The notes under the pieces were generated by a model, which had not been told where the DNA came from, made no database searches, and saw nothing but the letters and a program-made list of their open reading frames with translations. Source: Chloroflexota bacterium (GTDB lineage: Bacteria; Chloroflexota; UBA11872; UBA12225; JAJDUF01). Taken from it: 64,000 nucleotides of DNA. The stretch is taken from contig DAOUJP010000007.1 in NCBI GenBank assembly GCA_034422515.1, forward strand, positions 21,175-85,174, written 5' to 3'. Positions 1-64,000 of this stretch are shown here, piece by piece (within the stretch, counting starts at the first letter, position 1; every line of letters begins with the position of its first letter). Position numbers and translations under genes: made by a program.

Positions 1-581
1 CACAAGCTCGTATCATCGAACTGCACGACGGTCACCCCGGTCCGGGCAACGGCTGCCAGTTCGTGCCTGAGCACCGGGACCAGCGCCTGCATGAACGCTT
101 CCCGCGTGGGATAGGCGCGGCGTGACCGCTCCGGCTCCCACAGCCGTTGCCCCAGCAGGTACGGTGATGGCAAGCAGACCTTCGTCATCCGGTCGGTGTG
201 CTGGACGAGAAAGCGTGCCTCCTCCGCGATGCGGCCGGGGCGGCGTGGAGTCATTGGCTCAACCACTGTATGGAAGGGGCGCGCTTTGCCTAGCTCGTCG
301 TCTACGACGTAGGCCTCGAAACCGTGCATGATCTCGGCGATCACACCGAAATACGACCGCCGCCGCCATTCGCCGTCGGAGATCAGGTCGAGGCCGGCAG
401 CCTCCTGCATAGCGATGATGTATTGCGTTGCGGCGTCCAGCCGCCGCGCATGTACGTCCGCCGGGGTGTGGCCTTCGGCACGCGGGTCGAGCAAATCGCG
501 CAGGAATTGTGGCCGCGGCATACTGCCCACGACGCCGGTGGGGAAGAGTTGCCCGCTTGTGCCGACCTGTCCAGCCATCAT
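1..581 (-). CDS. Cobalamin-independent methionine synthase II (MetE C-terminal-like) family protein; runs off the window edge
   Basis: Not in the ORF track (no stop in window). Manual translation from ATG 581: MMAGQVGTSGQLFPTGVVGSMPRPQFL...MQEAAGLDLISDGEWRRRSY...KVCLPSPYLL...VVQFDD. The VGSxPRP and Q.xxGLDxxSDGExRR motifs match this family. Start overlaps the upstream stop (ATGA). Confidence 0.8.
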   Translation of the reverse strand, partial: MMAGQVGTSGQLFPTGVVGSMPRPQFLRDLLDPRAEGHTPADVHARRLDAATQYIIAMQEAAGLDLISDGEWRRRSYFGVIAEIMHGFEAYVVDDELGKARPFHTVVEPMTPRRPGRIAEEARFLVQHTDRMTKVCLPSPYLLGQRLWEPERSRRAYPTREAFMQALVPVLRHELAAVARTGVTVVQFDDTSL

Positions 582-1333
582 CGCCATTCCGCACACACGA
601 TCTCGTAATCTTCGGTGGTGTCAATCTCGTAGTAATCGCCGTGGGTATCCACTTTGTGTATCGCGACGCCTTGCTCCAGCATCTCTTGCAGGAGGTGGAT
701 CAAGTAGGCGGTCTGCACGGAGGCGGCGCCCTGAAATGGCCCGTCACCGTAGTCGGCTAAGACCCGGTGATAATGCTCACGGAGCAGGTGGGCGCCGCGT
801 GGGCTGAACTTGGCGACGCCGATGTACTCGCCACTTGCCTCGTTCGCCGGGATGCGACGGCTCACGCCGGTGATACGGTCGCCATGCGCCAGCACCTTCT
901 CAGCATCCGATTCCGGGTGCTGCGAGCGATGCCGGTACCGCCGGCGCCAGTCGGTATCCACCACTAAGGTAATGTCGGCCCGACTATTCATCAATCGTGC
1001 TACGGCGTGTGGCCGATAAAGAATGTCGGCGTAGGTGCAGACGAAGCCGTCGGTCATGGCCGGTTCGGCGTAGAAGAGCGAGGTGAGGATGTTATTCCGG
1101 GGCCAGTCCACGTTCTCGTAGTACGTGAACTCAGGATAGGCCGCGCGGATGCGGGACAACTGATAGCCGCCGACAAAGGCGATCCGGCGTGGCCCGAACC
1201 CCCCGGCCGCCAGCGCCGCCAAAATCCAGTCCAGGATACGCCGACCCGCTACCGGCGCAAAGCACTTGGGCTGCGCGGTGGTCAGGGGCATGAGGCGCCG
1301 GCCACGGCCCGCGCCAATCACAATGGCTTGCAT
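578..1333 (-). CDS. Nucleotidyltransferase (phosphocholine cytidylyltransferase/LicC-like)
   Basis: N-terminal AIVIGAGRGRRL...PKCF motif; YADILY and EYIG motifs; C-terminal EIDT.EDY. Confidence 0.85.
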   Translation of the reverse strand: MQAIVIGAGRGRRLMPLTTAQPKCFAPVAGRRILDWILAALAAGGFGPRRIAFVGGYQLSRIRAAYPEFTYYENVDWPRNNILTSLFYAEPAMTDGFVCTYADILYRPHAVARLMNSRADITLVVDTDWRRRYRHRSQHPESDAEKVLAHGDRITGVSRRIPANEASGEYIGVAKFSPRGAHLLREHYHRVLADYGDGPFQGAASVQTAYLIHLLQEMLEQGVAIHKVDTHGDYYEIDTTEDYEIVCAEWR

Positions 1334-1523
1334 CAGCCCAAGTCTAGCAGGATGAAGACGCGGAGCAGCGCCAATACCAGCGCGCGCATGTAATGGAGTG
1401 TATCAGGTGCTCAGACAGCACGATTGGAGTGGGCAGACTTGAGGTGGATGCTGCTGCTGATGCGTGCTTCCCGTGCCGCCTGGATTGGGTGCTGAATGGC
1501 GTTCGCGTTGTGTGCGTTGGAGT

Positions 1524-1835
1524 CTACCCCTCAGCTTGCTGTTGCCGGTGCCACGCCTGCCAACGGGCCAGGTCTCCCGCCCGCAGCCGGTCGCTCCAGA
1601 GCGCGTCGGGGCCGGCGCGGCCGAGGAGGCGCATGTGCCGTACCCAGCCGAGGTAGCCGGGAAGCTGCCGCACGAACGCGCGCAGCGCCGCGGGGTTGAC
1701 GTGCCACCACGGGCGTTCGTGCGGCAACGACGGTGCGTAGAGGCCAAAGGTTTCCAGCCGCCAGCGCCGATACCGATGGTCGCGGAACCACCACAGATGG
1801 TGCAGGTGACAACCCCAGTCCCGCATCGCGTTCAT
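1524..1835 (-). CDS. Hypothetical Trp/Arg-rich protein
   Basis: 103-aa ORF co-oriented with and tightly spaced to neighbours (14 nt from upstream gene); protein-like composition; no motif recognised. Confidence 0.55.
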   Translation of the reverse strand: MNAMRDWGCHLHHLWWFRDHRYRRWRLETFGLYAPSLPHERPWWHVNPAALRAFVRQLPGYLGWVRHMRLLGRAGPDALWSDRLRAGDLARWQAWHRQQQAEG

Positions 1836-1849
1836 TCCCCGCCTGCCCG

Positions 1850-2020
1850 CTAAAACAGGAACTGGACCATAATCACGACGTAAATGAAGCCCAGTATGCC
1901 GAAGGCGAGACCCAGCAGGATGAACAGGGCCACTTGCTTGCGAAACGGCAGCCGATAGATATGCCGACGCAGCCGGTCGGTAGGCTCGTAGATACGCTCC
2001 GGTGGTTCATCTCTGCTCAT
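1850..2020 (-). CDS. Small single-pass membrane protein (56 aa)
   Basis: Start trimmed to ATG 2020 (GAGG upstream; removes overlap with acuC). C-terminal hydrophobic segment VALFILLGLAFGILGFIYVVIMVQFLF. Confidence 0.6.
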   Translation of the reverse strand: MSRDEPPERIYEPTDRLRRHIYRLPFRKQVALFILLGLAFGILGFIYVVIMVQFLF

Positions 2021-2027
2021 CTGTGCC

Positions 2028-3176
2028 TCACGATGCTCCGGGGGCGGTGGGCTGTATCGGTTTGGGGGGCTCGACACGAGTGGTGAGTGGTGCCGCCTTT
2101 AAATTATAGAACGGAAAGGCCCGTGTTTGCACGGCGGCGATGAGCCTCGCGGCGGTGTCGGCGGCCAGGTCACGCGCCCCCGGTGGATTGTCCGGGCCAA
2201 TCAGGGCAGCGGCGGTGGCTCGAACGGCCGCCGGTGCCTCCAGCAATGCCAGCAGCAGCGTGGCCCAACAGCGGGCCACGACCGTAGGATTGTAGCCACC
2301 CCCGCCGACGACCACCAGCCGTCCGTCGCAGAGACGGTGTGCCAGATCGTGGACACTGCGCGCGATATGCCCGAAGGTCCGCAACGTCAATCCCAGCTGC
2401 ACCATCGCGTCCCGGTAGTGACCATCCACCCCGAACTGCAAGATGATCGCCTGTGGGCAGTACGCCTGGATGAGTGGTGGCACCAGCGCGTCGAAGACGT
2501 GACGGTAGGTGGCATCGCTTGTGCCGCGAGGGAGCGGGATGTTCACTTTGCTGCCCAGCCCTGGTCCCCAGCCTAGCTCGTCATAGTGGCCGCTGCCGGG
2601 AAAGAAGCGTCCGTCGTAGCGATGCAGCGATACCGTGAGCACGTCCTCGCCGTAGAGCAGTTCTTGCGTCCCGTCGCCATGATGACCGTCAATGTCAATG
2701 ATGGCAATACGGCGCCAGCCATAGTGCTGTTGGGCGTGTCGGACCGCAATCACCACGTCGTTCAACGGGCAGAATCCGCTGGCACGGTCGCGGTGTGCGT
2801 GGTGCAACCCACCACCGGGATTGAAAGCGTGGGCTGCTCCGGCCGTCGCGATGGCGTCTACGCCGGCCAGCGATCCGCCGACGGCCACGCGCGCCCGCTG
2901 CCAGACGCCGCGCCAGGCCGGGGTTGATGTGCCGTCCAATGTCCCGTGACCGCGGCGATCCGCTGCTTGCAGCCGGTCGAGATAGTCGGGATCGTGGACC
3001 GTGAGCAGCGCGTCGAACGCAGCGGCCTCCTGCTGAACCTCCGCTAGGAGTGGGTCGAAGCCGCAAGCGGTGAAGAACTGCCGTGCTGTGCCGTAGCGTT
3101 CCCACGCCCGCGGCAGCGGTGAGAAGCCGCGCCCCGTGTAGGCGGGGTGGTAGGTCAGGAGCACACGTCCAGGCAT
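2028..3176 (-). CDS. acuC: Acetoin utilisation AcuC / histone deacetylase-family deacylase
   Basis: GGGLHHA, ASGFCPLND, IDIDGHHGDGTQ, SLH, FFPGSG, GVDGHYRD and GGGGY motifs. Confidence 0.9.
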   Translation of the reverse strand: MPGRVLLTYHPAYTGRGFSPLPRAWERYGTARQFFTACGFDPLLAEVQQEAAAFDALLTVHDPDYLDRLQAADRRGHGTLDGTSTPAWRGVWQRARVAVGGSLAGVDAIATAGAAHAFNPGGGLHHAHRDRASGFCPLNDVVIAVRHAQQHYGWRRIAIIDIDGHHGDGTQELLYGEDVLTVSLHRYDGRFFPGSGHYDELGWGPGLGSKVNIPLPRGTSDATYRHVFDALVPPLIQAYCPQAIILQFGVDGHYRDAMVQLGLTLRTFGHIARSVHDLAHRLCDGRLVVVGGGGYNPTVVARCWATLLLALLEAPAAVRATAAALIGPDNPPGARDLAADTAARLIAAVQTRAFPFYNLKAAPLTTRVEPPKPIQPTAPGAS

Positions 3177-3337
3177 CGTGGTTGTCTCCAGGCGAGACGG
3201 GCACACGTGTCGTCCGCCCCGCCGGCTGGCGCCACTGCCGCGCTGACTCTACCCCATCTGTAGGGCAGTTGGTGTGGTGCCGGTGCCGCTCCGTATGATG
3301 GTGGGACTGGATCATTGGTGAGATCGAGGGAGAGCAC

Positions 3338-4441
3338 ATGGACACCACAGCAGCGGTCAAGCTATTCCATAACAATTGGTTCCGCCGCGACGCAGAGCAT
3401 GTGGCGCTTACGCTCGCCGAGGAGCAGTTCATTGCCGCGGCGTTGGGTCCGGCGCCGACGCGCTGGTCCGGCGCACCGGACATCGAGCGGATGAAAGTAA
3501 TTCTGGCCAACGAGCCATCGGTGCTCGACCGCATCGGCGCACAGCTACTCCAGGTTGTGATCGGCATGAAGGGGTGTGGACCGGCCGTACAACTCCTCCT
3601 CGATCGGGGAGTGTCGCTCGACATCAACGAGACCGAATACAACGTCCTCCACGAGGCGGCGTGGGGCGGTATGACCGATACCCTCCGGGCCGTGTTCGAG
3701 GCGGGTGCGGCCGACGCGACCGGTGTCTCGGTACGCAAGCCACACACCGGCTGGCCCGATAATCTCTCGCTGATGTACTGGGCCGCCTGGGGCGGATACG
3801 CGGAGCTTGCGGAACTCTTGATCCGTTATGGTGTCGGCGTGCATCACGAGTTGCCGATCAAGGGGAACGGTGAGCGAGGTATGACCTCCCTGCAGGAAGC
3901 CGCCGCGCCAGTTCATTGGGAAGAGCAGGTGTGGCGGGCTAAAGGGAAGCGCGGGGTCGCGCGAGTGCTGGTCGCAGACGGCGCATACTACGACGTCTAC
4001 TCGGCGTGCGCCCTCAACGATACCGACCGGCTACGGGAGCTTATTGACGAGGACCCCGCCGTCGTGGACGCCACCGAGGATTACGGCATGACGCCGCTCC
4101 ATTGGGCTGCGCGGGCCGGAGCAATGGAGTGCGCGGAGCTGCTAGTGGCAGAGGGAGCCGCCGTCAACGCGCTGAACAAGGCCCAGCGCACGCCGCTGCA
4201 ACTGGCTGCCGAGAAAGACCAGTCCGACATGGTGCGCTTGCTCGCAACGCACGGCGCCGACCTGAACACCCAGGACAAGAAGGGCCGCACGCCTCTCCAC
4301 CGGGCGATGTATGAGGGCCGGGTCGCCGCGGCCGAGACGCTCTTGGCGGCCGGCGCCGACCTAATGGTGCCGAACAAGCGCGGTAAGAACGCCTTCAAGA
4401 TCGCCAGGAAAGCGGCCAGGCATTTCAGGACGCTCGTGTGA
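3338..4441 (+). CDS. Ankyrin repeat protein
   Basis: About seven ankyrin-like units (VLHEAAWGG, LMYWAAWGG, TPLHWAARAG, TPLQLAAEKD, TPLHRAMYEG and others); GGGAGAG RBS. Confidence 0.85.
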   Translation: MDTTAAVKLFHNNWFRRDAEHVALTLAEEQFIAAALGPAPTRWSGAPDIERMKVILANEPSVLDRIGAQLLQVVIGMKGCGPAVQLLLDRGVSLDINETEYNVLHEAAWGGMTDTLRAVFEAGAADATGVSVRKPHTGWPDNLSLMYWAAWGGYAELAELLIRYGVGVHHELPIKGNGERGMTSLQEAAAPVHWEEQVWRAKGKRGVARVLVADGAYYDVYSACALNDTDRLRELIDEDPAVVDATEDYGMTPLHWAARAGAMECAELLVAEGAAVNALNKAQRTPLQLAAEKDQSDMVRLLATHGADLNTQDKKGRTPLHRAMYEGRVAAAETLLAAGADLMVPNKRGKNAFKIARKAARHFRTLV

Positions 4442-4515
4442 GCGCGGTGCTACGATACAATAGGATGCAAGTCGGTGTAGTCATCAATGCCAGCGTAGAC
4501 TGAGGAGTGATCGTG

Positions 4516-5112
4516 ATGCAGGCTACGAGGCCGGCCGCCGCGCCCGCAGTGCTGCCGGTGGCTGCGAACGGGCTATACACTGCCGACGAGTTCATGGCGT
4601 TGCCGCTCGACCTGAAACGCTACGAGCTGGTGCGAGGTATGCTCGCGGAGGTAGCAGTGACCGGTTATGAACACGCCGAAGTCGAGGCAAATGTCTTCCG
4701 GCTGCTCGATCAGCACGTTTGGCCCCGACGGTTAGGGCGGGTCACGGGAGGCGGTGCGATGTTCCGCCTGCAACAGGAGCCGGATACGCTGCGCCGCCCG
4801 GATGTTGCGTTTGTGCGAACGGATCGTCTCCCGGCCCGCGATCAGCGGCGCTCATATGCCCAGTTCATTCCCGAGCTAGCCGTAGAAATCCTCTCGCCGA
4901 GCAATACGGCGGCAGAGATGCGGGAAAAGGTCGCGGAGTACCTGCGGGTCGGTGTGCTGCTGGTATGGATCGTTGATCCTGAGAGAGAGACCGTGACGAT
5001 CCATACATCGGATGCGGCGCCGGTGATACTGCCCGCCGCCGCCGAGATCACCGGTGGTGCCGTGCTGCCCGACTTCCGTTGCCCCGTCGCCGCCTTCTTC
5101 GACCTCGCCTGA
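4516..5112 (+). CDS. Uma2 (DUF820) family PD-(D/E)XK endonuclease-like protein
   Basis: YELVRG, RRPDVAFV, PELAVEILSPSN, KVAEYLRVGV..VWIVDP motifs; GAGGAG 8 nt before ATG 4516. Confidence 0.9.
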   Translation: MQATRPAAAPAVLPVAANGLYTADEFMALPLDLKRYELVRGMLAEVAVTGYEHAEVEANVFRLLDQHVWPRRLGRVTGGGAMFRLQQEPDTLRRPDVAFVRTDRLPARDQRRSYAQFIPELAVEILSPSNTAAEMREKVAEYLRVGVLLVWIVDPERETVTIHTSDAAPVILPAAAEITGGAVLPDFRCPVAAFFDLA

Positions 5113-5187
5113 GCCACCGCACGGCACGGTGTCGTTACCGCAGATGCACCCCATCGCCCTCCACGTCCGTCCTACGCGAGTGGCCCC

Positions 5188-5775
5188 ATGAGTGATACGC
5201 GCACATATCCTCAGTTCCTGGTTGTCCTGCGCGGGCCGGCCGGTGTGGGAAAAACCACCCTCGCGAAGTCGGTGCAGGCCGCGGCCAACCAGCGCATCGC
5301 GACCATTGATACCGACCTCTTCAACTGGGAGATCGTTCCTGGCGAGCCGGACAAGGCGCTCGTGTATCGCAATCTCGTCATGCTTGCCGAGAGCTATCTT
5401 CGTAGCCGCTATAGCGTCATTATCAGCGGCCTGATCCTCTCGTCGGAAGAGGTGGGCGCAATGCAGAAGCTACGCCGGTTCGCCGCCAGCCGTGGTGTCA
5501 TCTTCCTCGACTTCTACTGCTGGGCGTCACGTGAAGTGGTAGTCCGGCGCAATCGGACCAGAGACAAGCCGGTGCCGGAGGCGGCGGTGCTCCGTTGGTG
5601 GGAGCAGGCCGAGTTGGACAAGCCGAATGTAGCCTGGGAGTTTGTCACTCTGGACATGAGCGCGGCGTTAGCATTGCTCACCAGTCAGGTGCTCGCTACC
5701 GTCGAGGAGGCTCATCTTCAGCTGCTTGCGAGTGGCACAATCCCTCCCAAGAGCAAGCTGCGGCAAGGCGGCTAG
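5188..5775 (+). CDS. P-loop kinase / AAA_33-like protein
   Basis: Walker A GPAGVGKTT near the N-terminus; small NMP-kinase-like layout with a lid-like RNRTR segment. Confidence 0.75.
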   Translation: MSDTRTYPQFLVVLRGPAGVGKTTLAKSVQAAANQRIATIDTDLFNWEIVPGEPDKALVYRNLVMLAESYLRSRYSVIISGLILSSEEVGAMQKLRRFAASRGVIFLDFYCWASREVVVRRNRTRDKPVPEAAVLRWWEQAELDKPNVAWEFVTLDMSAALALLTSQVLATVEEAHLQLLASGTIPPKSKLRQGG

Positions 5776-5891
5776 CGCTCCGTTCTCGAGACGGAACGAA
5801 CCCTCCTCAGAATACTTGACATAAGCACTGCGACTGTCAGGTGAGCGCCAAGGGTAGGGTAGTGGCCTCTGCTGAACGGCAATCGGCGCAG

Positions 5892-7106
5892 TTACCGGAG
5901 GCTGCGTACCGGCGAGAGTAGCAGCCAGAGCACGGCGAGCAGCCCGCCAAGGGCGCCAATCAGCAGCGCATTCCCTACACCGAGCGTCTCGGCGAGTATA
6001 CCGCCGACCAGTGCCCCCAGCGGCGACGTGCCTACGCCGATGAACACCATGCTGGCGTTGACGCGCCCCAGCAACCGCGGCGGGGTCAACGTTTGCTGCA
6101 TGCTGGTGCTGGTGACGTTGTAGAGGGGATTGGCAATCCCCAGGAGCAAGGATCGGCACACCAGCAGCGGCAGTGCGGCCCCTAGCAGGACGCCGGCCAG
6201 CGGGACCAGCACGTTGGCCACGCCGATCAGCAGTGCTCCCAGCAGCATCGTCGGTCCCTGACCTAGCCGCAGCGTCACGCGGTTGACTAGCACTGCGCCA
6301 AACAACCAAGCAACGCTGCCCAGCGCGTAGATCGCGCCCAGCAGTGCCGGTGACAGCGCCAGGTGGCGCAGGGCGTAGAGATTGAAGAGCGCATCGAAGA
6401 TGGCGCCGAAGCCGTTGAGGGTGCCGGAGCAGCCAGCAAAGGCCCGCAGCACCGGCTGTCTCGCCAGCAAACGTAGTCCCTCGCCGATCTCGTGCCAGAT
6501 ACGCTGTTCCTGATTGCCTGCGGGCGGGGCCGGCTCGTCTGTGCGGATGAGTCGAAGGCACAGCACCGACGCCAGGAACGAGCCGGCATCTACCAGGAGC
6601 GCCAAGGGTGCGGTAATGACCTGCACCAATATCCCGCCAACACCCGGCCCGGCAATTTGCGCCAACGACTCGCTCGCCGCGAGCTTGCTGTTCCCCTCTA
6701 CCAGTTGGCCGCGTGGTACCAGGGCTGGCAAGTATGAGTCGGCGGCCACGTTGAAGCACACGGTCAGGGTGGTGGCAAGTACGGCGACGAGGTACAAGTA
6801 TTCGATGCGTAGGAGACCGAGCGCCGCGGCGAGTGGGATCGAACCCAAAAGCAGCGCCCGTCCCCAGTCTGCCCCGATGAGCACCGGCCGTCGGCGCAGA
6901 CGGTCAACCCAGGCGCCAGCGGGCAGACTGACCAGGAGTGATGGGAGAGTCGCCGCCGCGGTGAGGATGCCCAACTGCGCTGGTGTCGCATCGAGGGTCA
7001 AAATGGCGGTCATCGGCAGTGCGAGCACTGTGACCTCTGAACCGAAGAGGGAGATCGTTCGGCCGACCCAAAACTTGCGGAAGTCGGGGTGGTACCAGAG
7101 GTTCAT
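5892..7106 (-). CDS. MFS transporter (MFS_3 / EntS-like)
   Basis: DFRKFWVGRTISLFGSEVT start; GAWVDRLRRRPVL motif A; about 12 hydrophobic segments. Confidence 0.9.
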   Translation of the reverse strand: MNLWYHPDFRKFWVGRTISLFGSEVTVLALPMTAILTLDATPAQLGILTAAATLPSLLVSLPAGAWVDRLRRRPVLIGADWGRALLLGSIPLAAALGLLRIEYLYLVAVLATTLTVCFNVAADSYLPALVPRGQLVEGNSKLAASESLAQIAGPGVGGILVQVITAPLALLVDAGSFLASVLCLRLIRTDEPAPPAGNQEQRIWHEIGEGLRLLARQPVLRAFAGCSGTLNGFGAIFDALFNLYALRHLALSPALLGAIYALGSVAWLFGAVLVNRVTLRLGQGPTMLLGALLIGVANVLVPLAGVLLGAALPLLVCRSLLLGIANPLYNVTSTSMQQTLTPPRLLGRVNASMVFIGVGTSPLGALVGGILAETLGVGNALLIGALGGLLAVLWLLLSPVRSLR

Positions 7107-7296
7107 CGTTGGCTGAGTTCCTCGGCGGTGTGCAGCGCCGCTCCGCTGCCCTCGCGCGGGGCTTTTGACAGACCGCTCCGTGCCGAATGGTAGCTTATGA
7201 TACCGCGTGCAGCGTAGGCGCTAACCTGGTGGCTGCCGGTTTCGTTCGCTTGGATGGAGTGCGGCGACATGAGCGCCACCCCCACGGAGACCAGGT

Positions 7297-8325
7297 ATGA
7301 GCACAGCGCCGGATTGGTTACCCGCTGTTGCGGCTGCTCACGCTGCTAGAGCGCATACCTGGACCGAACGCGGCGTGACGGTGCGCCGGGTGACCGGTGG
7401 GGCCAATAACGCGCTGTACTGCGTGGAGGCCGGCGGTCAGCGGTACGCCTGTAAGCTGTGTGTGGCTGATGATCGCCGGCGGGCGGCGCGCGAGTACGGC
7501 ACCCTGCGCCTGCTGCAAGCCGCCGGCCTGGACATCGCGCCGTCGCCGCTCTGGCTGGACGAAAGCTGCACCATCCTGCCTTACCCGACGGTCGTCTACC
7601 GCTGGCTGCCCGGCGATCCGCTCGCTCCACCGCTCACGACCCAGTTGCTCGCCGCGCTCATCGGCAGCATCCAACGCCTGCACACCCTCCGGCCGGAGGA
7701 CTTCAAGCACGTTGAGCTATCCGACGGGTGGTTCCACTGGTTTGACTTCGCGCCGTATCTCGATGAGCTTTGCAGCGTCCTGGCCGAGTATGGGCCCTGG
7801 CTGGTAGCCACCGATCCGGAAGGCCGCGACCTGTATGATCGGCTCGCTCGGTTGGTGGACGGTTGCGCGGCATTCGTCGCCGCCACCACCGCCAACCCTG
7901 GACGGGAGAGCGTGCCGCTGTGCCTCTGCCGCGTGGACCCGAACCTGGCGAACGCTGTGTGGAGCGGTGATGGCCGTCTCCGCTGGGTGGATTGGGAATA
8001 CAGCGGGTGGGGCGACCCGGCCCTCGATTTGGCCGACCTGCGTTGGCACGCGGCGCTGTCGAACCTCAGCGCAGCGCAGCACGCCTGGCTCCGCAACAGC
8101 TACCGCCGGCCAGCGGGAGATGATGGCTTTGCGGCGCGCCTTATGGTATGGGACCGGCTCTTGGCGACCCGGTGGGCCTTCCTGATCCTGCGCTGGCTCT
8201 GGAGTGGCCATCACGGCCCGGATCGAGTGCGTCTGACCCATCCTCCCACCGACGTCGGCATCCTTCGTGTCCGCCTCATCCGTTTCATCGCACGCGCCGA
8301 GCAGGTCGTCGCCGGGGACCGTTAG
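7297..8325 (+). CDS. Aminoglycoside phosphotransferase / choline kinase family protein
   Basis: GGANNALY loop, catalytic-loop-like CRVDPNLAN, and VDWEYSGWGDPALDLA. Confidence 0.8.
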   Translation: MSTAPDWLPAVAAAHAARAHTWTERGVTVRRVTGGANNALYCVEAGGQRYACKLCVADDRRRAAREYGTLRLLQAAGLDIAPSPLWLDESCTILPYPTVVYRWLPGDPLAPPLTTQLLAALIGSIQRLHTLRPEDFKHVELSDGWFHWFDFAPYLDELCSVLAEYGPWLVATDPEGRDLYDRLARLVDGCAAFVAATTANPGRESVPLCLCRVDPNLANAVWSGDGRLRWVDWEYSGWGDPALDLADLRWHAALSNLSAAQHAWLRNSYRRPAGDDGFAARLMVWDRLLATRWAFLILRWLWSGHHGPDRVRLTHPPTDVGILRVRLIRFIARAEQVVAGDR

Positions 8326-8331
8326 CCGCCT

Positions 8332-8358
8332 GTCACTCCCGCGTGCGTGGGAATCCAG
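8332..8358. repeat. REP-like palindrome, ATTCCC-N8-GGGAAT family (copy 1)
   Basis: GTCACTCCCGCGTGCGTGGGAATCCAG just after a stop codon; related copies at 18550, 34151, 39683 and 53556. Confidence 0.75.
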
Positions 8359-8563
8359 CCGCCCGCTCCTCACTGTAAAATCTACAGTCCATTGTTCATC
8401 AAGACCCAAACTGGCCTTTGCTGCCCTTGTGGCTACGGCCGGCGGTCGCCGTGACTCCGCCTGACTGACAGTCGGTTGACGGGCGGTGTACTGGCTGCCT
8501 AGAGTGAATAGGTCCATAGGTCCGGTGTTGGCCTTCAGGCCCTCTTCCCGCCTCCGTCGGACT

Positions 8564-8599
8564 CCTCTCTCCACAAGTGGAGAGGGGCCGGGGGTGAGG
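8564..8599. repeat. REP-like element, CCCTCTCCC...GGGAGAGGG-GGGTGAGG family
   Basis: Stem CTCTCCAC/GTGGAGAG followed by GGGGTGAGG; related element at 45837-45880. Confidence 0.55.
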
Positions 8600-8634
8600 A
8601 GTTTATCGGATGACGAGACGAAGACCCTTCTGGG

Positions 8635-9300
8635 ATGGTGAAAGTGACCGAGCTACGACGTACCCCGGTGCAGCTGCCCGGAATGATGGACTTGAGCGAG
8701 GACCAAGCCCGGCGCCTCCAGGTGCGGGCCTTGGTGCCCGGCGAGGACCTGGCGCGGCTGGTGCCCGATGTTGAGCACCTTGCCATCAGTCTGACGAACC
8801 TCAGTTTCTTCAGCTTTCGGCACTTGCCACCGAAAACAACGGTTGAGTTGCACTTCCTCCGGGACAGCAGCGCGGCGGACCTGGAGATCCTCGGAGATTT
8901 GGTGGCGGTTGATACTGACGACGTGCCCTACGAGGGCCGGATAGCGACCCGGTACCACTACACCGTGGTCTTCGACCGCGGCACCGACCGCTCGGTGGAG
9001 TACGTGCTGGCGGCACTGCAGGACCAACCACTGCCGGAGGTGACACCGAGCGACCCGACGTTCGTCGCGACCGGCCTGCGGGGCTGGCTCTACCAGCTAC
9101 GCCGCCGCGTAGGGCGCGAGGCCCAAGGGGGCTTGGTGGTGCAGGGTTTCCTGGTCGTGGCGGCCCTGGTCTTTTTCGGGCTGCTCGACTGGCTCGGCAC
9201 TTCCTTGGGGTTGGGCTGGATCGCCGCTGCACTCGTGGCGCTGGTCATCTCCGTACCGGTCGTGGGATTGGCCGTCTTCTACTTCCTCTTCCGGGGCTAG
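8635..9300 (+). CDS. Membrane protein with a possible degenerate PilZ-like N-terminal domain and two C-terminal TM helices
   Basis: 221-aa ORF with two hydrophobic C-terminal helices. The PilZ-like assignment is by eye only. Confidence 0.6.
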   Translation: MVKVTELRRTPVQLPGMMDLSEDQARRLQVRALVPGEDLARLVPDVEHLAISLTNLSFFSFRHLPPKTTVELHFLRDSSAADLEILGDLVAVDTDDVPYEGRIATRYHYTVVFDRGTDRSVEYVLAALQDQPLPEVTPSDPTFVATGLRGWLYQLRRRVGREAQGGLVVQGFLVVAALVFFGLLDWLGTSLGLGWIAAALVALVISVPVVGLAVFYFLFRG

Positions 9301-9425
9301 GGAAGGGCCGCTCACTGCCAGAACCACAGCACCATGGTCCCAGCGAAATTGCGTCGCTCCGGCTGACTGGCACCACCTCTGGCACCATGCCTTGGTACAT
9401 GTTCCCGGCTAGAGCAGTTGAACAG

Positions 9426-9839
9426 CTACGGGGTGGGTGACTGCCAGTTGTCGAGAGCAAGGTTTGGAATATGAGTAAAGTGGCGCGTATTGTTGGTGAC
9501 AAGCACCAATCCCGCTTCTAGGGCGGTAGCGGCAATAAACAGATCGGCCAGTGGCACGGTCCGACCTACGCTCTCCAGGCTTGCTCGTACAGTGCCTGCT
9601 CGTTCCGCAACGGCCTGCGTGAGCGGCAAGACTTCGGAGTGCGTGCAGAGTTGTCGAAATTCAGTGAGACGGGTTGACCTGCCGAGACGGTGCCATCCAT
9701 AAGTAATTTCCGTGACTGAGATCACGGAAAACGTCAGTTGGCCGAACTCACTGATGTAGGCTGCTGCCCGCGCGGAAACCGCCGGACTAGCTCGGAGATA
9801 GTACGACAGGATGTCGGTGTCAACGAGGCTCTTTTGCAT
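9426..9839 (-). CDS. vapC: PIN-domain toxin VapC
   Basis: LVDTDILS, SVISVTEI, ADLFIAATALE..LVLVTNNTRHF; start trimmed to MQKS. Confidence 0.92.
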   Translation of the reverse strand: MQKSLVDTDILSYYLRASPAVSARAAAYISEFGQLTFSVISVTEITYGWHRLGRSTRLTEFRQLCTHSEVLPLTQAVAERAGTVRASLESVGRTVPLADLFIAATALEAGLVLVTNNTRHFTHIPNLALDNWQSPTP

Positions 9840-10098
9840 CAGGTATGAGCGGGAATGGTCGAATCGCCGTGTCATCGCCGCGTTGATGATACATACTCAG
9901 CAGCACGTCGAATTCCTCGTCCGAAAGTTCGGCGGCCATACCGGCAAAGGCCAGTGAAGGCGGTACTAACTCCGGATGCTCCGAGTCCGAGGGACGTTGC
10001 CGGACAGACCGAATCAGCGCCAATACGGTAGGCAGCGCCTCTTCCGGGAGGGCTGCAACTTCCTGCTCGACCTCGGTACGGATATCCGTTCCAACCAT
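9820..10098 (-). CDS. Putative antitoxin (VapB position, DUF2281-like)
   Basis: Acidic 92-aa ORF directly upstream of and overlapping vapC by 20 nt; GGGAG RBS before ATG 10098. Confidence 0.7.
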   Translation of the reverse strand: MVGTDIRTEVEQEVAALPEEALPTVLALIRSVRQRPSDSEHPELVPPSLAFAGMAAELSDEEFDVLLSMYHQRGDDTAIRPFPLIPDAKEPR

Positions 10099-10151
10099 CG
10101 TTGCTCCCGTCTCCCTGCCAGTGTAGCACGGGCGACACTGCCGCTGGCTGC

Positions 10152-11078
10152 TCATGGCCCTGCCGTGACCGGCAGCGCCGGGTCCGCACTCCACTCCGCC
10201 CAGGAGCCGTCGTAGAGCCGGGCGCGCTCGTAGCCGAGCAGCTTGAGAGCGAGAAGACCGCTGGCCGCTGCAAACCCGCGCCCACAGTACGCGATCACTT
10301 CACGGTCCGGGGTCACGCCCGCAGCAGCATAGAGTGACGCCAAGTCATCCGTTGGCAGATACGTCAACACCCGCTCGGTTGCCAGTAAGCGGTCGCGTTC
10401 GGCGGTGGGCGCCGTTGCCAGAGCGGGATCGGCGTTCGCCAGGTAGGGGACGTTGACGGCGCCGGGGATGTGGCCCGGCCGATCACCCCACGGATGCCCC
10501 TCGCTGCTGTGGTATTGATCCGCTGCCAGACAGTCCACAAGGGCCACGTCGGGTTGATTGAGCGCCGCCACGACCGCGGCTTTCGTGGCGAGCCAATCCG
10601 GCTGGGGGCGCGGGGTGAACGTGGCCGGCGGTGGCGCCGGTATCTCGGTAGACAAAGGGCGGCCCTCCGCCCGCCAGCGGCGCAGGCCGCCGTCGAGCAC
10701 CCGCACGCGCGCATGACCGTAGTAGGACGATGCCCACCACAGCCGGGCAGCCGACAAGGGCAGTACCATGTCGTCGTAGGCGACGACGAGGGTGTGGTTG
10801 CCAATCCCGAGCCGTTCCATCACCTGCGCGAACGACGCCGGCGGCACGAGCCGGTCGGGCACGTCGCTCTGTGGGTCGGCGAGGTCGCGCACCATGCCGA
10901 CGAAGACCGCCCCGGGGATATGGCCGGCCAAATAGCCGGCTTCATCGTCGGCACTGATCCCGCGCCCGGCCGCATAGCGGGCACGCCACCGCACGTCCAC
11001 CACCCGCACGTCGGGATGGTCGAGATGCTCGGCCAGCCAAGCCGTCCGGACGAGCGGCGAGGCATCCGGTGGTTGCAT
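10152..11078 (-). CDS. Two-domain rhodanese / sulfurtransferase (SseA-like)
   Basis: YLAGHIPGAV, VLDGG, PGHIPGAVNVP, active-site YCGRG, and C-terminal YDGSWAEW. Confidence 0.92.
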   Translation of the reverse strand: MQPPDASPLVRTAWLAEHLDHPDVRVVDVRWRARYAAGRGISADDEAGYLAGHIPGAVFVGMVRDLADPQSDVPDRLVPPASFAQVMERLGIGNHTLVVAYDDMVLPLSAARLWWASSYYGHARVRVLDGGLRRWRAEGRPLSTEIPAPPPATFTPRPQPDWLATKAAVVAALNQPDVALVDCLAADQYHSSEGHPWGDRPGHIPGAVNVPYLANADPALATAPTAERDRLLATERVLTYLPTDDLASLYAAAGVTPDREVIAYCGRGFAAASGLLALKLLGYERARLYDGSWAEWSADPALPVTAGP

Positions 11079-11218
11079 CGCTGGCGCCTCCCGTCGGCGG
11101 TTCGTATCGCTATGACACCGAGTATCATACCTGCCGGAAGCGAGGCTGGATTTCCGCAGTTCCAGGTCGTATTGATAGGCGATGTCCGGGGGCGTAAGAT
11201 CATCGGAGAGGTGGAGCG

Positions 11219-12352
11219 ATGGAGTGGGAGACGGCCAGCACGTTCTTGGCCACACGGGCGGCCGGATCGCTGGGCCTTGCGGCGCTCGCGCTGCTCCTCG
11301 CCGGGGGCGTGTGGTGGTTCCGCCGGATCGTGAGCCGCCGGCTCCGGTCGTCCGAGAGCGAGAGCTTGACGCGGCAGGTCGTGACCCGGTTCCTCGATGA
11401 CATCCGCGTCGTTGTGCCGTTGATGATTGTGGTGAGTGGTGCCTATCTGGCGCTCGCCAACCTCTCGCTCTGGGCTGCCGACGATCAGCGCCCGGCGGTG
11501 TGGCTGGGAGCCTTAGTCCTGGGACTGGCGCTCATCGCGGTGCTGCGAATGGCGCGCAGCTTCGTGAGTGTGTTCACAGAGCAGTTGGAGCAGCGGCTCC
11601 AGACACCCGAGCAGCTGCGGGTGCTGCAATCCGTCGTGCCCCAGGTGCAGCGGGCGTGTACGGGCGCCATTGTGGTCGTCGGTGCGCTGGTCATCCTGGA
11701 GCAAGTGGGGGTGTCGGTAGCGCCCTTGCTGGCCGGGCTGGGTATCGGCGGCATCGCGGTCGCTTTCGCGGCGCAGAACACCCTCGCCAACCTCTTGGCC
11801 GGCCTCAGTATCTTCATTGACGGTACTGTCCGCGTGGGCGATATGGTCGAGTTGGATAGTGGCCAGCGAGGGTTTGTCGAGGACGTGGGCTGGCGGACGA
11901 CCAAGCTCCGCCTGTTCGCCAACAACCTGCTCATTGTCCCGAACGGCAAGCTGGCCGAGAGCATCCTGACGAACTACCAGATGCCGAACGATGAGGTGTC
12001 GGTGTACGTTCGCAATGGTGTGGCCTACGACAGCGATCTGCAGCAGGTCGAGCAGGTCACGCTGGAGGTGGCTAACCGGCTGGTGCGCGATACGCCAGGG
12101 GCAGCGACCGACTTCGAGCCGATCATGCGCTACACTGCGTTTGCCGATTCCAACATCAACTACGTCGTTATCATGCGGGCCAAGGATTGGCCGACGAGCC
12201 GCCTGCTCCAGCATCGCTTCATCAAAGCGGTCAAGCAGCGCTACGACGAGGTGGGTATCGAGATTTCCTTCCCGGCTCGCAACCTCTACCTACGCGATTC
12301 CGACGGCCTCACGGCGCTGACCGCCACGGAGAACACCGAGCACACGGAGTAG
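11219..12352 (+). CDS. mscS: Small-conductance mechanosensitive channel (MscS family)
   Basis: LAGLGIGGIAVAFAAQNTLANLLAG, VGDMVE, G.VEDVGWRTTKLR, IVPNGKL, IEISFP. Confidence 0.92.
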   Translation: MEWETASTFLATRAAGSLGLAALALLLAGGVWWFRRIVSRRLRSSESESLTRQVVTRFLDDIRVVVPLMIVVSGAYLALANLSLWAADDQRPAVWLGALVLGLALIAVLRMARSFVSVFTEQLEQRLQTPEQLRVLQSVVPQVQRACTGAIVVVGALVILEQVGVSVAPLLAGLGIGGIAVAFAAQNTLANLLAGLSIFIDGTVRVGDMVELDSGQRGFVEDVGWRTTKLRLFANNLLIVPNGKLAESILTNYQMPNDEVSVYVRNGVAYDSDLQQVEQVTLEVANRLVRDTPGAATDFEPIMRYTAFADSNINYVVIMRAKDWPTSRLLQHRFIKAVKQRYDEVGIEISFPARNLYLRDSDGLTALTATENTEHTE

Positions 12353-12393
12353 AGAGCGCTGTCCTGGCACTGACGAAACCTGGGAGTATCACG

Positions 12394-13581
12394 ATGACCT
12401 CACCGAGCGAGCGTGCTCTTGCTCACCCGACCGTGACACTGCGCTGTACGTCGTGTGGCGCGACCTACGCCGACACCGAGCCGCTCTGGGCGTGCGTGTG
12501 TGGCGGCCTGCTCACTGTGGACTACGACTGGCCCGCCACGCTCACGACGGACCGAGAGGCGGCGCTGACGCAAAGTCGCCCAGGTGCCGGCCTCTGGCGC
12601 TACGCACACTTCTTGCCGCTCCGCGCTGCTGGCGCGTCACCGGTAACGCTTGGCGAGGGCGACACGCCGCTCGTCCCCTTACCGCGCTGGGGCGAGCGCC
12701 ACGGTCTGCGCCGCGCCTACGCCAAGCTGGAGTACGTCTCACCCACCGGCTCGTTCAAGGACCGTGGCGCCGCAGTAGTAGTGGCGAGAGCTGCCGAATG
12801 GGGCGTTGGCCGGATGGTCGAGGATTCCTCCGGCAACGCCGGTGCCTCTATCGCCGCCTACAGTGCGCGAGCCGGCATTGCCTGCGACATATTTGTTCCG
12901 GCAGCGGCCCCGACGGCCAAAGTACGGCCCATCGAGCGTTCCGGCGCGAACGTGCAGCGCATCAAGGGCACCCGCGCCGATGTCACTGCGGCGGCGCTCG
13001 CTGCGGTCGGTGATGGTGAAAGTTACTACGCGGCGCACAACCTCAATCCCTACTTCACCGAAGGAATGAAGACCGCAGCTTACGAGGTCCTGGAGTCCTT
13101 TGACTACCAAACGCCGGACCACGTGATCCTGCCGGTTGGTGGTGGCTCGCTCTTCGTTGGGCTATGGCGCGGCTGCCAAGAGTGGCGTTCTTGGGGCTGG
13201 GTGCCGTCCGCTCCCCGTATGCACGTGGCGCAGTCCACCGGCTGCGCGCCGCTCGTGATGGCCTACCGGCAGGACAGCGACGAGCCGGCGCCGGTTGACC
13301 GCCAGCCGACGGTGGCCGGCGGGATCGAGGTGGTGGCGCCGCCCCGTGGCCGCCACATCCTCAGCATCCTGCGCGAGAGTGCCGGAAGCGCCGTCGCCGT
13401 GGACGACGAGGCCATCCTCGCCCATCGAGAGCTGCTTGCAACGCTCGAAGGGCTGGATGTCGAGCCGACAGCGGCCGTACCGTTGGCTGGCCTCGCGGCA
13501 TTGGCCCGCGAGGGGATCATTGGCCCCGACGAAACGGTAGTCGCGTGCCTCACCGGCAGCGGCCTCAAAGACCCGTCCTGA
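12394..13581 (+). CDS. thrC: Threonine synthase family PLP enzyme (paralogue 1)
   Basis: N-terminal CxxC...CxC Zn motif; TLGEGDTPL; SPTGSFKDRG; DSSGNAGAS; PVGGGS; CLTGSGLK. Confidence 0.8.
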   Translation: MTSPSERALAHPTVTLRCTSCGATYADTEPLWACVCGGLLTVDYDWPATLTTDREAALTQSRPGAGLWRYAHFLPLRAAGASPVTLGEGDTPLVPLPRWGERHGLRRAYAKLEYVSPTGSFKDRGAAVVVARAAEWGVGRMVEDSSGNAGASIAAYSARAGIACDIFVPAAAPTAKVRPIERSGANVQRIKGTRADVTAAALAAVGDGESYYAAHNLNPYFTEGMKTAAYEVLESFDYQTPDHVILPVGGGSLFVGLWRGCQEWRSWGWVPSAPRMHVAQSTGCAPLVMAYRQDSDEPAPVDRQPTVAGGIEVVAPPRGRHILSILRESAGSAVAVDDEAILAHRELLATLEGLDVEPTAAVPLAGLAALAREGIIGPDETVVACLTGSGLKDPS

Positions 13582-13710
13582 CCCTGCGTGGTGGATAGGC
13601 GTACTTACCCCCCTGAGGCTGACAGGGGTAGGTATTTACAGGGATAGACAGGATGGGTGAAGAGGAGGTGGCCGCCTCACCCCAACCATCGCCCAGGGGG
13701 AGAACTGACC

Positions 13711-13744
13711 GCCGTAGGGGCGCAACATGTTGCGCCCCTACGGC
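13711..13744. repeat. Perfect 34-bp palindrome, GTAG-type REP
   Basis: GCCGTAGGGGCGCAACATGTTGCGCCCCTACGGC equals its own reverse complement; lies between convergent genes. Relatives at 39785-39812 and 53514-53539. Confidence 0.85.
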
Positions 13745-13759
13745 GGCGTGCATCACGGG

Positions 13760-14869
13760 CTACCGACTACCGGCTAAGGGGAAGTTGATCTTGGCGTTGC
13801 CTTCGTGGTGGGAACGCAGAATACCCAGAATGATCTCCAGCGTCTGACGGCCGGCGCTCCCCGGCGAGACCAACGGCGCCGGTGGCTCGCGCCCAGCGTC
13901 ACGGGCCGCCACGTGCTGCACCAGCTCCTCAATACCGGAGCGTTGACCGTCGAAGTTGTAGGGTGCTGTTGGCAGGGTCCGCTGGTAGGCTGCTGATTCG
14001 TCCGCACTCGGTTCCCACACCTCGGCCCCGTGGTCGCCGACGTGGATGCGCCCTCGGTCACAGATAATCTCAAACCCGGAGATCGTGCCGATCTTGGTCT
14101 GCGGCATGATGATTTGGGCGCGCACCCCGTTGCGGAACCGCAGTAGCGCATACCCGCCCGGGTCGGTCCGTGGGTCGTGCCCCCCATCGCCGGCGTACAC
14201 GGGTCCGTAGTCCTCGAAACCGTCATCCAGCTCGGCGACCACCCACTCCGGCTCGGAGCCGCTCAGGAATCCCAGCATGTCAATCATGTGCGTGGCATTG
14301 CGGAACAGCATTGCGCGCGGATACGCCATCGACAGGGTAATGCTCCGCAAGCGCCCCAGCCGTTCGCTCCGCAGCACGTCCCGCACCTCGTGCCACAGCC
14401 CCTTGAACCGCCGCGTGTGGTCAATGGAGAGCGCGACGCCGTGCTGCTCGCAGGCGGCGATCATCCGGTCGGCGTCCGCCAGCGTGGTAGCGATGGGCTT
14501 TTCGCAGAAAATCCCGCGTACCCCGGCAGCGGCGGCGTCAACGACCATGTCGGCGTGTACGTGGTCGGAGGTGGCTACCGAGAGCAGATCGAGGTTTTCC
14601 TGCGCCAGCATCTCGCGGTAGTCCGTATAGGCGCGAACGTTCGGCCAGACGTCGCCCCACGTGTCGCGAAAGGTATCGAATAGCTCCGTGCGTAGCTCGC
14701 AGATGGCGACGACTTCCGTCTCGGGTACGAGGTGGTAGGCGGCGGCATGGCTGCCCACCTGCACGTTACCTAGAGCTGGGTGCGACTCAAACCCCCGCCG
14801 GGTGGCGGCAATCCCGCTGAGTCCGATGATTCCGGCGCGATAGCGGCCCGGCTGTCCTGGAGTGTTCAT
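13760..14869 (-). CDS. Gfo/Idh/MocA family oxidoreductase (tandem copy B)
   Basis: RAGIIGLSG Rossmann motif; FCEKPIA; ATHMID. Confidence 0.9.
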   Translation of the reverse strand: MNTPGQPGRYRAGIIGLSGIAATRRGFESHPALGNVQVGSHAAAYHLVPETEVVAICELRTELFDTFRDTWGDVWPNVRAYTDYREMLAQENLDLLSVATSDHVHADMVVDAAAAGVRGIFCEKPIATTLADADRMIAACEQHGVALSIDHTRRFKGLWHEVRDVLRSERLGRLRSITLSMAYPRAMLFRNATHMIDMLGFLSGSEPEWVVAELDDGFEDYGPVYAGDGGHDPRTDPGGYALLRFRNGVRAQIIMPQTKIGTISGFEIICDRGRIHVGDHGAEVWEPSADESAAYQRTLPTAPYNFDGQRSGIEELVQHVAARDAGREPPAPLVSPGSAGRQTLEIILGILRSHHEGNAKINFPLAGSR

Positions 14870-15005
14870 AGTGCCATGCTCCTTTTTCGGTTGAATCTCC
14901 CGTTGGGGACTGAAGACCTATCCTATCGTATCGGTGCTTGCCCCCCTATGGTCCCCTCGCCATTGCGGCGCAGGCCGCAATCCAGGGTACCCACACTGGA
15001 TGCCC

Positions 15006-16112
15006 CTACCGGCTATCGCTGGCGAGGGGAAAGGTGATCTTGGCGTTGCCTTCGTGATGCGAGCGTAGGATGCCCAGTAGGATTTCCAGTGTCTGCCGGC
15101 CGGCGTTGCCCGGTGAGAGCAGCGGCGCCGGTGGCTCGCGCCCGGCCTCGCGGGCCGCGATATGCTCCACCAACTCCTCAATGCCCGCTCGCTGGCCCGC
15201 AAAGCTGTATCCTGGGACCGCCAGCACCTGCCGTTCGACGGTGAGCGCATCGGCGCCCGGCGCCCAGAGTTCGGCTCCTTTATCGTTGACGAAGATGCTG
15301 CCCCGCTCACAGATCAGATGAAACCCGAAGATCGAGCCGTCTTCGGTCTGCGGCATGGTGATCTGGGCGCGGACCCCATTGCGAAATCGCAGCAGCACGT
15401 ATCCGCCCGGATCGGTCCGCGGATCGGTGCCGCCGTCGCCGGCGTACACGGGGCCATAGTCCTCGAAGCCGTCGTCCAACTCCGCAACGACCCACTCCGG
15501 CTCGGCGTCGCTCAGGAAGCTCAACGCATCAATCATATGTGTCCCGTTGCGGAAGAGCATCGAGCGCCGGTAGCCCATGGTCATGACGATGGCCCGCAAG
15601 CGGCCCACCGTTTCGCTCCGTACCATCTCCCGCACCTCGTACCACAGCCCCCGGAACCGCCGCGTGTGGTCAATGGAGAGCACCGCCCCATGCTGCTCAC
15701 AGGCGGCGATCATCCGGTCGGCATCGGCCAGCGTGGTAGCGATGGGTTTTTCACAGAAGATGCCGGGTACCCCGGCAGCAGCCGCGTCAACGACCATGTC
15801 CGCGTGCAGATGGTCGGAGGTGACCACTGAGAGCACGTCGAGGTTCTCCTGCACCAGCATCTCGCGGTAATCCGTATAGGTGCGGACGTCCGGCCAAACG
15901 TCGCCCCAGGTGCTGCGGAAGGTATCGAATAGCTCCGTGCGTAGCTCGCAGACGGCGACGACATCCGTCCGGGACACCAGATGGTAGGCGGCCGCATGGC
16001 TGCCCCCTTGCAGGCTCCCCAGGGCCGGATGCGACTCTATTCCCTGCCGGTTGGCGGCAATCCCGCTCAACCCGATGATGCCGGCCCGATAGCGCCTCGA
16101 TTGCCCGCTCAT
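15006..16112 (-). CDS. Gfo/Idh/MocA family oxidoreductase (tandem copy A)
   Basis: Same motifs (FCEKPIA, GTHMID); colinear with and closely similar to 13760-14869. Confidence 0.9.
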   Translation of the reverse strand: MSGQSRRYRAGIIGLSGIAANRQGIESHPALGSLQGGSHAAAYHLVSRTDVVAVCELRTELFDTFRSTWGDVWPDVRTYTDYREMLVQENLDVLSVVTSDHLHADMVVDAAAAGVPGIFCEKPIATTLADADRMIAACEQHGAVLSIDHTRRFRGLWYEVREMVRSETVGRLRAIVMTMGYRRSMLFRNGTHMIDALSFLSDAEPEWVVAELDDGFEDYGPVYAGDGGTDPRTDPGGYVLLRFRNGVRAQITMPQTEDGSIFGFHLICERGSIFVNDKGAELWAPGADALTVERQVLAVPGYSFAGQRAGIEELVEHIAAREAGREPPAPLLSPGNAGRQTLEILLGILRSHHEGNAKITFPLASDSR

Positions 16113-16130
16113 AGCGTAGGCTCCTTTCGC

Positions 16131-17129
16131 TCAGTGCAGGTTGTTGACTGAGAACGGCCCGCCCGGCTTGATGCTCGTGGCGACTTCCAGGGCGGCCAGC
16201 AGTGCCTTTGCGTACCCGACGGCGTAGGCGGACGCCATGCCCTGAAAGCGGTTGTCGTCGTCGTAGGCGGGCATATGGTCGAGCTGCAAGCCTCCGCTAA
16301 ACCCGATGTCCCGGAGCGTGAGCAGGATACGGAACATATTCATGTCGCCGTCGTGCAATGCCACTTCTTCATAGCCGCCGTGCGTGGGGATGGTGCCACG
16401 CACGTTGCGGAAGTGGGTGTGGAAAATCTTCCCCCGCCGGCCGAAGGCCCGGATGTTCTCGACGATGTTGGTGCCCGATTCGTAGCGCGTGCCAATACAG
16501 TAGAGCAGGCCGCTGTGCGTGCTCGGGACCGCATCGAGAATCTGCGACCAGCGCCGCGGCGAGAACTCCGTCTCCGGCAGCGGCGGATCGGAGGGATGCA
16601 GGATGAGCCGGATGTCGAGGGCCTCCGCAATCGGCACCAGCCGCTCGTACAGCCGCACGCTGCGCTCGAAGTGCGCCTCCACGTCCACCATCAGCTCCGG
16701 CGGCTTGGCCGCCAGGTTTTGCCGCATCACTGCCATATCGAAAGCGTGCATGGTGTAGCCGCCGCGATGGACGCCTCGCACGGCACCGCGGTAGCCCGGA
16801 TTGTCAAGATGCAGCGGCATGGACATGAAGGGAACGCCGGCCTTGCCCAAGGCTTCGAGCGTGCGGCACAGGTTGTCCACCTCCTCGTCGCCGCCGGGCC
16901 GGCCGAGCAGGTAGTTCTCGGGCGTCGGCGGGGCTACCCGATAGACGCCTAGCCCGTGTCGCCGCAGCTTCTCCAGCAGCGCCCGGACGCCCTGCTCGTC
17001 GGCGTAGCCGCGCTCGGCCACACCGGGCACGTTGTACTCCTGGTGAATGTCGAAGCCGTCGCATCCTACTTGCGATGCAAAGCGGATGTAGTCGTCGGAG
17101 AGATCGCGTTCGCGCAGTAACACCTTCAT
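16131..17129 (-). CDS. uxuA: Mannonate dehydratase (UxuA) family protein
   Basis: RGGYTMHAFD, LILHPSDPP, GLLYCIG, HFRNVRG, DGDMNM, DHMP, YAVGY motifs. Confidence 0.75.
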   Translation of the reverse strand: MKVLLRERDLSDDYIRFASQVGCDGFDIHQEYNVPGVAERGYADEQGVRALLEKLRRHGLGVYRVAPPTPENYLLGRPGGDEEVDNLCRTLEALGKAGVPFMSMPLHLDNPGYRGAVRGVHRGGYTMHAFDMAVMRQNLAAKPPELMVDVEAHFERSVRLYERLVPIAEALDIRLILHPSDPPLPETEFSPRRWSQILDAVPSTHSGLLYCIGTRYESGTNIVENIRAFGRRGKIFHTHFRNVRGTIPTHGGYEEVALHDGDMNMFRILLTLRDIGFSGGLQLDHMPAYDDDNRFQGMASAYAVGYAKALLAALEVATSIKPGGPFSVNNLH

Positions 17130-17242
17130 CGTCTGTGCCTCCTCGGGACCATCCCGCCGAGATCATGGCGCGTATGGATTGGCAGAGATAGTACCATTGT
17201 CTGCGACAAGGGGAGCGATTTATCGCCTCCCAAAATGAGAAC

Positions 17243-18478
17243 CTATCCCTCCAGCACCACGCCTTCCTTGTCGAGCCGTGCGAGCATCGCGGCGTACTCC
17301 GGCGTGCCGTCGTCGTCCCAATACTCCGTGGTGATCGGCTCCGCGTACCGCATGGGCAGCAGGCGGCTGAGGTCCGGCCGGACCAGGTACAAGCTGTTTC
17401 GAGGATCAGCTAGGCCGTAGAGCGTGGTGCCGTTCTCGAAACGGGACTTGATGATCCACCGCTGCGGCTCCAGGCGCGGCAGGCGCTTCAGCCGCTCCAG
17501 TTCCGCGCGGTCCAGCGTCAGCCCCAAGCCCGGCGCTTCCGGCACCCGCACCAGCCCATTGATCGGCTCTAGCCGCTCCAGCACCACGTCGCTCTTCCAC
17601 GTCTCGGTACAGCTAATCGTGTGCAGCGTGGCGGAAGGGAAGGCTGCCATCATATGCACGGTCATCGCCCGCGTGATCGTGCCGCCGACGTTTTGCAGCA
17701 TGAAGGGCAGGTTGCCGGCGGCAAAGAGTCCCGCCCGGCGCAGCGCATCGCCAATCACTGAATGGCCGAGCATATAGGCATCGGCAGCGCCCATCAGCAC
17801 CTCGTAGGTGGCCTTCAGCGGCGTGTGGTGCAAGACGACGGGCAGCCGCGAGCGCTGGCGCAGGGCCATGTAGCCGGGAATGTCCTCCGATGGCAGGGGG
17901 TCCTCGAAACAGCCGGCGATGGGAAACTCGGCCAGCTTGTCGAGCAGCGCGATCATGTGGTCGTCGGTCCCCTGCATGGTGAAGTCGTAATGGACCTGGA
18001 ACCCCTCCGGGGCGACTTGCTGCATCGCCTCGGTCTGCGCGATGACGTTCTCCCAGGGTGAGAGATGAAACTTCAGCCACGTATAACCGCGGGATGCATA
18101 GTGCGTGACCGCCGCCGCCATCCGCTCCGGGTGCGTGGACACGGTCCAGCTCGATACCGGCACCCACGCGCGGTACCGCTGTCCGAACAGCTTGTAAATG
18201 GGCACGCCGGCGGCCTTGCCCATCAGGTCGTACATGGCCGTACCGAGGCCGAGGGAGGTCTCGTCTCCGATCCAGTCGAAGGGGTTGGACCCGATGTAGC
18301 GGTCCAACACTTCCTGCGGCTCGGTCGTATGTCCTTCACCCAGCCCGACCAGCCCGGTATCGGTATGGACGACGTAGACGGTGCGCCCCGATATGTGATA
18401 GTAGTGGCTGAACTCGTAGGCCAGCGCGTCCTGGTATTCGAGACCGATCTCGTGTACTTCGATGTCCGTGACCTTCAT
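17243..18478 (-). CDS. Enolase superfamily (mandelate racemase/MLE-like) protein with C-terminal extension
   Basis: VHTDTGLVGLGE, MYDLMGKAAGVPIYKLFG, FEDP, VPEAPGLG. Confidence 0.85.
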   Translation of the reverse strand: MKVTDIEVHEIGLEYQDALAYEFSHYYHISGRTVYVVHTDTGLVGLGEGHTTEPQEVLDRYIGSNPFDWIGDETSLGLGTAMYDLMGKAAGVPIYKLFGQRYRAWVPVSSWTVSTHPERMAAAVTHYASRGYTWLKFHLSPWENVIAQTEAMQQVAPEGFQVHYDFTMQGTDDHMIALLDKLAEFPIAGCFEDPLPSEDIPGYMALRQRSRLPVVLHHTPLKATYEVLMGAADAYMLGHSVIGDALRRAGLFAAGNLPFMLQNVGGTITRAMTVHMMAAFPSATLHTISCTETWKSDVVLERLEPINGLVRVPEAPGLGLTLDRAELERLKRLPRLEPQRWIIKSRFENGTTLYGLADPRNSLYLVRPDLSRLLPMRYAEPITTEYWDDDGTPEYAAMLARLDKEGVVLEG

Positions 18479-18549
18479 GGCTGCTCCCTCCAATGCCAAG
18501 CATCATACTACCTGGCGTGATCGTGGCACACTGGCCGGGGAGTTCCCTG

Positions 18550-18573
18550 ATTCCTGCTTGCGCGGGAATCCAG
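18550..18573. repeat. REP-like ATTCCC-N8-GGGAAT palindrome (degenerate copy)
   Basis: ATTCCTGCTTGCGCGGGAATCCAG in a divergent intergenic gap. Confidence 0.65.
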
Positions 18574-18611
18574 CGGCCGGCCGGCTGCGGCGACTGATGA
18601 TAGGATGACGC

Positions 18612-19925
18612 ATGACCACAACCTTGCCGGACAATAAGCGCCTGGGCGCGGTGTTCAACAACGACATCAACAACATCATCCTCGGGATGGGCGCCACCGG
18701 CACCATAGACACCTATCGGCAGGCGCTCGACGCTATCTTGGACGCGCAGCCGGGCGTCTTTGCCCAGAATGTCGGATTACCGGAAGCCCTGCTCTACTCG
18801 ACCGACGTGGACAACATGTTCGACAAGCACCTGGTCGAGGTCGCCAAGCAGGCGTGGCCGGAGCGGGAACAGGCCGTAGCCAACGCGGAGGCACAAGCGG
18901 CCTTTATGGGCGAGGTCCGCGCGGCGGGCACGGACCTGCTGACCGTCACCATCGAGGCTTGTCGGCAGCGATCCGTTCCTGTGGTTGCCGACTATCGGAT
19001 GAATGCCGAGGATTGGTACGGTCACACCTACCAGCTCTCCGACTTCGGTCGTACACACCCGGAATGGCGTATTCCGCTCGATCCTGAGTCACAACCGTCT
19101 GCTGGTAATGTGCCGCCGAAGCAATGGGCCGGCTGCCTTGATCCGGCAATCCCGGCAGTCTTCAAGCATCGCCTGGCGATCTTCACCGAGGTTGCCGACC
19201 GCTACGACATTGACGGTATCGAGCTCGACTTCCGCCGCTGGTGTCGCATGATCTCCAGCCCGCGACGCAACTACGCCATCCTGACCCGTCTGGTGGCCGA
19301 GACCCGCGCCATGCTCGACGAGACCGCCCGGCGCAAAGGCCGGGCGCGGCTGCTGTTGGGCGTGCGCGTAGGGGCAGCGCTCGAAACGCCACCGAGTGCA
19401 GCGGCGTTTCCCGGTATTGGATCGCTACACTCCAACCCGTCCTGCCGGGACCTGGGGCTGGATGTCCGCACGTGGATCGAGTTGGGACTGGTGGACTATG
19501 TGTGTCCGACCCTCTTCTGGCCACGCTGGCCCGGCTTGCCGCACACCGGCGAGTTCGCTGCTCTGGCCCAAGACAAAGATGTAGGCATCTATCCGACGCT
19601 GTTCCCGTTGCCCGCTTGGCTCGGTGACGAGGGATCGTTCCAGGGGCCGATCAATCTCACCGACGAACCGACGCTCCAACGATACAAGCGGGAGATCTGC
19701 GAGCTCGCCCTGCGCCTCTACGCTGACGGGGCCGACGGCATCAGCACGTTCAACTGGTACTTCCATCTCCACCTAGCCGAGGTGCCTCGCCAATGGCAGA
19801 CGTACTATGGGTATGGCGCGGGTGGTGCGCGGCTCCAACAGCAGGTACTCTCGCTCCTGCGCGACCCGGCGGCAATCCGCGCGTATCTGGATAGCCCGGC
19901 GCTCTGGCCCGCAGAAGCGGGTTGA
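18612..19925 (+). CDS. GHL10 / family-10-like glycoside hydrolase TIM barrel
   Basis: YRMN, HPEW, LDPAIPAV, YDIDGIELDF.R, LGLDVRTWIELGLVDYV, GADGISTFN. Confidence 0.7.
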   Translation: MTTTLPDNKRLGAVFNNDINNIILGMGATGTIDTYRQALDAILDAQPGVFAQNVGLPEALLYSTDVDNMFDKHLVEVAKQAWPEREQAVANAEAQAAFMGEVRAAGTDLLTVTIEACRQRSVPVVADYRMNAEDWYGHTYQLSDFGRTHPEWRIPLDPESQPSAGNVPPKQWAGCLDPAIPAVFKHRLAIFTEVADRYDIDGIELDFRRWCRMISSPRRNYAILTRLVAETRAMLDETARRKGRARLLLGVRVGAALETPPSAAAFPGIGSLHSNPSCRDLGLDVRTWIELGLVDYVCPTLFWPRWPGLPHTGEFAALAQDKDVGIYPTLFPLPAWLGDEGSFQGPINLTDEPTLQRYKREICELALRLYADGADGISTFNWYFHLHLAEVPRQWQTYYGYGAGGARLQQQVLSLLRDPAAIRAYLDSPALWPAEAG

Positions 19926-20045
19926 GGCCAAGCCGGGCCAGCCGAGACTGGTCGGAGCCTGGAACTAGGCACTCCCCGCTGGCTGGCACCACATTGAGAC
20001 CTCAATTATACTTATGAGGCCAAAAGTACAATTCACCCACTGTCT

Positions 20046-21236
20046 ATGATACCTAGGTATCATTCGGACATCAGACCAATGGACCCATCTAACTTCAGCG
20101 CAAATGCACCCGGTCGCCTCGTGAAAACTACTGGTGGGCACTGGGCCTTTGTGCCTGACCCCTTGCCATCCAGTTTGCAACTGGGTGTTGAGACGGTCAT
20201 GCAGCTTGAGGAGGCAACACTGGCTCTTGGTGAGCTTGCCGGAGTCGGGCGGCTCCTCCCCAACGCCCATCTGTTGATTCGTCCATTTATACGCAAGGAG
20301 GCGCAAGTCTCCAGCCGCATCGAAGGTACGATCACCCGACTTGACCAACTCCTGATGTTCGAGGCAAATCCTTCAAGGGGACGTGAGGACTCTGCACAGC
20401 GGGAGGTGCTGAACTATGTTCTTGCGCTGGAGTATGGCTTGGAGCGACTGGAAACCTTACCGGTCAGTCTCAGGCTGATGCGTGAGCTCCATGAGCGACT
20501 ATTAGCCGGAGTGCGGGGGGAGCAGAAGAATCCCGGCAGATTTCGCCGCATGCAGAATGCTATTGGTTCAGCAGGTAGCACCCGGTTTATCCCGCCACCA
20601 GTCACAGAAATGATGCAGGCATTGAATGACCTCGAACAGTTTATCCACCAGCCAACGAATCTGCCGCTGTTAGTTCAAATAGCCCTGATTCACTATCAAT
20701 TTGAAACTATCCACCCCTTCATGGATGGTAATGGCCGCATCGGTCGGTTGTTAATCCCACTATTGTTGTATGATCGTCAGATACTTCGCGCACCGCTGTT
20801 GTACCTCAGTGCCTATTTTGAGAGGCACCGCGATGCGTATATGGATCATCTACTCAACGTAAGCCAACGGGGCAATTGGTTGGAATGGATCAACTTCTTC
20901 CTCAAGGGTGTTACCGAGCAGGCGAGGGACTCGATTCAACGTGCCCAGCGGCTACTCGACCTCTGGCAAACATATCGCGATCGCTTGCAGGCAATCGGCG
21001 GTTCAGCGCACCGTCTACACTTAGTTGATGACCTGTTCGCATTTCCGGTCACCACGATCCCGGAGGCGCAGAAGCTACTCGGGATAACCTACCGTGCTGC
21101 CCAACTCAACATTGAGAAGCTCGTGGATGCTGGTATTCTGCAATCGCCCGATACTGAGCAGATGCGGCCACGCCCCTACTACGCGCCCGAGATCATCCGT
21201 GTCATCGAGTCCGATGAGCCGGAGTCCGTCCGATGA
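20046..21236 (+). CDS. Fic family protein (Fic_N + Fic + C-terminal HTH-like region)
   Basis: KEAQVSSRIEGT; canonical HPFMDGNGRIGR; visibly more AT-rich than neighbours. Confidence 0.93.
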   Translation: MIPRYHSDIRPMDPSNFSANAPGRLVKTTGGHWAFVPDPLPSSLQLGVETVMQLEEATLALGELAGVGRLLPNAHLLIRPFIRKEAQVSSRIEGTITRLDQLLMFEANPSRGREDSAQREVLNYVLALEYGLERLETLPVSLRLMRELHERLLAGVRGEQKNPGRFRRMQNAIGSAGSTRFIPPPVTEMMQALNDLEQFIHQPTNLPLLVQIALIHYQFETIHPFMDGNGRIGRLLIPLLLYDRQILRAPLLYLSAYFERHRDAYMDHLLNVSQRGNWLEWINFFLKGVTEQARDSIQRAQRLLDLWQTYRDRLQAIGGSAHRLHLVDDLFAFPVTTIPEAQKLLGITYRAAQLNIEKLVDAGILQSPDTEQMRPRPYYAPEIIRVIESDEPESVR

Positions 21237-21295
21237 GCAAACCTTGCTATGATGCTCCACTGCAAGGACGGTGCAGGTTACGAGGAGGGCCGGAG

Positions 21296-22534
21296 ATGAA
21301 GGTGCTCACTGGCGGGTTGCTCATTGACGGGACGGGGCGCGACCCAATTCCCAACGCGAGCGTCGTGATCGGCGATGATGGGCGCATCACTGAGGTCGGG
21401 GCGCTGGCTCGTCTGCCGCTCGATGCACAGGTGATCGACGTAGGCGGCCGGACCATCATGCCCGGTCTGATGGACGCTCACGTACATTTCATGCTGGCCG
21501 GTGAGCAGAACTTCGAGTCGGTGTTCCTGAAACAGACGTCCGAATACATGGCCATCAAGGCGACCGTGTCGGCGCGTAACCTCCTGGAGGCCGGCTTCAC
21601 TACCGTCCGCGACGTTGGTGCGCCGGGCCGCTTGGCCCTTTCGCTGCGGGACGCGGTCAATGCCGGCCTCGTTCCTGGCCCGCGGATTCTCGCCGCCGGC
21701 CGGATAATTACCGCCACCAGTGGCCACGTTGATCTGCTCCCGCCGGGCGTGTCGCGCGTTGACGGCACCGCCGGGCGTATCGCGGACGGGCCGGCCGAAA
21801 TCCTGCGGGCGGTGCGTGAGCAAGTCAAGGTCGGTGCGGACCTGATTAAGTTCTGTGCGACCGGCGGGGTGATGGACCCCCAGTTGGCGCCCGACGTGTC
21901 GGAATATAGCGCGGAGGAGGTCCAAACCCTGATTACCGAGGCCCACAAGATGAAAAAGCCGGTCGCGGCGCACGTTCACGGCGCGGAAGGTGCCAAGATC
22001 GCCATTCGTGCCGGAGTGGATACCATCGAGCACGGCACCATGTTGGATGAAGAGGCGGTGCAGCTCATGCGGGAAGCCGGGACCGTCCTCGTACCCACGC
22101 TCACGCCCAGTTATCAGGTCCGGCAGCACAGTGACGAGGCTGATCTCCCGGACTACGTGATGGAGAAGTTCGCCGTCACCAGTGCCGCCCACGCGCAGAG
22201 CTTCAAAATGGCTATCGAGGCCGGCGTCTCGCTGGCGTTGGGTACGGATGCCGGCACACCCTTCTATCCGCACGGATTGAACGCCATCGAGCTACAGCTA
22301 ATGGTGGAGGGGGGCCTCTCGCCAATGGCGACCATCGTCGCCGCGACCAGCGGCGCGGCCAAAGCCTTGCGCGTGGACGATAGCACCGGCTCGCTGGTGC
22401 CCGGCAAGTTCGCCGATCTGCTGGTCGTAGACGCCGATCCGCTCGCAGACATCGCGCTCCTGCAAGACCAATCCCGCCTGCATGTGATCTTCCAGGGCGG
22501 CCGGGCCTATAAGGACCTCGTGAGCACCGAGTAG
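21296..22534 (+). CDS. Metal-dependent amidohydrolase (Xaa-Pro dipeptidase-like)
   Basis: PGLMDAHVH, GFTTVRDVG, IKFCATGG, AAHVHG, IEHG, GTDAG. Confidence 0.9.
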   Translation: MKVLTGGLLIDGTGRDPIPNASVVIGDDGRITEVGALARLPLDAQVIDVGGRTIMPGLMDAHVHFMLAGEQNFESVFLKQTSEYMAIKATVSARNLLEAGFTTVRDVGAPGRLALSLRDAVNAGLVPGPRILAAGRIITATSGHVDLLPPGVSRVDGTAGRIADGPAEILRAVREQVKVGADLIKFCATGGVMDPQLAPDVSEYSAEEVQTLITEAHKMKKPVAAHVHGAEGAKIAIRAGVDTIEHGTMLDEEAVQLMREAGTVLVPTLTPSYQVRQHSDEADLPDYVMEKFAVTSAAHAQSFKMAIEAGVSLALGTDAGTPFYPHGLNAIELQLMVEGGLSPMATIVAATSGAAKALRVDDSTGSLVPGKFADLLVVDADPLADIALLQDQSRLHVIFQGGRAYKDLVSTE

Positions 22535-22704
22535 TCGTGGAAACGTCCCTTGTGTGCGCCCTGGATTCCGGCCGACCGGCGGGCTGCTTGCTGGTACCCT
22601 AGCGGGCAGAAGACACGCGACTTCACCCCTTCCCAGCGGTAGCGGGCCGGGATGCCGGTGCTGCCGCGGCGGAGCGGTACAACGAGACGAAAGGAGAGCG
22701 GACG

Positions 22705-23487
22705 ATGACACTGGAGCTAGGATTGGAAGGGAAGGTAGCCCTCATTACGGGCGGGAGCGAGGGCCTCGGCCGGGCGACTGCCGAACGCCTGGCGGCGGAA
22801 GGCGCGCAGGTTGCTATCTGCGCGCGGCGCCAAGAGCCGCTGGATCAAGCACGCCAGGAAATCAAGGCGGCCACGGGCCAGGACATCCTCGCGGTGACGG
22901 CCGACGTGACGGTAGCCGCTGACCTCGAACGGCTGGTGAACACCACGATTGAGCAGATCGGAGATATTGCCATCCTCGTCAACAATGCCGGGCGCTCGGC
23001 AGCGCAGTCGCTGCTGACCGCCAACGATGCGTACTGGCAAGAGGACCTCGACCTCAAGCTGATGGCCGCCATCCGGCTCATCCGGCTCGTCGTGCCCTCG
23101 ATGCGCCGGGTGGGCGGCGGGGCTATCGTCAATATGACGACGCCGGGCGGGAAGGCGCCGCCGGCAGAATCGGTCCCGACGAGCGTGAGCCGGGCCGCCG
23201 GCATCGCCCTGACCAAGGCGGCGTCCAAAGAGTTCGGCCGCGACGGTATCCGCGTGAATACGGTCTGCATTGGGTCCATCAAGAGCATGCAGATCATTCG
23301 CCAGGCCCAAGCCGCCGGCCGGCCGGTGGAGGAGCTGTACGAGGCAGTGGGCTGGAACGTGCCGCTGGGCCGCATCGGCGAGGCTGAAGAGGTCGCCGAT
23401 CTCGTAGCCTTCCTCGTCTCCGACCGCGCCGCCTACATCACCGGGACCTCCGTCAACATTGACGGTGGCGCCTCAGCCGTCATCTAG
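22705..23487 (+). CDS. SDR family oxidoreductase (atypical active site)
   Basis: TGGSEGLG, LVNNAG, GIRVNTV, ITGTSVNIDGG; TxxxR in place of YxxxK. Confidence 0.9.
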   Translation: MTLELGLEGKVALITGGSEGLGRATAERLAAEGAQVAICARRQEPLDQARQEIKAATGQDILAVTADVTVAADLERLVNTTIEQIGDIAILVNNAGRSAAQSLLTANDAYWQEDLDLKLMAAIRLIRLVVPSMRRVGGGAIVNMTTPGGKAPPAESVPTSVSRAAGIALTKAASKEFGRDGIRVNTVCIGSIKSMQIIRQAQAAGRPVEELYEAVGWNVPLGRIGEAEEVADLVAFLVSDRAAYITGTSVNIDGGASAVI

Positions 23488-23538
23488 CTGCCCGGCCCAT
23501 TCCCTGGCCTCGGCGATTTTAATGAAGGCCAGCATCTG

Positions 23539-23967
23539 CTACCCGACCGCCGTGAGGGCGGCGCGGAGTTGCCGGTCGAGGGTCTCGGCAGAGGCGAGGC
23601 CGTAGTTCACCTCCTGCACCCGGTTGCCGGTGAGGATGACCGTGCTCGGAACGGTGAGCACACGGTACGCCCGGGCCAGGTCTGCCTGTGCCAGTGTATC
23701 CACCTCTACGACCGCTACCTGGTCGGCGAACTGGGCGCTGACCAGATCCACCAGCGGTTTTTGGACGCGATGGCAGGTGCCACAATGAGGGCTGCTGAAG
23801 TTCAACAGCGTGACCGGAGCGGTGATCTCGGTGGTAGGGTGGGGGAGTGGGGAGAGGCGCGCGCGGACGGCCGCAGCGTTTCGGCGTGTCCACCAGCGCA
23901 CGATGAAGCCAGCCAGCACCACCAAGGCTATGACCAGGAGCACGACCAGCAAGCGGTCGAGGGGCAT
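23539..23967 (-). CDS. Membrane-anchored thioredoxin-like protein
   Basis: N-terminal TM helix; FSSPHCGTC (CxxC); VLTVPS cis-Pro motif. Confidence 0.85.
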   Translation of the reverse strand: MPLDRLLVVLLVIALVVLAGFIVRWWTRRNAAAVRARLSPLPHPTTEITAPVTLLNFSSPHCGTCHRVQKPLVDLVSAQFADQVAVVEVDTLAQADLARAYRVLTVPSTVILTGNRVQEVNYGLASAETLDRQLRAALTAVG

Positions 23968-23976
23968 GCTTCTCCC

Positions 23977-24471
23977 TCAGGCCGGATTGGATGGCACCCG
24001 GCTATTGCCGGTCAAGCGCGCATAGTGGTGGACGATGAAGCACAGCGCGCAGAGGTCGAAGGCCGCATCAAGCAGGATCATCACGCCTACCAGTCCCGTC
24101 AAGGTCCAGGCCAGCCAGTTGAGACCGGGGAGCAGCACGAGCAGCACTCCGCTGAGGGCGAAGACAATGCCTCCCAGTACGCGGGCAATCCGCCGCGTCT
24201 CACGGTCCTCGTGAACCATCCGCCGTGGGAGCAGCCCGGCCGGTTGCAGGACGGCGGTGGTGAGCACGCGGAAGGGGTCGAACGGTCGCCAGAATCGCCC
24301 CAGTACCATGCATACCGCAGCGATGAAGAGCAGCCAAGCGCCGATTGCCGCCCCGACAACGTACCCCGCCGCGATCAGCGCAATCATCGCGTATTGGTGG
24401 GCCTTCCGTGGAATTACGTCGTAGCGTTGTAGCTCATCGTCGCCACATGGGTCAGCGGGTGTTGTAGTCAT
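23977..24471 (-). CDS. DUF4395-like membrane protein
   Basis: Four hydrophobic helices, conserved-looking ED...RRIARVLG segment, C-terminal AAFDLCALC. Confidence 0.7.
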   Translation of the reverse strand: MTTTPADPCGDDELQRYDVIPRKAHQYAMIALIAAGYVVGAAIGAWLLFIAAVCMVLGRFWRPFDPFRVLTTAVLQPAGLLPRRMVHEDRETRRIARVLGGIVFALSGVLLVLLPGLNWLAWTLTGLVGVMILLDAAFDLCALCFIVHHYARLTGNSRVPSNPA

Positions 24472-24826
24472 GGCTGGGCAACTCCTCGTGTGGTGGTCAC
24501 ACCATTCAGAGGGAACGTGTAGTGCCACCACTGCTCCAAGCCCCGGAGCAATATCGAGTAATGAACATCACATACTTGATAATCGCCATCATAGTGTCTT
24601 CCTTCTCTTGGTGTCAAGCATCATCACCCCGGCGAGTAGGGTGTTCCACGGCCTTCCCCTCTGGTCAGAGCGTGAATAACGGAGTAGGCTAGAATACCTG
24701 GCTGTCGGTCGCTGGCCCCGGCGATACGTGTCGGTAGCCCGGTCTAACCAGCGCGCCGCATTGACATAAGTAGCGTCGCGAGTCTGCTTGCAGGGCGGCG
24801 GCCGCGCCGCGTGGAGGGCAGGAAGT

Positions 24827-25927
24827 ATGAGTATCACGTTCAACGGTTTGGGGCTGCATCTTGGCAACCTCGCGCGGCTCTCCAACGCCGAGACTCGCTC
24901 GATCAGCGCGGAGAACCCCACCGGCGGCAAGGGGCAAGGCGGCAAGGCGACCGAGGGAACGGGCGCCGTCGCCGCGCGGGAGCTGGGGCCGGGCTGGAAA
25001 GTCTCGCCTTGCATCCATCTGCCCGGCAACGGCGTGGTCGAGCTGGCCAATATCGAGGGGCCGGGCGCGATCCAGCAAATGTGGATGACCGTCAAGCCGG
25101 AGGCGTGGCGGCAACTCATCCTGCGCTGCTATTGGGATCGCGAGGATAGCCCTTCCGTCGAGGTGCCGTTGGGGGACTTCTTCTGTAGTGGCTGGGGCGA
25201 GCGCTGCAATGTGAACTCCCTGCCGATCTCGGTCAACCCGGCCGGGGGCTTCAATAGCTACTGGGAGATGCCGTTTCGCCGTCATGCCCGCATCACCATC
25301 GAAAACCTCAGCCCCGACGAGGTGCGAAACTTCTTCTATCAGATCAACTACACGCTGACTGAGGTACCGGCTGACCGGGCTTATTTCCACGCACAGTGGC
25401 GGCGGAACAATCCCTTGCCCTATCAGGAAGTTCACACACTGCTGGATGGCGTGACGGGGCAAGGACACTACGTTGGCACGTACATTGCCTGGGGGGTCAA
25501 CAATACCGGCTGGTGGGGTGAGGGCGAGATCAAGTTCTACCTCGATGGCGACCGGGAGTGGCCCACGATCTGTGGCACCGGCACCGAGGACTACTTTGGC
25601 GGTGCTTGGGGATTCCACTTCCCGGCCGGTGAGTACGGGGTGTTCACCACGCCGTTCCTAGGGATGCCTCAAGTGATCTCCCCGGAGGGCGTGAGCCGGA
25701 CCCAGCAGCGTTTCGGGCTGTATCGCTGGCACGTGCTCGACCCCATCCGGTTCAAGCGGGACCTGCGCGTGACAATCCAGGCGCTCGGCTGGCGCCAGCC
25801 GCTGGCCGGCAAGGGGCGCTATCTGCCCCTGCAGGACGACATTGCCTCGACCGCAATCTGGTACCAGACCGAGCCGCACGCCCCGTTCCCGGCGCTACCG
25901 GACCTGAACTATCTGGAAGTCATCTAG
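24827..25927 (+). CDS. DUF2961 / glycoside hydrolase family 172 protein
   Basis: RSISAENPTGGKGQG, GPGAIQQMWMT, PSVEVPLGDFF, GHYVG, WWGEGEIKFYLDGD, GTGTEDYFGGAW, YRWHVLDPIRF. Confidence 0.9.
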   Translation: MSITFNGLGLHLGNLARLSNAETRSISAENPTGGKGQGGKATEGTGAVAARELGPGWKVSPCIHLPGNGVVELANIEGPGAIQQMWMTVKPEAWRQLILRCYWDREDSPSVEVPLGDFFCSGWGERCNVNSLPISVNPAGGFNSYWEMPFRRHARITIENLSPDEVRNFFYQINYTLTEVPADRAYFHAQWRRNNPLPYQEVHTLLDGVTGQGHYVGTYIAWGVNNTGWWGEGEIKFYLDGDREWPTICGTGTEDYFGGAWGFHFPAGEYGVFTTPFLGMPQVISPEGVSRTQQRFGLYRWHVLDPIRFKRDLRVTIQALGWRQPLAGKGRYLPLQDDIASTAIWYQTEPHAPFPALPDLNYLEVI

Positions 25928-26031
25928 CACTGGAGCTGCACTCGCCCACGCAGACGTAACGCCGGGAATACAGTAGTATGTCCCTGCATACTCCACGTCC
26001 TCTGCCGAAAGTTTGGAAGGGAGCAACGAAG

Positions 26032-26508
26032 ATGGTGAGCACGCCAGCGGCACACGCGCCACCACGCTTGTTTAAGTGGTTCGACCCGGAATCCATCGCA
26101 GTCTCAGGGCTGCCGGACAATCCCGACGAGTTGGCCTATGTTGCCGGTGAGGGTATCCGGCGGATTGTCTCGGTCACGCAGACCACCCCGGACTACGACA
26201 CGATTGCCACGCTCGGCATGAGTGCCGTCCATTCGCCCGGTGTGTCCGACGATCTGGCGGCGTTGGATCGCGCCGTCGAGTCCGTCCACGCCGCCGTCAC
26301 CGAAGGCGATAAAGTCCTCCTGCACTGAGGGTCGGGCTATGGAGGGGCCGGTACGGCCCTATCAGCCTACCTCATCAAGCATCGGGGCGAGTCGGCGACC
26401 ACGGCGCTCGCTACCGTGCGGGCGTTCCGCGAACGCGATCTCCCCGGCGACGAGGCTGCCGTCCACCTGTCAGCCTACGAACAGCGCGTCCGCCCAGGAT
26501 CGGGCTAG
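26032..26508 (+). CDS. Probable selenoprotein of the dual-specificity phosphatase (DUSP23-like) fold; 158 aa with U99
   Basis: ORF track stops at TGA 26326-26328, but the frame continues VLLH-TGA-GSGYGGAGTALSAYLIKHRG...VRAFR to TAG 26508. The TGA aligns with Cys of the HCxxGxGRxGT loop. SECIS-like hairpin follows. GGAAGGGAG RBS before ATG 26032. Confidence 0.8.
26329..26367 (+). promoter_or_regulatory. Putative bacterial SECIS element
   Basis: Upper stem GGGCCG(26345-50)/CGGCCC(26354-59) with a G-initial loop GUA 22 nt after the UGA; lower stem GGCU(26335-38)/AGCC(26364-67). Confidence 0.65.
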
Positions 26509-26688
26509 GGCGTGTTTGCACATTGCTTGCATGACGCATAAAAGAGCAGCGATGGCCTGGCAATGTGTTTCGCCGCGTCGTCGTCCGGCTTCACCTGGGG
26601 GCCATAGGCGAGCCAGGCACAGATCAGTGGCGCGCCGCAGAGTAGGTGAACGACCGGTTGTACCCGCGACACAGAGAACGGAGTAGAC

Positions 26689-28008
26689 ATGCGACGACTC
26701 ACGAAAGGCGCGCTCGTCATCGCGGGAACGCTCGCAGCCCTCCTTGTCATCGGAGTATTCGTAGTCCGGGAGCGTGGTGAAGACACCCACATCCTGACTA
26801 CTGCCCAGGTGTTGAGCACGGCGGCGGCAACGTCCGTACCGGCGCCTACTGCGACCACACCGGCGCGTCCGAGTTCATCACCCCATGCCTATCGCGGGGT
26901 AGCGCTCGGCGGCCGTGAAGACAACGCGGAAATACGAGAGTGGATTGACCAGATGGGCACGCTGGGCCATGGCGAGAACAGCTATGACCATTGGGTGAGT
27001 CTTGGTAAGCCCCGCGACACTGCCAAGTATCCGACCATCTTGCAAGAATCGGAGCGTAGAGTCCTCACGGACGCCTTGATCCGACTCGAACGCATCAGCC
27101 CTCGGGAGTTGGCTGCGAAGCGTCAGCGACTGATCGAGTTTATCTGGAAGGAAGCAGGTTTTCCTAGCGTGAAGCATCCCCATGCCATTGCCAAGGATTT
27201 CTCTGACTCCAGATTTGCGTTGCTCGACGATCTAGCGAGCGTGCAACGAATCGAAGTCCTGATGGAGTTTGGAGTGAACTCGGTGATCTATCTCTTCCGC
27301 CCCCACGACGCGAATGGTCAGTTGCTGATCTATCATCAAGGACATGATGGTGGCTTTCTCCTAGGATTAGACACAATCCACTTCTTCGTCCAGCATGGCT
27401 ATGTGGTCGCGGCCTTCGCCATGCCGCTCTTGGGCATGAACGGCCGGCCGTCTTTTAAGATTCCGGACGGTACCTTGGCATTGCCGCAACATGGTGCTTT
27501 TCAATTCCTCGAATCCGATGCCTTCTCACCGCTGAAATTTTTCATTGAGCCGGTCGCGGTCTTTCTAAACTATGCGCTGGAGGAGTACGACTACGACTCG
27601 GTTGCGATGGTGGGTCTCTCTGGAGGTGGCTGGACCACCACGCTGGCGGCGGCCTTGGATCCACGCATCGCACGCAGCTATCCCGTGGCTGGATCACTGC
27701 CGCTCTTTTTTGCGAGCGCAAGAGATTACGAACAGACCCACCCGGGCTTCTATGCGCTGGCCAACTATCTGGAGCTATATGTCCTTGGTACCTACGGGGG
27801 GGCACGCCGGCAAATCCAGGTGCTCAACCGCTATGATCCGTGCTGCTTCGACGGCACTGGATATAGGCTCTATGTAGATCAGGTGGCAAGGACGTCAGAA
27901 AGGGTAGGCAACGGTTCGTTTTCCGTCTTCTTGGATGAGACACATCGCGAGCACAAAATATCCGAGGCGGCCTTAGCCCTCATCCTGAACGACCTCGAGC
28001 GCCCTTAG
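26689..28008 (+). CDS. Membrane-anchored/secreted alpha/beta hydrolase-like protein
   Basis: N-terminal hydrophobic helix, Ala/Thr/Pro linker, YHQGHD, nucleophile elbow GLSGGG, DPCCF, C-terminal EHKI. Confidence 0.7.
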   Translation: MRRLTKGALVIAGTLAALLVIGVFVVRERGEDTHILTTAQVLSTAAATSVPAPTATTPARPSSSPHAYRGVALGGREDNAEIREWIDQMGTLGHGENSYDHWVSLGKPRDTAKYPTILQESERRVLTDALIRLERISPRELAAKRQRLIEFIWKEAGFPSVKHPHAIAKDFSDSRFALLDDLASVQRIEVLMEFGVNSVIYLFRPHDANGQLLIYHQGHDGGFLLGLDTIHFFVQHGYVVAAFAMPLLGMNGRPSFKIPDGTLALPQHGAFQFLESDAFSPLKFFIEPVAVFLNYALEEYDYDSVAMVGLSGGGWTTTLAAALDPRIARSYPVAGSLPLFFASARDYEQTHPGFYALANYLELYVLGTYGGARRQIQVLNRYDPCCFDGTGYRLYVDQVARTSERVGNGSFSVFLDETHREHKISEAALALILNDLERP

Positions 28009-28073
28009 ATCGCCCTTAGATCGCCCTCGGGTTGGGACGGCCCCCGTGGCCGGCGGCGTATAAGGAGGCCCCC

Positions 28074-29171
28074 ATGGCGAAGTACCGTGCCGGCGTGATC
28101 GGTCTCGGCTGGATGGGCCTGCTGTACGATCTGGCAGCGCGCATCCCCGACCGGTTCGATGTGGACGACGTAGACCGGCCCACGCCGGCGCTTGATGTCC
28201 ACCGCAGCATTCGCCACCACGAGCACCCGGGGAACGAGGGGCTGCCTAGCTCCTATTGTGAGGCGCTGTGGGACCGCCCCGAGGTTGAGCTTGTCGCGGC
28301 GGCGGACCGAGATGCCAAGCGCCTGACGGCTTTCACCCAGCGTTACGGTGTCGAGACCGTCTACACCGACGCAGCCGAGATGCTGGCCAAAGAGCGACTG
28401 GACATCGTTGCCGTTGCCACCAATACCAAGCTGCGTGCCGACCTCACCTGCCTCGCGGTCGTGTACGGCGCGCAGGGTGTCGTTACCGAAAAGCCGATGG
28501 CCCATACCCTGGAGCAGGCCGACCGGATGGTCAAGACGTGCGCCGACGCGGGTGTAGCCCTGAGCTGTGGCGCCATCAGCACCACGCATCCGTCCTTCGC
28601 CAAGGCCAAGGCGCTGGTCACGAGCGGCGCCATTGGTGATGTCGTCTCCATCGAGGCCAGCGGACCGGGTGCCCAGCATCAGAACTGGTCGTACTTTGTG
28701 GATAGCGCCCCGGCCTGGGTCATTGGCATTGGCGACGAGCCGCGCCGAGCAAGCGGTAGTGATGAGTTCAGCGGCCAGGGGCTGATGGTGACCGTAGACG
28801 GCCAGGTAGTCCACTACCGCACGGGCGCGCCGGGCGTTCGCATCACCGGCTCCGCGGGCGAGATCACCTACAGCTACGAGCAGGGGTGGCGGCTCTGGCA
28901 GCACGTGGCCGGACTGGCGCCCAACCAGCGAGTCGAAATGCCCTGGCCGGAGCCGAACTTCATTCCCCCTTACGGCGCCATCTACTCGCTCGATGACGTG
29001 ATCGCCTGCATGGAGGGCCGGCTCGACGAGCCAAAGAACTCCGGCCGCCGCGTCGCCGTCGCGCTGGAGGTCGAGGTCGCGCTCAAGCAGTCTTCCGCAC
29101 AGGCGGGCGTCAGAGTAGACCTGCCGCTCGCAGACCGCTCGCTCGGCCTGCACTACGATTGGTTCCGGTAG
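28074..29171 (+). CDS. Gfo/Idh/MocA family oxidoreductase
   Basis: RAGVIGLGWMG, VTEKPMA; AAGGAGG RBS before ATG 28074. Confidence 0.88.
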   Translation: MAKYRAGVIGLGWMGLLYDLAARIPDRFDVDDVDRPTPALDVHRSIRHHEHPGNEGLPSSYCEALWDRPEVELVAAADRDAKRLTAFTQRYGVETVYTDAAEMLAKERLDIVAVATNTKLRADLTCLAVVYGAQGVVTEKPMAHTLEQADRMVKTCADAGVALSCGAISTTHPSFAKAKALVTSGAIGDVVSIEASGPGAQHQNWSYFVDSAPAWVIGIGDEPRRASGSDEFSGQGLMVTVDGQVVHYRTGAPGVRITGSAGEITYSYEQGWRLWQHVAGLAPNQRVEMPWPEPNFIPPYGAIYSLDDVIACMEGRLDEPKNSGRRVAVALEVEVALKQSSAQAGVRVDLPLADRSLGLHYDWFR

Positions 29172-29197
29172 CGAGCGGCGCAGAAGGAGATGTCACT

Positions 29198-30952
29198 GTG
29201 GCATTCCAAACACCCATTACCATTCGTGACGCTATCAGTCGTATAGAGCGGAATGAATACGTGCTGCCAGCGATCCAGCGAGAGTTTGTCTGGAGTGCCG
29301 ATCAGGTCACGCAACTCTTCGACTCACTCATGCAGGGCTACCCAATTGGTAGCTTTCTCTTCTGGGATGTAGACCGCGATCACAGCCATGATTACGCCTT
29401 CTACGGCTTCCTTGCCGACTATCATCAGCGTGACCAGCGTCACAATCCACAGGTCAAACTCTCAGGCGCGACAGGGGTTACGGCTATTCTTGATGGACAG
29501 CAACGTCTTACCTCGCTCAACATCGGGTTGCGTGGGAGCTATGCCTACAAGACCAAGGGTAAATGGTGGAGAAGCGCCGATGCATTTCCGCGCCGGCGTC
29601 TCTACCTCAACCTCCTGCGCCCTGCCGAGGACGAGGAACTCATGATGTCCTACGACTTTCGCTTTTTGACTGACGAGGAGGCAGCGCGGTGTTCAGAGCA
29701 ACACCACTGGTTTCCGGTCATCCAGGTACTGCACTTCGGCAGTCTGCGTGAAATCAACGGCTATCTGCGTGGGCAGGATTTGCTGGCTTCGGAGTATGCC
29801 GAGAATTGCCTATTCAACCTCTACGAGGCGATCTGTAATAAGCGGCTTATCAACTACTACCTAGAGACTGATCAGGTGCTTGATAAGGTGCTCAACATCT
29901 TCATTCGGGTAAACAGCTTTGGGACTACGTTGAGTTACTCGGATTTGTTACTTAGCATTGCCACTGCTCAGTGGGAACATATTGATGCGAGACAAGCGAT
30001 CCCCGAGTTGGTGGACGACCTCAATAGGATCGGCGATGGCTTTAACCTGAACAAGGATTTCGTCCTCAAGTCCTGCCTGGTTCTGGCTAATCTGCCGGAC
30101 ATAGCCTTCAGAGTGCGGAACTTCACGCGGGAGAATACGCAGAAGATTGAGGCGGCCTGGCCGAAGATCGCGGAGGCACTCCGGATGGCGGTGAGCTTGG
30201 CCTCCCGCTTCGGCTACAGCGGTCACACGCTTACGGCCAACAATGTCCTGGTTCCTATCGCGTATTATCTGAAGTCGCGCGGTAGTCGTCCTAGTGAGTA
30301 CCTCGAACGGCACCAGTTCGCGGCTGATCGGGAAGCAGTGCGGTCATGGATGACCAGGGCACTTCTGAAGACGGGCACGTTCGGAGCCGGGCTTGATACC
30401 ACGCTCCGAACAGCGCGCCGCACGATCCAGGATGGTGCCAACGAATTTCCGCTTGATGACCTGGAGACCGCATTTGCCAGGATCGGGCGGGGGTTGCGGT
30501 TTGCCGAGGAGGAGATTGAAGATCTCCTGGATCAGGGCTATGGTCAGCGCCAGACGTTCTCGGTGTTAGCCCTCCTCTACCCACACGTGGACTTCAACAA
30601 CCGCTTCCATATCGATCACATTTTTCCGCGGAGTTGGTTTACTAGGTCCCGCCTGCGGAGGGCGGGGATTGCGGAGGAGCAGATTGACCGGTTCCTCGAC
30701 CGACGCGATGGTCTGGGCAATCTGCAACTGTTGGAGGGTACTCCTAATGAGGAGAAGTCAAGCCGGCCCCCGGCCGAATGGCTCCGTGAGCACTGCCCAA
30801 CCCCAGAGGCGTGTGACGGTTGGTACGAACGGAACTATGTCTCCACGGTGCCGGAAAGCCTGTCTGGGTTCCTCGACTTCTATGAAGAGCGCAGATCACG
30901 CATGAAAGAGCGTTTGGCTGGTCTTCTCAAGGTGCCACTTGGACGCGCCTAG
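29198..30952 (+). CDS. GmrSD-like (DUF262 + DUF1524/HNH) type IV restriction protein
   Basis: LPAIQREFVW, GYPIGSFL, LDGQQRLTS, FIRVN (DUF262); HIDHIFP...LGNLQLL...NEEKS (HNH). GTG start after AAGGAG. Confidence 0.88.
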   Translation: MAFQTPITIRDAISRIERNEYVLPAIQREFVWSADQVTQLFDSLMQGYPIGSFLFWDVDRDHSHDYAFYGFLADYHQRDQRHNPQVKLSGATGVTAILDGQQRLTSLNIGLRGSYAYKTKGKWWRSADAFPRRRLYLNLLRPAEDEELMMSYDFRFLTDEEAARCSEQHHWFPVIQVLHFGSLREINGYLRGQDLLASEYAENCLFNLYEAICNKRLINYYLETDQVLDKVLNIFIRVNSFGTTLSYSDLLLSIATAQWEHIDARQAIPELVDDLNRIGDGFNLNKDFVLKSCLVLANLPDIAFRVRNFTRENTQKIEAAWPKIAEALRMAVSLASRFGYSGHTLTANNVLVPIAYYLKSRGSRPSEYLERHQFAADREAVRSWMTRALLKTGTFGAGLDTTLRTARRTIQDGANEFPLDDLETAFARIGRGLRFAEEEIEDLLDQGYGQRQTFSVLALLYPHVDFNNRFHIDHIFPRSWFTRSRLRRAGIAEEQIDRFLDRRDGLGNLQLLEGTPNEEKSSRPPAEWLREHCPTPEACDGWYERNYVSTVPESLSGFLDFYEERRSRMKERLAGLLKVPLGRA

Positions 30953-31015
30953 TCTTCAACGGGAAAAGAGTTGCCGAGGGAAACAGTATCGAGTCCGGGA
31001 TGACGCTAACGATCC

Positions 31016-32143
31016 TCATAGATCGTCCTCGGTATAGATGCTGCCGGCGATATAGCGAATTCCGTCGTCGTCGTGGAAGTAGTACACTGTGAGAATGCGG
31101 TCGTCCTCCAACTGGACCGAGGCGGGATAGCCCAAGTCGGTGTGCTGCCCGTCGCTGCGAATGACCAGCTCCCGGTCCAGCCGCCAGGTCTCGCCCTCGT
31201 CCTCGCTGACGACCGCACGCACGCCGAACGGTTCCCGCCGGTAGCCGTAGGCGCAGAGAATCCGGCCACTCCGCAGCCGCAGCAAATGGGCCGGAAATCC
31301 CCAGATGGCCGTGCGGTGCAGCCCTTGCCAGGTCCAGCCGCCGTCGGTGGAGCAGGCTTGATAAAGATACCCGTCGGCGCCGCTGGTCCGTATCATGGTG
31401 AGTAGCTTGCCGCTGGGGAGCAGGAGTAGGGGCGGCTCGTGGAAGTCAACGCGCTGCTCCGGGTCATAGGCGACGGTCGTTGGCTGTCCCCAGGTGTACC
31501 CGCCATCCGTGGAGCGGTCAATGAACATCCGTCCGATGGGATCGGCGGGCGCCGGCCCGTATAGCGGCATCAGCAAGGTCCCGTCCGGCATTTCCAAGAT
31601 CGCCGTCTTGCCGATGCAAGGCCCATAGGGCAGCGACGCCTGTACCGGTTGCGGCTCGCCCCAGGTGAAGCCTTGGTCGCTGGATCGGATGAAGTAGAGG
31701 CTGTCGAACACGTAGTTATTGACCGCACGGGAGGAGCCGGTACGAATATTCCGCTTCCCCCGCAGTGCTGCCAGTTGTGCCTCCGTCAGATTCACGAACC
31801 AGCGGTGATTGACCACAATCAGCTCGCCTGAGGATAGTTGCGAGATCAAAGGCATGTTGAGGTCTTGCGCGTCGTTCCCAGCGTCTACCACGATCCGGCT
31901 GGCCGGGTCCCACGTGCCGCCGTCGTCGGTGGAGCGCACCAGCGCTACCCGCGAGCCGGTGATGACGTGGTGGTGGGTGATCTTCGCATCTTGGGGCCTT
32001 TCCGGATTCCCGCCGGGTGGATGGATCGCAGACTCCCGAAAGACCGTCACCAGGTCGCCATTGTGCAGACGGATGATGTCGGGAAACGCACAGAGGCCGT
32101 CGCTGCTCTTATGGACGACGAGGTGTTCGAGTGCCATAGTCAT
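31016..32143 (-). CDS. Sialidase-like BNR/Asp-box beta-propeller protein
   Basis: Five Asp boxes (RSTDDGGTW, RSSDQGFTW, RSTDGGYTW, CSTDGGWTW, VSEDEGETW); C-terminal DLGYP; no signal peptide evident. Confidence 0.85.
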   Translation of the reverse strand: MTMALEHLVVHKSSDGLCAFPDIIRLHNGDLVTVFRESAIHPPGGNPERPQDAKITHHHVITGSRVALVRSTDDGGTWDPASRIVVDAGNDAQDLNMPLISQLSSGELIVVNHRWFVNLTEAQLAALRGKRNIRTGSSRAVNNYVFDSLYFIRSSDQGFTWGEPQPVQASLPYGPCIGKTAILEMPDGTLLMPLYGPAPADPIGRMFIDRSTDGGYTWGQPTTVAYDPEQRVDFHEPPLLLLPSGKLLTMIRTSGADGYLYQACSTDGGWTWQGLHRTAIWGFPAHLLRLRSGRILCAYGYRREPFGVRAVVSEDEGETWRLDRELVIRSDGQHTDLGYPASVQLEDDRILTVYYFHDDDGIRYIAGSIYTEDDL

Positions 32144-32157
32144 CTCCGATCCTCACG

Positions 32158-33465
32158 TTAGCCCGCCGCTGCCGGCGTCGGGGTTGTGGCTGGTCGGGGC
32201 TGTAGGAGCTGCGGCGAGCGCCAGGCAATCGCCGCCACAAGTATCGCGCACAATACGGCACCGGCCCCGATAGCCAGCGGCGCGCCCCACCGCTCGGCCA
32301 CGGCGCCGGCCCCCAGCGAGCCGAGCGGCGTGCTGCCCGTTGCCAGCACCAGCAGCCCCATAGCCCGGCCCCGCAGCGCCGGCTCGGCACGACTGAGGAT
32401 CAGCGTGGATTGCATCACTGCGAACCCGGCCTGGCCCAGACCACTGAGCGTCAGAAGCGCGATGGCCAAGGGCAGGCTCGTGGTGCTTGCAAATGCCGCC
32501 AAGGCCAGCGACGCCAGGCCCGCACCGAGCACGAGGGTCCACCCATACGACCGCTCGCGGTTCAGACGCGGCAGCAGCAACAGCATCAGCGGTGCGCCGA
32601 TACCGTTCGCCGCGCCCATCCACCCCAGCTCGACCGGCCCGACGTGCAGCACGTCCTCCGCGAACACCGGGTAGAGGAATTTGGCCTGGAAGACGAAGCC
32701 GTTCATCGCAACGGTCATCAGGAGCACAGCCCAGATGACCGGCTCGCCCCGGACGTAGGCCCAGCCCTCGCGTAGCTGGCGCCAGACGGGGGCGGGGGTG
32801 ACTTCACCGGCCCTCCGCACCGCAGCCAACCGGCCCAACGCGAGCAGCGCTAGGGCCGGGAACAGCACCAGCGCGGCATAGGCGCCGTCCGCCCACAGCG
32901 CCAGCAGTGCCCCGGCGAGCAGCGGGCCGAGCACCCGTGCCACCGACTGAGTTACGCGCTCCAACACGACCGCCGAGAGCAGGTACTCGGAGCCGGCGAG
33001 GTCCATCAGCAGGGCGCGGCGCGAGGGCCAGGCTAACGCGGTGCTGACACCGAACCAGAAGGTGACGAGCAGCAGGAGCCAATAGGACCCGTGGCCGGTG
33101 AGCAGCGTCCCGGCCAGCAGGGCCAGGGCGGCGAGGTTGCCCCCCTCGGCAATACGCACCAACAGCACACGATCCAGTCGGTCGGCCAGGGCGCCACTCA
33201 ACGGTCCGATCAGCGGCATCGCCACGGCGCGACCAACGCCGGTCATAGCCACCAGCCACGGTGAGCCGGTGAGTTGGAGCGCCACCCAGCCGGTGACGAT
33301 CACCTCCGTCCAGAGCGTGAAGCTGGAGGCACAGGTGGAGAGCCACAGGTGCCGGAACGCCGGCCGCGCCAGTAGGGCAGTGAGGTCATGGGACCACGGT
33401 CCAATTGCGCCGGCGAGTCGTATCCGCGGGCTGTTACGTTGAGAGCTAGGCATGGCTGGCGGCAC
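32158..33465 (-). CDS. MFS transporter
   Basis: FRHLW start; GALADRLDRVLL motif A; LRGRAMG; about 12 TM segments. Confidence 0.88.
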   Translation of the reverse strand: MPPAMPSSQRNSPRIRLAGAIGPWSHDLTALLARPAFRHLWLSTCASSFTLWTEVIVTGWVALQLTGSPWLVAMTGVGRAVAMPLIGPLSGALADRLDRVLLVRIAEGGNLAALALLAGTLLTGHGSYWLLLLVTFWFGVSTALAWPSRRALLMDLAGSEYLLSAVVLERVTQSVARVLGPLLAGALLALWADGAYAALVLFPALALLALGRLAAVRRAGEVTPAPVWRQLREGWAYVRGEPVIWAVLLMTVAMNGFVFQAKFLYPVFAEDVLHVGPVELGWMGAANGIGAPLMLLLLPRLNRERSYGWTLVLGAGLASLALAAFASTTSLPLAIALLTLSGLGQAGFAVMQSTLILSRAEPALRGRAMGLLVLATGSTPLGSLGAGAVAERWGAPLAIGAGAVLCAILVAAIAWRSPQLLQPRPATTPTPAAAG

Positions 33466-34150
33466 TTTGCTCCGTCTCCGGCCCGATCACTCTGCCGGCA
33501 GCGCGCACTATCCGCTGCGGCCGCCCCTATAATGCCTGATTGCGCCCAGCCACCGGAGCGGATGCACGTAGGTAGGGACGCAGCACGCGCGCGCTGTGTC
33601 CCCATACCTGCCTCACATCTACGGTAAAGCTAAGGCTACTTAGCTTGCACAAAGTATCTTCCGTCATTCCCGCTGCCTCACTCGTCATCATTTTCGTGGC
33701 CGGCCCGCCCAAGTGGCCGGTCATTCCCGCGATGCTGCTAGGGCAGGGGACGGCGGCAGGAGCCGTCCCAGTCAGTCGCCGTTGGCAACCATCTCGTCGC
33801 GCGTGCTTCCTAGGACCGCGTGACCGCGAGGGGCAGCGCCGAGAACAAGTCCGATCAGTGGTTAGGGTAGTCGGATACACTGGGGAGGCTGGGGAGGGAT
33901 AGGTGCAGAGGCGACCATCGCTCCCGCAGACGACGGCACAACGTCGCGCGTAGCGACACGCGACACCCACGTTTCACCGATACATCCGTGCATATAATTA
34001 TGTAAACCCATACCCTCCAATTATGTCCACCACACCTGCAGCCATTTATGTCTATCTATGCTCTCTCCTGCCGCCCTACCCCGCTCTCCACCCTGCCGCA
34101 GCAGTTGCTCGCTCCTCCCATCATTGCTCCGAAAATAACGCCCATTCGGC

Positions 34151-34171
34151 ATTCCCACTTACGCGGGAATC
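34151..34171. repeat. REP-like ATTCCC-N8-GGGAAT palindrome
   Basis: ATTCCCACTTACGCGGGAATC. Confidence 0.7.
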
Positions 34172-34345
34172 TCGCGTTTCCGGGCGGCACCGGCGGCGAG
34201 ACCCGGTGACGCTCTGTCCGCAGCAGGATTCACAGGATGTGGCGCGGCACAGGACTGTCGGACTCGACCTCATCAACGATCCGCGCGCACTGTTATGTCG
34301 AGCAGTGGCATCCAGCACGCCATCTGCCGCCGGGCGTGTGCTGGC

Positions 34346-34351
34346 TATAAT
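34346..34351 (+). promoter_or_regulatory. Candidate sigma70 -10 box upstream of thrC paralogue 2
   Basis: Exact TATAAT about 70 nt before the ATG in high-GC context; no convincing -35. Confidence 0.35.
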
Positions 34352-34419
34352 GGGAGCGCCGGGGAGCCGGCTGTCCGTGGCGACAGCAATGCGGCCGTCT
34401 TGGGGAGCGAGGTCCACCA

Positions 34420-35886
34420 ATGGTCACGCAAACACCGCGCGTGGGGCCGGCGACGCTGAACGAGCGGCAGCCGCGCGCCACGGCCACGACGCTCGGCGGT
34501 ACGGGGTGGGCACCGTGGGCGCCGGCCAAAGGGCTGCGGTGCATCAACTGCGGCACCTTGCAGGACCTCGATACCGTGATCTATCGCTGCCCTGAGTGCG
34601 GTGACTTGCTTGATGTGGTCTATCCCCGTCCCACGCTGACCGTCGAGCAGCTACGGCACCGGTGGCGGCGGCGCCGGGGATCGCTGCACCCGGTAGATCG
34701 CAGTGGGGTCTGGCGCTATCGCGAGTTGCTGCCGTTCTGGCGGCGGCTCTCCGAGCTAGTCACCTACCCCGAGGGCGACACTCCCCTCTTGGAGGCCCCC
34801 CGCAGCGCCGCCTATGCTGGCGTGGGCCGCCTGCGGTTCAAGCACCTGGGGTTCAGTCCCACCGGCTCGTTCAAGGACTACGGGATGACCACCGGCGTCA
34901 CCCAGGCGCGGCGGCTGGGGATGCGGGCGGTGGCCTGCGCGAGCACCGGCAATACGAGCGCCTCCCTCGCGGCCTATGCTTCCCGCGCCGGCCTGCTGGC
35001 CATCGTGCTCGTGCCCGAGGGCCAGATCAGCTTTGGCAAGCTGTCGCAGGCGCTCGACTTTGGCGCCCTCACGCTGCAACTGCGCGGCGACTTCGACGAT
35101 GCTCAGTCGTTGCTGATGGAGATTGCACCGCAACTCGGCATCTATATCCTCAACTCGGTCAATCCGTTCCGCCTGGAGGGCCAGAAGTCGGTGATCCTCG
35201 AATTGTTGGAGCAGTGCGACTGGCAGGCCCCCGACCGCATTGTGGTGCCTGGGGGTAATCTGGGCAATAGCTCCTCGTATGGCAAGGCGCTGCGCGAGTT
35301 GGACGATCTGGGCCTGCTCGATAAGCGCCCGCATATCACCATCGTCCAGGCGGAAGGCGCGGCTCCGCTCTACCACTATTTTCACGACCATCGAGGAGAC
35401 GAGCAGCCCGACCGGATGGTCAGCGTGCATCCGCGCACGTTAGCGACGGCCATTAAGATCGGCTCCCCGGTCAGCTGGAAGAAGGCCCGCCGCGCGGTGG
35501 ACTGGAGCGATGGCTGGTGTACCGAAGTGGATGAGCAAGCCATCGCCGACGCCAAAGCGGTGATCGGCTCGGACGGCATCGGCTGCGAGCCGGCGTCCGC
35601 GACCACCTTGGCCGGTATCCGGCGCCTCATCCATGAGGGTACCGATGTGCCGGTGCAGCCGGATGAGGATGTGGTAGCGATCCTGACCGGCAATCAGCTC
35701 AAAGACCCGGAGTACACCGTGCGCTATCACAATGGCGACCTGTGGGAGGAGTTCACGACCCAAACCCACGTCGTCTCCCACGGTAAGCAACTCCAGTGCT
35801 CGTTCGCCAACCCCCCGCTGGTCGTAGACGCCACCGCCGAGGCCCTGCGCCGCGCCATCGAGCCACGCCTCCGCGACGCACAGTAG
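34420..35886 (+). CDS. thrC: Threonine synthase (paralogue 2)
   Basis: CINC...CPEC Zn motif; PEGDTPL; SPTGSFKD; CASTGNTSASLAAYA; NSVNPFRLEGQK; PGGNLGN; CEPASA; ILTGNQLKD. Confidence 0.9.
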   Translation: MVTQTPRVGPATLNERQPRATATTLGGTGWAPWAPAKGLRCINCGTLQDLDTVIYRCPECGDLLDVVYPRPTLTVEQLRHRWRRRRGSLHPVDRSGVWRYRELLPFWRRLSELVTYPEGDTPLLEAPRSAAYAGVGRLRFKHLGFSPTGSFKDYGMTTGVTQARRLGMRAVACASTGNTSASLAAYASRAGLLAIVLVPEGQISFGKLSQALDFGALTLQLRGDFDDAQSLLMEIAPQLGIYILNSVNPFRLEGQKSVILELLEQCDWQAPDRIVVPGGNLGNSSSYGKALRELDDLGLLDKRPHITIVQAEGAAPLYHYFHDHRGDEQPDRMVSVHPRTLATAIKIGSPVSWKKARRAVDWSDGWCTEVDEQAIADAKAVIGSDGIGCEPASATTLAGIRRLIHEGTDVPVQPDEDVVAILTGNQLKDPEYTVRYHNGDLWEEFTTQTHVVSHGKQLQCSFANPPLVVDATAEALRRAIEPRLRDAQ

Positions 35887-35900
35887 TTGCGCGAGCTACG

Positions 35901-36128
35901 ATGAGCGAGTTCGTAATCTGTATCAACAATGACGGCAACCCGGCGAGCCTCATCGTGGGCAAGGTGTATCGCACGCTGTCGGACCCGGCTGCGGAAGCAC
36001 ACCACATGCTCCGCGTGATTGACGAGGACCGGTCGGAGCCTGATGGCTACCTCTACCCGGTCGCAATGTTCGCCCCCATAGAGTTGCCGGAAGTGGCAGA
36101 ACGGGCACTGCTGGCGGCAGGCGGCTGA
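35901..36128 (+). CDS. Small conserved-type hypothetical protein (75 aa)
   Basis: FVICINNDGNPASLIVGKVY...LRVIDED...YLYP pattern resembles a widespread small uncharacterised family (from memory); start trimmed to ATG 35901. Confidence 0.7.
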   Translation: MSEFVICINNDGNPASLIVGKVYRTLSDPAAEAHHMLRVIDEDRSEPDGYLYPVAMFAPIELPEVAERALLAAGG

Positions 36129-36205
36129 GGCCAGTTGAAGTTCCTGAGACCTCGTCCGGTGTTTGCATCGCCTGTCATGAGACTGTCGCCCCAGTCAGAC
36201 GCTCC

Positions 36206-37006
36206 CTATCTAGGGGCTTTGCGGCAGAAGAACAGCAATTCGCCGGGATAGACTGATCCGAATTCCTCGTACCGATAGCCAGCGTAGAGGTGCTCGACGA
36301 TGAAGCCACAGCGCGCCAGTAGATGCTCGGCCTCGTAGCGGAAGAGGTAGCGGTACGGGAGCTGCTGCGTGAGGTGCTCATGCCGACCATCGGGATGAGT
36401 GACGTGGTAGCTGCGTTCAACGTGCTCTATCTGCTGGACACGGTCATGGCTCCTGTCCCGACCGCGAATCTCCACGTGACGCCCACTGGGTAGTGGGAAT
36501 GGCGGCTCCACGGTATGCTCCTCACCTTCAACCGCGGTAGCCAAGTCGCCAAGGCCGGGGTTGCGTAGGTCGAGGACGAACCGGCCATCGTCCCGCACAT
36601 GACGGTGGACGCAGCGCAAGCACGCGATCTGGTCTACGACAGTTGCCAGATACGAGAAAGCGTGCCACGGTGCGATGACGAGAGCGAAGGTCTGATCCAA
36701 TACGAAGGCGGTTATATCTCCCTCGACCAGCGCTACTCTCCCCCGTACTGCCGCTGATTCCGCTCGCAGCTTGTCCCGGCAGCGGTCGAGACTGGCCGGC
36801 GAGACATCCAGCCCGGTGATCGGTACGCCTGCTCTGGCGATAGCCAGCAGCACGCGGCCAGTGCCGCAGGCCAACTCCAGCACAGGGCCGCCCGACTGGC
36901 GACCCAGCCCTATGTAGAACGGCAGATCATCAATCTTCTGCGGCGCCCAATCGGCGATCTCGGCGAGCAGCGGGCCTGTCCTGGCGTGAGGGTTGTCGGT
37001 GCTCAT
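36206..37006 (-). CDS. Class I SAM-dependent methyltransferase
   Basis: VLELACGTGR motif I; ITGLDVS; LVEGDI. Confidence 0.9.
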   Translation of the reverse strand: MSTDNPHARTGPLLAEIADWAPQKIDDLPFYIGLGRQSGGPVLELACGTGRVLLAIARAGVPITGLDVSPASLDRCRDKLRAESAAVRGRVALVEGDITAFVLDQTFALVIAPWHAFSYLATVVDQIACLRCVHRHVRDDGRFVLDLRNPGLGDLATAVEGEEHTVEPPFPLPSGRHVEIRGRDRSHDRVQQIEHVERSYHVTHPDGRHEHLTQQLPYRYLFRYEAEHLLARCGFIVEHLYAGYRYEEFGSVYPGELLFFCRKAPR

Positions 37007-37118
37007 CGGTCTGCGTCTGCGGAGAGATTATGTCGTGCGAGGTAGGTCATAGTTTCGCTCATGCATGTGGTTGTATCCCGGGGGCTAGTAGCTCAATCTC
37101 GCGCTGACTGCCGGTGCT

Positions 37119-38444
37119 CTATGCGCCGCTGTACGTTCCCAGCGCCTCGTGCGCGGCGCACTCCAGATCATAGACCCGGCGAATACGCTGCTGGAGATCG
37201 GCCAGCAAGTGCTGGCTCTCCGTGGCCGTGAGCGGGAAGTCGTCGCGTGCCGCCTCCTGTAGCTCGTCGAGGCGGGTCCAGATGCATTTGATCTCCTCGG
37301 TTGCCGCGGCACCCTCGGACAGTAGCAACGCCTCTTTCTGGGCTATGAGTTCCTTGGCCTGGCGGCACGCCGGCACGTCGTCGGGCAACGCGGCGCTCGC
37401 TATGTCGCTCCAGCCCTGCCCTAGCTCGGCGTAGCGTGCGGCGAGTTGGCGTAGCGCGTCGTCGCGCAGCGCGTCGGCAGCTTCGGCAAAGAAGTCGGCA
37501 TACAGCGGCCGCAGCAGCCCGCCGCCGGTGTGCTGGTGCTCGATACAGTCGTAGACCCAAGTGAGCGCGAACCAGAGGCGGTGGCCGGGCGGAAAGAGCC
37601 GCGCCCAGCTTTGCTTGCTCTGGCTGCCGTGGATGTTCGCGGCCCACGTCTTGAAGGCATCGAGCGTGAAGTTCTTGATGCGCTGCCGTGCCAGCCCCTC
37701 GTAGCAGGCCCGTATTCCCGCGTACACGGCCGTCCGCAGATCGAGTTGTTGCCCAGGCGCCACGGTCATGATCCGGTGCTTCTGTTTCTTGATCCGCGCG
37801 CGAGATGCCGCCAGCTCCGCGGCCGTGATCTCGACCGGCTCGTCCAGCAGATCGCCGAGCAGCGCGTGAGCCTCGCCGAGGCGATAGACCGTCACGACAT
37901 GGTAGTCGCCGCCACTCCAGTAATCGGGCAGCCCGCGGTACGGCAGGTGGGCGCTCGCTACCCAGGCCAGCACCGGACCGCCCGCCGCGAGCGCGTCGGC
38001 CAGCTGCTTGACGGCCGTCTTGGCTCCGCCGGTTTCCTTGAACGTAGCCGTCACGCCGAACCGCTGCGCGGCCCGGTCCAGATAGGTGTGGTTGTTCTGC
38101 CAGAGGTGACGTCCGGCGATATAGAAGCTCGCAAAGTCGTGCGCCTCGTAGAAGAAACTGAAGACGCCCGCACCAATCCCCCCGCCGATACCGAACACCA
38201 TCGGCTCGCTGAAATACTCGCCGGTGTGGGGCGCCCGCACGTCCGCATTCGCCAGCAGGATACGTAGGGCGGTCGTCTCCGGGTGGATGCCCGGAAAGTG
38301 CAGCCGGCCCGGTGGTAGAGGTGCCGTGTCGGAGGCGCTGTCCGCGGGGGCGCCGACGATGTGGCGGCGAGCGGTAGTGTAGCGTTCCCCGGTCTGCGCC
38401 ATCCGGGCGCGGATACGCTGCTTGAGGTGCTTTTGCTTGGTCAT
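37119..38444 (-). CDS. BtrH_N/DUF4872-like (papain-like fold) protein with a basic N-terminal domain
   Basis: MTKQKHLKQRIRARMAQTGERYTTARRH leader; GIHPETTAL; SEPMVFGIGGGIG; YHVVTVY; GGGLLRPLYADFFAEAA. Confidence 0.75.
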   Translation of the reverse strand: MTKQKHLKQRIRARMAQTGERYTTARRHIVGAPADSASDTAPLPPGRLHFPGIHPETTALRILLANADVRAPHTGEYFSEPMVFGIGGGIGAGVFSFFYEAHDFASFYIAGRHLWQNNHTYLDRAAQRFGVTATFKETGGAKTAVKQLADALAAGGPVLAWVASAHLPYRGLPDYWSGGDYHVVTVYRLGEAHALLGDLLDEPVEITAAELAASRARIKKQKHRIMTVAPGQQLDLRTAVYAGIRACYEGLARQRIKNFTLDAFKTWAANIHGSQSKQSWARLFPPGHRLWFALTWVYDCIEHQHTGGGLLRPLYADFFAEAADALRDDALRQLAARYAELGQGWSDIASAALPDDVPACRQAKELIAQKEALLLSEGAAATEEIKCIWTRLDELQEAARDDFPLTATESQHLLADLQQRIRRVYDLECAAHEALGTYSGA

Positions 38445-38620
38445 CGCTGAAACCTCTTCTCTGGAGAGCAGCCCGGCCCCTGCGCCGCCAGAGCTACCCC
38501 GGTGAGAAACGCTCCAACAACCACCGTAGGCTCGAGGACACCAATCCCCTTTGCCCTCGCGTGTGCCGGACAGCGCAGGTGCCCGGTCAGAGGGTCAGGC
38601 GTGAAACCCCGCCACAGCCA
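38445..38620 (-). ncRNA. Putative structured 5' leader RNA (unnamed)
   Basis: Minus-strand helices CCCUC/GAGGG enclosing CCGGGCA/UGUCCGG, then GGGGA/UCCUC, then CUAC-GGUG/CACC-GUAG, directly upstream of the start codon. Confidence 0.45.
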
Positions 38621-38672
38621 AGAGTACCCGAACCGCTCTACGCCGGCAAGCCTCCTGGACAAGAGGCCGCCG

Positions 38673-39251
38673 TTAGGGTGAGGTGGCCGGCGGCGCTTGC
38701 TTGGGGGCGTTATCTTGGCCTGGTGTCCCAGCAGCCTGCTGCCAGCGGCGCCGACTGATCCGCATCCGCTGACCACCCTGCGGCAACCGCGTCGTATCGG
38801 AGTAGTAGCCGGCGGCGCGTAGCTCCTGGTAGATGACCGGGAGCACGGGTGTCGCGTCGGGGCGGTCGTGAATCCAGACGATGAGTGTCACCTCTCTGGA
38901 GACCTGGTCCAGCACGTGCCGGATACGGGTGGCGAGCTTGTCCGTGGGCACGTCCCGCAAGTCGGCGGTCAACTCGACCTCGGGGTCCCAGGTGAGCGCG
39001 CGGGGCGCTGCCGCCGGTTGGCCCGCCATAGCCGGCTTGGTGGGTGGCGCCGCCACGACCGGCGGCGCGGCCGGGCCAACCGGCCCGGTGCCCGCGCTTG
39101 CGCTACGGCCGCGCCGCCGCCGAGAGCGCCGCCGCCGGCTCGGTCGCGGCGGCTGGTTGGCGTTTCCCGCCGGGACGGATGGTGGTGCGGTCACCGGTGT
39201 CTCTCGCTGGCGCTGGTTGTCGGTGCCGGCCGCGGCGCTCATCTCGTTCAT
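38673..39251 (-). CDS. Hypothetical protein: Pro/Arg-rich disordered N-terminus plus small alpha/beta C-terminal domain
   Basis: RRRRSRRRRGR tract; globular segment LTWDPEVELTADLRDVP...MRISRRR; GAGAGAG upstream. Confidence 0.6.
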   Translation of the reverse strand: MNEMSAAAGTDNQRQRETPVTAPPSVPAGNANQPPRPSRRRRSRRRRGRSASAGTGPVGPAAPPVVAAPPTKPAMAGQPAAAPRALTWDPEVELTADLRDVPTDKLATRIRHVLDQVSREVTLIVWIHDRPDATPVLPVIYQELRAAGYYSDTTRLPQGGQRMRISRRRWQQAAGTPGQDNAPKQAPPATSP

Positions 39252-39682
39252 GCTGCTCTCTCTCGATCATCAGGACTGCACCATCGCGTCCGTCCGCTTG
39301 TGTCGTCCTGGCATGTCATTGCTCACAGTGCCGCCTACCGCAGGCAGACCGGGCCGGGGGAGGACGAGCAACGCGCCGGGCGAACGGGGCGATGTCCCCG
39401 GCCTCGGCTACCGTAGAATGTGGTAGGTAGTGGGGATTGTCCGGTCAGCAACCGGCTCCGCGCGGAGGGCCGGCTGCGCCCTGACCACCAAGCCAGGGCT
39501 GCACCACCTATTTCCAGCGGATTGTGCGGACCTGGCGTGTCACCCCTTAGTATACGCCAGCGCCCCGGTGCTTCCGGCCATTATTATAGGGGCCAGTGCT
39601 ATGGGAGACCTTTGCATACCCCCCGGATGGAGTACTAGGGCGGCAGTGCCACTTCCCGACAACCTGGGAGGGCCGATTTTTA

Positions 39683-39706
39683 GATTCCCGCTTTCGCGGG
39701 AATGAC
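39683..39706. repeat. REP-like ATTCCC-N8-GGGAAT palindrome (reverse orientation)
   Basis: GATTCCCGCTTTCGCGGGAATGAC is the reverse complement of 53556-53579. Confidence 0.8.
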
Positions 39707-39784
39707 GAGTTACGCAATGGTCTCTATGGGGAGTGGGGAGCCTGACCAGGGTAGGTAGTAGGTAGACGAGTGGAATACGCCACC

Positions 39785-39812
39785 GTGGGGGCACGTCATG
39801 CCGTGCCCCTAC
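39785..39812. repeat. GTAG-type REP palindrome
   Basis: GTGGGGGCACGTCATGCCGTGCCCCTAC, an imperfect palindrome related to 13711-13744. Confidence 0.7.
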
Positions 39813-39889
39813 CATGGTGGCAAAGGGCGTGGGCACCCTCCGGCAACCAACCCCAGTCAGAAGTGGGGGCAGGGCCGTATCCAAGTAGT

Positions 39890-40429
39890 TCAAGTTGATG
39901 CCGGCTTGGCGTGCAGCACGACGAGTTCATCGTCGCGGGAGACGTTTTGGCCCGGTTGTACCGCGACCCGCTCGACGGTGCCGGGATAGGGCGCCGCGAT
40001 ACTGCTCTCCATCTTCATCGCTTCGAGCACCACCAGTGCTGCTCCGGTGGCTACCTCTTGCCCTGCCTCCACCGCTACGGACACCACCCGGCCCGGCATT
40101 GGCGCCCGGATGGTCTGCTCTCCTTGCGTAGTCGTCGAGCGCGTGCCGGCCGCCCGGAGTGCAGCCGTTAGCGGGTCCTCGATCCGCACGATGGCGAGGT
40201 GGCTGTCCACCGACACGGCCAGCTGCCCGTCGGACAGTGGCGTGATGGCAAGCTCGTAGGCCCGGCCGTCTACCAGCAGCGTATAGTGGCCGGCCGCAGC
40301 GGCTCGGTCCGAACTCACCGCGTGCAGCGTGGCGGGCACCGCCTCACCATCCACCTGCACCGCCGGCGGCGCGCCCGGCTCGACCTCGATCTCCCACTGT
40401 CGGCTGCCGATTTCGACCGTGAATTGCAT
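39890..40429 (-). CDS. Biotin carboxyl carrier protein of acyl-CoA carboxylase
   Basis: IRAPMPG and EAMKMES biotinylation motif. Confidence 0.92.
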   Translation of the reverse strand: MQFTVEIGSRQWEIEVEPGAPPAVQVDGEAVPATLHAVSSDRAAAAGHYTLLVDGRAYELAITPLSDGQLAVSVDSHLAIVRIEDPLTAALRAAGTRSTTTQGEQTIRAPMPGRVVSVAVEAGQEVATGAALVVLEAMKMESSIAAPYPGTVERVAVQPGQNVSRDDELVVLHAKPAST

Positions 40430-40443
40430 GACTTGATGATAGG

Positions 40444-40492
40444 CTATCAGTCGTCAGTCGTCAGTCGTCAGCCATCAGCTACCAGCCGTTAG
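40444..40492. repeat. Heptamer tandem repeat, 7 units
   Basis: CTATCAG TCGTCAG TCGTCAG TCGTCAG CCATCAG CTACCAG CCGTTAG; the last two units overlap the accC 3' end. Confidence 0.85.
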
Positions 40493-42014
40493 CTCGCAGC
40501 GCCGCGCGCCGCGCCGCCGCCTGCCAGCGTGAGGCGGTTGGAGTTGTGGCTGCCGCCGGTGCTTGCTGGCCGCGTTCCTGGAGCGTGTGTAGCGCCGCGC
40601 CGACGGCGGCGATACCTGGCACGTCCGGCGCGCCGTCGGCAGTGCCCGGCGTGGTACGTCGCTGCTGGTACTCGTCCAGGAAAGACGTGCTGAGGCGCGC
40701 GGCGGCAAAGTCCGCGTCCTCTAGCACGTCGCGCAGGAATGGGATGGTCGTCGCCACACCGGCCAAGCGGTACTCCGCCAATGCCCGGTGGAGGCGCATC
40801 CGCGCCGTCTCGCGGTCCGGCCCCCACGCGATGACTTTTGCCAGCAGCGGGTCGTAGTAGGTCGTCACCTCTTGGCCCGGAAAACAGCCGCTATCTACCC
40901 GGACCCACGGCCCGGACGGTTCGCGCAAGAGACGTACTACCCCAACCGACGGCACAAAGCCGGCATCGGGGTCCTCGGCGTTGATCCGTGCCTCGATAGC
41001 GGCGCCGGGTGGCACCGTGTCGCTGTGCGGCGCGAGACGCTCACCGGCGGCGATACGGATTTGCTCCTGGACCAGGTCTACACCGCGCACAACCTCCGTG
41101 ACCGGGTGCTCGACTTGCAGCCGGGCATTGACTTCGAGGAAGTAGAAACTGCCTACCTGACCTGCCGGTGCCGTCTCTACCAGAAACTCGACCGTGCCAG
41201 CGCCCACGTAGCCGGCCGCCCGCGCCAGCCGAACGGCTGCTGACCAGAGGGCCTGCCGGGTGGCAGCGAGCAGATCGGGCGCGGGGCTTTCCTCGATTAG
41301 CTTCTGGAAGCGCCGTTGCAGGCTACAGTCGCGCTCGCCGAGATGACGCACGTTGCCGTGCGTATCGGCGAGAATCTGCACCTCGATGTGCCGGGGCCGC
41401 TGCACTTGCCGTTCGGCGTACACCCGGCTATCACCGAACGCCGCCGCCGCTTCGCCACGCGCCCGCTCCAGCGCCGCCGGCAGTTCGTCCGGCGTCGCAA
41501 CGGCCCGCATTCCCTTCCCGCCGCCGCCACCGGCGGCCTTCAAGAGCAGCGGATAGCCGATCTGTGCCGCGATCTCGGCCGCTGCGGCCGGATCGTCGGG
41601 CAACGGATCGGCCGTGCCCGGCACGGTCGGTACGCCGGCCGCGGCCGCCAAGCGGCGCGCTGCCACCTTGTCACCCATCGCCGCGAGCACGTCCGGAGGC
41701 GGCCCGATGAACACCAGCCCCGCCGCCGCGCACTCCCGCGCAAAGGCCGCGCTCTCGGAGAGGAAGCCGTAGCCGGGGTGGATGGCCTCGGCACCGGCCG
41801 TCTGGGCCGCGGCAAGGACGTTGGTGCTACGGAGGTAACTCTCCGTGGCCGGCGCCGGCCCGATACTATAGGCCTCGTCGGCTAGCCGGACATGGAGCGC
41901 CGTGCGGTCGGCGTCGGAGTAGACGGCGATGGGACTGATGCCCAGTTCGCGGCAGGCGCGAATGACCCGCACCGCGATCTCGCCCCGATTGGCAATCAGC
42001 AGCTTCCGGAACAT
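40479..42014 (-). CDS. accC: Biotin carboxylase
   Basis: KLLIANRGEIAVR, HPGYGFLSE, KAAGGGGGKGMR, DCSLQRRFQK, FLEVNARLQVEHPVTE, YYDPLLAK. Confidence 0.95.
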   Translation of the reverse strand: MFRKLLIANRGEIAVRVIRACRELGISPIAVYSDADRTALHVRLADEAYSIGPAPATESYLRSTNVLAAAQTAGAEAIHPGYGFLSESAAFARECAAAGLVFIGPPPDVLAAMGDKVAARRLAAAAGVPTVPGTADPLPDDPAAAAEIAAQIGYPLLLKAAGGGGGKGMRAVATPDELPAALERARGEAAAAFGDSRVYAERQVQRPRHIEVQILADTHGNVRHLGERDCSLQRRFQKLIEESPAPDLLAATRQALWSAAVRLARAAGYVGAGTVEFLVETAPAGQVGSFYFLEVNARLQVEHPVTEVVRGVDLVQEQIRIAAGERLAPHSDTVPPGAAIEARINAEDPDAGFVPSVGVVRLLREPSGPWVRVDSGCFPGQEVTTYYDPLLAKVIAWGPDRETARMRLHRALAEYRLAGVATTIPFLRDVLEDADFAAARLSTSFLDEYQQRRTTPGTADGAPDVPGIAAVGAALHTLQERGQQAPAAATTPTASRWQAAARRAALRANGW

Positions 42015-42113
42015 ACTTCATTCACCGCAGACTTCCGTGCTAGGATAGTAGCATCATGGCTGCCAATGTTGTGGCACGTACTGCCGGCGCACTCAAGAGC
42101 GATCAACCGCCAC

Positions 42114-42983
42114 TCACTCCCCAGGCGGAGAAACGTGCGGCAGAGATGGCTTGGGCCGCGGAATCCGGTCACGCCATTGCCAGTACTCGTCGAGGTTCCG
42201 ATACGGGACCGGCGAGTCGATGGCTCGTGCCATATCCGGTGTCAGGTAGTTCATCCAGTAGTCATCGAACACGTCCGGACCATGTGGTGCGAACGGCCCG
42301 TTACCATCCACCAAGCCTCGAATGCTCCTGATTGAGCCGATGTTTCTGGTATTTCCGCTCCCGGGGCGCTCACCGGCAATCCGCCACTTTTCTTGTAGCA
42401 AGAAAGTGAAATCGCCGATTACGGATACAATGCTCTGGAGATCGTCAATTGTGTAGACGCGGCGTTCGTCAATCGTGCCGTCCACACGGCTGTAGATCGT
42501 ACCGAGGATGAAATGTCCGCTATATTCCTCGTATGGGAATGTGATGTTCTTCTTGGATTCGCGTTGTCGAAAGTAGCCGGTGAATGATCCCAGGGTGAAG
42601 CCGTTCACGGAATGCCGGGTTCTCCGATATGTGCTCTTCAGGTCAAGTGCGAACTTGCTGCCGTCTGGAGCAAGGATGCTAATGTCCGGGTAGTGATTTT
42701 GATGCTCACTCAGTATTAATCTGAATCCGTGCTCCTCGGCGAACCGGGAAATAACGGGAAATAACATCAACTCAATGATCTTGGAGACTACTTTTGTATC
42801 TATTGAGATTGTATAAATGCGGCGATATACGTCAATGAACCCTTTGACTACCCAGTCACCGGTGTCAGTAGCCAAGGCATCAGTGAATCTGTTGAAGTGC
42901 CCGGCCAGAGCTTCTCTGAATGCCTCTGCGTTCATTTCCCAACCGCTTTCTTGTTCGAGTTTTGCACGGGAGCTATGTTCCAA
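42114..42983 (-). CDS. Type II restriction endonuclease, EcoRV family (alternative start 42935)
   Basis: DTKVVSKIIEL...QNHYPDI...ALDLKST...FTLGSFTGYFR parallels EcoRV (DTKVLSTIFE, QNHYPD, IDIKT); AT-richer than flanks. Confidence 0.88.
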   Translation of the reverse strand: MEHSSRAKLEQESGWEMNAEAFREALAGHFNRFTDALATDTGDWVVKGFIDVYRRIYTISIDTKVVSKIIELMLFPVISRFAEEHGFRLILSEHQNHYPDISILAPDGSKFALDLKSTYRRTRHSVNGFTLGSFTGYFRQRESKKNITFPYEEYSGHFILGTIYSRVDGTIDERRVYTIDDLQSIVSVIGDFTFLLQEKWRIAGERPGSGNTRNIGSIRSIRGLVDGNGPFAPHGPDVFDDYWMNYLTPDMARAIDSPVPYRNLDEYWQWRDRIPRPKPSLPHVSPPGE

Positions 42984-44052
42984 TCAGAAGAATCTCCCTT
43001 GACTTGCCGTTGGTGGACAACACATATTGATATTCTCCGTAGTGGCGGACTGTAACGTGGCGCTTGTATCGCTGGAGTAGCAACAGTAGCTCCTGCTCGG
43101 ACGGGATGCCGTCACTACGATAGGATACGACGATGATGCTGTCCTGGTGTCTCCTGAACACGCTATCGAAAGCAGCGTAAATCTTTCGTTTATCGATCCA
43201 TTCGCTTTGCCGCGCCTTCAGCCGAAGATGCTTGGAGCAATAGTCGATCATCTCGCCCCAAGTATCGTACATTGCTAGACCCTCCAGGAAATGGTAGTAC
43301 CAGTGATAGTCAACGGATGACCCTTTCCTGGATATGTAGGGAGTGTCAATATAGACGAGATCGTACTCGTTCGGAGCAGCGACGGCATCCATATTCAGCG
43401 CAACGTTTCGCTGCCCGTTGTCGAAGACGGCTTCGTTCGCTTCTTGCACGAAGATACGGAACCACTCGTCAAACGGCTTGTCCCACGAAGTCTTGTTGCC
43501 GAAAGATCGCTTCACGTCGGCTAGTCGGATGTAGAGATTTTTGCGGTGAAAGAGATTGTACGGTCGTTTCACTATACAGGACTGACACAGAGCGAAGAAA
43601 GCAAGGGAAAGTTTGTACGGATCATTGATCTGACGGATATTGGCGATGGTTTGGTCAATCCAAGCGTTCTCTTCGTCCGTGAAGTAAACGTCGGTGAAAT
43701 TGCTCTCTACAAATGAATGATATGCAATAAGCCGGTGCCTCTGAAGTAGCCATTCCACTTCATCAGGCGTGAGGCGAGCGTGGCTGTTCTCGATGAGTGC
43801 TACTCCGATATGGTAGTTGAAGCGGAGGCAGTCGTTGTACGTTACTTGCTTGCCTTCTTGCTTCAGGCGATAGCCAACGGCGCCGGTGCCGCCAAAGGCA
43901 TCCAAGCAGGTCAGGAAATCGAGGTCCGAGACTTGCTCCCAAATCCAGCTAGCGAGCTTGGCCTTGCTGCCCTGATAGCGCGTGGAAGGAAACTTCCCGG
44001 CTATTCCGAGTGGGAGTGTCGGCTGGTAGCTGATAGCTGCGCTCATGGTCAA
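42973..44052 (-). CDS. DNA adenine-N6 methyltransferase (D12/Dam-like, alpha class)
   Basis: RYQGSKAKL; motif I DAFGGTGAV; motif IV variant YIDTPY; immediately upstream of and overlapping the REase. Confidence 0.9.
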   Translation of the reverse strand: MTMSAAISYQPTLPLGIAGKFPSTRYQGSKAKLASWIWEQVSDLDFLTCLDAFGGTGAVGYRLKQEGKQVTYNDCLRFNYHIGVALIENSHARLTPDEVEWLLQRHRLIAYHSFVESNFTDVYFTDEENAWIDQTIANIRQINDPYKLSLAFFALCQSCIVKRPYNLFHRKNLYIRLADVKRSFGNKTSWDKPFDEWFRIFVQEANEAVFDNGQRNVALNMDAVAAPNEYDLVYIDTPYISRKGSSVDYHWYYHFLEGLAMYDTWGEMIDYCSKHLRLKARQSEWIDKRKIYAAFDSVFRRHQDSIIVVSYRSDGIPSEQELLLLLQRYKRHVTVRHYGEYQYVLSTNGKSREILLIGT

Positions 44053-44174
44053 CCCTTGTAGCCCTGCACGTATTGTAACGCTACACGCCCGGCCCCGGCA
44101 GCGCCCTGGATTGCAGCGAAAGCCGCAATGACGGGAGTGAGTGAGCGGGTGCTCGATCCTAGTTTGCCACTGGC

Positions 44175-45779
<1,605 letters not shown>

Positions 45780-45836
45780 AGGCGTTCTGTCCGTTGCCGA
45801 CCTACCCCCAAGGCTCCGCACGCGCCGGGAACTGGT

Positions 45837-45880
45837 CCCCTCCCCTGTGCATCGGCACGGGGGAGGGTTAGGGAGGGGGG
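45837..45880. repeat. REP-like element CCCCTCCCC...GGGGAGGGTTAGGGAGGGG
   Basis: Stem CCCTCCCC/GGGGAGGG followed by a G-rich tail, in a divergent intergenic gap. Confidence 0.65.
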
Positions 45881-46042
45881 CCTGGCTATGGTGTGCTCAT
45901 GGTATGCAGAGCGTAACACCGGGCACCACAGCGGGCAACAGCGCGGCGCTTGCCAGCCAGGTTCGCCGCCGATGATTTGACGGGCTGCGCTGCCCGTCGT
46001 ATGCTGATGGTCACGCGAGAACAACGCTGCGAGAGGTGAGCG

Positions 46043-46231
46043 ATGCCCCACGTGACAGTGCAGCTCTTGGCCGGTCGCACCGTGGATCAGAAGCGGGCGT
46101 GTGCGGAGGCGATCACGCAGGCCATTGTAGAGCACCTGAATACCAGCCCCGACCATACATCGGTGGTCTTCCAAGAGGTTCAGCGCGATGAGTGGGCCTC
46201 GGGCGGCAAGCTGATGTCCGATAGCGATTAG
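46043..46231 (+). CDS. 4-oxalocrotonate tautomerase family protein
   Basis: 62 aa, Pro2 (catalytic Pro1 after Met removal), GRTVDQKR, WASGG; GAGGT RBS. Confidence 0.92.
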   Translation: MPHVTVQLLAGRTVDQKRACAEAITQAIVEHLNTSPDHTSVVFQEVQRDEWASGGKLMSDSD

Positions 46232-46239
46232 CCAGTGCC

Positions 46240-47991
46240 CTAGGTAGACCGCTGGAAGCGGCGCCGCCGCTTCAGTTCGCTCGTGCGGAGCGGCGGCGGG
46301 GCCGGGCCGTCTAGGGTGGTCGGTTGGAGAGTTGGCGTCTCGTTCCGGGCCAGCATGGCCAGCAGCCGGCGCACGCGCTCGTTCCACTCGCCGCTGCCGC
46401 GGGCGTGGTAGGCGCGCAGCGGTTCGAGCGTGCCGGGCGTGGCGAGGAAATCGTCCAGTTCTTGGCGCCCTTGCACGCCACTATGCTCCGCGGCTTGGAC
46501 GACGTAGTAGACGTGTCCATGGAGGGTGACGAAATCCTCCTCGCCGACCAGCGGCCGCAGGAGCAGGCGCTCCAATTCCTCGCTGGCGGCTGCCGTGAAC
46601 TCCTTGACCGGGATGATCGCGGTCTGCGCTTGCCGTCGCGCTCGTAGCTCCAGCCAGACGAAGATCGCCTTCTCCAGGCCACCGATCAGAAAGTCGGGCA
46701 CCACGCGCTGCTGCCGATCCTGTGCCTGCACTTCCAGCGAGAAAAACCGCACGGAGTCGCCACCGATGGCCTCCAGGTCCTCCAGGCTCAGGGCGGCCAT
46801 GAGCGGGTGGACCCCCGCTGGCGGAGTGGATGACAGATGGGTGCTTCTGGACCTCAGCCCCAGGCTGCTTACCGTCAGTGCCAGGAAGCGCAGCGACCGA
46901 CAGGCGCGGACGCGCCGGCGCACCGCGTCAATCGAGGGCGCCAGTGACAAGGCCTGCTCCACGCTAATCCGCCCATGCTCCAGATAGGCTTCCAGCTCCT
47001 CTTCCTGCCGCCGCTGCCGATAGGCTTCATTGATCCGCGCTTCCCGCTCTCCCAGCCACAGATCGCCGGGGAGATCGACACCTACCTCATGCGTGTTGAG
47101 CAGCCGGACGAGCGCTTCCGACGTTGCCGGTGGCTCATCGGGTTCCGGCTCGAACCCGTCGTAGGCTTGCGCCAGCACCATGTCAACGGCAAAGGGCGTA
47201 AGCGCGACCGTCTGCGCCTCACCATCCGCACGGACGCGATCCAGCAGCACGTCCCAACCGTCCGCGATCTCTTGATCGCTGGCCGCATCTACGGCCGCTT
47301 CGATGTCGTTCCCGGCCTGCTCGTAGCTCTCTTGCGCCCGTGACCACGCTTCCTCATCCCCCGTGCCGGCCCGGCGCAGCACTTCGGCCAGAAACAGCAC
47401 ACGCATCCGTGCCCCGAGCGGCGCCACCCGTACCGGCGGGAGAAACTTCTGCCAGCGCATCAGGTCCGATTCGGGATTCTCGGTGTCGGCGAACTCCTCC
47501 ACGAATTCGCTATAGTGCCAGCCATCGCTCGCGGCCCAGATCGCGGCAAGCTCCAGATACAGCTCGACGGCCGGCCCGGCCACCGGGCGAGTGAAGGTCA
47601 CCTCGTCGTAGAGGCGTAAGGCCTCCCCGGCCAAGTCGAACAGCTCCTGGAAGTTCTCCAACGACACGCTGCCCTCGTCGGCCAACGCACGCAGCGCCTC
47701 CCCACTGAGCGCATTGGCCGCATAGAGCGCGCCAGCCTGCACGTACCGGCTGCGCGGCGTGAGCTGGTCCAGCGCCAGCACCACGTCGCAGGCCCGCTGC
47801 ACGTAAGCTGCGCGATCCGTCGGCCGCACTTTGGGGAGCGAGCGCTGCCTACTCTTGCGTTCTTCGATGAAGCGGAGTAGATCGTTGGTGCTCTGTAACG
47901 CTTGCTCGCCGACCACGCGGTATTGGCGCTCCATGCGCGTGAATTCCCAGAGGCGGTCGGCAATTTGGGTGTCGGCTTCAATCATGGTCAC
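46240..47991 (-). CDS. Hypothetical 583-aa acidic alpha-helical protein
   Basis: Long ORF with typical codon usage and GGAGG RBS; no motif recognised. Confidence 0.75.
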   Translation of the reverse strand: MTMIEADTQIADRLWEFTRMERQYRVVGEQALQSTNDLLRFIEERKSRQRSLPKVRPTDRAAYVQRACDVVLALDQLTPRSRYVQAGALYAANALSGEALRALADEGSVSLENFQELFDLAGEALRLYDEVTFTRPVAGPAVELYLELAAIWAASDGWHYSEFVEEFADTENPESDLMRWQKFLPPVRVAPLGARMRVLFLAEVLRRAGTGDEEAWSRAQESYEQAGNDIEAAVDAASDQEIADGWDVLLDRVRADGEAQTVALTPFAVDMVLAQAYDGFEPEPDEPPATSEALVRLLNTHEVGVDLPGDLWLGEREARINEAYRQRRQEEELEAYLEHGRISVEQALSLAPSIDAVRRRVRACRSLRFLALTVSSLGLRSRSTHLSSTPPAGVHPLMAALSLEDLEAIGGDSVRFFSLEVQAQDRQQRVVPDFLIGGLEKAIFVWLELRARRQAQTAIIPVKEFTAAASEELERLLLRPLVGEEDFVTLHGHVYYVVQAAEHSGVQGRQELDDFLATPGTLEPLRAYHARGSGEWNERVRRLLAMLARNETPTLQPTTLDGPAPPPLRTSELKRRRRFQRST

Positions 47992-48305
47992 AGACCTCCA
48001 TACGCATCAGGTTAGTCGGAGAGTGCCGTGCGCCGCCGGGGGCACGGCACGACCCTCCGAGAGTACACATACGCTGCTGTGCATACCACAAGCACTCGAA
48101 CCTTATACCGGGAATGCATTGAGAGCGAATGCTTGTGCGCCGCCTTGAGCCATGAACCATAGGGACTGCTGCGGCGCTGGCAATTCAGAGTGTACCGCTG
48201 GAGCTTGCTTACGGCAAGCGCAGTGGCCGGGCCGGGCATTCGCCGGCTATGCTTGTACCGGAAGCGAACGGTCCGGCTCACGCTGGGTGAGTCGGGAGGA
48301 GGGCG

Positions 48306-49925
48306 ATGTTGTCGGCGCAGGATGGTGTGGCGGATGTGCTCATCGTCGGCGCGGGGGCGTCGGGCGCGGCGGTAGCGTGGTCGTTGTCGCAAGCCGGGCT
48401 GTCGGTCGTCTGCCTGGAGCAAGGCGGCTGGGTGGACCCGCATTCGTATCCCCACAACCGGCCCGACTGGGAGCACCACCGGGCCACCGACTTTGCCAAG
48501 GACCCGAATGTACGCCAGCGCCCGGAAGACTATCCCGTCAACGTGGACCGGACGCCCATTGTCCCGCTCATGTTCAATGCCGTCGGCGGCAGCACGATCC
48601 ACTGGAGCGGGCACTTTCCCCGCTTTCGTCCCTCGGACTTCCGCGTCCAGAGCCTCGATGGCGTTGCCGACGACTGGCCGCTGACCTACTGGGACCTGGA
48701 GCCATACTACGAGCAGAACGACGCGATGATCGGAGTGACCGGCTTGAGCGGCGATCCGGCAAACCCGCCGCGCCAGCCCCGGCAGTCGCCGCCGCTCGGT
48801 CTCGACCGCGCTGGCGAGGTCTACGTCCGTGGGCTAGAGAAGCTGGGTTGGCATTGGTGGCCGTCGGACTGTGCCCTGATCACCGTGCCTCATGGTGACG
48901 GCCGCAGCGTGTGTAACAACTGCGGGCCGTGTGACATGGGGTGCCCAATCGGCGCGATGTCCAGTGCTCACGTCACCTATTGGCCGGCCGCTCTCGCGCG
49001 GGGCGTGCGCCTCGTGACCCATGCGCGGGTGCGAGAGATCACGGTAGACGGAGACGGTCGTGCGGATGGCGTCGTGTTCTACGACCAGGACGGCAACGAG
49101 CATCGCCAAGCGGCGCGGGTGGTGGTGCTGGCCGGCAACGGGGTCGGCACGCCACGTTTGCTCCTCAACTCGACCTCGCCGCGCTTTCCGAACGGCTTGG
49201 CCAACGACAGCGGGCTGGTCGGCCGGAACCTGATGTTCCATCCGGTGGCGTTTGTGAGCGGGGTGTTCCCGGAGCGGGTCAACGGCTACCGGGGACCGGA
49301 CGGGCTGCTCATCCACTGCCAGGAGTTCTACGAAACCGACCGCAGTCGCGGTTTCGTGCGTGGCTTGCAGTTGCAATTCGCCCGCGACGTTGGGCCGCTC
49401 GGTGCGGCGCTCGGCACCTTCACGGGCCAATCGGTACCCTGGGGCACCGATCATCACCGCACCTGGCGCGAGCGGTTTGGTCATGCCCTGACCGTGGCCG
49501 TGATGGTGGAAGACCTGCCGGAGCTACACAACCGGGTGACCTTGGACCCGGTGCTGCGGGACGGACACGGCATCGCGGCCCCGCGGATCGAGTACACTCT
49601 GAGCGAGAATAGTCAGCGTGCGCTCGACTTCGGTGTGGCGCGAGCGACCGAAGTCTTTGAAGCCGCGGGGGCGCATACGGTGTTCACCCAGTCGCCGCTG
49701 CGTAACTCCGGCTGGCATCTGATGGGCACGGCGCGGATGGGTGATGATCCTCAGCACTCCGTCACGGATCGTTGGGGACGCACCCACGACGTTCCCAATC
49801 TCTTCATCGTAGACGGGAGCCTGTTCGTGACCTGCGCGCCGATTAATCCGACCAGTACCATCCAAGCCTTGGCGCTCCGCACCGCCGCTTGGCTCGCCGA
49901 CAACTTCTCCGAGGAGGCCTCATGA
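48306..49925 (+). CDS. GMC family flavin oxidoreductase
   Basis: IVGAGASG, AVGGSTIHW, DWPLTYWDLEPYY, CNNCGPC cluster, VGRNLMFH, HLMGTARMG, INPTSTIQALA. Confidence 0.93.
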   Translation: MLSAQDGVADVLIVGAGASGAAVAWSLSQAGLSVVCLEQGGWVDPHSYPHNRPDWEHHRATDFAKDPNVRQRPEDYPVNVDRTPIVPLMFNAVGGSTIHWSGHFPRFRPSDFRVQSLDGVADDWPLTYWDLEPYYEQNDAMIGVTGLSGDPANPPRQPRQSPPLGLDRAGEVYVRGLEKLGWHWWPSDCALITVPHGDGRSVCNNCGPCDMGCPIGAMSSAHVTYWPAALARGVRLVTHARVREITVDGDGRADGVVFYDQDGNEHRQAARVVVLAGNGVGTPRLLLNSTSPRFPNGLANDSGLVGRNLMFHPVAFVSGVFPERVNGYRGPDGLLIHCQEFYETDRSRGFVRGLQLQFARDVGPLGAALGTFTGQSVPWGTDHHRTWRERFGHALTVAVMVEDLPELHNRVTLDPVLRDGHGIAAPRIEYTLSENSQRALDFGVARATEVFEAAGAHTVFTQSPLRNSGWHLMGTARMGDDPQHSVTDRWGRTHDVPNLFIVDGSLFVTCAPINPTSTIQALALRTAAWLADNFSEEAS

Positions 49926-50425
49926 CCGGCCAAGCCGACGGCTATCACGTGCTGACCGCAGCGCAGCGCGCGACGCTCACGGCAATTCAGGACGATCTTG
50001 TGCCACCGGAGGGCGAGTTGCCCGGCGCCGGTGCGGCCGGCGGCGCCGCTGCCATGGACGGCTACCTCCACGCGCAGCCGCTGTTGCAGACGAATATCCT
50101 CACGGTCTTGGCGGCCGTGGACGCGAGCGCCCAATCCCGCGCCGCTGAACCGTCGGGCGATTCTAGTCCCCCGTCCCCGTTCGCGGCGTTGCCGGCCGCT
50201 GCGCGCGTCGCCGTCTTGCGCGCCGTCGAGGCGGAGCACCCCGAGCCGTTCCGCACGCTAGTCGAGTTGACGTACACCGCCTACTACACCAACCCGGCCA
50301 TTCAAGCGCTCCTCGGGCCGGATGCCCACCCGCCCCAGCCCCACGGCTACCCGTCCCCGCCACCTTTCGACCCGCGCCGCTTGGAGCGCGTCAAGCAGCG
50401 CGGCCGGCTCTGGCGCGACGCCTGA
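49922..50425 (+). CDS. Gluconate 2-dehydrogenase subunit 3 family protein
   Basis: TLTAIQDDLVP..GELPGAGAAG and PFRTLVELTYTAYYT; ATGA-coupled to the GMC gene. Confidence 0.8.
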   Translation: MTGQADGYHVLTAAQRATLTAIQDDLVPPEGELPGAGAAGGAAAMDGYLHAQPLLQTNILTVLAAVDASAQSRAAEPSGDSSPPSPFAALPAAARVAVLRAVEAEHPEPFRTLVELTYTAYYTNPAIQALLGPDAHPPQPHGYPSPPPFDPRRLERVKQRGRLWRDA

Positions 50426-50595
50426 GTGCCGGGCTCCTGCCGGGGTCCGCCGCTGCACGATATGGCGGCGAAAGGACGTACTTTGCTGTCCGTCCAGATG
50501 ATGTTATGATCTGGAGCAATCGGGGCTGCCCAGCTTGGAGACGAAGTGGATATGTTGTTGGACACAGGCAGTCCGACTGGGAAGGAGACGGAGAA

Positions 50596-52053
50596 ATGAA
50601 ACCCCTCGCAAGCAGCAGGTTCACACGCCGCACGTCGGCACTAACCCTGGCCGCGCTGGCCGGCGGCACGGTACTCGCAGCCTGCGGCGAGCCGACCGTC
50701 CGCTACGTTGGCCAGCCGCAGGCCGGCCCAGCGGGTCCAGCGGGTCCAGCGGGACCCAAGGGTGAGACGGGCGCGCAAGGCGCGCAGGGTGTCCAGGGCG
50801 CAGCGGGCAAGACCGTCGAGCCGGTCACCCTTGAGGTCGCTCACTACTGGCTGCGCGCCCCGGAGCACCCCCGCACCCAGACGGTTAAGGGTGCCGAGGC
50901 GCTCTTCAAGCCCATGTATCCGCATGTCGTCCTCGATTCCTACGCGATTGTCGGCGAAGGTCGGAACTACCAGCAGGCGCTGACCACCTGGGCCGCCTCC
51001 GACACCCTCCCGGATGTCATTCAGGGCATGGCTGCCTACTACCTGGAAGGCTGGGTGAAGCGCGGCTTGCTTGCAGACCTCACGGCCGAGTTGAAGCTGA
51101 GAAAGTGGGAGAAAGACGAGCATTACTACTCACCGATGCACTCGGAAGTCGCCGGCAAGGTGTACGGCATTCCGTGGCACCTGAACGTCAACACGTGGAC
51201 TTACAACGTGGACATGTTCGAGAATGCCAGTCTCAGTCTCCCCGACGACACGTGGACCACCGCCGATGTCTTCGAAGCCGCCACCAAGCTCACCGATGCC
51301 GACAACAAGCAGTGGGGCATCTCCCACGGCGGCCCCGTCCCCGGCTATATCTGGCCCTTGGTCTACGCCAACGGCGCCGACGTGTGGGAACGCTCGCCAT
51401 TCAAGACCTTGTTCCACCACGAACAGCAGCTCGAAGTGTTCCAGTGGGCCTACGACACTATCCACAAGTACGCGGTCCACCCCCAGATGTTCGACGCCGA
51501 CCGCACGCGGCTCAACCGCGACCTCAGCTTCAACAAGGGCAACTTCGCCATGGCCGGCAACAGTAGCCCCAAGGGGTCGTTCAAGACCATCAAGGGTGCT
51601 TTCAGGATGCAGGTCATGCACTCCCCGCGCTGGGAGGGAACCAAAAACCGCGTCACCAACTTCAACAACATCCCCGGTGTGGTGACGACCACGGCAGAGA
51701 AACGGGGCGCGCTCAAGTCTGCCGTTGACTTCGTGACCTTCTTGAGCGGTGAAGAGGCACAGCTGGTGAACGCCGAGACCGGCGCAGCCTTCCCCGTCAA
51801 CAAGAAGGCTGCCAACTCACCGACGTATCTGAACGAGTTCCCCGAGTTGGACATGAAGGTCACCACGGACATTCTTGAAACACAGCCGGACCAGTGGGCG
51901 CGCGGCTACGCCGTGTGGGAGCACTGGCGGGCCTGGTACGACGTCATCCTGCCGATCCTGCAAGAGGGTTTCAGCGGCAAGTGGAGCATGCCCGATACCG
52001 CGAAGCGGGCCTCTGAAGCTGGCGACGCCGCTGTCCAAAAGCTGCTCTCGTAA
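50596..52053 (+). CDS. ABC sugar-type extracellular solute-binding lipoprotein with collagen-like stalk
   Basis: Twin-Arg-like RFTRR, lipobox LAAC, (Gly-X-Y)10, then SBP features (DTLPDVI, GKVYGIP, TWTYNVDMFE, WTTADV, FNKGNFAM). Confidence 0.88.
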   Translation: MKPLASSRFTRRTSALTLAALAGGTVLAACGEPTVRYVGQPQAGPAGPAGPAGPKGETGAQGAQGVQGAAGKTVEPVTLEVAHYWLRAPEHPRTQTVKGAEALFKPMYPHVVLDSYAIVGEGRNYQQALTTWAASDTLPDVIQGMAAYYLEGWVKRGLLADLTAELKLRKWEKDEHYYSPMHSEVAGKVYGIPWHLNVNTWTYNVDMFENASLSLPDDTWTTADVFEAATKLTDADNKQWGISHGGPVPGYIWPLVYANGADVWERSPFKTLFHHEQQLEVFQWAYDTIHKYAVHPQMFDADRTRLNRDLSFNKGNFAMAGNSSPKGSFKTIKGAFRMQVMHSPRWEGTKNRVTNFNNIPGVVTTTAEKRGALKSAVDFVTFLSGEEAQLVNAETGAAFPVNKKAANSPTYLNEFPELDMKVTTDILETQPDQWARGYAVWEHWRAWYDVILPILQEGFSGKWSMPDTAKRASEAGDAAVQKLLS

Positions 52054-52090
52054 CCGTGCTCCGGCCTACAACGGCCCCTGGATACCACAC

Positions 52091-52117
52091 GAGCCGGGCC
52101 GGCTACTGGCCCGGCTC
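52091..52117 (+). terminator. GC-rich hairpin downstream of the SBP gene (possible terminator)
   Basis: GAGCCGGGCC/GGCCCGGCTC 10-bp stem; no U-tract. Confidence 0.4.
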
Positions 52118-52157
52118 GCGGCCGCCCCGGACGTGTAACTCAGGTGGCGAGATCGCC

Positions 52158-52224
52158 CGCCGTCGAGGCGGAGCATCCCCCACCGTTCCGTACTGACATA
52201 CACCGCCCACCACACAACCCGGCC
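52158..52224 (+). repeat. Decayed direct copy of 50221-50299 (fragment of the subunit 3 gene)
   Basis: First 18 nt identical (CGCCGTCGAGGCGGAGCA), then colinear with point changes, an 11-nt deletion and a 1-nt deletion. Confidence 0.8.
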
Positions 52225-52365
52225 CCGCCGCGCGCCGCCTGAAGGCAGGACCGCTGCCGCTTTGCCTCGCTTTCCCTACCTGTGCTGCTTGCCCTACATA
52301 GTCCTGCCGAGGACGCTTGGCGCGTCTGTGGTACGCTCAACCCGACAAACCCAGGACAAGGAGTG

Positions 52366-53469
52366 ATGATGACAGCGCAGACGGATCTGATCGGTCAGCC
52401 CGTGCAGGAGCTGGATACCCCGGCCCTGCTCGTTGACCTCGATGTCATGGAAGGCAACATTCGCCGCATGGCCGACTATTTCGCCAAGTACGGCGTGAAC
52501 TGGCGGCCGCACACCAAGGGGGTGAAGGTGCCCGGGATTGCCCAGCAGGAGCTTGCCGCCGGCGCTATTGGGGTGACTTGCGCCAAGTTGGGTGATGCGG
52601 AGGCGATGGCGGCCGGGGGCATTGACAACATTCTCATCGCCAACCAGCTTGTCGGCCGGCGCAAGCTGGAGCGCCTCGCCGCGCTGGTGCGTAACGGCAC
52701 GACCGTCATCGTCGCCATAGACAGCGCCGATCAGGCGCGCGCCATGGACGCGGCGGCACAAGCCGGTGGGGTCAAGATCAACGTAGTCCTGGAGCTAAAC
52801 GTCGGCATGGACCGCTCCGGGGTGCTGCCGCGGGACCCGGCACTGGCTCTGGCCCACCAAGTCCATGCGCTACCCGGCCTGACGCTGTGCGGACTGATGG
52901 GCTGGGAGGGCCACGCGGCCGATATTCCCGATCCGGCGGCCAAGCGGCAAGCGATTGCCGCCGCGATAGAAGAGCTGGTAGCAACGGCGGAGCAGTGTCG
53001 GGCGGCAGGACTTCCTTGCGAAATCGTGAGCTGTGGTGGCACCCAGACCTATCAGATCACGGCCACGCTGCCGGGGATTACCGAGGTGCAGGCCGGTGGC
53101 GGCATCTTCTGCGATATGGAATACAGCAAGTGGATAGACCACCCCATCGGGTTGTCCCTGCTGGCTACCGTCGTGAGCCGTCCCGACCCGCAGCGCATTA
53201 TCGTAGACTCCGGCTTCAAGGCCCTGGGGCGGCCGCTGACCGACCCGCAGCCCCGCGACATCGCCGGCGTGACCGGCATCGCGCTGTCGGCCGAGCACGG
53301 CACGATCAGCCTGGACACGCCAAATGACACGCCGCGCTTCGGCGACAAGATCGTGATCTACGCCGGCTACGGCGATATGACCGTCTTCCTCCACGATGAG
53401 CTGTACGGCGTGCGTAACGACCACGTCGAAGCCGTCTGGCCGGTCTTCCCCCGCCGCAGCTTCCGCTAA
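52366..53469 (+). CDS. D-threonine aldolase / DSD1-family PLP enzyme (alanine racemase-like barrel)
   Basis: LDTPALLVDLD, WRPHTK (PLP Lys), GGTQT, EVQAGG, VDSGFK, SAEHG. Confidence 0.9.
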   Translation: MMTAQTDLIGQPVQELDTPALLVDLDVMEGNIRRMADYFAKYGVNWRPHTKGVKVPGIAQQELAAGAIGVTCAKLGDAEAMAAGGIDNILIANQLVGRRKLERLAALVRNGTTVIVAIDSADQARAMDAAAQAGGVKINVVLELNVGMDRSGVLPRDPALALAHQVHALPGLTLCGLMGWEGHAADIPDPAAKRQAIAAAIEELVATAEQCRAAGLPCEIVSCGGTQTYQITATLPGITEVQAGGGIFCDMEYSKWIDHPIGLSLLATVVSRPDPQRIIVDSGFKALGRPLTDPQPRDIAGVTGIALSAEHGTISLDTPNDTPRFGDKIVIYAGYGDMTVFLHDELYGVRNDHVEAVWPVFPRRSFR

Positions 53470-53513
53470 CCCGCGCCCGGCCCCCCGGCACCGAATACCG
53501 GGCCGGTCTAGCG

Positions 53514-53580
53514 GTAGGGGCGTCATTCATGGCGTCCGCGCCCGCCGGCTTGTCCGTCATTCCCGCGAAAGCGGGAATCC
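53514..53580. repeat. Composite REP cluster: GTAG-type (53514-53539) plus ATTCCC-N8-GGGAAT (53556-53580)
   Basis: GTAGGGGCGTCATTCATGGCGTCCGC and GTCATTCCCGCGAAAGCGGGAATCC between convergent genes. Confidence 0.75.
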
Positions 53581-53641
53581 GGGCACCATCCCTTCAGAGA
53601 GATGGCCGGGGTGAGGGTGATGGCCGTGCGACCGACGCCGG

Positions 53642-55993
53642 TTAGGCGCTGGCTTGCTGGATTGCTTGCCAGATGCGCTCCGGCTTGAGGGGCATGTCGA
53701 GGTGGGTCACGCCGAGCGGTCGCACCGCGTCAATGACGGCGTTGACCACGGCCGGGGTAGAGCCGATGGTCCCGGCCTCGCCAACCCCTTTGGCGCCGAG
53801 AATGTTATTCGGCGTGGGTGTTTCGGTCCGGTCCGTCTCGAAACTGGGGAGCATCCCGGCCTTGGGCGCCGCGTAGTCCATCAGCGACCCGGTGAGTAGC
53901 TGGCCGGTCTCGCCATCGAACACGATTTCCTCGTAGAGCGCCTGCGCGATCCCCTGCGCCAGCCCACCGTGGACCTGCCCATCTACCAGCTTGGGGTTGA
54001 TGGCCGTGCCGCAGTCGTCCACGGCTACGTAGCGCGTGATCTCCACCTGGCCGGTTTCGGCATCCACTTCGACGATACAGGCGTGGGTGCCGAACGGGAA
54101 GGTGTACCCCGGCGGATCGTAGAAGTGCGTGAACTCCAGGCCCGGCTCCAACCCCTCGGGGATGTCAACGTGGGTGATCGCGGCGGCGGCCACGTCGGCA
54201 AAGGCAATGCTGCGGCCCGGCACACCGCGGATGTGTGCCTGACCGTCGGCCAGGTCCACGTCTTCGGGCGCCGCTTCCAGTAGGTGTGCTGCGATCTTGA
54301 GCACCTTGTCGCGTACCTTCTCGGTCGCAAAGTGGACCGCCGGCCCGCCGACGGCAATACCGCGGCTGCCAAAGGTCCCGACGCCGTACTGGACTTGGCC
54401 GGTATCGCCATGCAGGACCACGACATCATCGAGCGACACGCCCAGTTGATCAGCAACCATTTGGGCAAAGGTAGTCTCCTGCCCCTGGCCGTGCGGCGAG
54501 GTGCCGGTGAGCACCGTCACGTTCCCGTTGGGGTCCACGCGCACGGTGGCGCTCTCCCAACCGCCCATGCCGGCCAGGTCCTTCGAGGGACCAAAGCCGC
54601 AAATCTCGACGTAGGAGGACAAACCCAGCCCCAGGTAGCGGCCCTGCTCACGGGCTGCGGCCTGCTCCTGCCGGAAGGCGTCGTAGTCAATCATCTCCAG
54701 CGCCCGATCCAGCGAGGCGTCATAGTTGCCACTGTCGTATTCGTTCCCGGGTGGCGTGGTGTAGGGGAACTGATCCGGCTGGATGAAGTTGCGGCGCCGC
54801 ACATCCGCCGGGTCGAGGTCCAGCTCGGCCGCGATGGCGTCCATCGTGCGCTCGATGAGGTAGGTCGCTTCGGGCCGGCCGGCGCCGCGATAGGCGGCGG
54901 TGGCAATCTTGTGCGTGTAAATCCCGAGGACCTCGGCGTGGTAGTCCTGGAAGTCGTAGCAGCCGTTGCCCATTCCGGCCGTAAGTCCGGGGATGGCCGG
55001 GGTGGTGGCGTGCTGGTAGGCGCCCAGATCGGCGAGTACCCTCATGCGTAAGCCGAGCAGCTTGCCGTCGTTGGTGACGGGCGCCTCGATATAGTCAATC
55101 TGATCTCGCCCGTGGATGCACGTGATGAAGTCCTCGCTGCGGTCCTCGACCCACTTCACGGGCCGGCCGAAACGCACCGCCAAGTGCCCGGTGAGCACCT
55201 CGTCGGGATAGAAGTTGGCCTTGGCGCCAAAGCCGCCGCCGACCTCCGGCACGATCAAGCGCAAATTGTGCTCCGGGATGCCCAGGAGCTTGGAAAACTG
55301 GGTCCGCAGCAGGTGGGGGAACTGGCTGGTGGCCCAGATGGTGAGCTGGCCGGAGGCCACGTTGTAGTCGGCTGCCAGGCAGCGCGGCTCCATGAACAGC
55401 GGCAGCAGGCGCTGGTTGACCAGGCGTAGCTTCACCACCCGGTCGGCTCGCGCAATGGCGGCCTCGATGTCTCCGGCCTCAGTGACCGTGTTAAAACTGA
55501 CGTTGCTGTCCATCGATTCGTGGACGAGCGGACTGTCTGCATCGAGCGCCTGCTCGATGTCTATGACCGCCGGCAGCGGGTCGTAGTCCACCTCGACGAG
55601 ATCAACCGCGTCGCGGGCCTGGTACGGGTCTTCGGCTACGACACACGCGATGGCCTCACCGACGCACCGCACGGTGTCCGTGGCGAGCAGGGGCAGCCCC
55701 GTCTCCGTCATGCCCTCCACGGCCGCAAAGGCGGCGATGTTGTTCTCGATTTGACCTTCGAGATCGGCCGCCGTGAGCACTGCGACCACGCCGGGCGCCG
55801 CCGCGGCCGCGCTGGTATCCACGCGGGTCAGACGGGCGTGTGCCTCCGTGCTCCGCACGAACGCCGCGTGTAGCGCCCCGGGAATCCGCACGTCGTCAAC
55901 ATAGGTGGCGCCACCCTGGATTAGGCGTGGGTCCTCGCGCCGGCGGATGGGTGCCCCGACGAACTTGGGCAGGCTCGGCGTTGCGGTCGTCAT
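53642..55993 (-). CDS. Xanthine dehydrogenase family Mo-binding large subunit, form II CoxL-like (copy 2)
   Basis: RREDPRLIQG, GGGFGAK, AYRGAGRPEA, GQGQET, GTFGSRG, VDGQVHGG, KGVGEAG. Confidence 0.92.
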   Translation of the reverse strand: MTTATPSLPKFVGAPIRRREDPRLIQGGATYVDDVRIPGALHAAFVRSTEAHARLTRVDTSAAAAAPGVVAVLTAADLEGQIENNIAAFAAVEGMTETGLPLLATDTVRCVGEAIACVVAEDPYQARDAVDLVEVDYDPLPAVIDIEQALDADSPLVHESMDSNVSFNTVTEAGDIEAAIARADRVVKLRLVNQRLLPLFMEPRCLAADYNVASGQLTIWATSQFPHLLRTQFSKLLGIPEHNLRLIVPEVGGGFGAKANFYPDEVLTGHLAVRFGRPVKWVEDRSEDFITCIHGRDQIDYIEAPVTNDGKLLGLRMRVLADLGAYQHATTPAIPGLTAGMGNGCYDFQDYHAEVLGIYTHKIATAAYRGAGRPEATYLIERTMDAIAAELDLDPADVRRRNFIQPDQFPYTTPPGNEYDSGNYDASLDRALEMIDYDAFRQEQAAAREQGRYLGLGLSSYVEICGFGPSKDLAGMGGWESATVRVDPNGNVTVLTGTSPHGQGQETTFAQMVADQLGVSLDDVVVLHGDTGQVQYGVGTFGSRGIAVGGPAVHFATEKVRDKVLKIAAHLLEAAPEDVDLADGQAHIRGVPGRSIAFADVAAAAITHVDIPEGLEPGLEFTHFYDPPGYTFPFGTHACIVEVDAETGQVEITRYVAVDDCGTAINPKLVDGQVHGGLAQGIAQALYEEIVFDGETGQLLTGSLMDYAAPKAGMLPSFETDRTETPTPNNILGAKGVGEAGTIGSTPAVVNAVIDAVRPLGVTHLDMPLKPERIWQAIQQASA

Positions 55994-56146
55994 AGTCGCA
56001 GCCTCCTGATGTTCGCTGAATCGTAGCGCGAGGGAGCAGGCGGCTCACCCCGCCGTACCGGAGTTTCGCCGGTTATGTCGTTTTCGTGCGCCGCGTGCAA
56101 TCGGCCGGGAAAATGAGCGTCCGGCAAGTCGTGCCTACCGGAGCTA

Positions 56147-57016
56147 CTAGCTCCCCGCCTGTGCCGCTGCCTGCTCCACCGCCCGCCGCGTGTAGACGCG
56201 AACGAGATGAGCGCGATATTCGGCGGACGCGAACAGGTCGTCGTTGAGGTCGAGACCCTCGGCGGCCTGTTCGGCGGCGGCAGCGATATTGTCAGCGGTG
56301 AGTTCCTGGCCGGTCAGCGCGGCCTCGACGGCCATGGCTCGCATCGGCGTGCTCCCGACGCCGGTAATCCCGATCCGCGCCCGCTCACACTTGCCGTCAG
56401 TGCCGACGGTCACGACGGCGGCGACGCCACAGAGCGCGTAGCCCGATGCCGGATGGGCATTCTTGACGTAGGCCGCGCCGCTCTGGCCGGACGTGGCCGG
56501 CACGGTAATCGTCGTCAGTAGCTCATCGTCACCGAGCGCGGTCATCAGCGGGCCGGTGAAGAAGCTGTCGGCAGCGATGGTGCGGCTGCCGTTCGCACTC
56601 ACGGCCGTCAACTCGGCTTCCAGCGCCAGCACTGCGGCCGGGAGGTCCGCGGCCGGGTCGCCGTGCGCCAAGCTGCCCCCGATGGTGCCGAGGTTACGCA
56701 CTTGGCGGTCGCCGATAATGGCGGCCGTCTGCTGGAGCAGCGGACACGCCGCCCCCAGCGCCTCCGAATCCTCCAGAGTGCTGTGCGTGGTGCCGGCTCC
56801 CACCGTGACTTGCCCGTTGTCGGTGCTGATGCCGGACAGCCCCTCGATGCTCCCGATGTCAACCAGCACCTCCGGGGCGGCCAGGCGCAGTTTCATCAAC
56901 GGAATGAGGCTATGCCCTCCGGCCAGTATTTTGGCGTCGTCGCCGTGCTCGGCAAGCAGCGCCACGGCCTCCTCGACGGTGGATGGTGTTTCGTATGCAA
57001 ACGCGCTTGGGATCAT
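56147..57016 (-). CDS. FAD-binding medium subunit, CoxM-like
   Basis: LAGGHSLIPLMKLRLA, QVRNLGTIGGSLAHGDPAAD. Confidence 0.93.
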   Translation of the reverse strand: MIPSAFAYETPSTVEEAVALLAEHGDDAKILAGGHSLIPLMKLRLAAPEVLVDIGSIEGLSGISTDNGQVTVGAGTTHSTLEDSEALGAACPLLQQTAAIIGDRQVRNLGTIGGSLAHGDPAADLPAAVLALEAELTAVSANGSRTIAADSFFTGPLMTALGDDELLTTITVPATSGQSGAAYVKNAHPASGYALCGVAAVVTVGTDGKCERARIGITGVGSTPMRAMAVEAALTGQELTADNIAAAAEQAAEGLDLNDDLFASAEYRAHLVRVYTRRAVEQAAAQAGS

Positions 57017-57083
57017 CTCGGTTGCCTCCTTCCGAAGATTCCGCGCTTCCTATGGTCTCCGGTTGACCGTTCTCGTCGGACCG

Positions 57084-59501
<2,418 letters not shown>

Positions 59502-59620
59502 GGTTGCCCTCCTCTCATCCTCTGTCGAATGCCTCGCACTCCATTCACATTGGGGAAGTTGCGAGCCGTCAGGCCCATAGTCCCGGCAGCTCACTCCCCG
59601 GCAGTAGGGCTACGGTGGTC

Positions 59621-60118
59621 CTAGCCCGCCGACTGACTGGCGGCGTGCTGGACGGCCTTGACGATGTTGTGGTAGCCGGTGCAACGGCACAGGTTGCCTT
59701 CGAGACCCTCGCGGATTTCTTCCTCGCTGGGGTCGGGATGGCGTTGCAAGATTTCGTAGGCAGAGATGATCATGCCGGGAGTGCAGAAGCCACATTGCAG
59801 GCCGTGCTGCTCCCAGAACCCCTCCTGCAAGGGGTGGAGACCACCATCCTGGGGAGCCGTTGCCGCCAGCCCCTCGATGGTCGTGATCTCAGCCCCGTCG
59901 GCTTGCACGGCAAAGACAGTACAGGACTTCACCGTCTTGCCGTCCATCAGCACGACGCAAGCGCCACACTGGCTGGTGTCGCAGCCGATGTGGGTGCCGG
60001 TCAAGCCCAACGCATCCCGCAAGTAGTGAACGAGGAGCGTGCGCGGCTCAACCTCAGCCGTGCGGGTGGTGCCGTTAATCGCCGCCGATACTTCCTGTGT
60101 ACTCACCACGATACTCAT
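59621..60118 (-). CDS. [2Fe-2S] small subunit, CoxS-like
   Basis: [24 protein letters not shown]. Confidence 0.93.
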
Positions 60119-60376
60119 CCCCTTTCTGCGGTGGGTATGCCCCCACCCGGGACCTACCGATGTCATGGCCGGCGGTCGCCGGTGCGGCGGCAAACCGGAG
60201 AGTCACTGACCCCCGGCTGGGTGTTAGCGACAGTCTAAGCATGGTCCGGCGCTGAGTCAAATGGTATTGTAGGGTAAGGAGTGTGCCTCACCCCCGTCCC
60301 GGCGGGCTTTCTAGCCACAGAGAGGAGGCCGGCCCCCCTATGGCCCCCCCGCGCAGTGGGGGAACGGTCAGTTCCC

Positions 60377-61120
60377 TCAGTCCCGCGTCCGGCGCTCGCC
60401 GCGGTGCAGCCAGCGGATGCGGAGCAAGTCCCACAGGACCCGCGCGGCGTGAGGGAGCGTCACGCGCATCCGTGAGCCACCGGCGTTCGTCCACCGGACG
60501 GGTACCTCGCGCACCCGGTAACCGCTTCGTTGGGCGAGGTGGAGTAGCTCCACGTCGAAGACGATACTCTCGACCTTCATACGCGCAAACACCTCGCGGG
60601 CAACGTCGCCGCGCAGGGCCTTGAATCCGGCTTGGGTATCGCCGATGCCACGGACCGCGACCAGCGCGGCCAGAGCATGGAAGAGCTTGCCGAACGCCCG
60701 CCGGTAGCGCGGCTGACTCGCCCGCATGTCCGTCCCGTCGGCTTGGCGCCGAGAGCCAATCGTGATCTCGCCCTCGCCGGCTTCCAGTGGGTGCAGGACC
60801 CGCGACAACTCGGTGATGGGTGTAGAGAAGTCGGCGTCCGAGAACAGCACGTACTCGCCGCGCGATGCCAAGATCGCTGCCCGTACTGCGGCCCCTTTCC
60901 CCCGGTTCCGGCGCAAGCGGACCAGCCGCACGCCCCGGTGGGCGTAGTCCTCCACCAGCTCGGCCGTGCGGTCGGTCGAGCCGTCGTCGCAGACGACGAC
61001 CTCAAAGGTCTGCGGCCAGGTAGCAAGCATCGCCAGGGCGCGGTCAAGCGCTTGGGGCAGGCGATGCTCTTCGTTGAAGGCGGCAATGGCCACCGTCAGA
61101 TAGGGCCTGTTCTCAGGCAT
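60377..61120 (-). CDS. Glycosyltransferase family 2 (dolichyl-phosphate glucosyltransferase-like)
   Basis: AIAAFNEEHRL, DDGSTD, GKGAAV, FSDADFS, DTQAGFK, FDVELL. Confidence 0.9.
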   Translation of the reverse strand: MPENRPYLTVAIAAFNEEHRLPQALDRALAMLATWPQTFEVVVCDDGSTDRTAELVEDYAHRGVRLVRLRRNRGKGAAVRAAILASRGEYVLFSDADFSTPITELSRVLHPLEAGEGEITIGSRRQADGTDMRASQPRYRRAFGKLFHALAALVAVRGIGDTQAGFKALRGDVAREVFARMKVESIVFDVELLHLAQRSGYRVREVPVRWTNAGGSRMRVTLPHAARVLWDLLRIRWLHRGERRTRD

Positions 61121-61195
61121 CAGGCTGCCGTGGAGCCAAGGGCGGAAGCGGCATAGCCACTCCCGCGGTGCGAGGCGGGCGGCCGGCCGCCCGTC

Positions 61196-62089
61196 CTACT
61201 TCAAGGTTTCGAGGTAGACGGCGATGGCTTGCAGGCGATTCTCGGGCAACGGATACGGCGGCATCTGCGAGCCTTTCTTGATCCCGGGCGGATTCTGTAT
61301 CCAGCGCACGACGTTCTCGCGGTTGAAGGGCAGCACACCGGCAATCTGGCGGCTGGCAATGCCGTCGAGCGCCGGGGCTGCGACGCCGATAGCATCGGTC
61401 CCCTCGATGGCGTGGCAGGCGCCGCAGACGGAGACGGTGAGTACCTTGCCTAGCTCTTCCTCGCTCTCGGTGGGCTGTGCCGTCGGCGTCGCCAGCTGCT
61501 CTGCTTCGGCGAAGTGCGCCACCATCTCCCACTCACCACTCATGATGAGCGCCACCAACTCGTTAATCATCTCGTAGTTGAGCGGCCCGCCGTTCTCCAG
61601 TCCCCATCCCACCATCGGCGTATCTTCTCGTCCGTTCTGGATCGTCTTGTAGAGGAACGCGCGCGTCTCCTCGTAGGCTTCGGCGTTGTCGGGCGTATTT
61701 TCGATCTGGAATGCCCCGGTGTTGAGCGGCCGCCCGATATAGACCCCCGGCCCACCTTCCAGGAAGCCCTGGCCATCCAGTCCGTGACAGCTCATGCAGA
61801 GGCTGACGTAGGAGTGCGCCCCCCGCTCGACCAAGAAATCGTGCTGCACGGCGGCCGCGGCCTCCTGCCGGCCCGGTTCGTTGGCCGCGTAGGCGATCAT
61901 CAGCAGAAAAGTCTCTATGATGAGCACTACCCCGAACAGGAGCTTGCGGCCGTTGCCCTGGGTCAGGGGCAGGTCCACTTCCTGCTCACTCCCCGTTTCC
62001 GGCACCTCCACCCGCCGGCGGCGCCAAGAATCGAGAATCACGGCCACGGGAAAGATCAGTGCCACTGCGACGATGACGAATGTGAGCAC
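61196..62089 (-). CDS. Membrane-anchored di-haem c-type cytochrome
   Basis: Two N-terminal TM helices; CMSCH and CGACH; distal Met candidates PMVGW and SQMP. Confidence 0.88.
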   Translation of the reverse strand: MLTFVIVAVALIFPVAVILDSWRRRRVEVPETGSEQEVDLPLTQGNGRKLLFGVVLIIETFLLMIAYAANEPGRQEAAAAVQHDFLVERGAHSYVSLCMSCHGLDGQGFLEGGPGVYIGRPLNTGAFQIENTPDNAEAYEETRAFLYKTIQNGREDTPMVGWGLENGGPLNYEMINELVALIMSGEWEMVAHFAEAEQLATPTAQPTESEEELGKVLTVSVCGACHAIEGTDAIGVAAPALDGIASRQIAGVLPFNRENVVRWIQNPPGIKKGSQMPPYPLPENRLQAIAVYLETLK

Positions 62090-62158
62090 CTAATGCTCCT
62101 TCATCGAGAAGTTGGGCGGCCGCCTCCCGGCGCCGCCAATGGTATGTTCGAGTTATCC

Positions 62159-62689
62159 CTAGACTGGCGTGACGTGCTCGGCCTCGTGCTTCGAGCGTAG
62201 CTGGATGTCTCCCGTATCCACGAGCACCTCGCCATTGTCAATCCTGGTCGTCATGTAGTCAAGTGGCCGCGGCGCCGGCCCGTAGATAAGCTGTCCGTTG
62301 GGCAGGTACGTCGAGCCGTGACACGGGCACCGGAACAGCCCCGTGATGTCTTTCCCCTCGTAGTCCCACGTGAAGGTCTCGCGCCAGGGCACGGTGCAGC
62401 CCAGGTGGGGGCACGTCTGGAACAAGGCGATGAACCCTTGGGCTAACCGCACCAGGTAGAATTTCCCGTCAATCTTGTAAGTCACGGAGCCGACCGCATA
62501 GTCGTCAGCGTTGCCCATCGAGATGACGCTGCCGAAAGCGCCGCGCTTGCGCGGCCAGAAGAACACGACAAAAGCGACGAGGGCTTGCAGAGTGAGCAGG
62601 CTCATGGTGCCGAGGCCGAATATGGCCAGTATGCCGCGCCGGGGCACGGTCGCTCCCCCGCCGCCCCGGGCTGCCGCTGCTGTTGCCAT
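62159..62689 (-). CDS. Rieske [2Fe-2S] protein of a bc/b6f-type complex
   Basis: Tat-like RRGIL plus TM helix; CPHLGC and CPCHGS boxes; GPAPRPL. Confidence 0.93.
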   Translation of the reverse strand: MATAAAARGGGGATVPRRGILAIFGLGTMSLLTLQALVAFVVFFWPRKRGAFGSVISMGNADDYAVGSVTYKIDGKFYLVRLAQGFIALFQTCPHLGCTVPWRETFTWDYEGKDITGLFRCPCHGSTYLPNGQLIYGPAPRPLDYMTTRIDNGEVLVDTGDIQLRSKHEAEHVTPV

Positions 62690-62742
62690 CAACTTTTCTC
62701 CTGTACCTCGTACCGAGGTGAACTGTGAACTGTTGCCCGGCG

Positions 62743-63813
62743 TTAGGCCTGGCGTGGCGGTAACGCCCACGGCCAGAAAAGCTCCATGCCCGGCCCGCGC
62801 ATCGCGGTGCCGATGAAGGTCAGCACCAACCACGCCACCACGAAGCCGGTGAAATAGGCGATCATCACCTCACGGATCGTCGGCCTGAACGGACGGATGA
62901 TAAACCATATCGCGTAGGAGAAGACGAACATAACCACCGTGGGGATAATGACCTCGGGCACCATGCCGATGCGTAGCTCCGGGTTAATGGCGCCCATCAG
63001 CTCGCGCACGCCGATATAGTAGTCGAATACCACCAAGCCGATGGTGACGATGGCGGTATAGATCGCGATCACAATCGCAATCTTCTTGCCGACGGGTGAG
63101 GTAAACCAGTGTCCGGTCTCCTCCGAGTTCACGTCAATGTAGGGAATCGCCGCGAGCATAATCAGGATGATCGTCGGCACGATCACGCCCGCCAGCCCGG
63201 GGTGCATGTGCAGAAGCAACTCCTGCAAATTCATGAAGTACCAGGGCGCCTTGGAGGGGTTCGGCGTGCGGTTGGGGTTGGAGTGCTCTTCCAGCGGAGC
63301 ATTGATGAACCAGGACATCACGATCAGGCCGACGGTCAATAGCGCGGTCGCCAAGAACTCCGGCATCAGCAGGTGCGGCCAGACCGTCACGTTGACCTGC
63401 GCGCGCCGCGCCGCCGAACGGAGTGCAGCGGCCGATGAAGCGGCGCCAGTGGTCCGCCGCGCCGGCCGCCGCCGTGCTGCTGCCGGTCGTGCGGCGGCCG
63501 TGGCCGGCGCCGCTGCTGGGGCGGCCGCCGCGGCTGTCGTTGTGGCTGCCGCCGGTGCGGCCTCCGTTGCCGCCGCGGCCGCCGCCGGCCGCCGGCGCCG
63601 CCGCCGCAGTGGTGCTTCCCGACCGCAATCGGGGGTGAGACAGGTGTTGTTGTTCGCCTCCCACGCGCTGGCGTGGTGGGGGTTCTTGCACTGCGTGCAG
63701 AACACCACCTCCTCGCCGACCGCAATCGCCGTATCTTCCCCGGGCGGAGTCGTCCCAATCCAGGGTGACTTGTCGTTTGCGGTGCTCACAGTGAGCGGGC
63801 GCGGTCCACTCAT
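62743..63813 (-). CDS. Cytochrome b subunit IV (PetD-like) with N-terminal RING-like Zn domain and Ala/Arg linker
   Basis: VWPHLL, APLEEHSNPNRTPNPSKAPWYF (PEWY equivalent), LLAAIPYID-type helix; N-terminal CTQC..PHH..W....C....C. Confidence 0.85.
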   Translation of the reverse strand: MSGPRPLTVSTANDKSPWIGTTPPGEDTAIAVGEEVVFCTQCKNPHHASAWEANNNTCLTPDCGREAPLRRRRRRPAAAAAATEAAPAAATTTAAAAAPAAAPATAAARPAAARRRPARRTTGAASSAAALRSAARRAQVNVTVWPHLLMPEFLATALLTVGLIVMSWFINAPLEEHSNPNRTPNPSKAPWYFMNLQELLLHMHPGLAGVIVPTIILIMLAAIPYIDVNSEETGHWFTSPVGKKIAIVIAIYTAIVTIGLVVFDYYIGVRELMGAINPELRIGMVPEVIIPTVVMFVFSYAIWFIIRPFRPTIREVMIAYFTGFVVAWLVLTFIGTAMRGPGMELFWPWALPPRQA

Positions 63814-63864
63814 AACTCTTCTCCACAGCAGTTGATAGTCAACGTACCCCTCTCCCCCTGAGTC

Positions 63865-64000
63865 CTAGAGAGGCTGCGAAAGACCGCCGTCCTGGCGCAC
63901 GCGCCAGAAGTGTACCGCCAGGAACACGGCCAGCAAGAGCGGCAACGCGATGACGTGCAAGGTATACCAGCGGATCAGCGTATTGCCGCCGATTTGGGCA
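63865..64000 (-). CDS. Cytochrome b6-type (PetB-like) subunit, C-terminal end only
   Basis: Manual translation: ...IGGNTLIRWYTLHVIALPLLLAVFLAVHFWRVRQDGGLSQPL*, with two haem-ligand His 15 residues apart. Confidence 0.88.
   Translation of the reverse strand, partial: AQIGGNTLIRWYTLHVIALPLLLAVFLAVHFWRVRQDGGLSQPL

Follow-up and report, generated by a model that had tools for sequence, protein, structure and literature searches.

The locus at positions 26032-26508 (+ strand) of the 64 kb stretch of Chloroflexota DNA analyzed here (the window) raises the question whether a TGA codon inside a reading frame ends the gene, marks a damaged gene or is decoded as an amino acid. Gene callers report only a hypothetical protein of 98 aa (M1 to H98), encoded at 26032-26325 (+ strand). 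Its start codon, ATG at 26032, is preceded at a distance of 8 nt by the Shine-Dalgarno-like sequence GGAAGGGAG (26015-26023, + strand), as recognized by sequence reading. The peptide WKGATK, encoded in-frame 5' of this ATG, is conserved among relatives, which fits conserved nucleotides of a ribosome-binding site. An earlier sequence-only reading of this DNA had claimed that the frame stays open for 59 codons past the TGA at 26326-26328 up to a TAG, and our reading of the sequence agrees: residues 100-158 are encoded at 26329-26505 and the true stop TAG lies at 26506-26508 (all + strand). In relatives a TAG, TAA or TGA stop is located 0-3 codons from the same position. The read-through gene thus specifies a 158-residue DUSP23-like product with an in-frame TGA, the codon of the predicted selenocysteine U99, which lies within the peptide ...KVLLH-U-GSGYGGAGTALSAYLIKHRG... 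(VLLH-U-GSGYGGAGTALSAYLIK in a shorter form). A window-wide scan showed that long open frames after stop codons are common in this sequence of 64% GC. The gene was judged real because of comparative evidence; the open frame and the presence of a hairpin behind the TGA are weak cues alone.

A DUSP23-like domain that spans the TGA codon

When Cys was substituted for U99, Pfam searches assigned the product to PTP-SAK (PF22784; 4.8e-13, 49.9 bits against a cutoff of 27) and DSPc (PF00782; 9e-10, residues 41-151, 38.9 bits against a cutoff of 33.5), and both matches span the TGA. PF22785 (Tc-R-P) matched with 34.6 bits, below these stronger matches at the same place. Rhodanese (PF00581), LMW-PTP (PF01451) and ArsC (PF03960) gave no Pfam match at E up to 1. 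The closest solved structure is human DUSP23 (2IMG, E=7.8e-15). Residues were mapped by PDB sequence alignment, which positions U99 on Cys95 and G105 on the P-loop Arg101 of DUSP23. The Pfam and 2IMG matches therefore bear out the proposed DUSP23-like assignment and the placement of the TGA on the nucleophilic Cys. Pfam and PDB alignments, together with the dN/dS ratios given below, show that the segment behind the TGA completes the PTP fold.

The prediction that annotation pipelines would cut the gene short also holds, as every database copy is 86-99 aa long and named, if at all, "hypothetical protein". When three divergent read-through products were scanned against NCBIfam, the only match was PRK12361, far below its cutoff (19-23 bits versus 505). 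The HUGP/GUXX-star (NF041212) and UGSC (NF041046) families, which carry similar short motifs, were considered and rejected, since no HMM match above cutoff was obtained. No PTP-fold entry occurs among the 119 prokaryotic selenoprotein families and subfamilies of the May-2026 list (PMC13188914). The table of that paper includes the families of Haft and Tolstoy 2025; the groundwater-MAG candidates of Deng et al. (its ref 66) lie outside the comparison. A literature search found no paper that combines a selenoprotein with SAR202 or with PTP/DSP. A selenoprotein family of the PTP fold is thus absent from the current catalogues compared. As a separate observation, the GOS paper mentions no more than a Prx selenoprotein that carries a fused PP2C domain.

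Conservation of the TGA codon and of the downstream frame

Relatives were collected with an N-terminal profile search. All 14 distinct Sec-type sequences (14/14), as well as locus L031, harbor TGA at the identical codon; this count covers all Chloroflexota homologues for which DNA was read. The sequences originate from nine Chloroflexota species-representative genomes, seven of them closed chromosomes (OZ243944.1, OY759972.1, OZ241866.1, OZ244848.1, OZ242293.1, OZ250185.1 and OY760183.1), and from metagenome contigs, and they form 7-8 clusters below 50% identity. TGC or TGT at the U99 codon was found in none of the clade members. The only relatives found with TGT (Cys) are archaeal canonical phosphatases, in which the Arg is present. 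The UGA aligns with the Cys of the HC motif in eight relatives (P0021/24/28/29/33/40/42/43) and in Nitrosocaldus loci, which constitutes a Sec/Cys pair. A pattern scan that was blind to the preceding codon located the Arg-less loop only behind a TGA. TGA is the ordinary stop of 15 of the 42 window genes, and therefore the genetic code is not reassigned.

Pairwise dN/dS ratios were 0.06-0.48 downstream of the TGA versus 0.09-0.37 upstream of it, and thus similar or lower on the downstream side. This shows purifying selection on the 3' segment and hence translation past the TGA. The most conserved part of the protein is the stretch GSGYGGAGT..YLIK directly after the TGA. The sequence-only reading had proposed a search for a conserved downstream frame, which is borne out by the dN/dS ratios, and had regarded a TGA unique to this strain among homologues with TGC or TGT as evidence against its view; the opposite distribution was found.

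These data bear on the possibility of a nonsense pseudogene or a sequencing or assembly error, the TGA having recently disrupted a gene for a Cys phosphatase. Such a lesion would agree with the 98-aa ORF called by pipelines and with the lack of visible Sec machinery in the window. It is opposed by the recurrence of this TGA in assemblies made independently of one another (closed chromosomes from long reads, TARA, JGI and Logan), by its presence in lineages that share only about 45% N-terminal identity with the window gene, and by the open downstream frame under purifying selection in a clade devoid of TGC and TGT. The pseudogene or error reading is thus effectively refuted.

A second possibility is that the UGA is a genuine stop that yields a 98-aa N-terminal product, while the downstream part is kept as a separate small ORF or an RNA element. 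Gene callers do sometimes place small ORFs past the TGA, with lengths of 38 aa (L015) and 33 aa (L014), and a truncated product probably exists as well, since Sec insertion is never fully efficient. However, the 24 codons that follow the TGA contain no in-frame ATG, GTG or TTG, yet they encode the most conserved stretch. The DUSP23 fold continues in register across the codon, the dN/dS ratios indicate protein-level selection in exactly that frame, and half a PTP domain, deprived of its P-loop and C-terminal helices, would probably not fold. Termination as the main fate of the codon is therefore considered highly improbable.

The SECIS-like hairpin and decoding of the TGA

[quoted passage not shown] The apical hairpin GGGGCCG-GUA-CGGCCCU (26344-26360, + strand) lies within these limits as drawn in Fig. 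2 of PMC13188914: it has a stem of 7 bp, a free energy of -11.9 kcal/mol and a loop (26351-26353; GUA, or alternatively GGUAC) that presents GU first and starts 22 nt past the UGA. The full SECIS-like element (26326-26374, + strand; MFE -26 kcal/mol) additionally comprises a lower stem in which UGAGG (26326-26330) pairs with CCUCA (26370-26374). The geometry and the 22 nt spacing noted earlier from the letters alone therefore stand, but as a cue alone the hairpin is weak. In a recoding control 47% of synonymous recodings were bSECIS-compliant and 13% were as strong as the observed hairpin. The presence of the hairpin was consequently rejected as stand-alone evidence, as such structures arise easily from Gly/Ala-rich, GC-rich sequence.

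The substitution pattern is more informative than presence. In close relatives, variation affects 39 of 58 four-fold sites, whereas the six hairpin sites are unchanged (Fisher p=0.004). In six saturated lineages none of 15 sites outside the hairpin is invariant compared with three of four inside (p=0.004), and third-base identity amounts to 0.33 outside versus 0.92 inside. The apical helix is paired in 100% of cells over 14 distinct sequences and the lower helix in 94%. Changes in the stem comprise one compensatory replacement of G-C by A-U and three of G-C by G.U. The rare codons GGA and GGT are retained in the hairpin, and the loop-forming GGT is invariant though it is a minor codon (16%). 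This shows RNA-level selection on the hairpin beyond the needs of the protein sequence. The expectation of a conserved or covarying hairpin is thereby supported through frozen synonymous sites and one compensatory change; the covariation statistic itself is weak, with a single double change and the observed score reached in 42 of 500 shuffles.

In some systems read-through can be promoted by stable hairpins located 3' of a stop codon. UGA99 might accordingly be read through without Sec, by near-cognate insertion of Trp, Cys or Arg stimulated by the hairpin, which would leave an ordinary residue at position 99. Against this stand the location of the UGA exactly on the nucleophilic Cys of the family, a classic Sec/Cys pair, the SECIS-like spacing with its G-U apical loop, and the invariance of the minor GGT codon. 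If a Cys were wanted, TGC and TGT would be one mutation away, and neither is ever seen in the clade. Furthermore, Dehalococcoidia are documented heavy users of Sec: MAGs of this class with 46-49 selenoprotein genes rank among the bacteria with the highest known selenoprotein content (PMC13326102). Read-through to an ordinary residue is therefore regarded as improbable, and we infer that the TGA is almost certainly read as selenocysteine. In this process SelB with Sec-tRNA(Sec) would bind the SECIS hairpin within the coding sequence, with its GU apical loop 22 nt past UGA99, and Sec would be placed at the base of the P-loop, in the usual position of the nucleophilic Cys.

The surroundings of the gene were analyzed for Sec machinery and for further selenoproteins. 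ARAGORN predicted no tRNA-Sec in the window and 19 loci. SelA, SelB and SelD were likewise not seen in the fetched loci, nor among about 30 window genes, those beyond the region annotated in L013, that were surveyed with Pfam. No second selenoprotein gene was detected in the 64 kb window by a scan for in-frame TGA codons based on GC3 or by a scan for TGA plus bSECIS. In the former, candidates with high GC3 on both sides of the TGA were only adjacent gene pairs or antisense frames; in the latter, the sole match besides the U99 gene, at 47600 (- strand), was an off-frame artefact. Rfam gave no match at the gathering threshold and only noise at a permissive threshold. Close relatives are syntenic, with GH172 upstream and DUF4395 and thioredoxin further upstream. 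Divergent members are located amid unrelated housekeeping genes without a conserved partner, and a function based on operon context was rejected. A role in anti-phage defence or as a polymorphic-toxin DSP was likewise rejected, as PADLOC gave no match and the gene stands alone.

Active site, possible chemistry and relation to known systems

The P-loop segment H98-U99-G-S-G-Y-G-G105-A106-G-T108 (26323-26355, + strand) contains Gly105 in place of the invariant Arg and Ala106 in place of Ser/Thr. The sequence G[SA]G[YH]GGAGT is invariant across all Sec-type members, and none of them shows the signature H-C-x5-R-(S/T), its place being taken by H-U-GSGYG-G-A. Alignments to 2IMG and within the family thus confirm the predicted exchange of the phosphate-binding Arg for Gly. 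The equivalent of the acid loop (D loop), H67-S-P-G-V-S-D-D74 (26230-26253, + strand), was identified by alignment to DUSP23 and Cys-type relatives. The position of Asp65 in DUSP23 is occupied by Gly or Asn in all members (Gly in the window gene) except L014, which retains an IPD-like Asp. The claim that a clear acid loop is missing holds for the canonical IPD acid, with the caveat that D74, an Asp 4-5 residues past the loop Pro, is conserved in most members and could act as a substitute general acid. The RPGSIE..Q motif is absent from the Sec clade, while the His preceding the P-loop is retained and, judged from the alignment, so probably is the backbone-amide cradle of the loop. No resolving second Cys is conserved in the Sec-clade alignment.

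The P-loop Arg is regarded as essential in Cys-based phosphatases. The clade has lost this Arg, the following Ser/Thr, the canonical acid loop and the RPGSIE..Q motif together, and since the phosphatase apparatus is lost the protein is most likely no phosphomonoesterase. Most known selenoproteins are redox enzymes, of the thioredoxin fold or otherwise, and the inventory compared contains none on the PTP fold. The protein more likely uses a fully ionized selenolate, held in a glycine-rich cradle of backbone amides, for redox or chalcogen chemistry. It might, for instance, reduce a peroxide or a different oxidant or electrophile of small size. Recycling by an external thiol such as thioredoxin would be needed because no second Cys is conserved, so that the proposed redox role would be thiol-dependent.

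A true selenoprotein might still be a phosphoesterase or an oxyanion enzyme, such as a phosphatase, an arsenate or other oxyanion reductase or a S/Se-transferase, in which the selenolate offsets the missing Arg and Asp. The P-loops of PTP-like proteins, rhodaneses and arsenate reductases share a common anion-binding geometry, and the cradle and the preceding His are retained in the clade, as are D74 in most members and the IPD-like Asp in L014. Moreover, the catalogued selenoprotein families include rhodanese-like proteins and arsenate reductases (PF00581, TIGR00014 and NF041106; PMC13188914, Table 1). Conversely, every member carries Gly instead of Arg, the next Ser/Thr is Ala and RPGSIE..Q is gone; in addition to the missing Pfam matches to rhodanese, LMW-PTP and ArsC, no ars or sulfur-transfer genes occur in the neighborhoods of the loci read. 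This function is therefore conceivable but unlikely. The preferred reading, to which we assign a probability of roughly 0.8, is one 158-residue selenoprotein gene with Sec at UGA99 and a PTP fold, probably encoding a redox or chalcogen enzyme and not a phosphomonoesterase. A more far-reaching proposal is put forward tentatively and at somewhat less than even odds: the protein may be the first natural selenoenzyme on the protein-tyrosine-phosphatase fold, with a chemistry not known to be described for this fold, in which the selenolate of an Arg-less, glycine-rich P-loop acts as a thiol-recycled reductase or peroxidase and the gain of Sec evolved with the loss of the phosphate apparatus. Under this proposal the oxidized form might form a selenenyl-amide ring with the backbone nitrogen that follows, the selenium counterpart of the sulfenyl-amide in oxidized PTP1B and comparable to the Se-N ring of ebselen. 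The clade would offer a natural experiment on what a bare P-loop with a selenolate catalyzes and on how acquisition of Sec reshapes an active site. As a short, solitary gene it is tractable for expression, structure determination and assay, and its addition to selenoprotein models (NCBIfam, BSepDB) would be worthwhile and would correct counts of the Chloroflexota selenoproteome.

Homology to DUSP23/VHZ and the bacterial and archaeal DUSP23-like phosphatases (PF22784, PF00782; PDB 2IMG, 4ERC and 25XA) extends over residues 11-151 (E about 1e-14). Both groups have in common an N-terminal F-x-W, a V-S-(V/L)-T strand, the His before the nucleophile, the G-x-G spacing of the P-loop, a YL(I/V)K helix and a length of ~155 aa. 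They differ in the nucleophile, which is Cys in the phosphatases and encoded by UGA (Sec) in the Chloroflexota clade, and in the P-loop, where the Cys-type relatives keep HCxxGxGRTGT whereas the Sec clade harbors HU-GSGYGGAGT and hence GGAGT for GRTGT (Arg to Gly and Thr to Ala). Furthermore, the Sec clade has an acid loop shortened by three residues and devoid of the canonical Asp, carries R(P/E)(G/R)DL where the phosphatases have RPGSIE..Q, and shares about 30% identity or less with Cys-type relatives. The clade thus differs from a simple exchange of Cys for Sec, as further catalytic positions have changed too.

In the E. coli fdhF-type SECIS within the coding sequence (Zhang and Gladyshev consensus, PMC13188914) the stem-loop likewise follows directly after the UGA, which is part of the lower stem. 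The small apical loop with G-U first and the Sec/Cys pair with homologues are also as in bacterial SECIS-dependent genes. Unlike the listed bacterial selenoproteins, the clade has a PTP/DSP host fold, and even its closest Cys homologues share only about 30% identity with it. Like the clade members, Sec-containing rhodaneses and arsenate reductases are small and carry Sec for the nucleophilic Cys in an anion-binding loop that resembles the PTP P-loop. They retain basic loop residues, whereas the loop of the Sec clade consists entirely of Gly, Ala, Ser and Tyr, and there is no sequence or Pfam relationship between them.

STYX-like pseudophosphatases of the PTP superfamily combine a PTP fold with catalytic substitutions and have usually lost the nucleophile. 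As in these proteins, the substitutions in the Sec clade are expected to abolish classical phosphatase chemistry. Unlike them, the clade combines an upgrade of the nucleophile to a predicted Sec with the loss of auxiliary residues, a pattern that points to altered catalysis and not to a loss of catalysis.

The read-through frame and its TGA in relatives

The gene starts with an ATG at position 26032 on the forward strand, which is preceded by a Shine-Dalgarno-like motif (GGAAGGGAG), runs into an in-frame TGA at 26326-26328 and stays open for 59 further codons up to a TAG at 26506-26508, as the sequence-only reading had described. Read with cysteine at the TGA, the product of 158 residues has matches to the Pfam families PTP-SAK (4.8e-13) and DSPc (9e-10); the latter match spans residues 41-151 and thus crosses the TGA. 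The nearest solved structure is human DUSP23 (2IMG, E=7.8e-15), and the alignment pairs the TGA-encoded residue (U99) with the catalytic Cys95, G105 with the P-loop Arg101 and G70 with the general-acid Asp65. This bears out the earlier assignment to a DUSP23-like fold with the TGA on the nucleophilic cysteine and a glycine in place of the phosphate-binding arginine.

Two of the cues from which a selenoprotein had been proposed, the open frame and a downstream hairpin, are both real, but each is weak taken alone. Long open frames after a TGA occur by the dozen in this 64% GC window. When the peptide GSGYGGAGTALSAYLIKHRGESATT was recoded with the window's own codon usage, 47% of the recodings formed a hairpin within the published constraints for bacterial selenocysteine (Sec) insertion elements (bSECIS) and 13% formed one at least as stable as observed. 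Thus the case rests on comparative evidence, and this evidence is strong.

A search of the read-through product against 5.8 billion protein clusters returned eight relatives of 70-95% identity, all called at 97-98 aa. In all eight the DNA has TGA at this codon, after which GSGYGGAGTALSAYLIKHRG... continues the frame for 57-59 codons. An exhaustive profile search covering 1.84 billion cluster representatives added clusters of <50% identity (P0009-P0014 and P0019), which are 96-99 aa long (one is a 63-aa fragment) and align up to a final residue in ...LVH or ...LIH. The DNA of P0010, P0011, P0014 and a P0012 relative continues with TGA and then G-S-G-(Y/H)-G-G-A-G-T in each. The post-TGA peptide motif, blind to the preceding codon, was also scanned in 185,579 species-representative genomes and was located in nine Chloroflexota genomes, with TGA in 9/9; closed chromosomes of 3.5-4.4 Mb account for seven of the nine. 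The only TGT (Cys) matches came from the archaeon Nitrosocaldus, in genes whose loop has the canonical form HC-AAGKGRTGT. Position 99 is TGA in all Chloroflexota homologues whose DNA was read. A strain-specific nonsense mutation or sequencing error is excluded by the presence of TGA at the same codon across close and divergent relatives.

Pairwise dN/dS 3' of the TGA is 0.06-0.48, mostly 0.1-0.3, and is the same as or below that of the upstream part; the downstream frame is conserved. The first 24 codons after the TGA contain no in-frame start codon and form the most conserved stretch of the protein. These data indicate that the 3' segment is translated. As 15 of the 42 window genes end with TGA as an ordinary stop, there is no reassignment of the genetic code. 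The probability of a genuine recoded gene is put at about 90%. As anticipated for annotation pipelines, every database copy is truncated to 86-99 aa, among them 56 from the 90% cluster to which the window's copy belongs, and those that are named are called hypothetical protein. Spurious ORFs of 33-38 aa placed by gene callers inside the post-TGA segment of divergent members (fetched loci L015, 429-545; L014, 1255-1356; L016, 1416-1532; L017, 1244-1360) are a further symptom of missed recoding.

Constraint on the hairpin and the probable route of recoding

Published bounds for bacterial SECIS elements are a loop of 3-9 nt, an upper stem of 4-16 bp, a spacing of 16-37 nt and an MFE <= -7.5 kcal/mol; G stands in the first two positions of the loop, and G or U usually comes next (PMC13188914). 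The apical hairpin GGGGCCG-GUA-CGGCCCU (26344-26360, forward strand) has 7 bp and a loop beginning 22 nt past the UGA, and folding pairs UGAGG (26326-30) with CCUCA (26370-74) in a lower stem. The hairpin lies within all of these bounds (-11.9 kcal/mol apical, -26 kcal/mol for the full element), in agreement with the initial description.

Among the eight close relatives, 39/58 four-fold sites at conserved residues are variable; the six consecutive ones in GGA GGG GCC GGT ACG GCC are invariant (Fisher p=0.004; run-length permutation p=0.027). In a deep comparison of six lineages with otherwise saturated synonymous sites (mean third-base identity 0.33), 0/15 sites outside the hairpin were invariant versus 3/4 inside, where identity was 0.92 (p=0.004). 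The sole variable site inside, GGG to GGA in L014, has its counterpart in a GCC-to-GCT change across the helix, a compensatory replacement of G-C by A-U. An Ala-to-Val change in three lineages turns G-C into G.U within the helix, which is paired in 100% of cells over 14 distinct sequences. The element keeps the minor Gly codons GGA (9%) and GGT (16%), the latter providing the G-U of the loop. Of the covarying hairpin that the sequence-only reading had named as a check, conservation at synonymous sites and one compensatory change stand, but formal covariation is weak, the observed score being reached in 42/500 shuffles. The hairpin is under RNA-level selection, by an argument from constraint and not covariation.

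Judged from this anatomy, the UGA would most likely be recoded by the standard bacterial route, in which SelB and Sec-tRNA(Sec) bind the hairpin within the coding sequence, and the residue inserted is very probably Sec. No selA, selB, selC or selD was located within the 64-kb window or the fetched loci, and no second selenoprotein gene was found in the window. Support for Sec machinery is at class level only: BSepDB counts 46 and 49 selenoprotein genes in Dehalococcoidia MAGs that rank among the ten richest bacteria (PMC13326102); one relative's MAG is labelled Dehalococcoidia by its source. The gene shows all sequence-level features of "high-confidence predicted" bacterial selenoproteins. With its conserved TGA, selected 3' frame and hairpin constrained in relatives, the feature was real and correctly read.

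Genomic surroundings

The synteny shared by close relatives consists of an upstream GH172 gene and, beyond it, a DUF4395-thioredoxin pair. Divergent members are neighbored by aminoacyl-tRNA synthetase, RecO, NAD synthase or acetyltransferase genes with no recurrent partner, and genomic context does not help in assigning function. Past the DUF4395 gene (23977-24471, reverse strand), the thioredoxin gene (23539-23967, reverse strand) begins after 9 nt in the same frame; a TGA-joined selenoprotein was rejected, as these are two separate Cys-type genes. In most close relatives (L002-L004, L007, L010, L011 and L013), but not in L001, the pair is conserved at a distance of ~1.5-4.5 kb on the upstream side of the selenoprotein gene. 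The thioredoxin is conceivable as reductant, with linkage only in closely related genomes.

A variable spot flanks the selenoprotein gene (window 25928-28073; L001 8855-9628; L007 7972-9502; L010 9205-12049). Relatives carry a PhdYeFM antitoxin, DUF5678 and small unknown ORFs between GH172 and the selenoprotein gene. In the window, a 439-aa ORF (26689-28008) with no Pfam or PADLOC match separates it from a GFO_IDH_MocA gene, which follows directly in other genomes.

Elsewhere, an EcoRV-family restriction endonuclease (Pfam E=8e-98) lies beside a D12-class N6-adenine DNA methyltransferase (42114-44052, reverse), and the two apparently make up a full type II R-M pair. Interspersed with sugar and oxidoreductase genes are a GmrSD-type (type IV restriction-like) gene (29198-30952, forward), which is absent from the matching position in several relatives, a Fic/Fic_N gene (20079-21236, forward) and a Uma2 putative endonuclease (4507-5112, forward). 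The stretch 53642-59594 (reverse) encodes an FAD-binding medium subunit between two molybdopterin large subunits of the xanthine-dehydrogenase/CO-dehydrogenase family (783 and 836 aa); some members of this family depend on a labile selenium cofactor, for which SelD would be required as well. A 583-aa ORF whose GC pattern is clearly that of coding DNA (0.74/0.46/0.80) and a 200-aa ORF next to it (46240-48614, reverse) have no Pfam match, and a SECIS candidate at 47600 in the former was rejected because its TGA and hairpin are off-frame. A 367-aa tandem-rhodanese protein (10152-11255, reverse) ends at TGA with 45 more open codons and was rejected as Sec candidate, since the stop comes only after the whole rhodanese domain (profile positions 4-101 of 102).

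Catalogue status and comparison with Cys-type phosphatases

Among the 119 families and subfamilies of prokaryotic selenoproteins in the May-2026 inventory there is no PTP, DSP or other phosphatase-fold entry (PMC13188914). No NCBIfam model of release 20 covers the family (best match 22.6 bits, cutoff 505). The Sargasso, deep-Sep and BSepDB papers do not mention a phosphatase, and in the GOS paper the one phosphatase named is a PP2C domain fused to a Prx selenoprotein. Full-text literature searches for selenoproteins together with tyrosine or dual-specificity phosphatases yielded nothing relevant. The family is apparently uncatalogued; its sequences indicate a conserved selenoprotein family of PTP fold with an Arg-less P-loop, confined to Chloroflexota in sampled material. 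The H-C-x5-R-(S/T) signature of DUSP23-type phosphatases failed at three positions, so that, despite homology, the protein is not filed as a phosphatase.

Seven Sec-type products were aligned with six Cys-type relatives including DUSP23. The general-acid loop of the Sec clade is three residues shorter, and every Sec-type member except one has Gly or Asn at the Asp65 position; the proposed lack of a WPD/IPD acid loop holds to this extent, but an Asp 4-5 residues past the loop Pro (D74), conserved in most Sec-type members, could still serve as acid. A residual oxyanion or phospho-transfer role is a serious, though less likely, rival. The PTP fold provides a cradle of backbone amides for anions, at the base of which sits the nucleophile, in this case presumably a fully ionised selenolate, and all side chains specialising the site for phosphate-ester hydrolysis would have been removed. 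The simplest interpretation is an enzyme of selenol-based redox or chalcogen-transfer chemistry with an external thiol as recycler; the alignment contains no conserved second Cys and the window protein no Cys at all. That the protein has exchanged phosphatase for redox-type chemistry is put at about an even chance.

The Sec clade has kept the His before the nucleophile, the G-x-G spacing, a Tyr or His in the loop and the YL(I/V)K helix. In contrast, the P-loop GRTGT of Cys-type proteins is GGAGT in the Sec clade, with loss of the Arg and the following Ser/Thr, and RPGSIE..Q is replaced by R(P/E)(G/R)DL without the Gln. The differences between the Sec clade and its Cys-type relatives are coordinated.

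Follow-up and report, generated by a model that had tools for sequence, protein, structure and literature searches.

The window, i.e., the whole stretch of 64,000 nucleotides that was analysed, carries on its minus strand an open reading frame (37119-38444) for a 441-aa BtrH_N/DUF4872 protein with a basic tag at its N-terminus; the features of this gene, its leader and its promoter region described below all lie on that strand. The start codon and the tag, MTKQKHLKQRIRARMAQTGERYTTARRHIVG, occupy 38352-38444 (residues 1-31, with AlphaFold2 helices at residues 3-18 and 22-31). They are followed by a Pro/Ala/Ser linker (38301-38351, residues 32-48) that is variable in alignments and predicted to be disordered, with a pLDDT below 50 at residues 35-42. 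Next come the BtrH_N papain-like domain (37884-38285, residues 54-187; Pfam E 4.6e-16), the DUF4872 domain (37380-37805, residues 214-355; Pfam E 1.3e-20) and, together with the stop codon, a long C-terminal helical hairpin (37119-37373, residues 358-440; AlphaFold2 helices 358-401 and 407-440). The AlphaFold2 model of the 441-aa protein has a pLDDT of 92.2. A sequence-only reading of the locus had proposed the order of basic helical segment, linker and BtrH_N, on which the ORF, Pfam and AlphaFold2 agree.

Pfam, AlphaFold2 and Foldseek indicate a bipartite fold of the BtrH/CtaG type, in which a papain-like N-domain is joined to a helical C-domain, and the Foldseek matches comprise AziU3/U2 (E 2e-8), CtaG (E 3e-6) and also CcbD. 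The papain-like transacylases BtrH and CtaG have a Cys-His-Asp catalytic triad, and structures of this group and of AziU3/U2 have been determined (PDB 8GS1, 7WUW, 9QVJ and 7YN1; PMC12865890). In the 441-aa protein, the triad is incomplete. Its nucleophile site reads H54-P55-E56-T57, positions 1-2 of the BtrH_N Pfam model falling on H54-P55, such that Pro55 (38280-38282), within the BtrH_N domain, takes the position of the papain-type Cys; a canonical BtrH_N paralogue encoded elsewhere in this genome (L230) has Cys at Pfam position 2 (GPYCYANS). In an alignment of 66 orthologues, Pro55 is conserved in at least 90% of the sequences, while His182 (37899-37901, the His of YHVV, inside the BtrH_N Pfam match) and Asp198 (37851-37853, just beyond it) are invariant. 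The spacing of 16 residues from His to Asp equals that of H128 and D144 in CtaG, whose catalytic Cys11, however, corresponds to Pro55 here. The two motifs that the sequence-only reading had pointed out, HPET in place of the nucleophile motif and the retained His of YHVV, are thus both borne out. Its proposal of an inactive-peptidase ligand binder stands only by half, because the change from Cys to Pro is indeed family-wide, but inactivity does not follow from it, given the invariant His and Asp and the precedent of AziU3/U2. These proteins are the closest solved fold and have been described as like the Cys ligase CtaG in structure, but unrelated to it in function, so that a loss of the Cys need not mean a loss of catalysis. 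Going by its sequence, we assign the cargo protein to the BtrH/CtaG/AziU3 fold, with Pro55 in place of the Cys. It differs from the described BtrH, CtaG, AsbE, CcbD and AziU3/U2 enzymes in that these have neither an N-terminal tag nor a leader RNA. The genomic context differs as well, since neither of the two adjacent genes that were examined is a conserved carrier-protein or biosynthetic neighbour. The methyltransferase gene at 36206-37006, which had been suggested to be part of the unit, adjoins the cassette gene only in a few genomes of the same genus and is absent near all distant orthologues. We therefore rejected both it and the upstream Arg-rich protein as members, as the two are conserved only within the genus.

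The codon-position entropies of the tag (0.47, 0.29 and 1.15 for positions 1, 2 and 3) imply that selection acts on the tag as a peptide. A profile of the tag matches 3,530 protein clusters, nearly always at residues 1-32. The 150 best of these 3,530 clusters contain proteins of 36-498 aa that fall into at least 14 body clusters. The bodies found behind the tag include BtrH-like, DUF4287/AHSA1, WD40, PG-binding, M1 peptidase and FGE-sulfatase proteins as well as unknown ones. Searches of Pfam and NCBIfam with the tag alone gave no match, its profile met with a chance match only among PDB sequences, and no relatives of the tag among known RNA-binding domains were detectable in these three collections. 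The pattern RARM..G..RR is reminiscent of ribosomal protein bL34. An origin of the tag from bL34 was rejected, because hhalign against Pfam Ribosomal_L34 and the L34 of related genomes returned a probability of 0.4% over 5 columns.

Upstream of the gene lies a conserved structured RNA of approximately 170 nt (38445-38616, its 5′ end being predicted and its 3′ end directly preceding the AUG) with a conserved bipartite fold. It is not catalogued in Rfam 15: a cmscan of 36000-40000 with permissive filters and E up to 10 found nothing within 38445-38620 and three chance-level matches elsewhere. The 5′ domain (P0-P4, 38527-38620) is matched by our covariance model R1 with 90.3 bits (E 1.7e-20), the only match in the genome. 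A conserved 74-nt block is located 87-160 nt upstream of 64 orthologues, with an identity of 70-92%, mostly 75-88% beyond the genus, compared to only about 50% for the proteins. RNAalifold predicts 22 pairs in the conserved block, 15 of them compensatory. Across 91 leaders from at least four families, double changes occur in 19 of the 22 pairs. In the same 91 leaders, 94.9% of the cells are paired as against 74.0% after shuffling, and the covariation of 0.583 (0.216 shuffled) was reached by none of 500 shuffles, with slid controls at 0.09-0.19. Folding of the single sequence (251 nt) showed no gain over shuffles (z = -0.66). Since such folding is uninformative in DNA this rich in GC, comparative analysis was used instead. 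The multi-helix leader claimed earlier is borne out by the comparative analysis, which establishes a conserved structure precisely at this place, although the folding of its own sequence is not above shuffles.

The individual helices differ in how they vary. The 5′ strand of P0, GGCG (38610-38613), pairs with CGCC (38598-38601); P0 is 99.1% pairable and almost invariant, with two double changes only, and its 3′ strand, which is followed by the conserved junction nGAC, is invariant in the leader alignments A2 and A9. The same GGCG/CGCC can also be read as an inverted repeat in the DNA. Within the P0 loop lies the 5′ strand of P1, UUUC (38603-38606), which pairs with GAGC (38530-38533). P1 shows double changes in 4 of 4 pairs (91 leaders), e.g., GC 21, CG 18, UA 14 and AU 5 in columns 16/96 of alignment A2. 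P2 is formed by CCCUC (38590-38594) and GAGGG (38554-38558), with 99.8% of the cells paired and double changes in 4 of 5 pairs. The P3 hairpin CCGGGCA-[CCUGCGC]-UGUCCGG (38566-38586, loop 38573-38579) has double changes in all 7 pairs. The near-invariant AAAGGGGAU and the P4 hairpin (GGGGAU/GUCCUC) together span 38534-38552. They form a Shine-Dalgarno(SD)-like/anti-SD-like pair that is invariant among BtrH-type leaders, and P4 covaries once other protein families are added (AU to GC, 40 cells). The junctions of the 5′ domain, CGCC-nGAC and GG-YAAAGGGG, are conserved.

The 3′ domain was tested by per-sequence folding and duplex tests, because MAFFT and RNAalifold missed its long helices on account of indels. 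In the folds of 68 leaders, the outer 5′ arm GGUGGUUGUUGGAGCG (38510-38525) pairs with 38439-38452, which includes the AUG; the equivalent in other phyla is UUGUUGAU/AUCAACA. Inside it, the anti-SD UUUCUC (38504-38509) pairs with GAGAAG of the SD GAGAAGAGG (38453-38461; pairing probability 0.75 in the window). Equivalents of this pair vary by clade, e.g., CUUCUC/GAGGAG or CUGUUCC/GGAAAGG. In the predicted folds of the 68 leaders, the SD is paired with a mean probability of 0.78, while the apical-loop heptamer is unpaired with 0.73. When compared to shuffled arms, the duplex energies of the SD arms show a moderate advantage only (mean z -1.33). In the predicted fold, the 3′ hairpin thus pairs both SD and start codon and the ribosome-binding site is closed. 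The apical-loop heptamer, GCGCAGG (38479-38485), faces the P3 loop (38573-38579) as a loop-loop partner: in 85 of 90 leaders, the two are complementary over 7 of 7 positions (Watson-Crick and GU), with at least 11 compensated sequence types, as against 4.9% for foreign loops when these were scored as strict Watson-Crick 7/7. This 7-bp loop-loop helix joins the 5′ domain and the 3′ hairpin. A pairing of the P3 loop with a nearby GCG had also been considered and was dropped, since the contact with the 3′ hairpin is far better supported.

A -10-like hexamer, TACTCT (38621-38626), places the predicted transcription start just upstream of P0. In 59 of 89 leaders, TANNNT begins 12-13 nt ahead of the conserved GGCG, and elsewhere between -60 and -5 there are only 22 scattered matches. 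By reading of the sequence, TTGCCG (38644-38649), 17 nt upstream of the -10-like box, is a weak candidate for a -35-like element. A strict sigma-70 scan called no promoter in the window, this hexamer included, and no sequence conservation was seen upstream of the -10-like box in the 89 leaders.

RNA and tag travel together. In a search of about 1,000 genomes from three phyla, all 24 strong RNA matches precede a tagged ORF: in 401 Chloroflexota genomes, the RNA matches and the tag matches are the same 17 places, and the RNA stands before the tagged ORF in 2 of 2 cases in Acidobacteriota and 5 of 5 in Gemmatimonadota. Starting from the tag, 76 of 77 testable metagenomic loci carry the RNA; these 77 span BtrH-like proteins, DUF4287/AHSA1 proteins, a 373-aa unknown family and a singleton. 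At one locus, the tag is kept and the leader is missing (L185), whereas a second has a shortened leader only (L116) and a third a diverged one (L118). Two weak R1 matches (L098 and L099, E about 0.004) were treated as false, having neither tag nor motif core. Altogether, one of roughly 100 cassettes is uncoupled, while the RNA and tag sequences have diverged to approximately 55-75% identity. Five tagless orthologues also lack the RNA. Yet this co-loss is weaker evidence than it may appear, because the two elements are adjacent and one deletion removes both; for a tagless close relative (L007), a loss in two deletions was considered and dropped, as the alignment fits one. The cassette is found at least in Chloroflexota, Acidobacteriota, Gemmatimonadota, Planctomycetota and Bacteroidota, as well as on very GC-rich soil metagenome contigs, and one genome (G333) has three. 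It is thus strongly supported that RNA motif and N-terminal tag form a portable, coupled unit, which several phyla carry on no fewer than four protein families. The sequence-only reading had placed the tag on many unrelated proteins of high-GC bacteria, often behind a similar leader, and had proposed a portable module of RNA motif and tag. The former is confirmed by the breadth of the tag profile and by the metagenomic loci, and the latter is strongly supported by the coupling seen from either side and by a leader that, by its predicted fold, sequesters the SD.

What might such a unit do? The most likely mechanism, in our view, is autogenous translational control, in which the tag would bind the leader of its own mRNA. 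We give about even chances to the full proposal of a self-contained cassette of promoter, leader and tag that is controlled in this manner. The cassette would comprise approximately 300 bp, made up of the promoter, roughly 170 nt of leader RNA and some 31 codons at the start of the gene. By default, the 3′ hairpin would bury SD and AUG and the loop-loop helix would lock it to P3, such that the ribosome-binding site is closed. The basic two-helix tag, held on a flexible linker, would bind the leader of the mRNA that encodes it, once this is folded, and likewise the leaders of further cassettes in the same cell. Such binding may stabilize the closed state, and the tagged protein would then repress its own translation. 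The SD-like strands of the 5′ domain (GAGGG, GGGGA) and the anti-SD-like ones (CCCUC, UCCUC) could swap with the real SD and anti-SD if nothing holds the 5′ domain together, which would give the open state. More tentatively, and with somewhat less confidence than in the control itself, one may picture the cassette as a governor of less than 300 bp, in which a promoter is combined with an RNA operator for shutting the ribosome-binding site and with a repressor peptide specified by the first 30 codons. Such a governor would self-limit any ORF fused to it and spread across families and phyla by recombination, and, by cross-talk in cells with several cassettes, it would tie unrelated proteins into one feedback set.

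Autogenous control accords with the fact that the RNA precedes tagged genes whether one starts from the RNA or from the tag, and that tagless orthologues are without it. However, by its appearance, the multi-helix junction with its invariant unpaired bases might be an aptamer for a small molecule just as well as a site for a protein, which counts against autoregulation. The leader could accordingly be a riboswitch or sensor for a small molecule, an ion, temperature or a trans factor, with the tag doing a separate job (e.g., docking to the ribosome, to the nucleoid or to a partner that the tagged proteins have in common, or serving as a signal for degradation or processing) and the cassette being a recombining unit. 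We consider this unlikely but by no means negligible, roughly a one-in-five case. A conserved, covarying, aptamer-like structure in the 5′ UTR with an expression platform is indeed present, and invariant unpaired junction bases, pseudoknot-type contacts and SD sequestration are typical of riboswitches; the one tagged gene that has no leader fits as well. Yet the downstream genes, which in the metagenomic loci belong to at least four unrelated body families, have no pathway in common, the tag being what they share, and the near-absence of uncoupled cassettes at such sequence divergence is hard to explain if RNA and tag are not functionally linked. A less probable variant, which we would give only a minor share, keeps the contact between tag and leader, but lets the tag act positively, or only in cis and co-translationally, as a burst limiter or in positive feedback. 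The nascent tag would, for instance, capture the leader of the mRNA under translation, and thereby either close it after the first rounds or keep it open. The co-occurrence of RNA and tag is equally expected here, the tag emerges first from the ribosome and is tethered via a flexible linker, and a closed default fold needs some activating event. Against a restriction to cis stands the genome with three cassettes, which would permit action in trans.

At about the same low level, if slightly below, we rate the idea that the tag is a small DNA-binding module of the ribbon-helix-helix (RHH) or helix-turn-helix (HTH) kind that represses the cassette's promoter by binding to the inverted repeat GGCG-N(10-12)-CGCC, immediately past the start site, the RNA fold being an independent second layer. 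The repeat is nearly invariant rather than covarying, as expected of an operator, and it adjoins the -10-like box. In addition, the helix-Gly-helix pattern of the tag recalls the helix A, turn and helix B of RHH proteins. But the tag matched no RHH or HTH family in Pfam, NCBIfam or the PDB, and AlphaFold2 gives two helices only, residues 3-18 forming a single one. There is no beta-strand and the tag falls short of an RHH domain by about 10-15 residues. Furthermore, two compensated changes do occur in P0, and the region upstream of the -10-like box is not conserved. The most remote reading, to which we attach next to no weight, takes the conserved block for a small peptide or upstream ORF instead of an RNA structure. 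It could invoke an NUG that follows the SD-like AAAGGGGAU by 3-4 nt; we rejected it because N can be any of the four bases (CUG and UUU included), the reading frame is not conserved, and the helices, as defined by G-U pairs and compensatory changes, belong to a single strand.

In the literature searched, we found no published description of a cassette of leader RNA and tag. The closest parallels to autogenous control by the tag are the translational operators of ribosomal-protein leaders (L20, S15, L1), of ThrRS, of phage T4 RegA and gp32 and of the MS2 coat protein. They likewise have a structured 5′ leader that contains or controls the SD, ahead of a gene whose product binds it (as is proposed here), and folds of the pseudoknot type that trap or exclude the ribosome. 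There, however, the regulator is a whole, dedicated RNA-binding protein, whose usual RNA target is imitated by the operator, whereas here a 30-residue peptide sits on unrelated enzymes, RNA, peptide and promoter move together across gene families and phyla, and the binding is a proposal. Short arginine-rich peptides that pair with RNA are known from the N peptides of lambda and P22 with boxB, from HIV Tat with TAR and from Rev with RRE. The likeness lies in a short, basic, helical N-terminal peptide as the proposed recognition element. Those peptides differ in that their targets are simple hairpins or internal loops and their roles lie in antitermination or export; they are not known from fusions to a wide range of unrelated proteins, nor as regulators of their own translation. 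Between the tag and arginine-rich RNA-binding peptides, we found no sequence similarity. Riboswitches whose expression platforms sequester the SD and which make tertiary loop-loop contacts, e.g., the purine class, resemble the leader: both have a multi-helix junction with invariant nucleotides, a loop-loop helix formed over a long range and an SD that is hidden. The leader differs from them by lying outside Rfam 15 and by regulating genes that share an N-terminal peptide rather than a metabolic theme. Finally, in tubulin autoregulation, the nascent N-terminal MREI peptide acts via TTC5. There, too, the N-terminal peptide of a product feeds back on its own mRNA, as we propose here, but the likeness is an analogy only, since the system is eukaryotic and acts by mRNA decay through a trans factor on the ribosome, with no structured leader known.

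The leader would constitute a new, widespread and elaborate family of cis-regulatory RNAs, with at least six helices and a covarying 7-bp loop-loop contact, whose defining partner is a peptide and not a pathway. For an "orphan" structured RNA, this provides a directly testable hypothesis, namely that the peptide encoded 85 nt downstream is its ligand. Should the tag indeed bind the leader, the cassette would be a natural, minimal and transferable module of autoregulation, relevant to RNA-protein recognition, to the question of how gene control evolves through the shuffling of cassettes and to synthetic biology. Furthermore, the tag annotates the first 30 or so residues of several thousand "hypothetical" protein clusters, and the analysis draws attention to a branch of the BtrH/CtaG/AziU3 fold without the Cys. 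The cassette is also present (locus L058) in Planctomycetaceae bacterium SH139 (CP197414.1), a complete genome that bears a strain name and is not labelled as a MAG. We take this to be a cultured strain, and experiments therefore appear feasible.

The RNA tracks the peptide and not the enzyme. In the window's genome there is a single RNA and a single tag (a basic N-terminal peptide of ~31 residues), both at the gene 37119-38444 (minus strand), whose ~170-nt leader occupies 38445-38616. The 17 strong RNA matches in 401 Chloroflexota genomes lie at the same places as the 17 strong tag matches, and two more tags are preceded by a leader that is shortened in one case and diverged in the other. Searching for the RNA first gave two matches in 301 Acidobacteriota genomes and five in 301 Gemmatimonadota genomes, each followed by a tagged ORF. 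A scan of metagenome contigs that started from the tags of non-BtrH proteins yielded 80 loci, 77 of them with enough upstream sequence, and at 76 of these 77 the RNA was present in the correct orientation, with its end 70-90 nt ahead of the tag. The bodies of the tagged proteins (i.e., all but the tag) at the metagenome loci belong to four families: BtrH-like (26), DUF4287/AHSA1 (25), a 373-aa family without a Pfam match (20) and a singleton. The one leaderless tag among the 77 (L185, Ga0190275_10085147, tag at 1501) sits on a DUF4287-like body, and the preceding gene terminates 45 nt before its ATG. Five tagless orthologues also lack the RNA; since RNA and tag are adjacent, a single deletion accounts for each of them.

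The tag is conserved throughout the orthologues, and its codon-position entropies (0.47, 0.29 and 1.15) indicate that selection acts on the peptide, not on the RNA. When 1.84 billion representative proteins were searched with a tag profile of 33 columns, 3,530 clusters matched at E<=1e-3, of which 288 reached E<=1e-10. The best 150 of the 3,530 matches are 36-498 aa long, carry the tag nearly always at residues 1-32 and comprise at least 14 unrelated bodies, among them BtrH_N/DUF4872, DUF4287 with AHSA1/SRPBCC, WD40, PG_binding_1, Peptidase_M1 and FGE-sulfatase. The sequence-only reading was thus right that the tag occurs on unrelated proteins behind a similar leader. No match to the tag was found in Pfam, NCBIfam or the PDB. 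A resemblance to ribosomal protein bL34 was tested and ruled out. Thr2 is invariant in all cassettes (promoter-like box, leader and tag), with all four Thr codons in use, and removal of Met would therefore leave an N-terminal Thr on every tagged protein.

Folded alone, the window's leader is uninformative (z = -0.66), and it matches no family in Rfam 15. Comparison of 80 orthologue loci revealed a conserved 74-nt block, 87-160 nt upstream of the start codon, which is found in Chloroflexota, Acidobacteriota, Gemmatimonadota, Planctomycetota and one Bacteroidota MAG, and whose identity is 70-92% (75-88% in most cases outside the genus), while that of the proteins is merely ~50%. RNAalifold predicted four helices from 61 copies, with compensatory changes in 15 of 22 pairs. 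When a covariance model of this 5′ domain (38527-38620) was used to align 91 leaders, which belong to four or more protein families, 94.9% of cells were paired, as compared to 74.0% in shuffles, and double changes were seen in 19 of the 22 pairs. The covariation that had been suggested as a check is present, at 0.583 versus 0.216 in shuffled alignments (0/500 shuffles attained this value) and 0.09-0.19 in slid-partner controls. An additional helix, P0 (GGCG/CGCC), is 99% pairable but nearly invariant, and because the P1 5′ strand sits inside the P0 loop, there is a pseudoknot within the 5′ domain itself.

The architecture is also conserved from here to the AUG. The outer arm of the 3′ domain pairs with the bases surrounding the AUG, and an anti-SD pairs with the Shine-Dalgarno sequence (SD), as UUUCUC with GAGAAG in the window and as CUUCUC/GAGGAG or CUGUUCC/GGAAAGG, among others, elsewhere. 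Inside this helix lie an inner stem and an apical loop with GCGYRGG, an exact complement to the P3 loop. All seven loop-loop positions are complementary in 85 of 90 leaders (69 by strict Watson-Crick pairing, the others counting GU), as opposed to 4.9%, by strict pairing, with P3 loops taken from other leaders, and more than 11 compensated loop pairs exist (e.g., CCUGCGC/GCGCAGG, CCUACGC/GCGUAGG, CCCCAGC/GCUGGGG, CCACCGU/ACGGUGG). In predicted ensembles, the SD has a mean pairing probability of 0.78, and the probability of being unpaired is 0.73 for the loop heptamer. Further upstream, a -10-like TANNNT starts 12-13 nt before the GGCG in 59 of 89 leaders, with merely 22 other matches scattered across the 55 nt examined. 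This fixed distance suggests that the RNA begins at the motif and that the unit has its own predicted promoter.

RNA and tag have each changed by 25-45% and have almost never parted, which speaks for a functional link between them. In its simplest form, the tag, basic, two-helical and flexibly tethered, would bind the folded leader. Binding would stabilize the SD-closed state and thereby cause autogenous translational repression, a reading to which we give about even chances. The SD-like and anti-SD-like strands of the 5′ domain could, we infer, swap with the real ones and so provide a route to the open state. A rival without this link would be a ligand-sensing riboswitch next to a tag of unrelated function. 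Alternatively, the tag may bind DNA and work at the GGCG-N-CGCC repeat, or the nascent tag may act in cis or positively. A literature search for a published description of the cassette found nothing relevant, as did Rfam and Pfam.

The protein in the window (441 aa, N-terminus MTKQKHLKQRIRARMAQTGERYTTARRH) has a BtrH_N domain at residues 54-187 (Pfam, E 4.6e-16) and DUF4872 at 214-355 (E 1.3e-20); its sole NCBIfam match, below threshold, is the BtrH-related acyltransferase DarH. An AlphaFold2 model from 66 orthologues is confident (pLDDT 92.2, pTM 0.91) and shows the tag as two helices (3-18 and 22-31), then disordered residues 32-48, a papain-like alpha/beta domain, a helical domain and a terminal long helical hairpin. 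Foldseek matched it in the PDB to AziU3/U2 (E 2e-8), the papain-like ligase CtaG (E 3e-6), CcbD and C39 peptidase domains. According to the paper on CtaG, a Cys-His-Asp triad (C11/H128/D144 in CtaG) is common to CtaG, BtrH and AsbE, and AziU2/U3 are 'structurally similar but functionally unrelated' (PMC12865890). The earlier observation that the expected HCE reads HPET with the His retained is borne out: H54-P55 fall on positions 1-2 of Pfam BtrH_N, and at position 2 a canonical paralogue from this genome shows Cys (GPYCYANS), with His and Asp further along. Pro55 is conserved in at least 90% of orthologues, and His182 and Asp198 are invariant in the 66-orthologue alignment, spaced by 16 residues as in CtaG. 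The gene of that paralogue, the second BtrH_N-like gene in this genome (L230, contig C24:41769-42161), is untagged, keeps Cys, His and Asp and lacks the leader motif.

One Chloroflexota genome of the 401 searched (G333) carries three cassettes on different genes, such that cross-regulation between them would be possible. They lie on two BtrH-like paralogues and one DUF4287/AHSA1 gene (L095, L100, L101), and there is a weak fourth tag (L123). At another locus (L116 in genome G101), a shortened leader, located ~70 nt ahead of the ATG of the tag (locus position 1501), keeps GGCGG/CCGCC, GAAC and CCUCC...GGAGG and lacks P4, P1 and the entire 3′ domain. In this leader GGAGG, the 3′ strand of P2, lies 9 nt before the AUG and thus serves as the Shine-Dalgarno sequence. 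The 301-aa body has no Pfam match. A cassette on a BtrH-like gene is also found in Planctomycetaceae bacterium SH139 (L058, CP197414.1, 7195289-7202668), which we take to be a cultured isolate, given its complete genome, strain designation and lack of a MAG label, and which could be an experimental system for the cassette.

The methyltransferase at 36206-37006 (minus strand), proposed as a possible part of the unit, drops out of it, as it and the upstream Arg-rich protein adjoin the cassette gene within the genus only. The methyltransferase, which lies downstream, scores 8.4e-30 (104 bits) against the model for daptide-type RiPP methyltransferases and so does not reach the family cut-off of 175. 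The Arg-rich gene (38673-39251, minus strand), directly upstream of the cassette gene, encodes 192 aa with an RRRRSRRRRGR tract, without a Pfam or NCBIfam match, and ends 24 nt short of the -35-like box of the cassette.

Follow-up and report, generated by a model that had tools for sequence, protein, structure and literature searches.

To our knowledge, RING domains are known almost entirely as ubiquitin-ligase domains of eukaryotes, and little is known of what they do in bacteria. In the RING cross-brace, ligands 1, 2, 5 and 6 form zinc site 1 and ligands 3, 4, 7 and 8 form site 2; the U-box has the RING fold without zinc ligands. The closest bacterial relatives belong to prokaryotic RING finger family 1 (Prok-RING_1, PF14446), a known family for which a 2011 study by Burroughs, Iyer and Aravind is reportedly the source, and whose members are typically membrane-associated and share the spacing CxxC..CxxCxxxH(H)xxCW..CxxxxC. 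The alpha-COP RING-like domain has a RING-type fold with its zinc ligands lost (PMC4678705), and bacterial RINGs without two ligand pairs are said to occur (PMC11354881). The domain described here resembles all of these ligand-losing RINGs in that the RING/treble-clef fold would outlast the loss of metal ligands, but differs in that exactly one cross-brace site has been lost and a two-zinc paralogue is encoded in the same cell. A literature search for RING fusions to PetD or NuoC in Chloroflexota found none, and the PF14446 papers retrieved were unrelated; the fusion architecture itself is visible in precomputed Pfam annotations. New here are the one-zinc derivative, fixed in its genus and under purifying selection, an independent further loss of site 1, a third carrier protein, and a resemblance among the heads of one genome. 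Our overall reading, to which a probability of about 55% was assigned, is that a one-zinc RING-derived head is borne on a tether and serves as a docking module.

The gene lies at positions 62743 to 63813 (minus strand) of the window, the whole stretch of 64,000 nucleotides analysed, and encodes a protein of 356 amino acids (P0001) composed of a RING-derived head, a tether and a PetD-like subunit IV. Translation gave the layout of the original prediction, with a Cys/His stretch from W18 to G64, six arginines at residues 70–75, a linker and then the PetD-like domain. Upstream lies the 3' end of a petB-like cytochrome b6 gene (63865 to 64000, minus strand; PF00033, E 1.4e-46), with its stop codon at 63865–63867, which continues beyond the window and encodes 245 amino acids in L002. 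Downstream follow the Rieske iron-sulfur subunit (62159 to 62833, minus strand; PF00355) and a membrane-anchored dihaem cytochrome c (61196 to 62089, minus strand; PF00034/PF13442), and the order petB-like, petD-like, Rieske, dihaem cytochrome c is repeated in L003. Given the Rieske and dihaem cytochrome c genes downstream and the petB-like gene upstream, P0001 is therefore the subunit IV of a Rieske/cytochrome b complex in which cytochrome b is split. The longest Rieske reading frame shares 90 nt with the end of petD; the real Rieske start is likely to be the ATG at 62689, which is preceded by GGAGAA and gives a protein of 176 amino acids with a Tat-like RRGIL signal, and the orthologue in L003 has 176 amino acids.

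The start of the petD-like gene was also checked, since a true start downstream of the domain would have removed the head from the protein. A Shine–Dalgarno sequence, GGAG, is read at 63821 to 63824 (minus strand), 7 nt 5' of the ATG at 63813. This ribosome-binding site, the presence of the head in all orthologues (82–95% identical to P0001 within the genus) and the dN/dS of 0.07 over the head place the real start 5' of the domain, and an internal start 3' of the head was ruled out on the same grounds. For annotators, this means that the long N-terminal extensions of these PetD genes, and of the NuoC genes described below, are real and not mis-starts.

The C-terminal part of the protein (residues 141–356; 62743 to 63393, minus strand) matches the cytochrome b C-terminal/PetD family PF00032 at 22.0 bits, above the cut-off of 20.7, and contains five hydrophobic segments and a PEWY-type loop, PSKAPWYF, that is invariant in 31 homologues. 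The five-segment membrane part is common to homologues from Thermomicrobiales and other Chloroflexota, with matches that reach the C-terminus. Likeness to PetD/subunit IV of b6f complexes and of Bacillus-type menaquinol:cytochrome c reductases thus lies in the PF00032 match, the PEWY-type loop, the separate petB-like gene and the presence of Rieske and cytochrome c genes in the operon, whereas the five hydrophobic segments, in place of three, and the 140 residues of N-terminal head and tether set the protein apart. The membrane domain had been called a normal PetD-like one, which holds for its family but not for its segment number, plastid PetD having three. The best NCBIfam match of P0001 was ExtQ, at 50.7 bits far under the cut-off of 150.

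Between head and membrane domain runs the tether (residues 67–140; 63394 to 63615, minus strand), which comprises the Arg6 tract followed by low-complexity Ala/Pro/Thr/Arg sequence. Its 74 residues include 36 alanines, 15 arginines, 7 prolines and 7 threonines, with 15 Lys/Arg against a single Asp/Glu, and its length differs among orthologues. In solved b6f complexes the N-terminus of subunit IV is on the n-side. Because of this orientation and the 15 : 1 excess of Lys/Arg in the tether, the head is probably cytoplasmic and would then lie within perhaps 10–20 nm of the complex on its n-side. PetD homologues from outside the order (L004, L005 and L010 from other Chloroflexota, and P0044 and P0051) likewise have an Ala/Pro tether at the N-terminus, about 110 residues long, in which a short conserved motif (TPDMEGLSPSERAA.YKQRAAAAGIG) replaces the RING head. 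The tether may predate the RING head.

The head itself (residues 1–66; 63616 to 63813, minus strand) is derived from Prok-RING_1 and carries an N-terminal β-strand extension. A Pfam search with residues 1–70 returned PF14446 as the best match (E 1.2e-5), although at 25.6 bits it narrowly missed the gathering cut-off of 29.1 bits; the whole protein scored 21.5 bits. Orthologous heads of the sister family scored 38.8–44.6 bits, a profile built from 28 heads matched the PetD head with E 4e-26, and BLASTP against the RING of the NuoC protein of the same genome gave E 1e-25 with 48% identity over 73 ungapped residues. The resemblance to RING family 1 that had been noticed by eye is thus true homology. 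The ligand positions of the PetD head are fixed by the NuoC alignment: C1, C2 and C6 correspond to P23, E26 and A50, and five of the eight ligands are kept (C39, C42, H47, C58 and C63). Site 2 is therefore complete (codons within 63625 to 63699, minus strand, with C39 at 63697–63699, C42 at 63688–63690, C58 at 63640–63642 and C63 at 63625–63627), and of site 1 only H47 remains. The loss of ligands 1, 2 and 6 and retention of 3, 4, 7 and 8 agree with what had been proposed, to which the retention of ligand 5 can be added. The N-terminal 66 residues are almost certainly a diverged member of Prok-RING_1, with a RING fold in which the second zinc site is left and the first is gone, and a single zinc ion per PetD head is predicted from the ligand count. 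Compared with typical members, with which it shares the spacing and homologous sequence, the PetD head is without site 1, falls below the gathering cut-off and is placed at the N-terminus, and it has an extra conserved β-strand and an SxW motif and is connected through a long Ala/Pro tether with a respiratory subunit. In the 43-head alignment, sister-family heads are without the eighth cysteine, for which an Asp or Glu three residues past C7 (C-A-x-D) substitutes; the CxxxxC spacing, with the eighth cysteine, is kept in the genus itself and in distant Prok-RING_1 proteins.

The fold was predicted with AlphaFold2 from an alignment of 43 heads, mostly two-zinc relatives. The model of the one-zinc head had a mean pLDDT of 91.7 and a pTM of 0.78 and consisted of an N-terminal strand (7–11), a hairpin (35–38 and 45–47) and a helix (48–53). 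In an exhaustive VIA-align search against 48,161 PDB representatives, the seven best matches were all RING-H2 E3 domains, namely RNF12 (6w9a), RNF13 (5zbu), RNF38 (4v3k), ZNRF1 (5ywr), RNF165 (5d0i), praja-1 and Ark2C, with Z-scores of 4.9–5.6, rmsd of 2.4–3.1 Å and 56–63 of 72 residues aligned. The first five of these scored Z 5.3–5.6. The same proteins ranked first in Foldseek (TM 0.5–0.59) but with E above 0.2, nothing being returned at E ≤ 0.001. The intact NuoC head (model pLDDT 84.4) gave the same seven leading domains at Z 5.3–6.3. A search of the PDB with the head sequence profile gave no significant match, the best being the eS27 zinc ribbon (E 0.037) and the EL5 RING-H2 domain (E 0.095). 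A RING fold is thus predicted to persist despite the loss of site 1, with the qualification that a Z-score of about 5.5 is modest for 72 residues and that the alignment was dominated by two-zinc heads. A structural match to a RING had been named as a check on the assignment, and the seven leading VIA matches supply it at the level of the model.

These matches also bear on whether the head could act as a RING ligase, bringing in an E2-like or another transfer enzyme by which respiratory subunits would be modified or marked. The top-ranking domains come from catalytic RING-H2 E3 proteins, and for several there are structures that include an E2; some prokaryotic RINGs are said, in the work by Burroughs, Iyer and Aravind mentioned above, to adjoin E1, E2 or JAB genes. 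The identity to the RING-H2 domains is only 7–13%, however, and the PetD head has one zinc site fewer. In eukaryotic RINGs, site 1 shapes one of the two loops of the E2 groove, so its loss removes one of these loops from the PetD head. No match to PF14461, PF14457 or PF00179 was obtained in a search of the same genome for E2 proteins, which was run without a positive control on an assembly that is 91% complete, and the neighbouring genes are purely respiratory. An E3-like ligase was accordingly considered very unlikely.

Selection was estimated by pooled pairwise Nei–Gojobori comparison across eight genomes of the genus. The dN/dS of the PetD head was 0.07 (dS 0.24), against 0.11 for the tether (dS 0.45) and 0.09 for the membrane domain (dS 0.27), and the NuoC head gave 0.09 (dS 0.39). 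The fusion had been suggested for a search in related genomes, and a one-zinc head, near-identical in sequence, was found on PetD in all eight genomes of the genus. Across 43 heads W18, V37, C39, C42, W51 and C58 are invariant, and S16, G20, P24, G33, P45, H47 and N56 are near-invariant; conservation of the site-2 cysteines, also put forward as a check, was thus seen for C39, C42 and C58. Because the one-zinc form is kept in eight of eight genomes at a dN/dS of 0.07, the PetD head is not decaying but is under strong purifying selection. Loss of three of the eight ligands, a score under the Pfam cut-off and a very long branch to the PetD heads of the genus might suggest the functionless, decaying remnant of an old fusion; but the head evolves at a dN/dS as low as that of the membrane domain, its sequence is nearly the same in eight genomes, its fold is predicted with confidence, and W18, W51, C39, C42 and C58 do not vary among 43 heads. 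A relic can in effect be discarded because of this purifying selection.

A scan of the whole assembly with PF14446 found a single protein above the cut-off, the NuoC paralogue of 287 amino acids (contig C14 of genome G000, L001 826 to 1686, minus strand; PF00329, E 3.4e-31), whose gene stands in a row with nuoA, nuoB and nuoD (order nuoA-nuoB-nuoC-nuoD). The protein begins with a RING that has all eight ligands, after which comes an Arg/Ala/Pro linker, and the RING scored above the PF14446 cut-off in both a six-frame search of the genome (34.5 bits) and a protein search (31.7 bits). The two fusions share the same head, the style of tether and an order-wide distribution, but the NuoC head has all eight ligands and is borne by a soluble subunit of the peripheral arm, whereas PetD is an integral membrane protein. 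With a profile of the heads run against all six-frame reading frames, exactly two carriers, PetD and NuoC, were found in this genome; a third match (C14:93039-93203, E 0.055) was marginal and was taken as chance.

Among the other genomes searched, the head profile was found in every genome of the same order (22 of 22, comprising 8 of 8 from the same family and 14 of 14 from the sister family) and in none of 38 genomes from four other families of the class. In a sample of 300 genomes of the phylum, related domains occurred elsewhere only in two families, as C-terminal eight-ligand RINGs of small proteins with two transmembrane segments. The occurrence in 22 of 22 genomes of the order, in 0 of 38 from the other families and in a two-segment form elsewhere shows that the cassette at the N-terminus of respiratory subunits is an innovation of this order, retained since. 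Two respiratory complexes have a core subunit with a tethered RING-derived head, which has been kept order-wide under strong selection. Searches of protein collections returned many Chloroflexota metagenome proteins with PF14446 and PetD, one of which bears the NCBI name 'RING finger protein', and about 25 clusters in which PF14446 is combined with NuoC; the layout of the small two-segment proteins, which is the ordinary membrane-anchored one for Prok-RING_1, was met again in a library of 1.8 billion proteins, with DUF4190 partners. Two further proteins, P0256 (315 amino acids) and P0260 (238 amino acids), carry the same head subfamily and soluble C-terminal domains without a Pfam match.

Genomes of the genus have two carriers each (NuoC and PetD), and those of the sister family often have a third as well, a protein of about 185–220 amino acids in which the head is followed by an Ala/Pro linker and a single conserved transmembrane helix (L113 1801 to 2367, minus strand, and L114, L115, L118, L125, L099, L101, L104, L121 and L127, all from the sister family); it was not found in the genus itself. 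In two genera an ABC-2 permease and an FAD oxidoreductase are encoded next to it, in others an unannotated protein of 627 amino acids, and no link to respiratory genes was found among the neighbours checked.

The distribution of the thiols is relevant to a redox or zinc-thiolate switch, in which oxidants produced by complex I and the Rieske/cytochrome b complex would release zinc and unfold the head and thereby alter how active the complex is or how fast it is turned over. Both carriers of this genome are textbook sources of reactive oxygen species, the head is tethered near the n-side of the complexes, and the site-2 cysteines are kept, with C39, C42 and C58 invariant in 43 modules. Several lineages have nevertheless dropped half of the thiols with selection not visibly relaxed, the third carrier is without a tie to a redox enzyme complex, and no thioredoxin-like or regulator gene adjoins the operon; the present data fit a structural zinc site as well as a reactive one. 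Such a switch therefore seemed unlikely, though less so than a ligase.

Site 1 has also been lost outside the genus. In a clade of the third, transmembrane-type carrier in the sister family (L104, L121 and L127), C1, C2, H5 and C6 are lost jointly and C3, C4 and C7 are kept; P0014 and P0017 are in the site-1-less state too. Together with the loss in the PetD heads of the genus, the joint loss in this clade makes at least two independent block losses of site 1, and there is none of site 2. This strongly indicates that site 1 is dispensable and site 2 indispensable. The loss had been proposed to be selective rather than random; that site 1 was lost again, independently, in another lineage favours this, but in statistical terms the data speak mainly for block loss and the indispensability of site 2. 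Two block losses at the same site are weak evidence for a site preference (chance 0.25–0.5), because the other ligands of a site are unconstrained once the first has been lost. One-zinc and two-zinc heads coexist in single genomes, as a two-zinc NuoC head with a one-zinc PetD head in G000 and as a two-zinc PetD head with a one-zinc transmembrane-type head in G016, which offers a natural structure–function experiment on which half of the RING serves a non-ligase role.

A maximum-likelihood tree of 45 heads united the PetD and NuoC heads of the genus in a single clade (98/98), with a very long branch to the PetD heads, and placed the PetD heads of the sister family in a separate clade (99/95). 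Constraining all PetD heads to one clade cost 12.1 log-likelihood units (AU p = 0.028, for a group chosen after the tree had been seen). In G022, the PetD head (L126 3081 to 3299, plus strand) and the transmembrane-type head (L104 1504 to 1728, minus strand) share a near-identical site-1-less core but have different N-terminal strands, the PetD head retaining a PetD-type strand, and the shared core looks, from sequence, like a gene-conversion tract between paralogous cassettes. Taken together, the data are suggestive of a resemblance among heads within a genome, which could be explained either by gene conversion between cassettes or by co-evolution with a shared partner.

In another reading the heads bind one another, so that complex I, the dimeric Rieske/cytochrome b complex and the small membrane protein would be held together in a supercomplex or a patch of membrane. 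Each cell has the cassette on two or three of its membrane complexes, heads of the same genome are more alike than orthologous heads, dimerisation is common among eukaryotic RINGs according to textbook knowledge, and one metagenome PetD homologue (P0031, 535 amino acids) has two tandem RING heads with an Ala/Pro linker between them. Gene conversion accounts equally well for the similarity within genomes, however, and the mixture of one-zinc and two-zinc heads in the cells of G000 and G016 goes against a strict symmetric interface. Bridging of this kind was judged unlikely, on a par with the redox switch.

The reading preferred over these alternatives is that the head is a non-catalytic protein–protein docking module, being neither a cofactor site nor a ubiquitin-type ligase, a view of its role that we hold at roughly even odds. 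NuoC is a cytoplasmic subunit of the peripheral arm of complex I. The presence of a folded head of 66 residues on an Ala/Pro tether of 60–150 residues in two or three complexes is taken as a reach-out docking architecture. In P0001 a positively charged, Ala-rich and flexible tether of about 74 residues connects the head to the first transmembrane helix. As the one-zinc form indicates, the interaction surface would depend on the half of the head around site 2, on the central helix with W51 and on the N-terminal extension with S16 and W18, all of them conserved. The heads might act as a shared handle by which respiratory membrane complexes are recognised by a common partner in the cytoplasm or at the membrane surface, candidates being factors for assembly, quality control or organisation, or by which they recognise one another. 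This handle would follow from architecture and distribution, and a label of 'respiratory handle' may be too narrow, given the non-respiratory neighbours of the third carrier.

Rather doubtful, though less so than either the redox switch or bridging, is a stronger form in which the heads of NuoC, PetD and the small membrane protein constitute an order-wide RING tag and bind either each other or one organiser. If this were true, respiratory complexes would be physically coupled or co-regulated, by a supercomplex or quality-control principle undescribed in bacteria, and the one-zinc head of the genus would be a specialised partner for the two-zinc head of NuoC. As domains of 66–72 residues the heads are clonable, and they offer an entry to the organisation, assembly and turnover of the respiratory chain in uncultured Chloroflexota.

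Elsewhere in the window (57084 to 60193, minus strand), two reading frames of 836 and 190 amino acids with Cys motifs were noted that by eye resemble the large and the [2Fe-2S] small subunit, respectively, of a molybdenum hydroxylase of the CO/xanthine dehydrogenase type.
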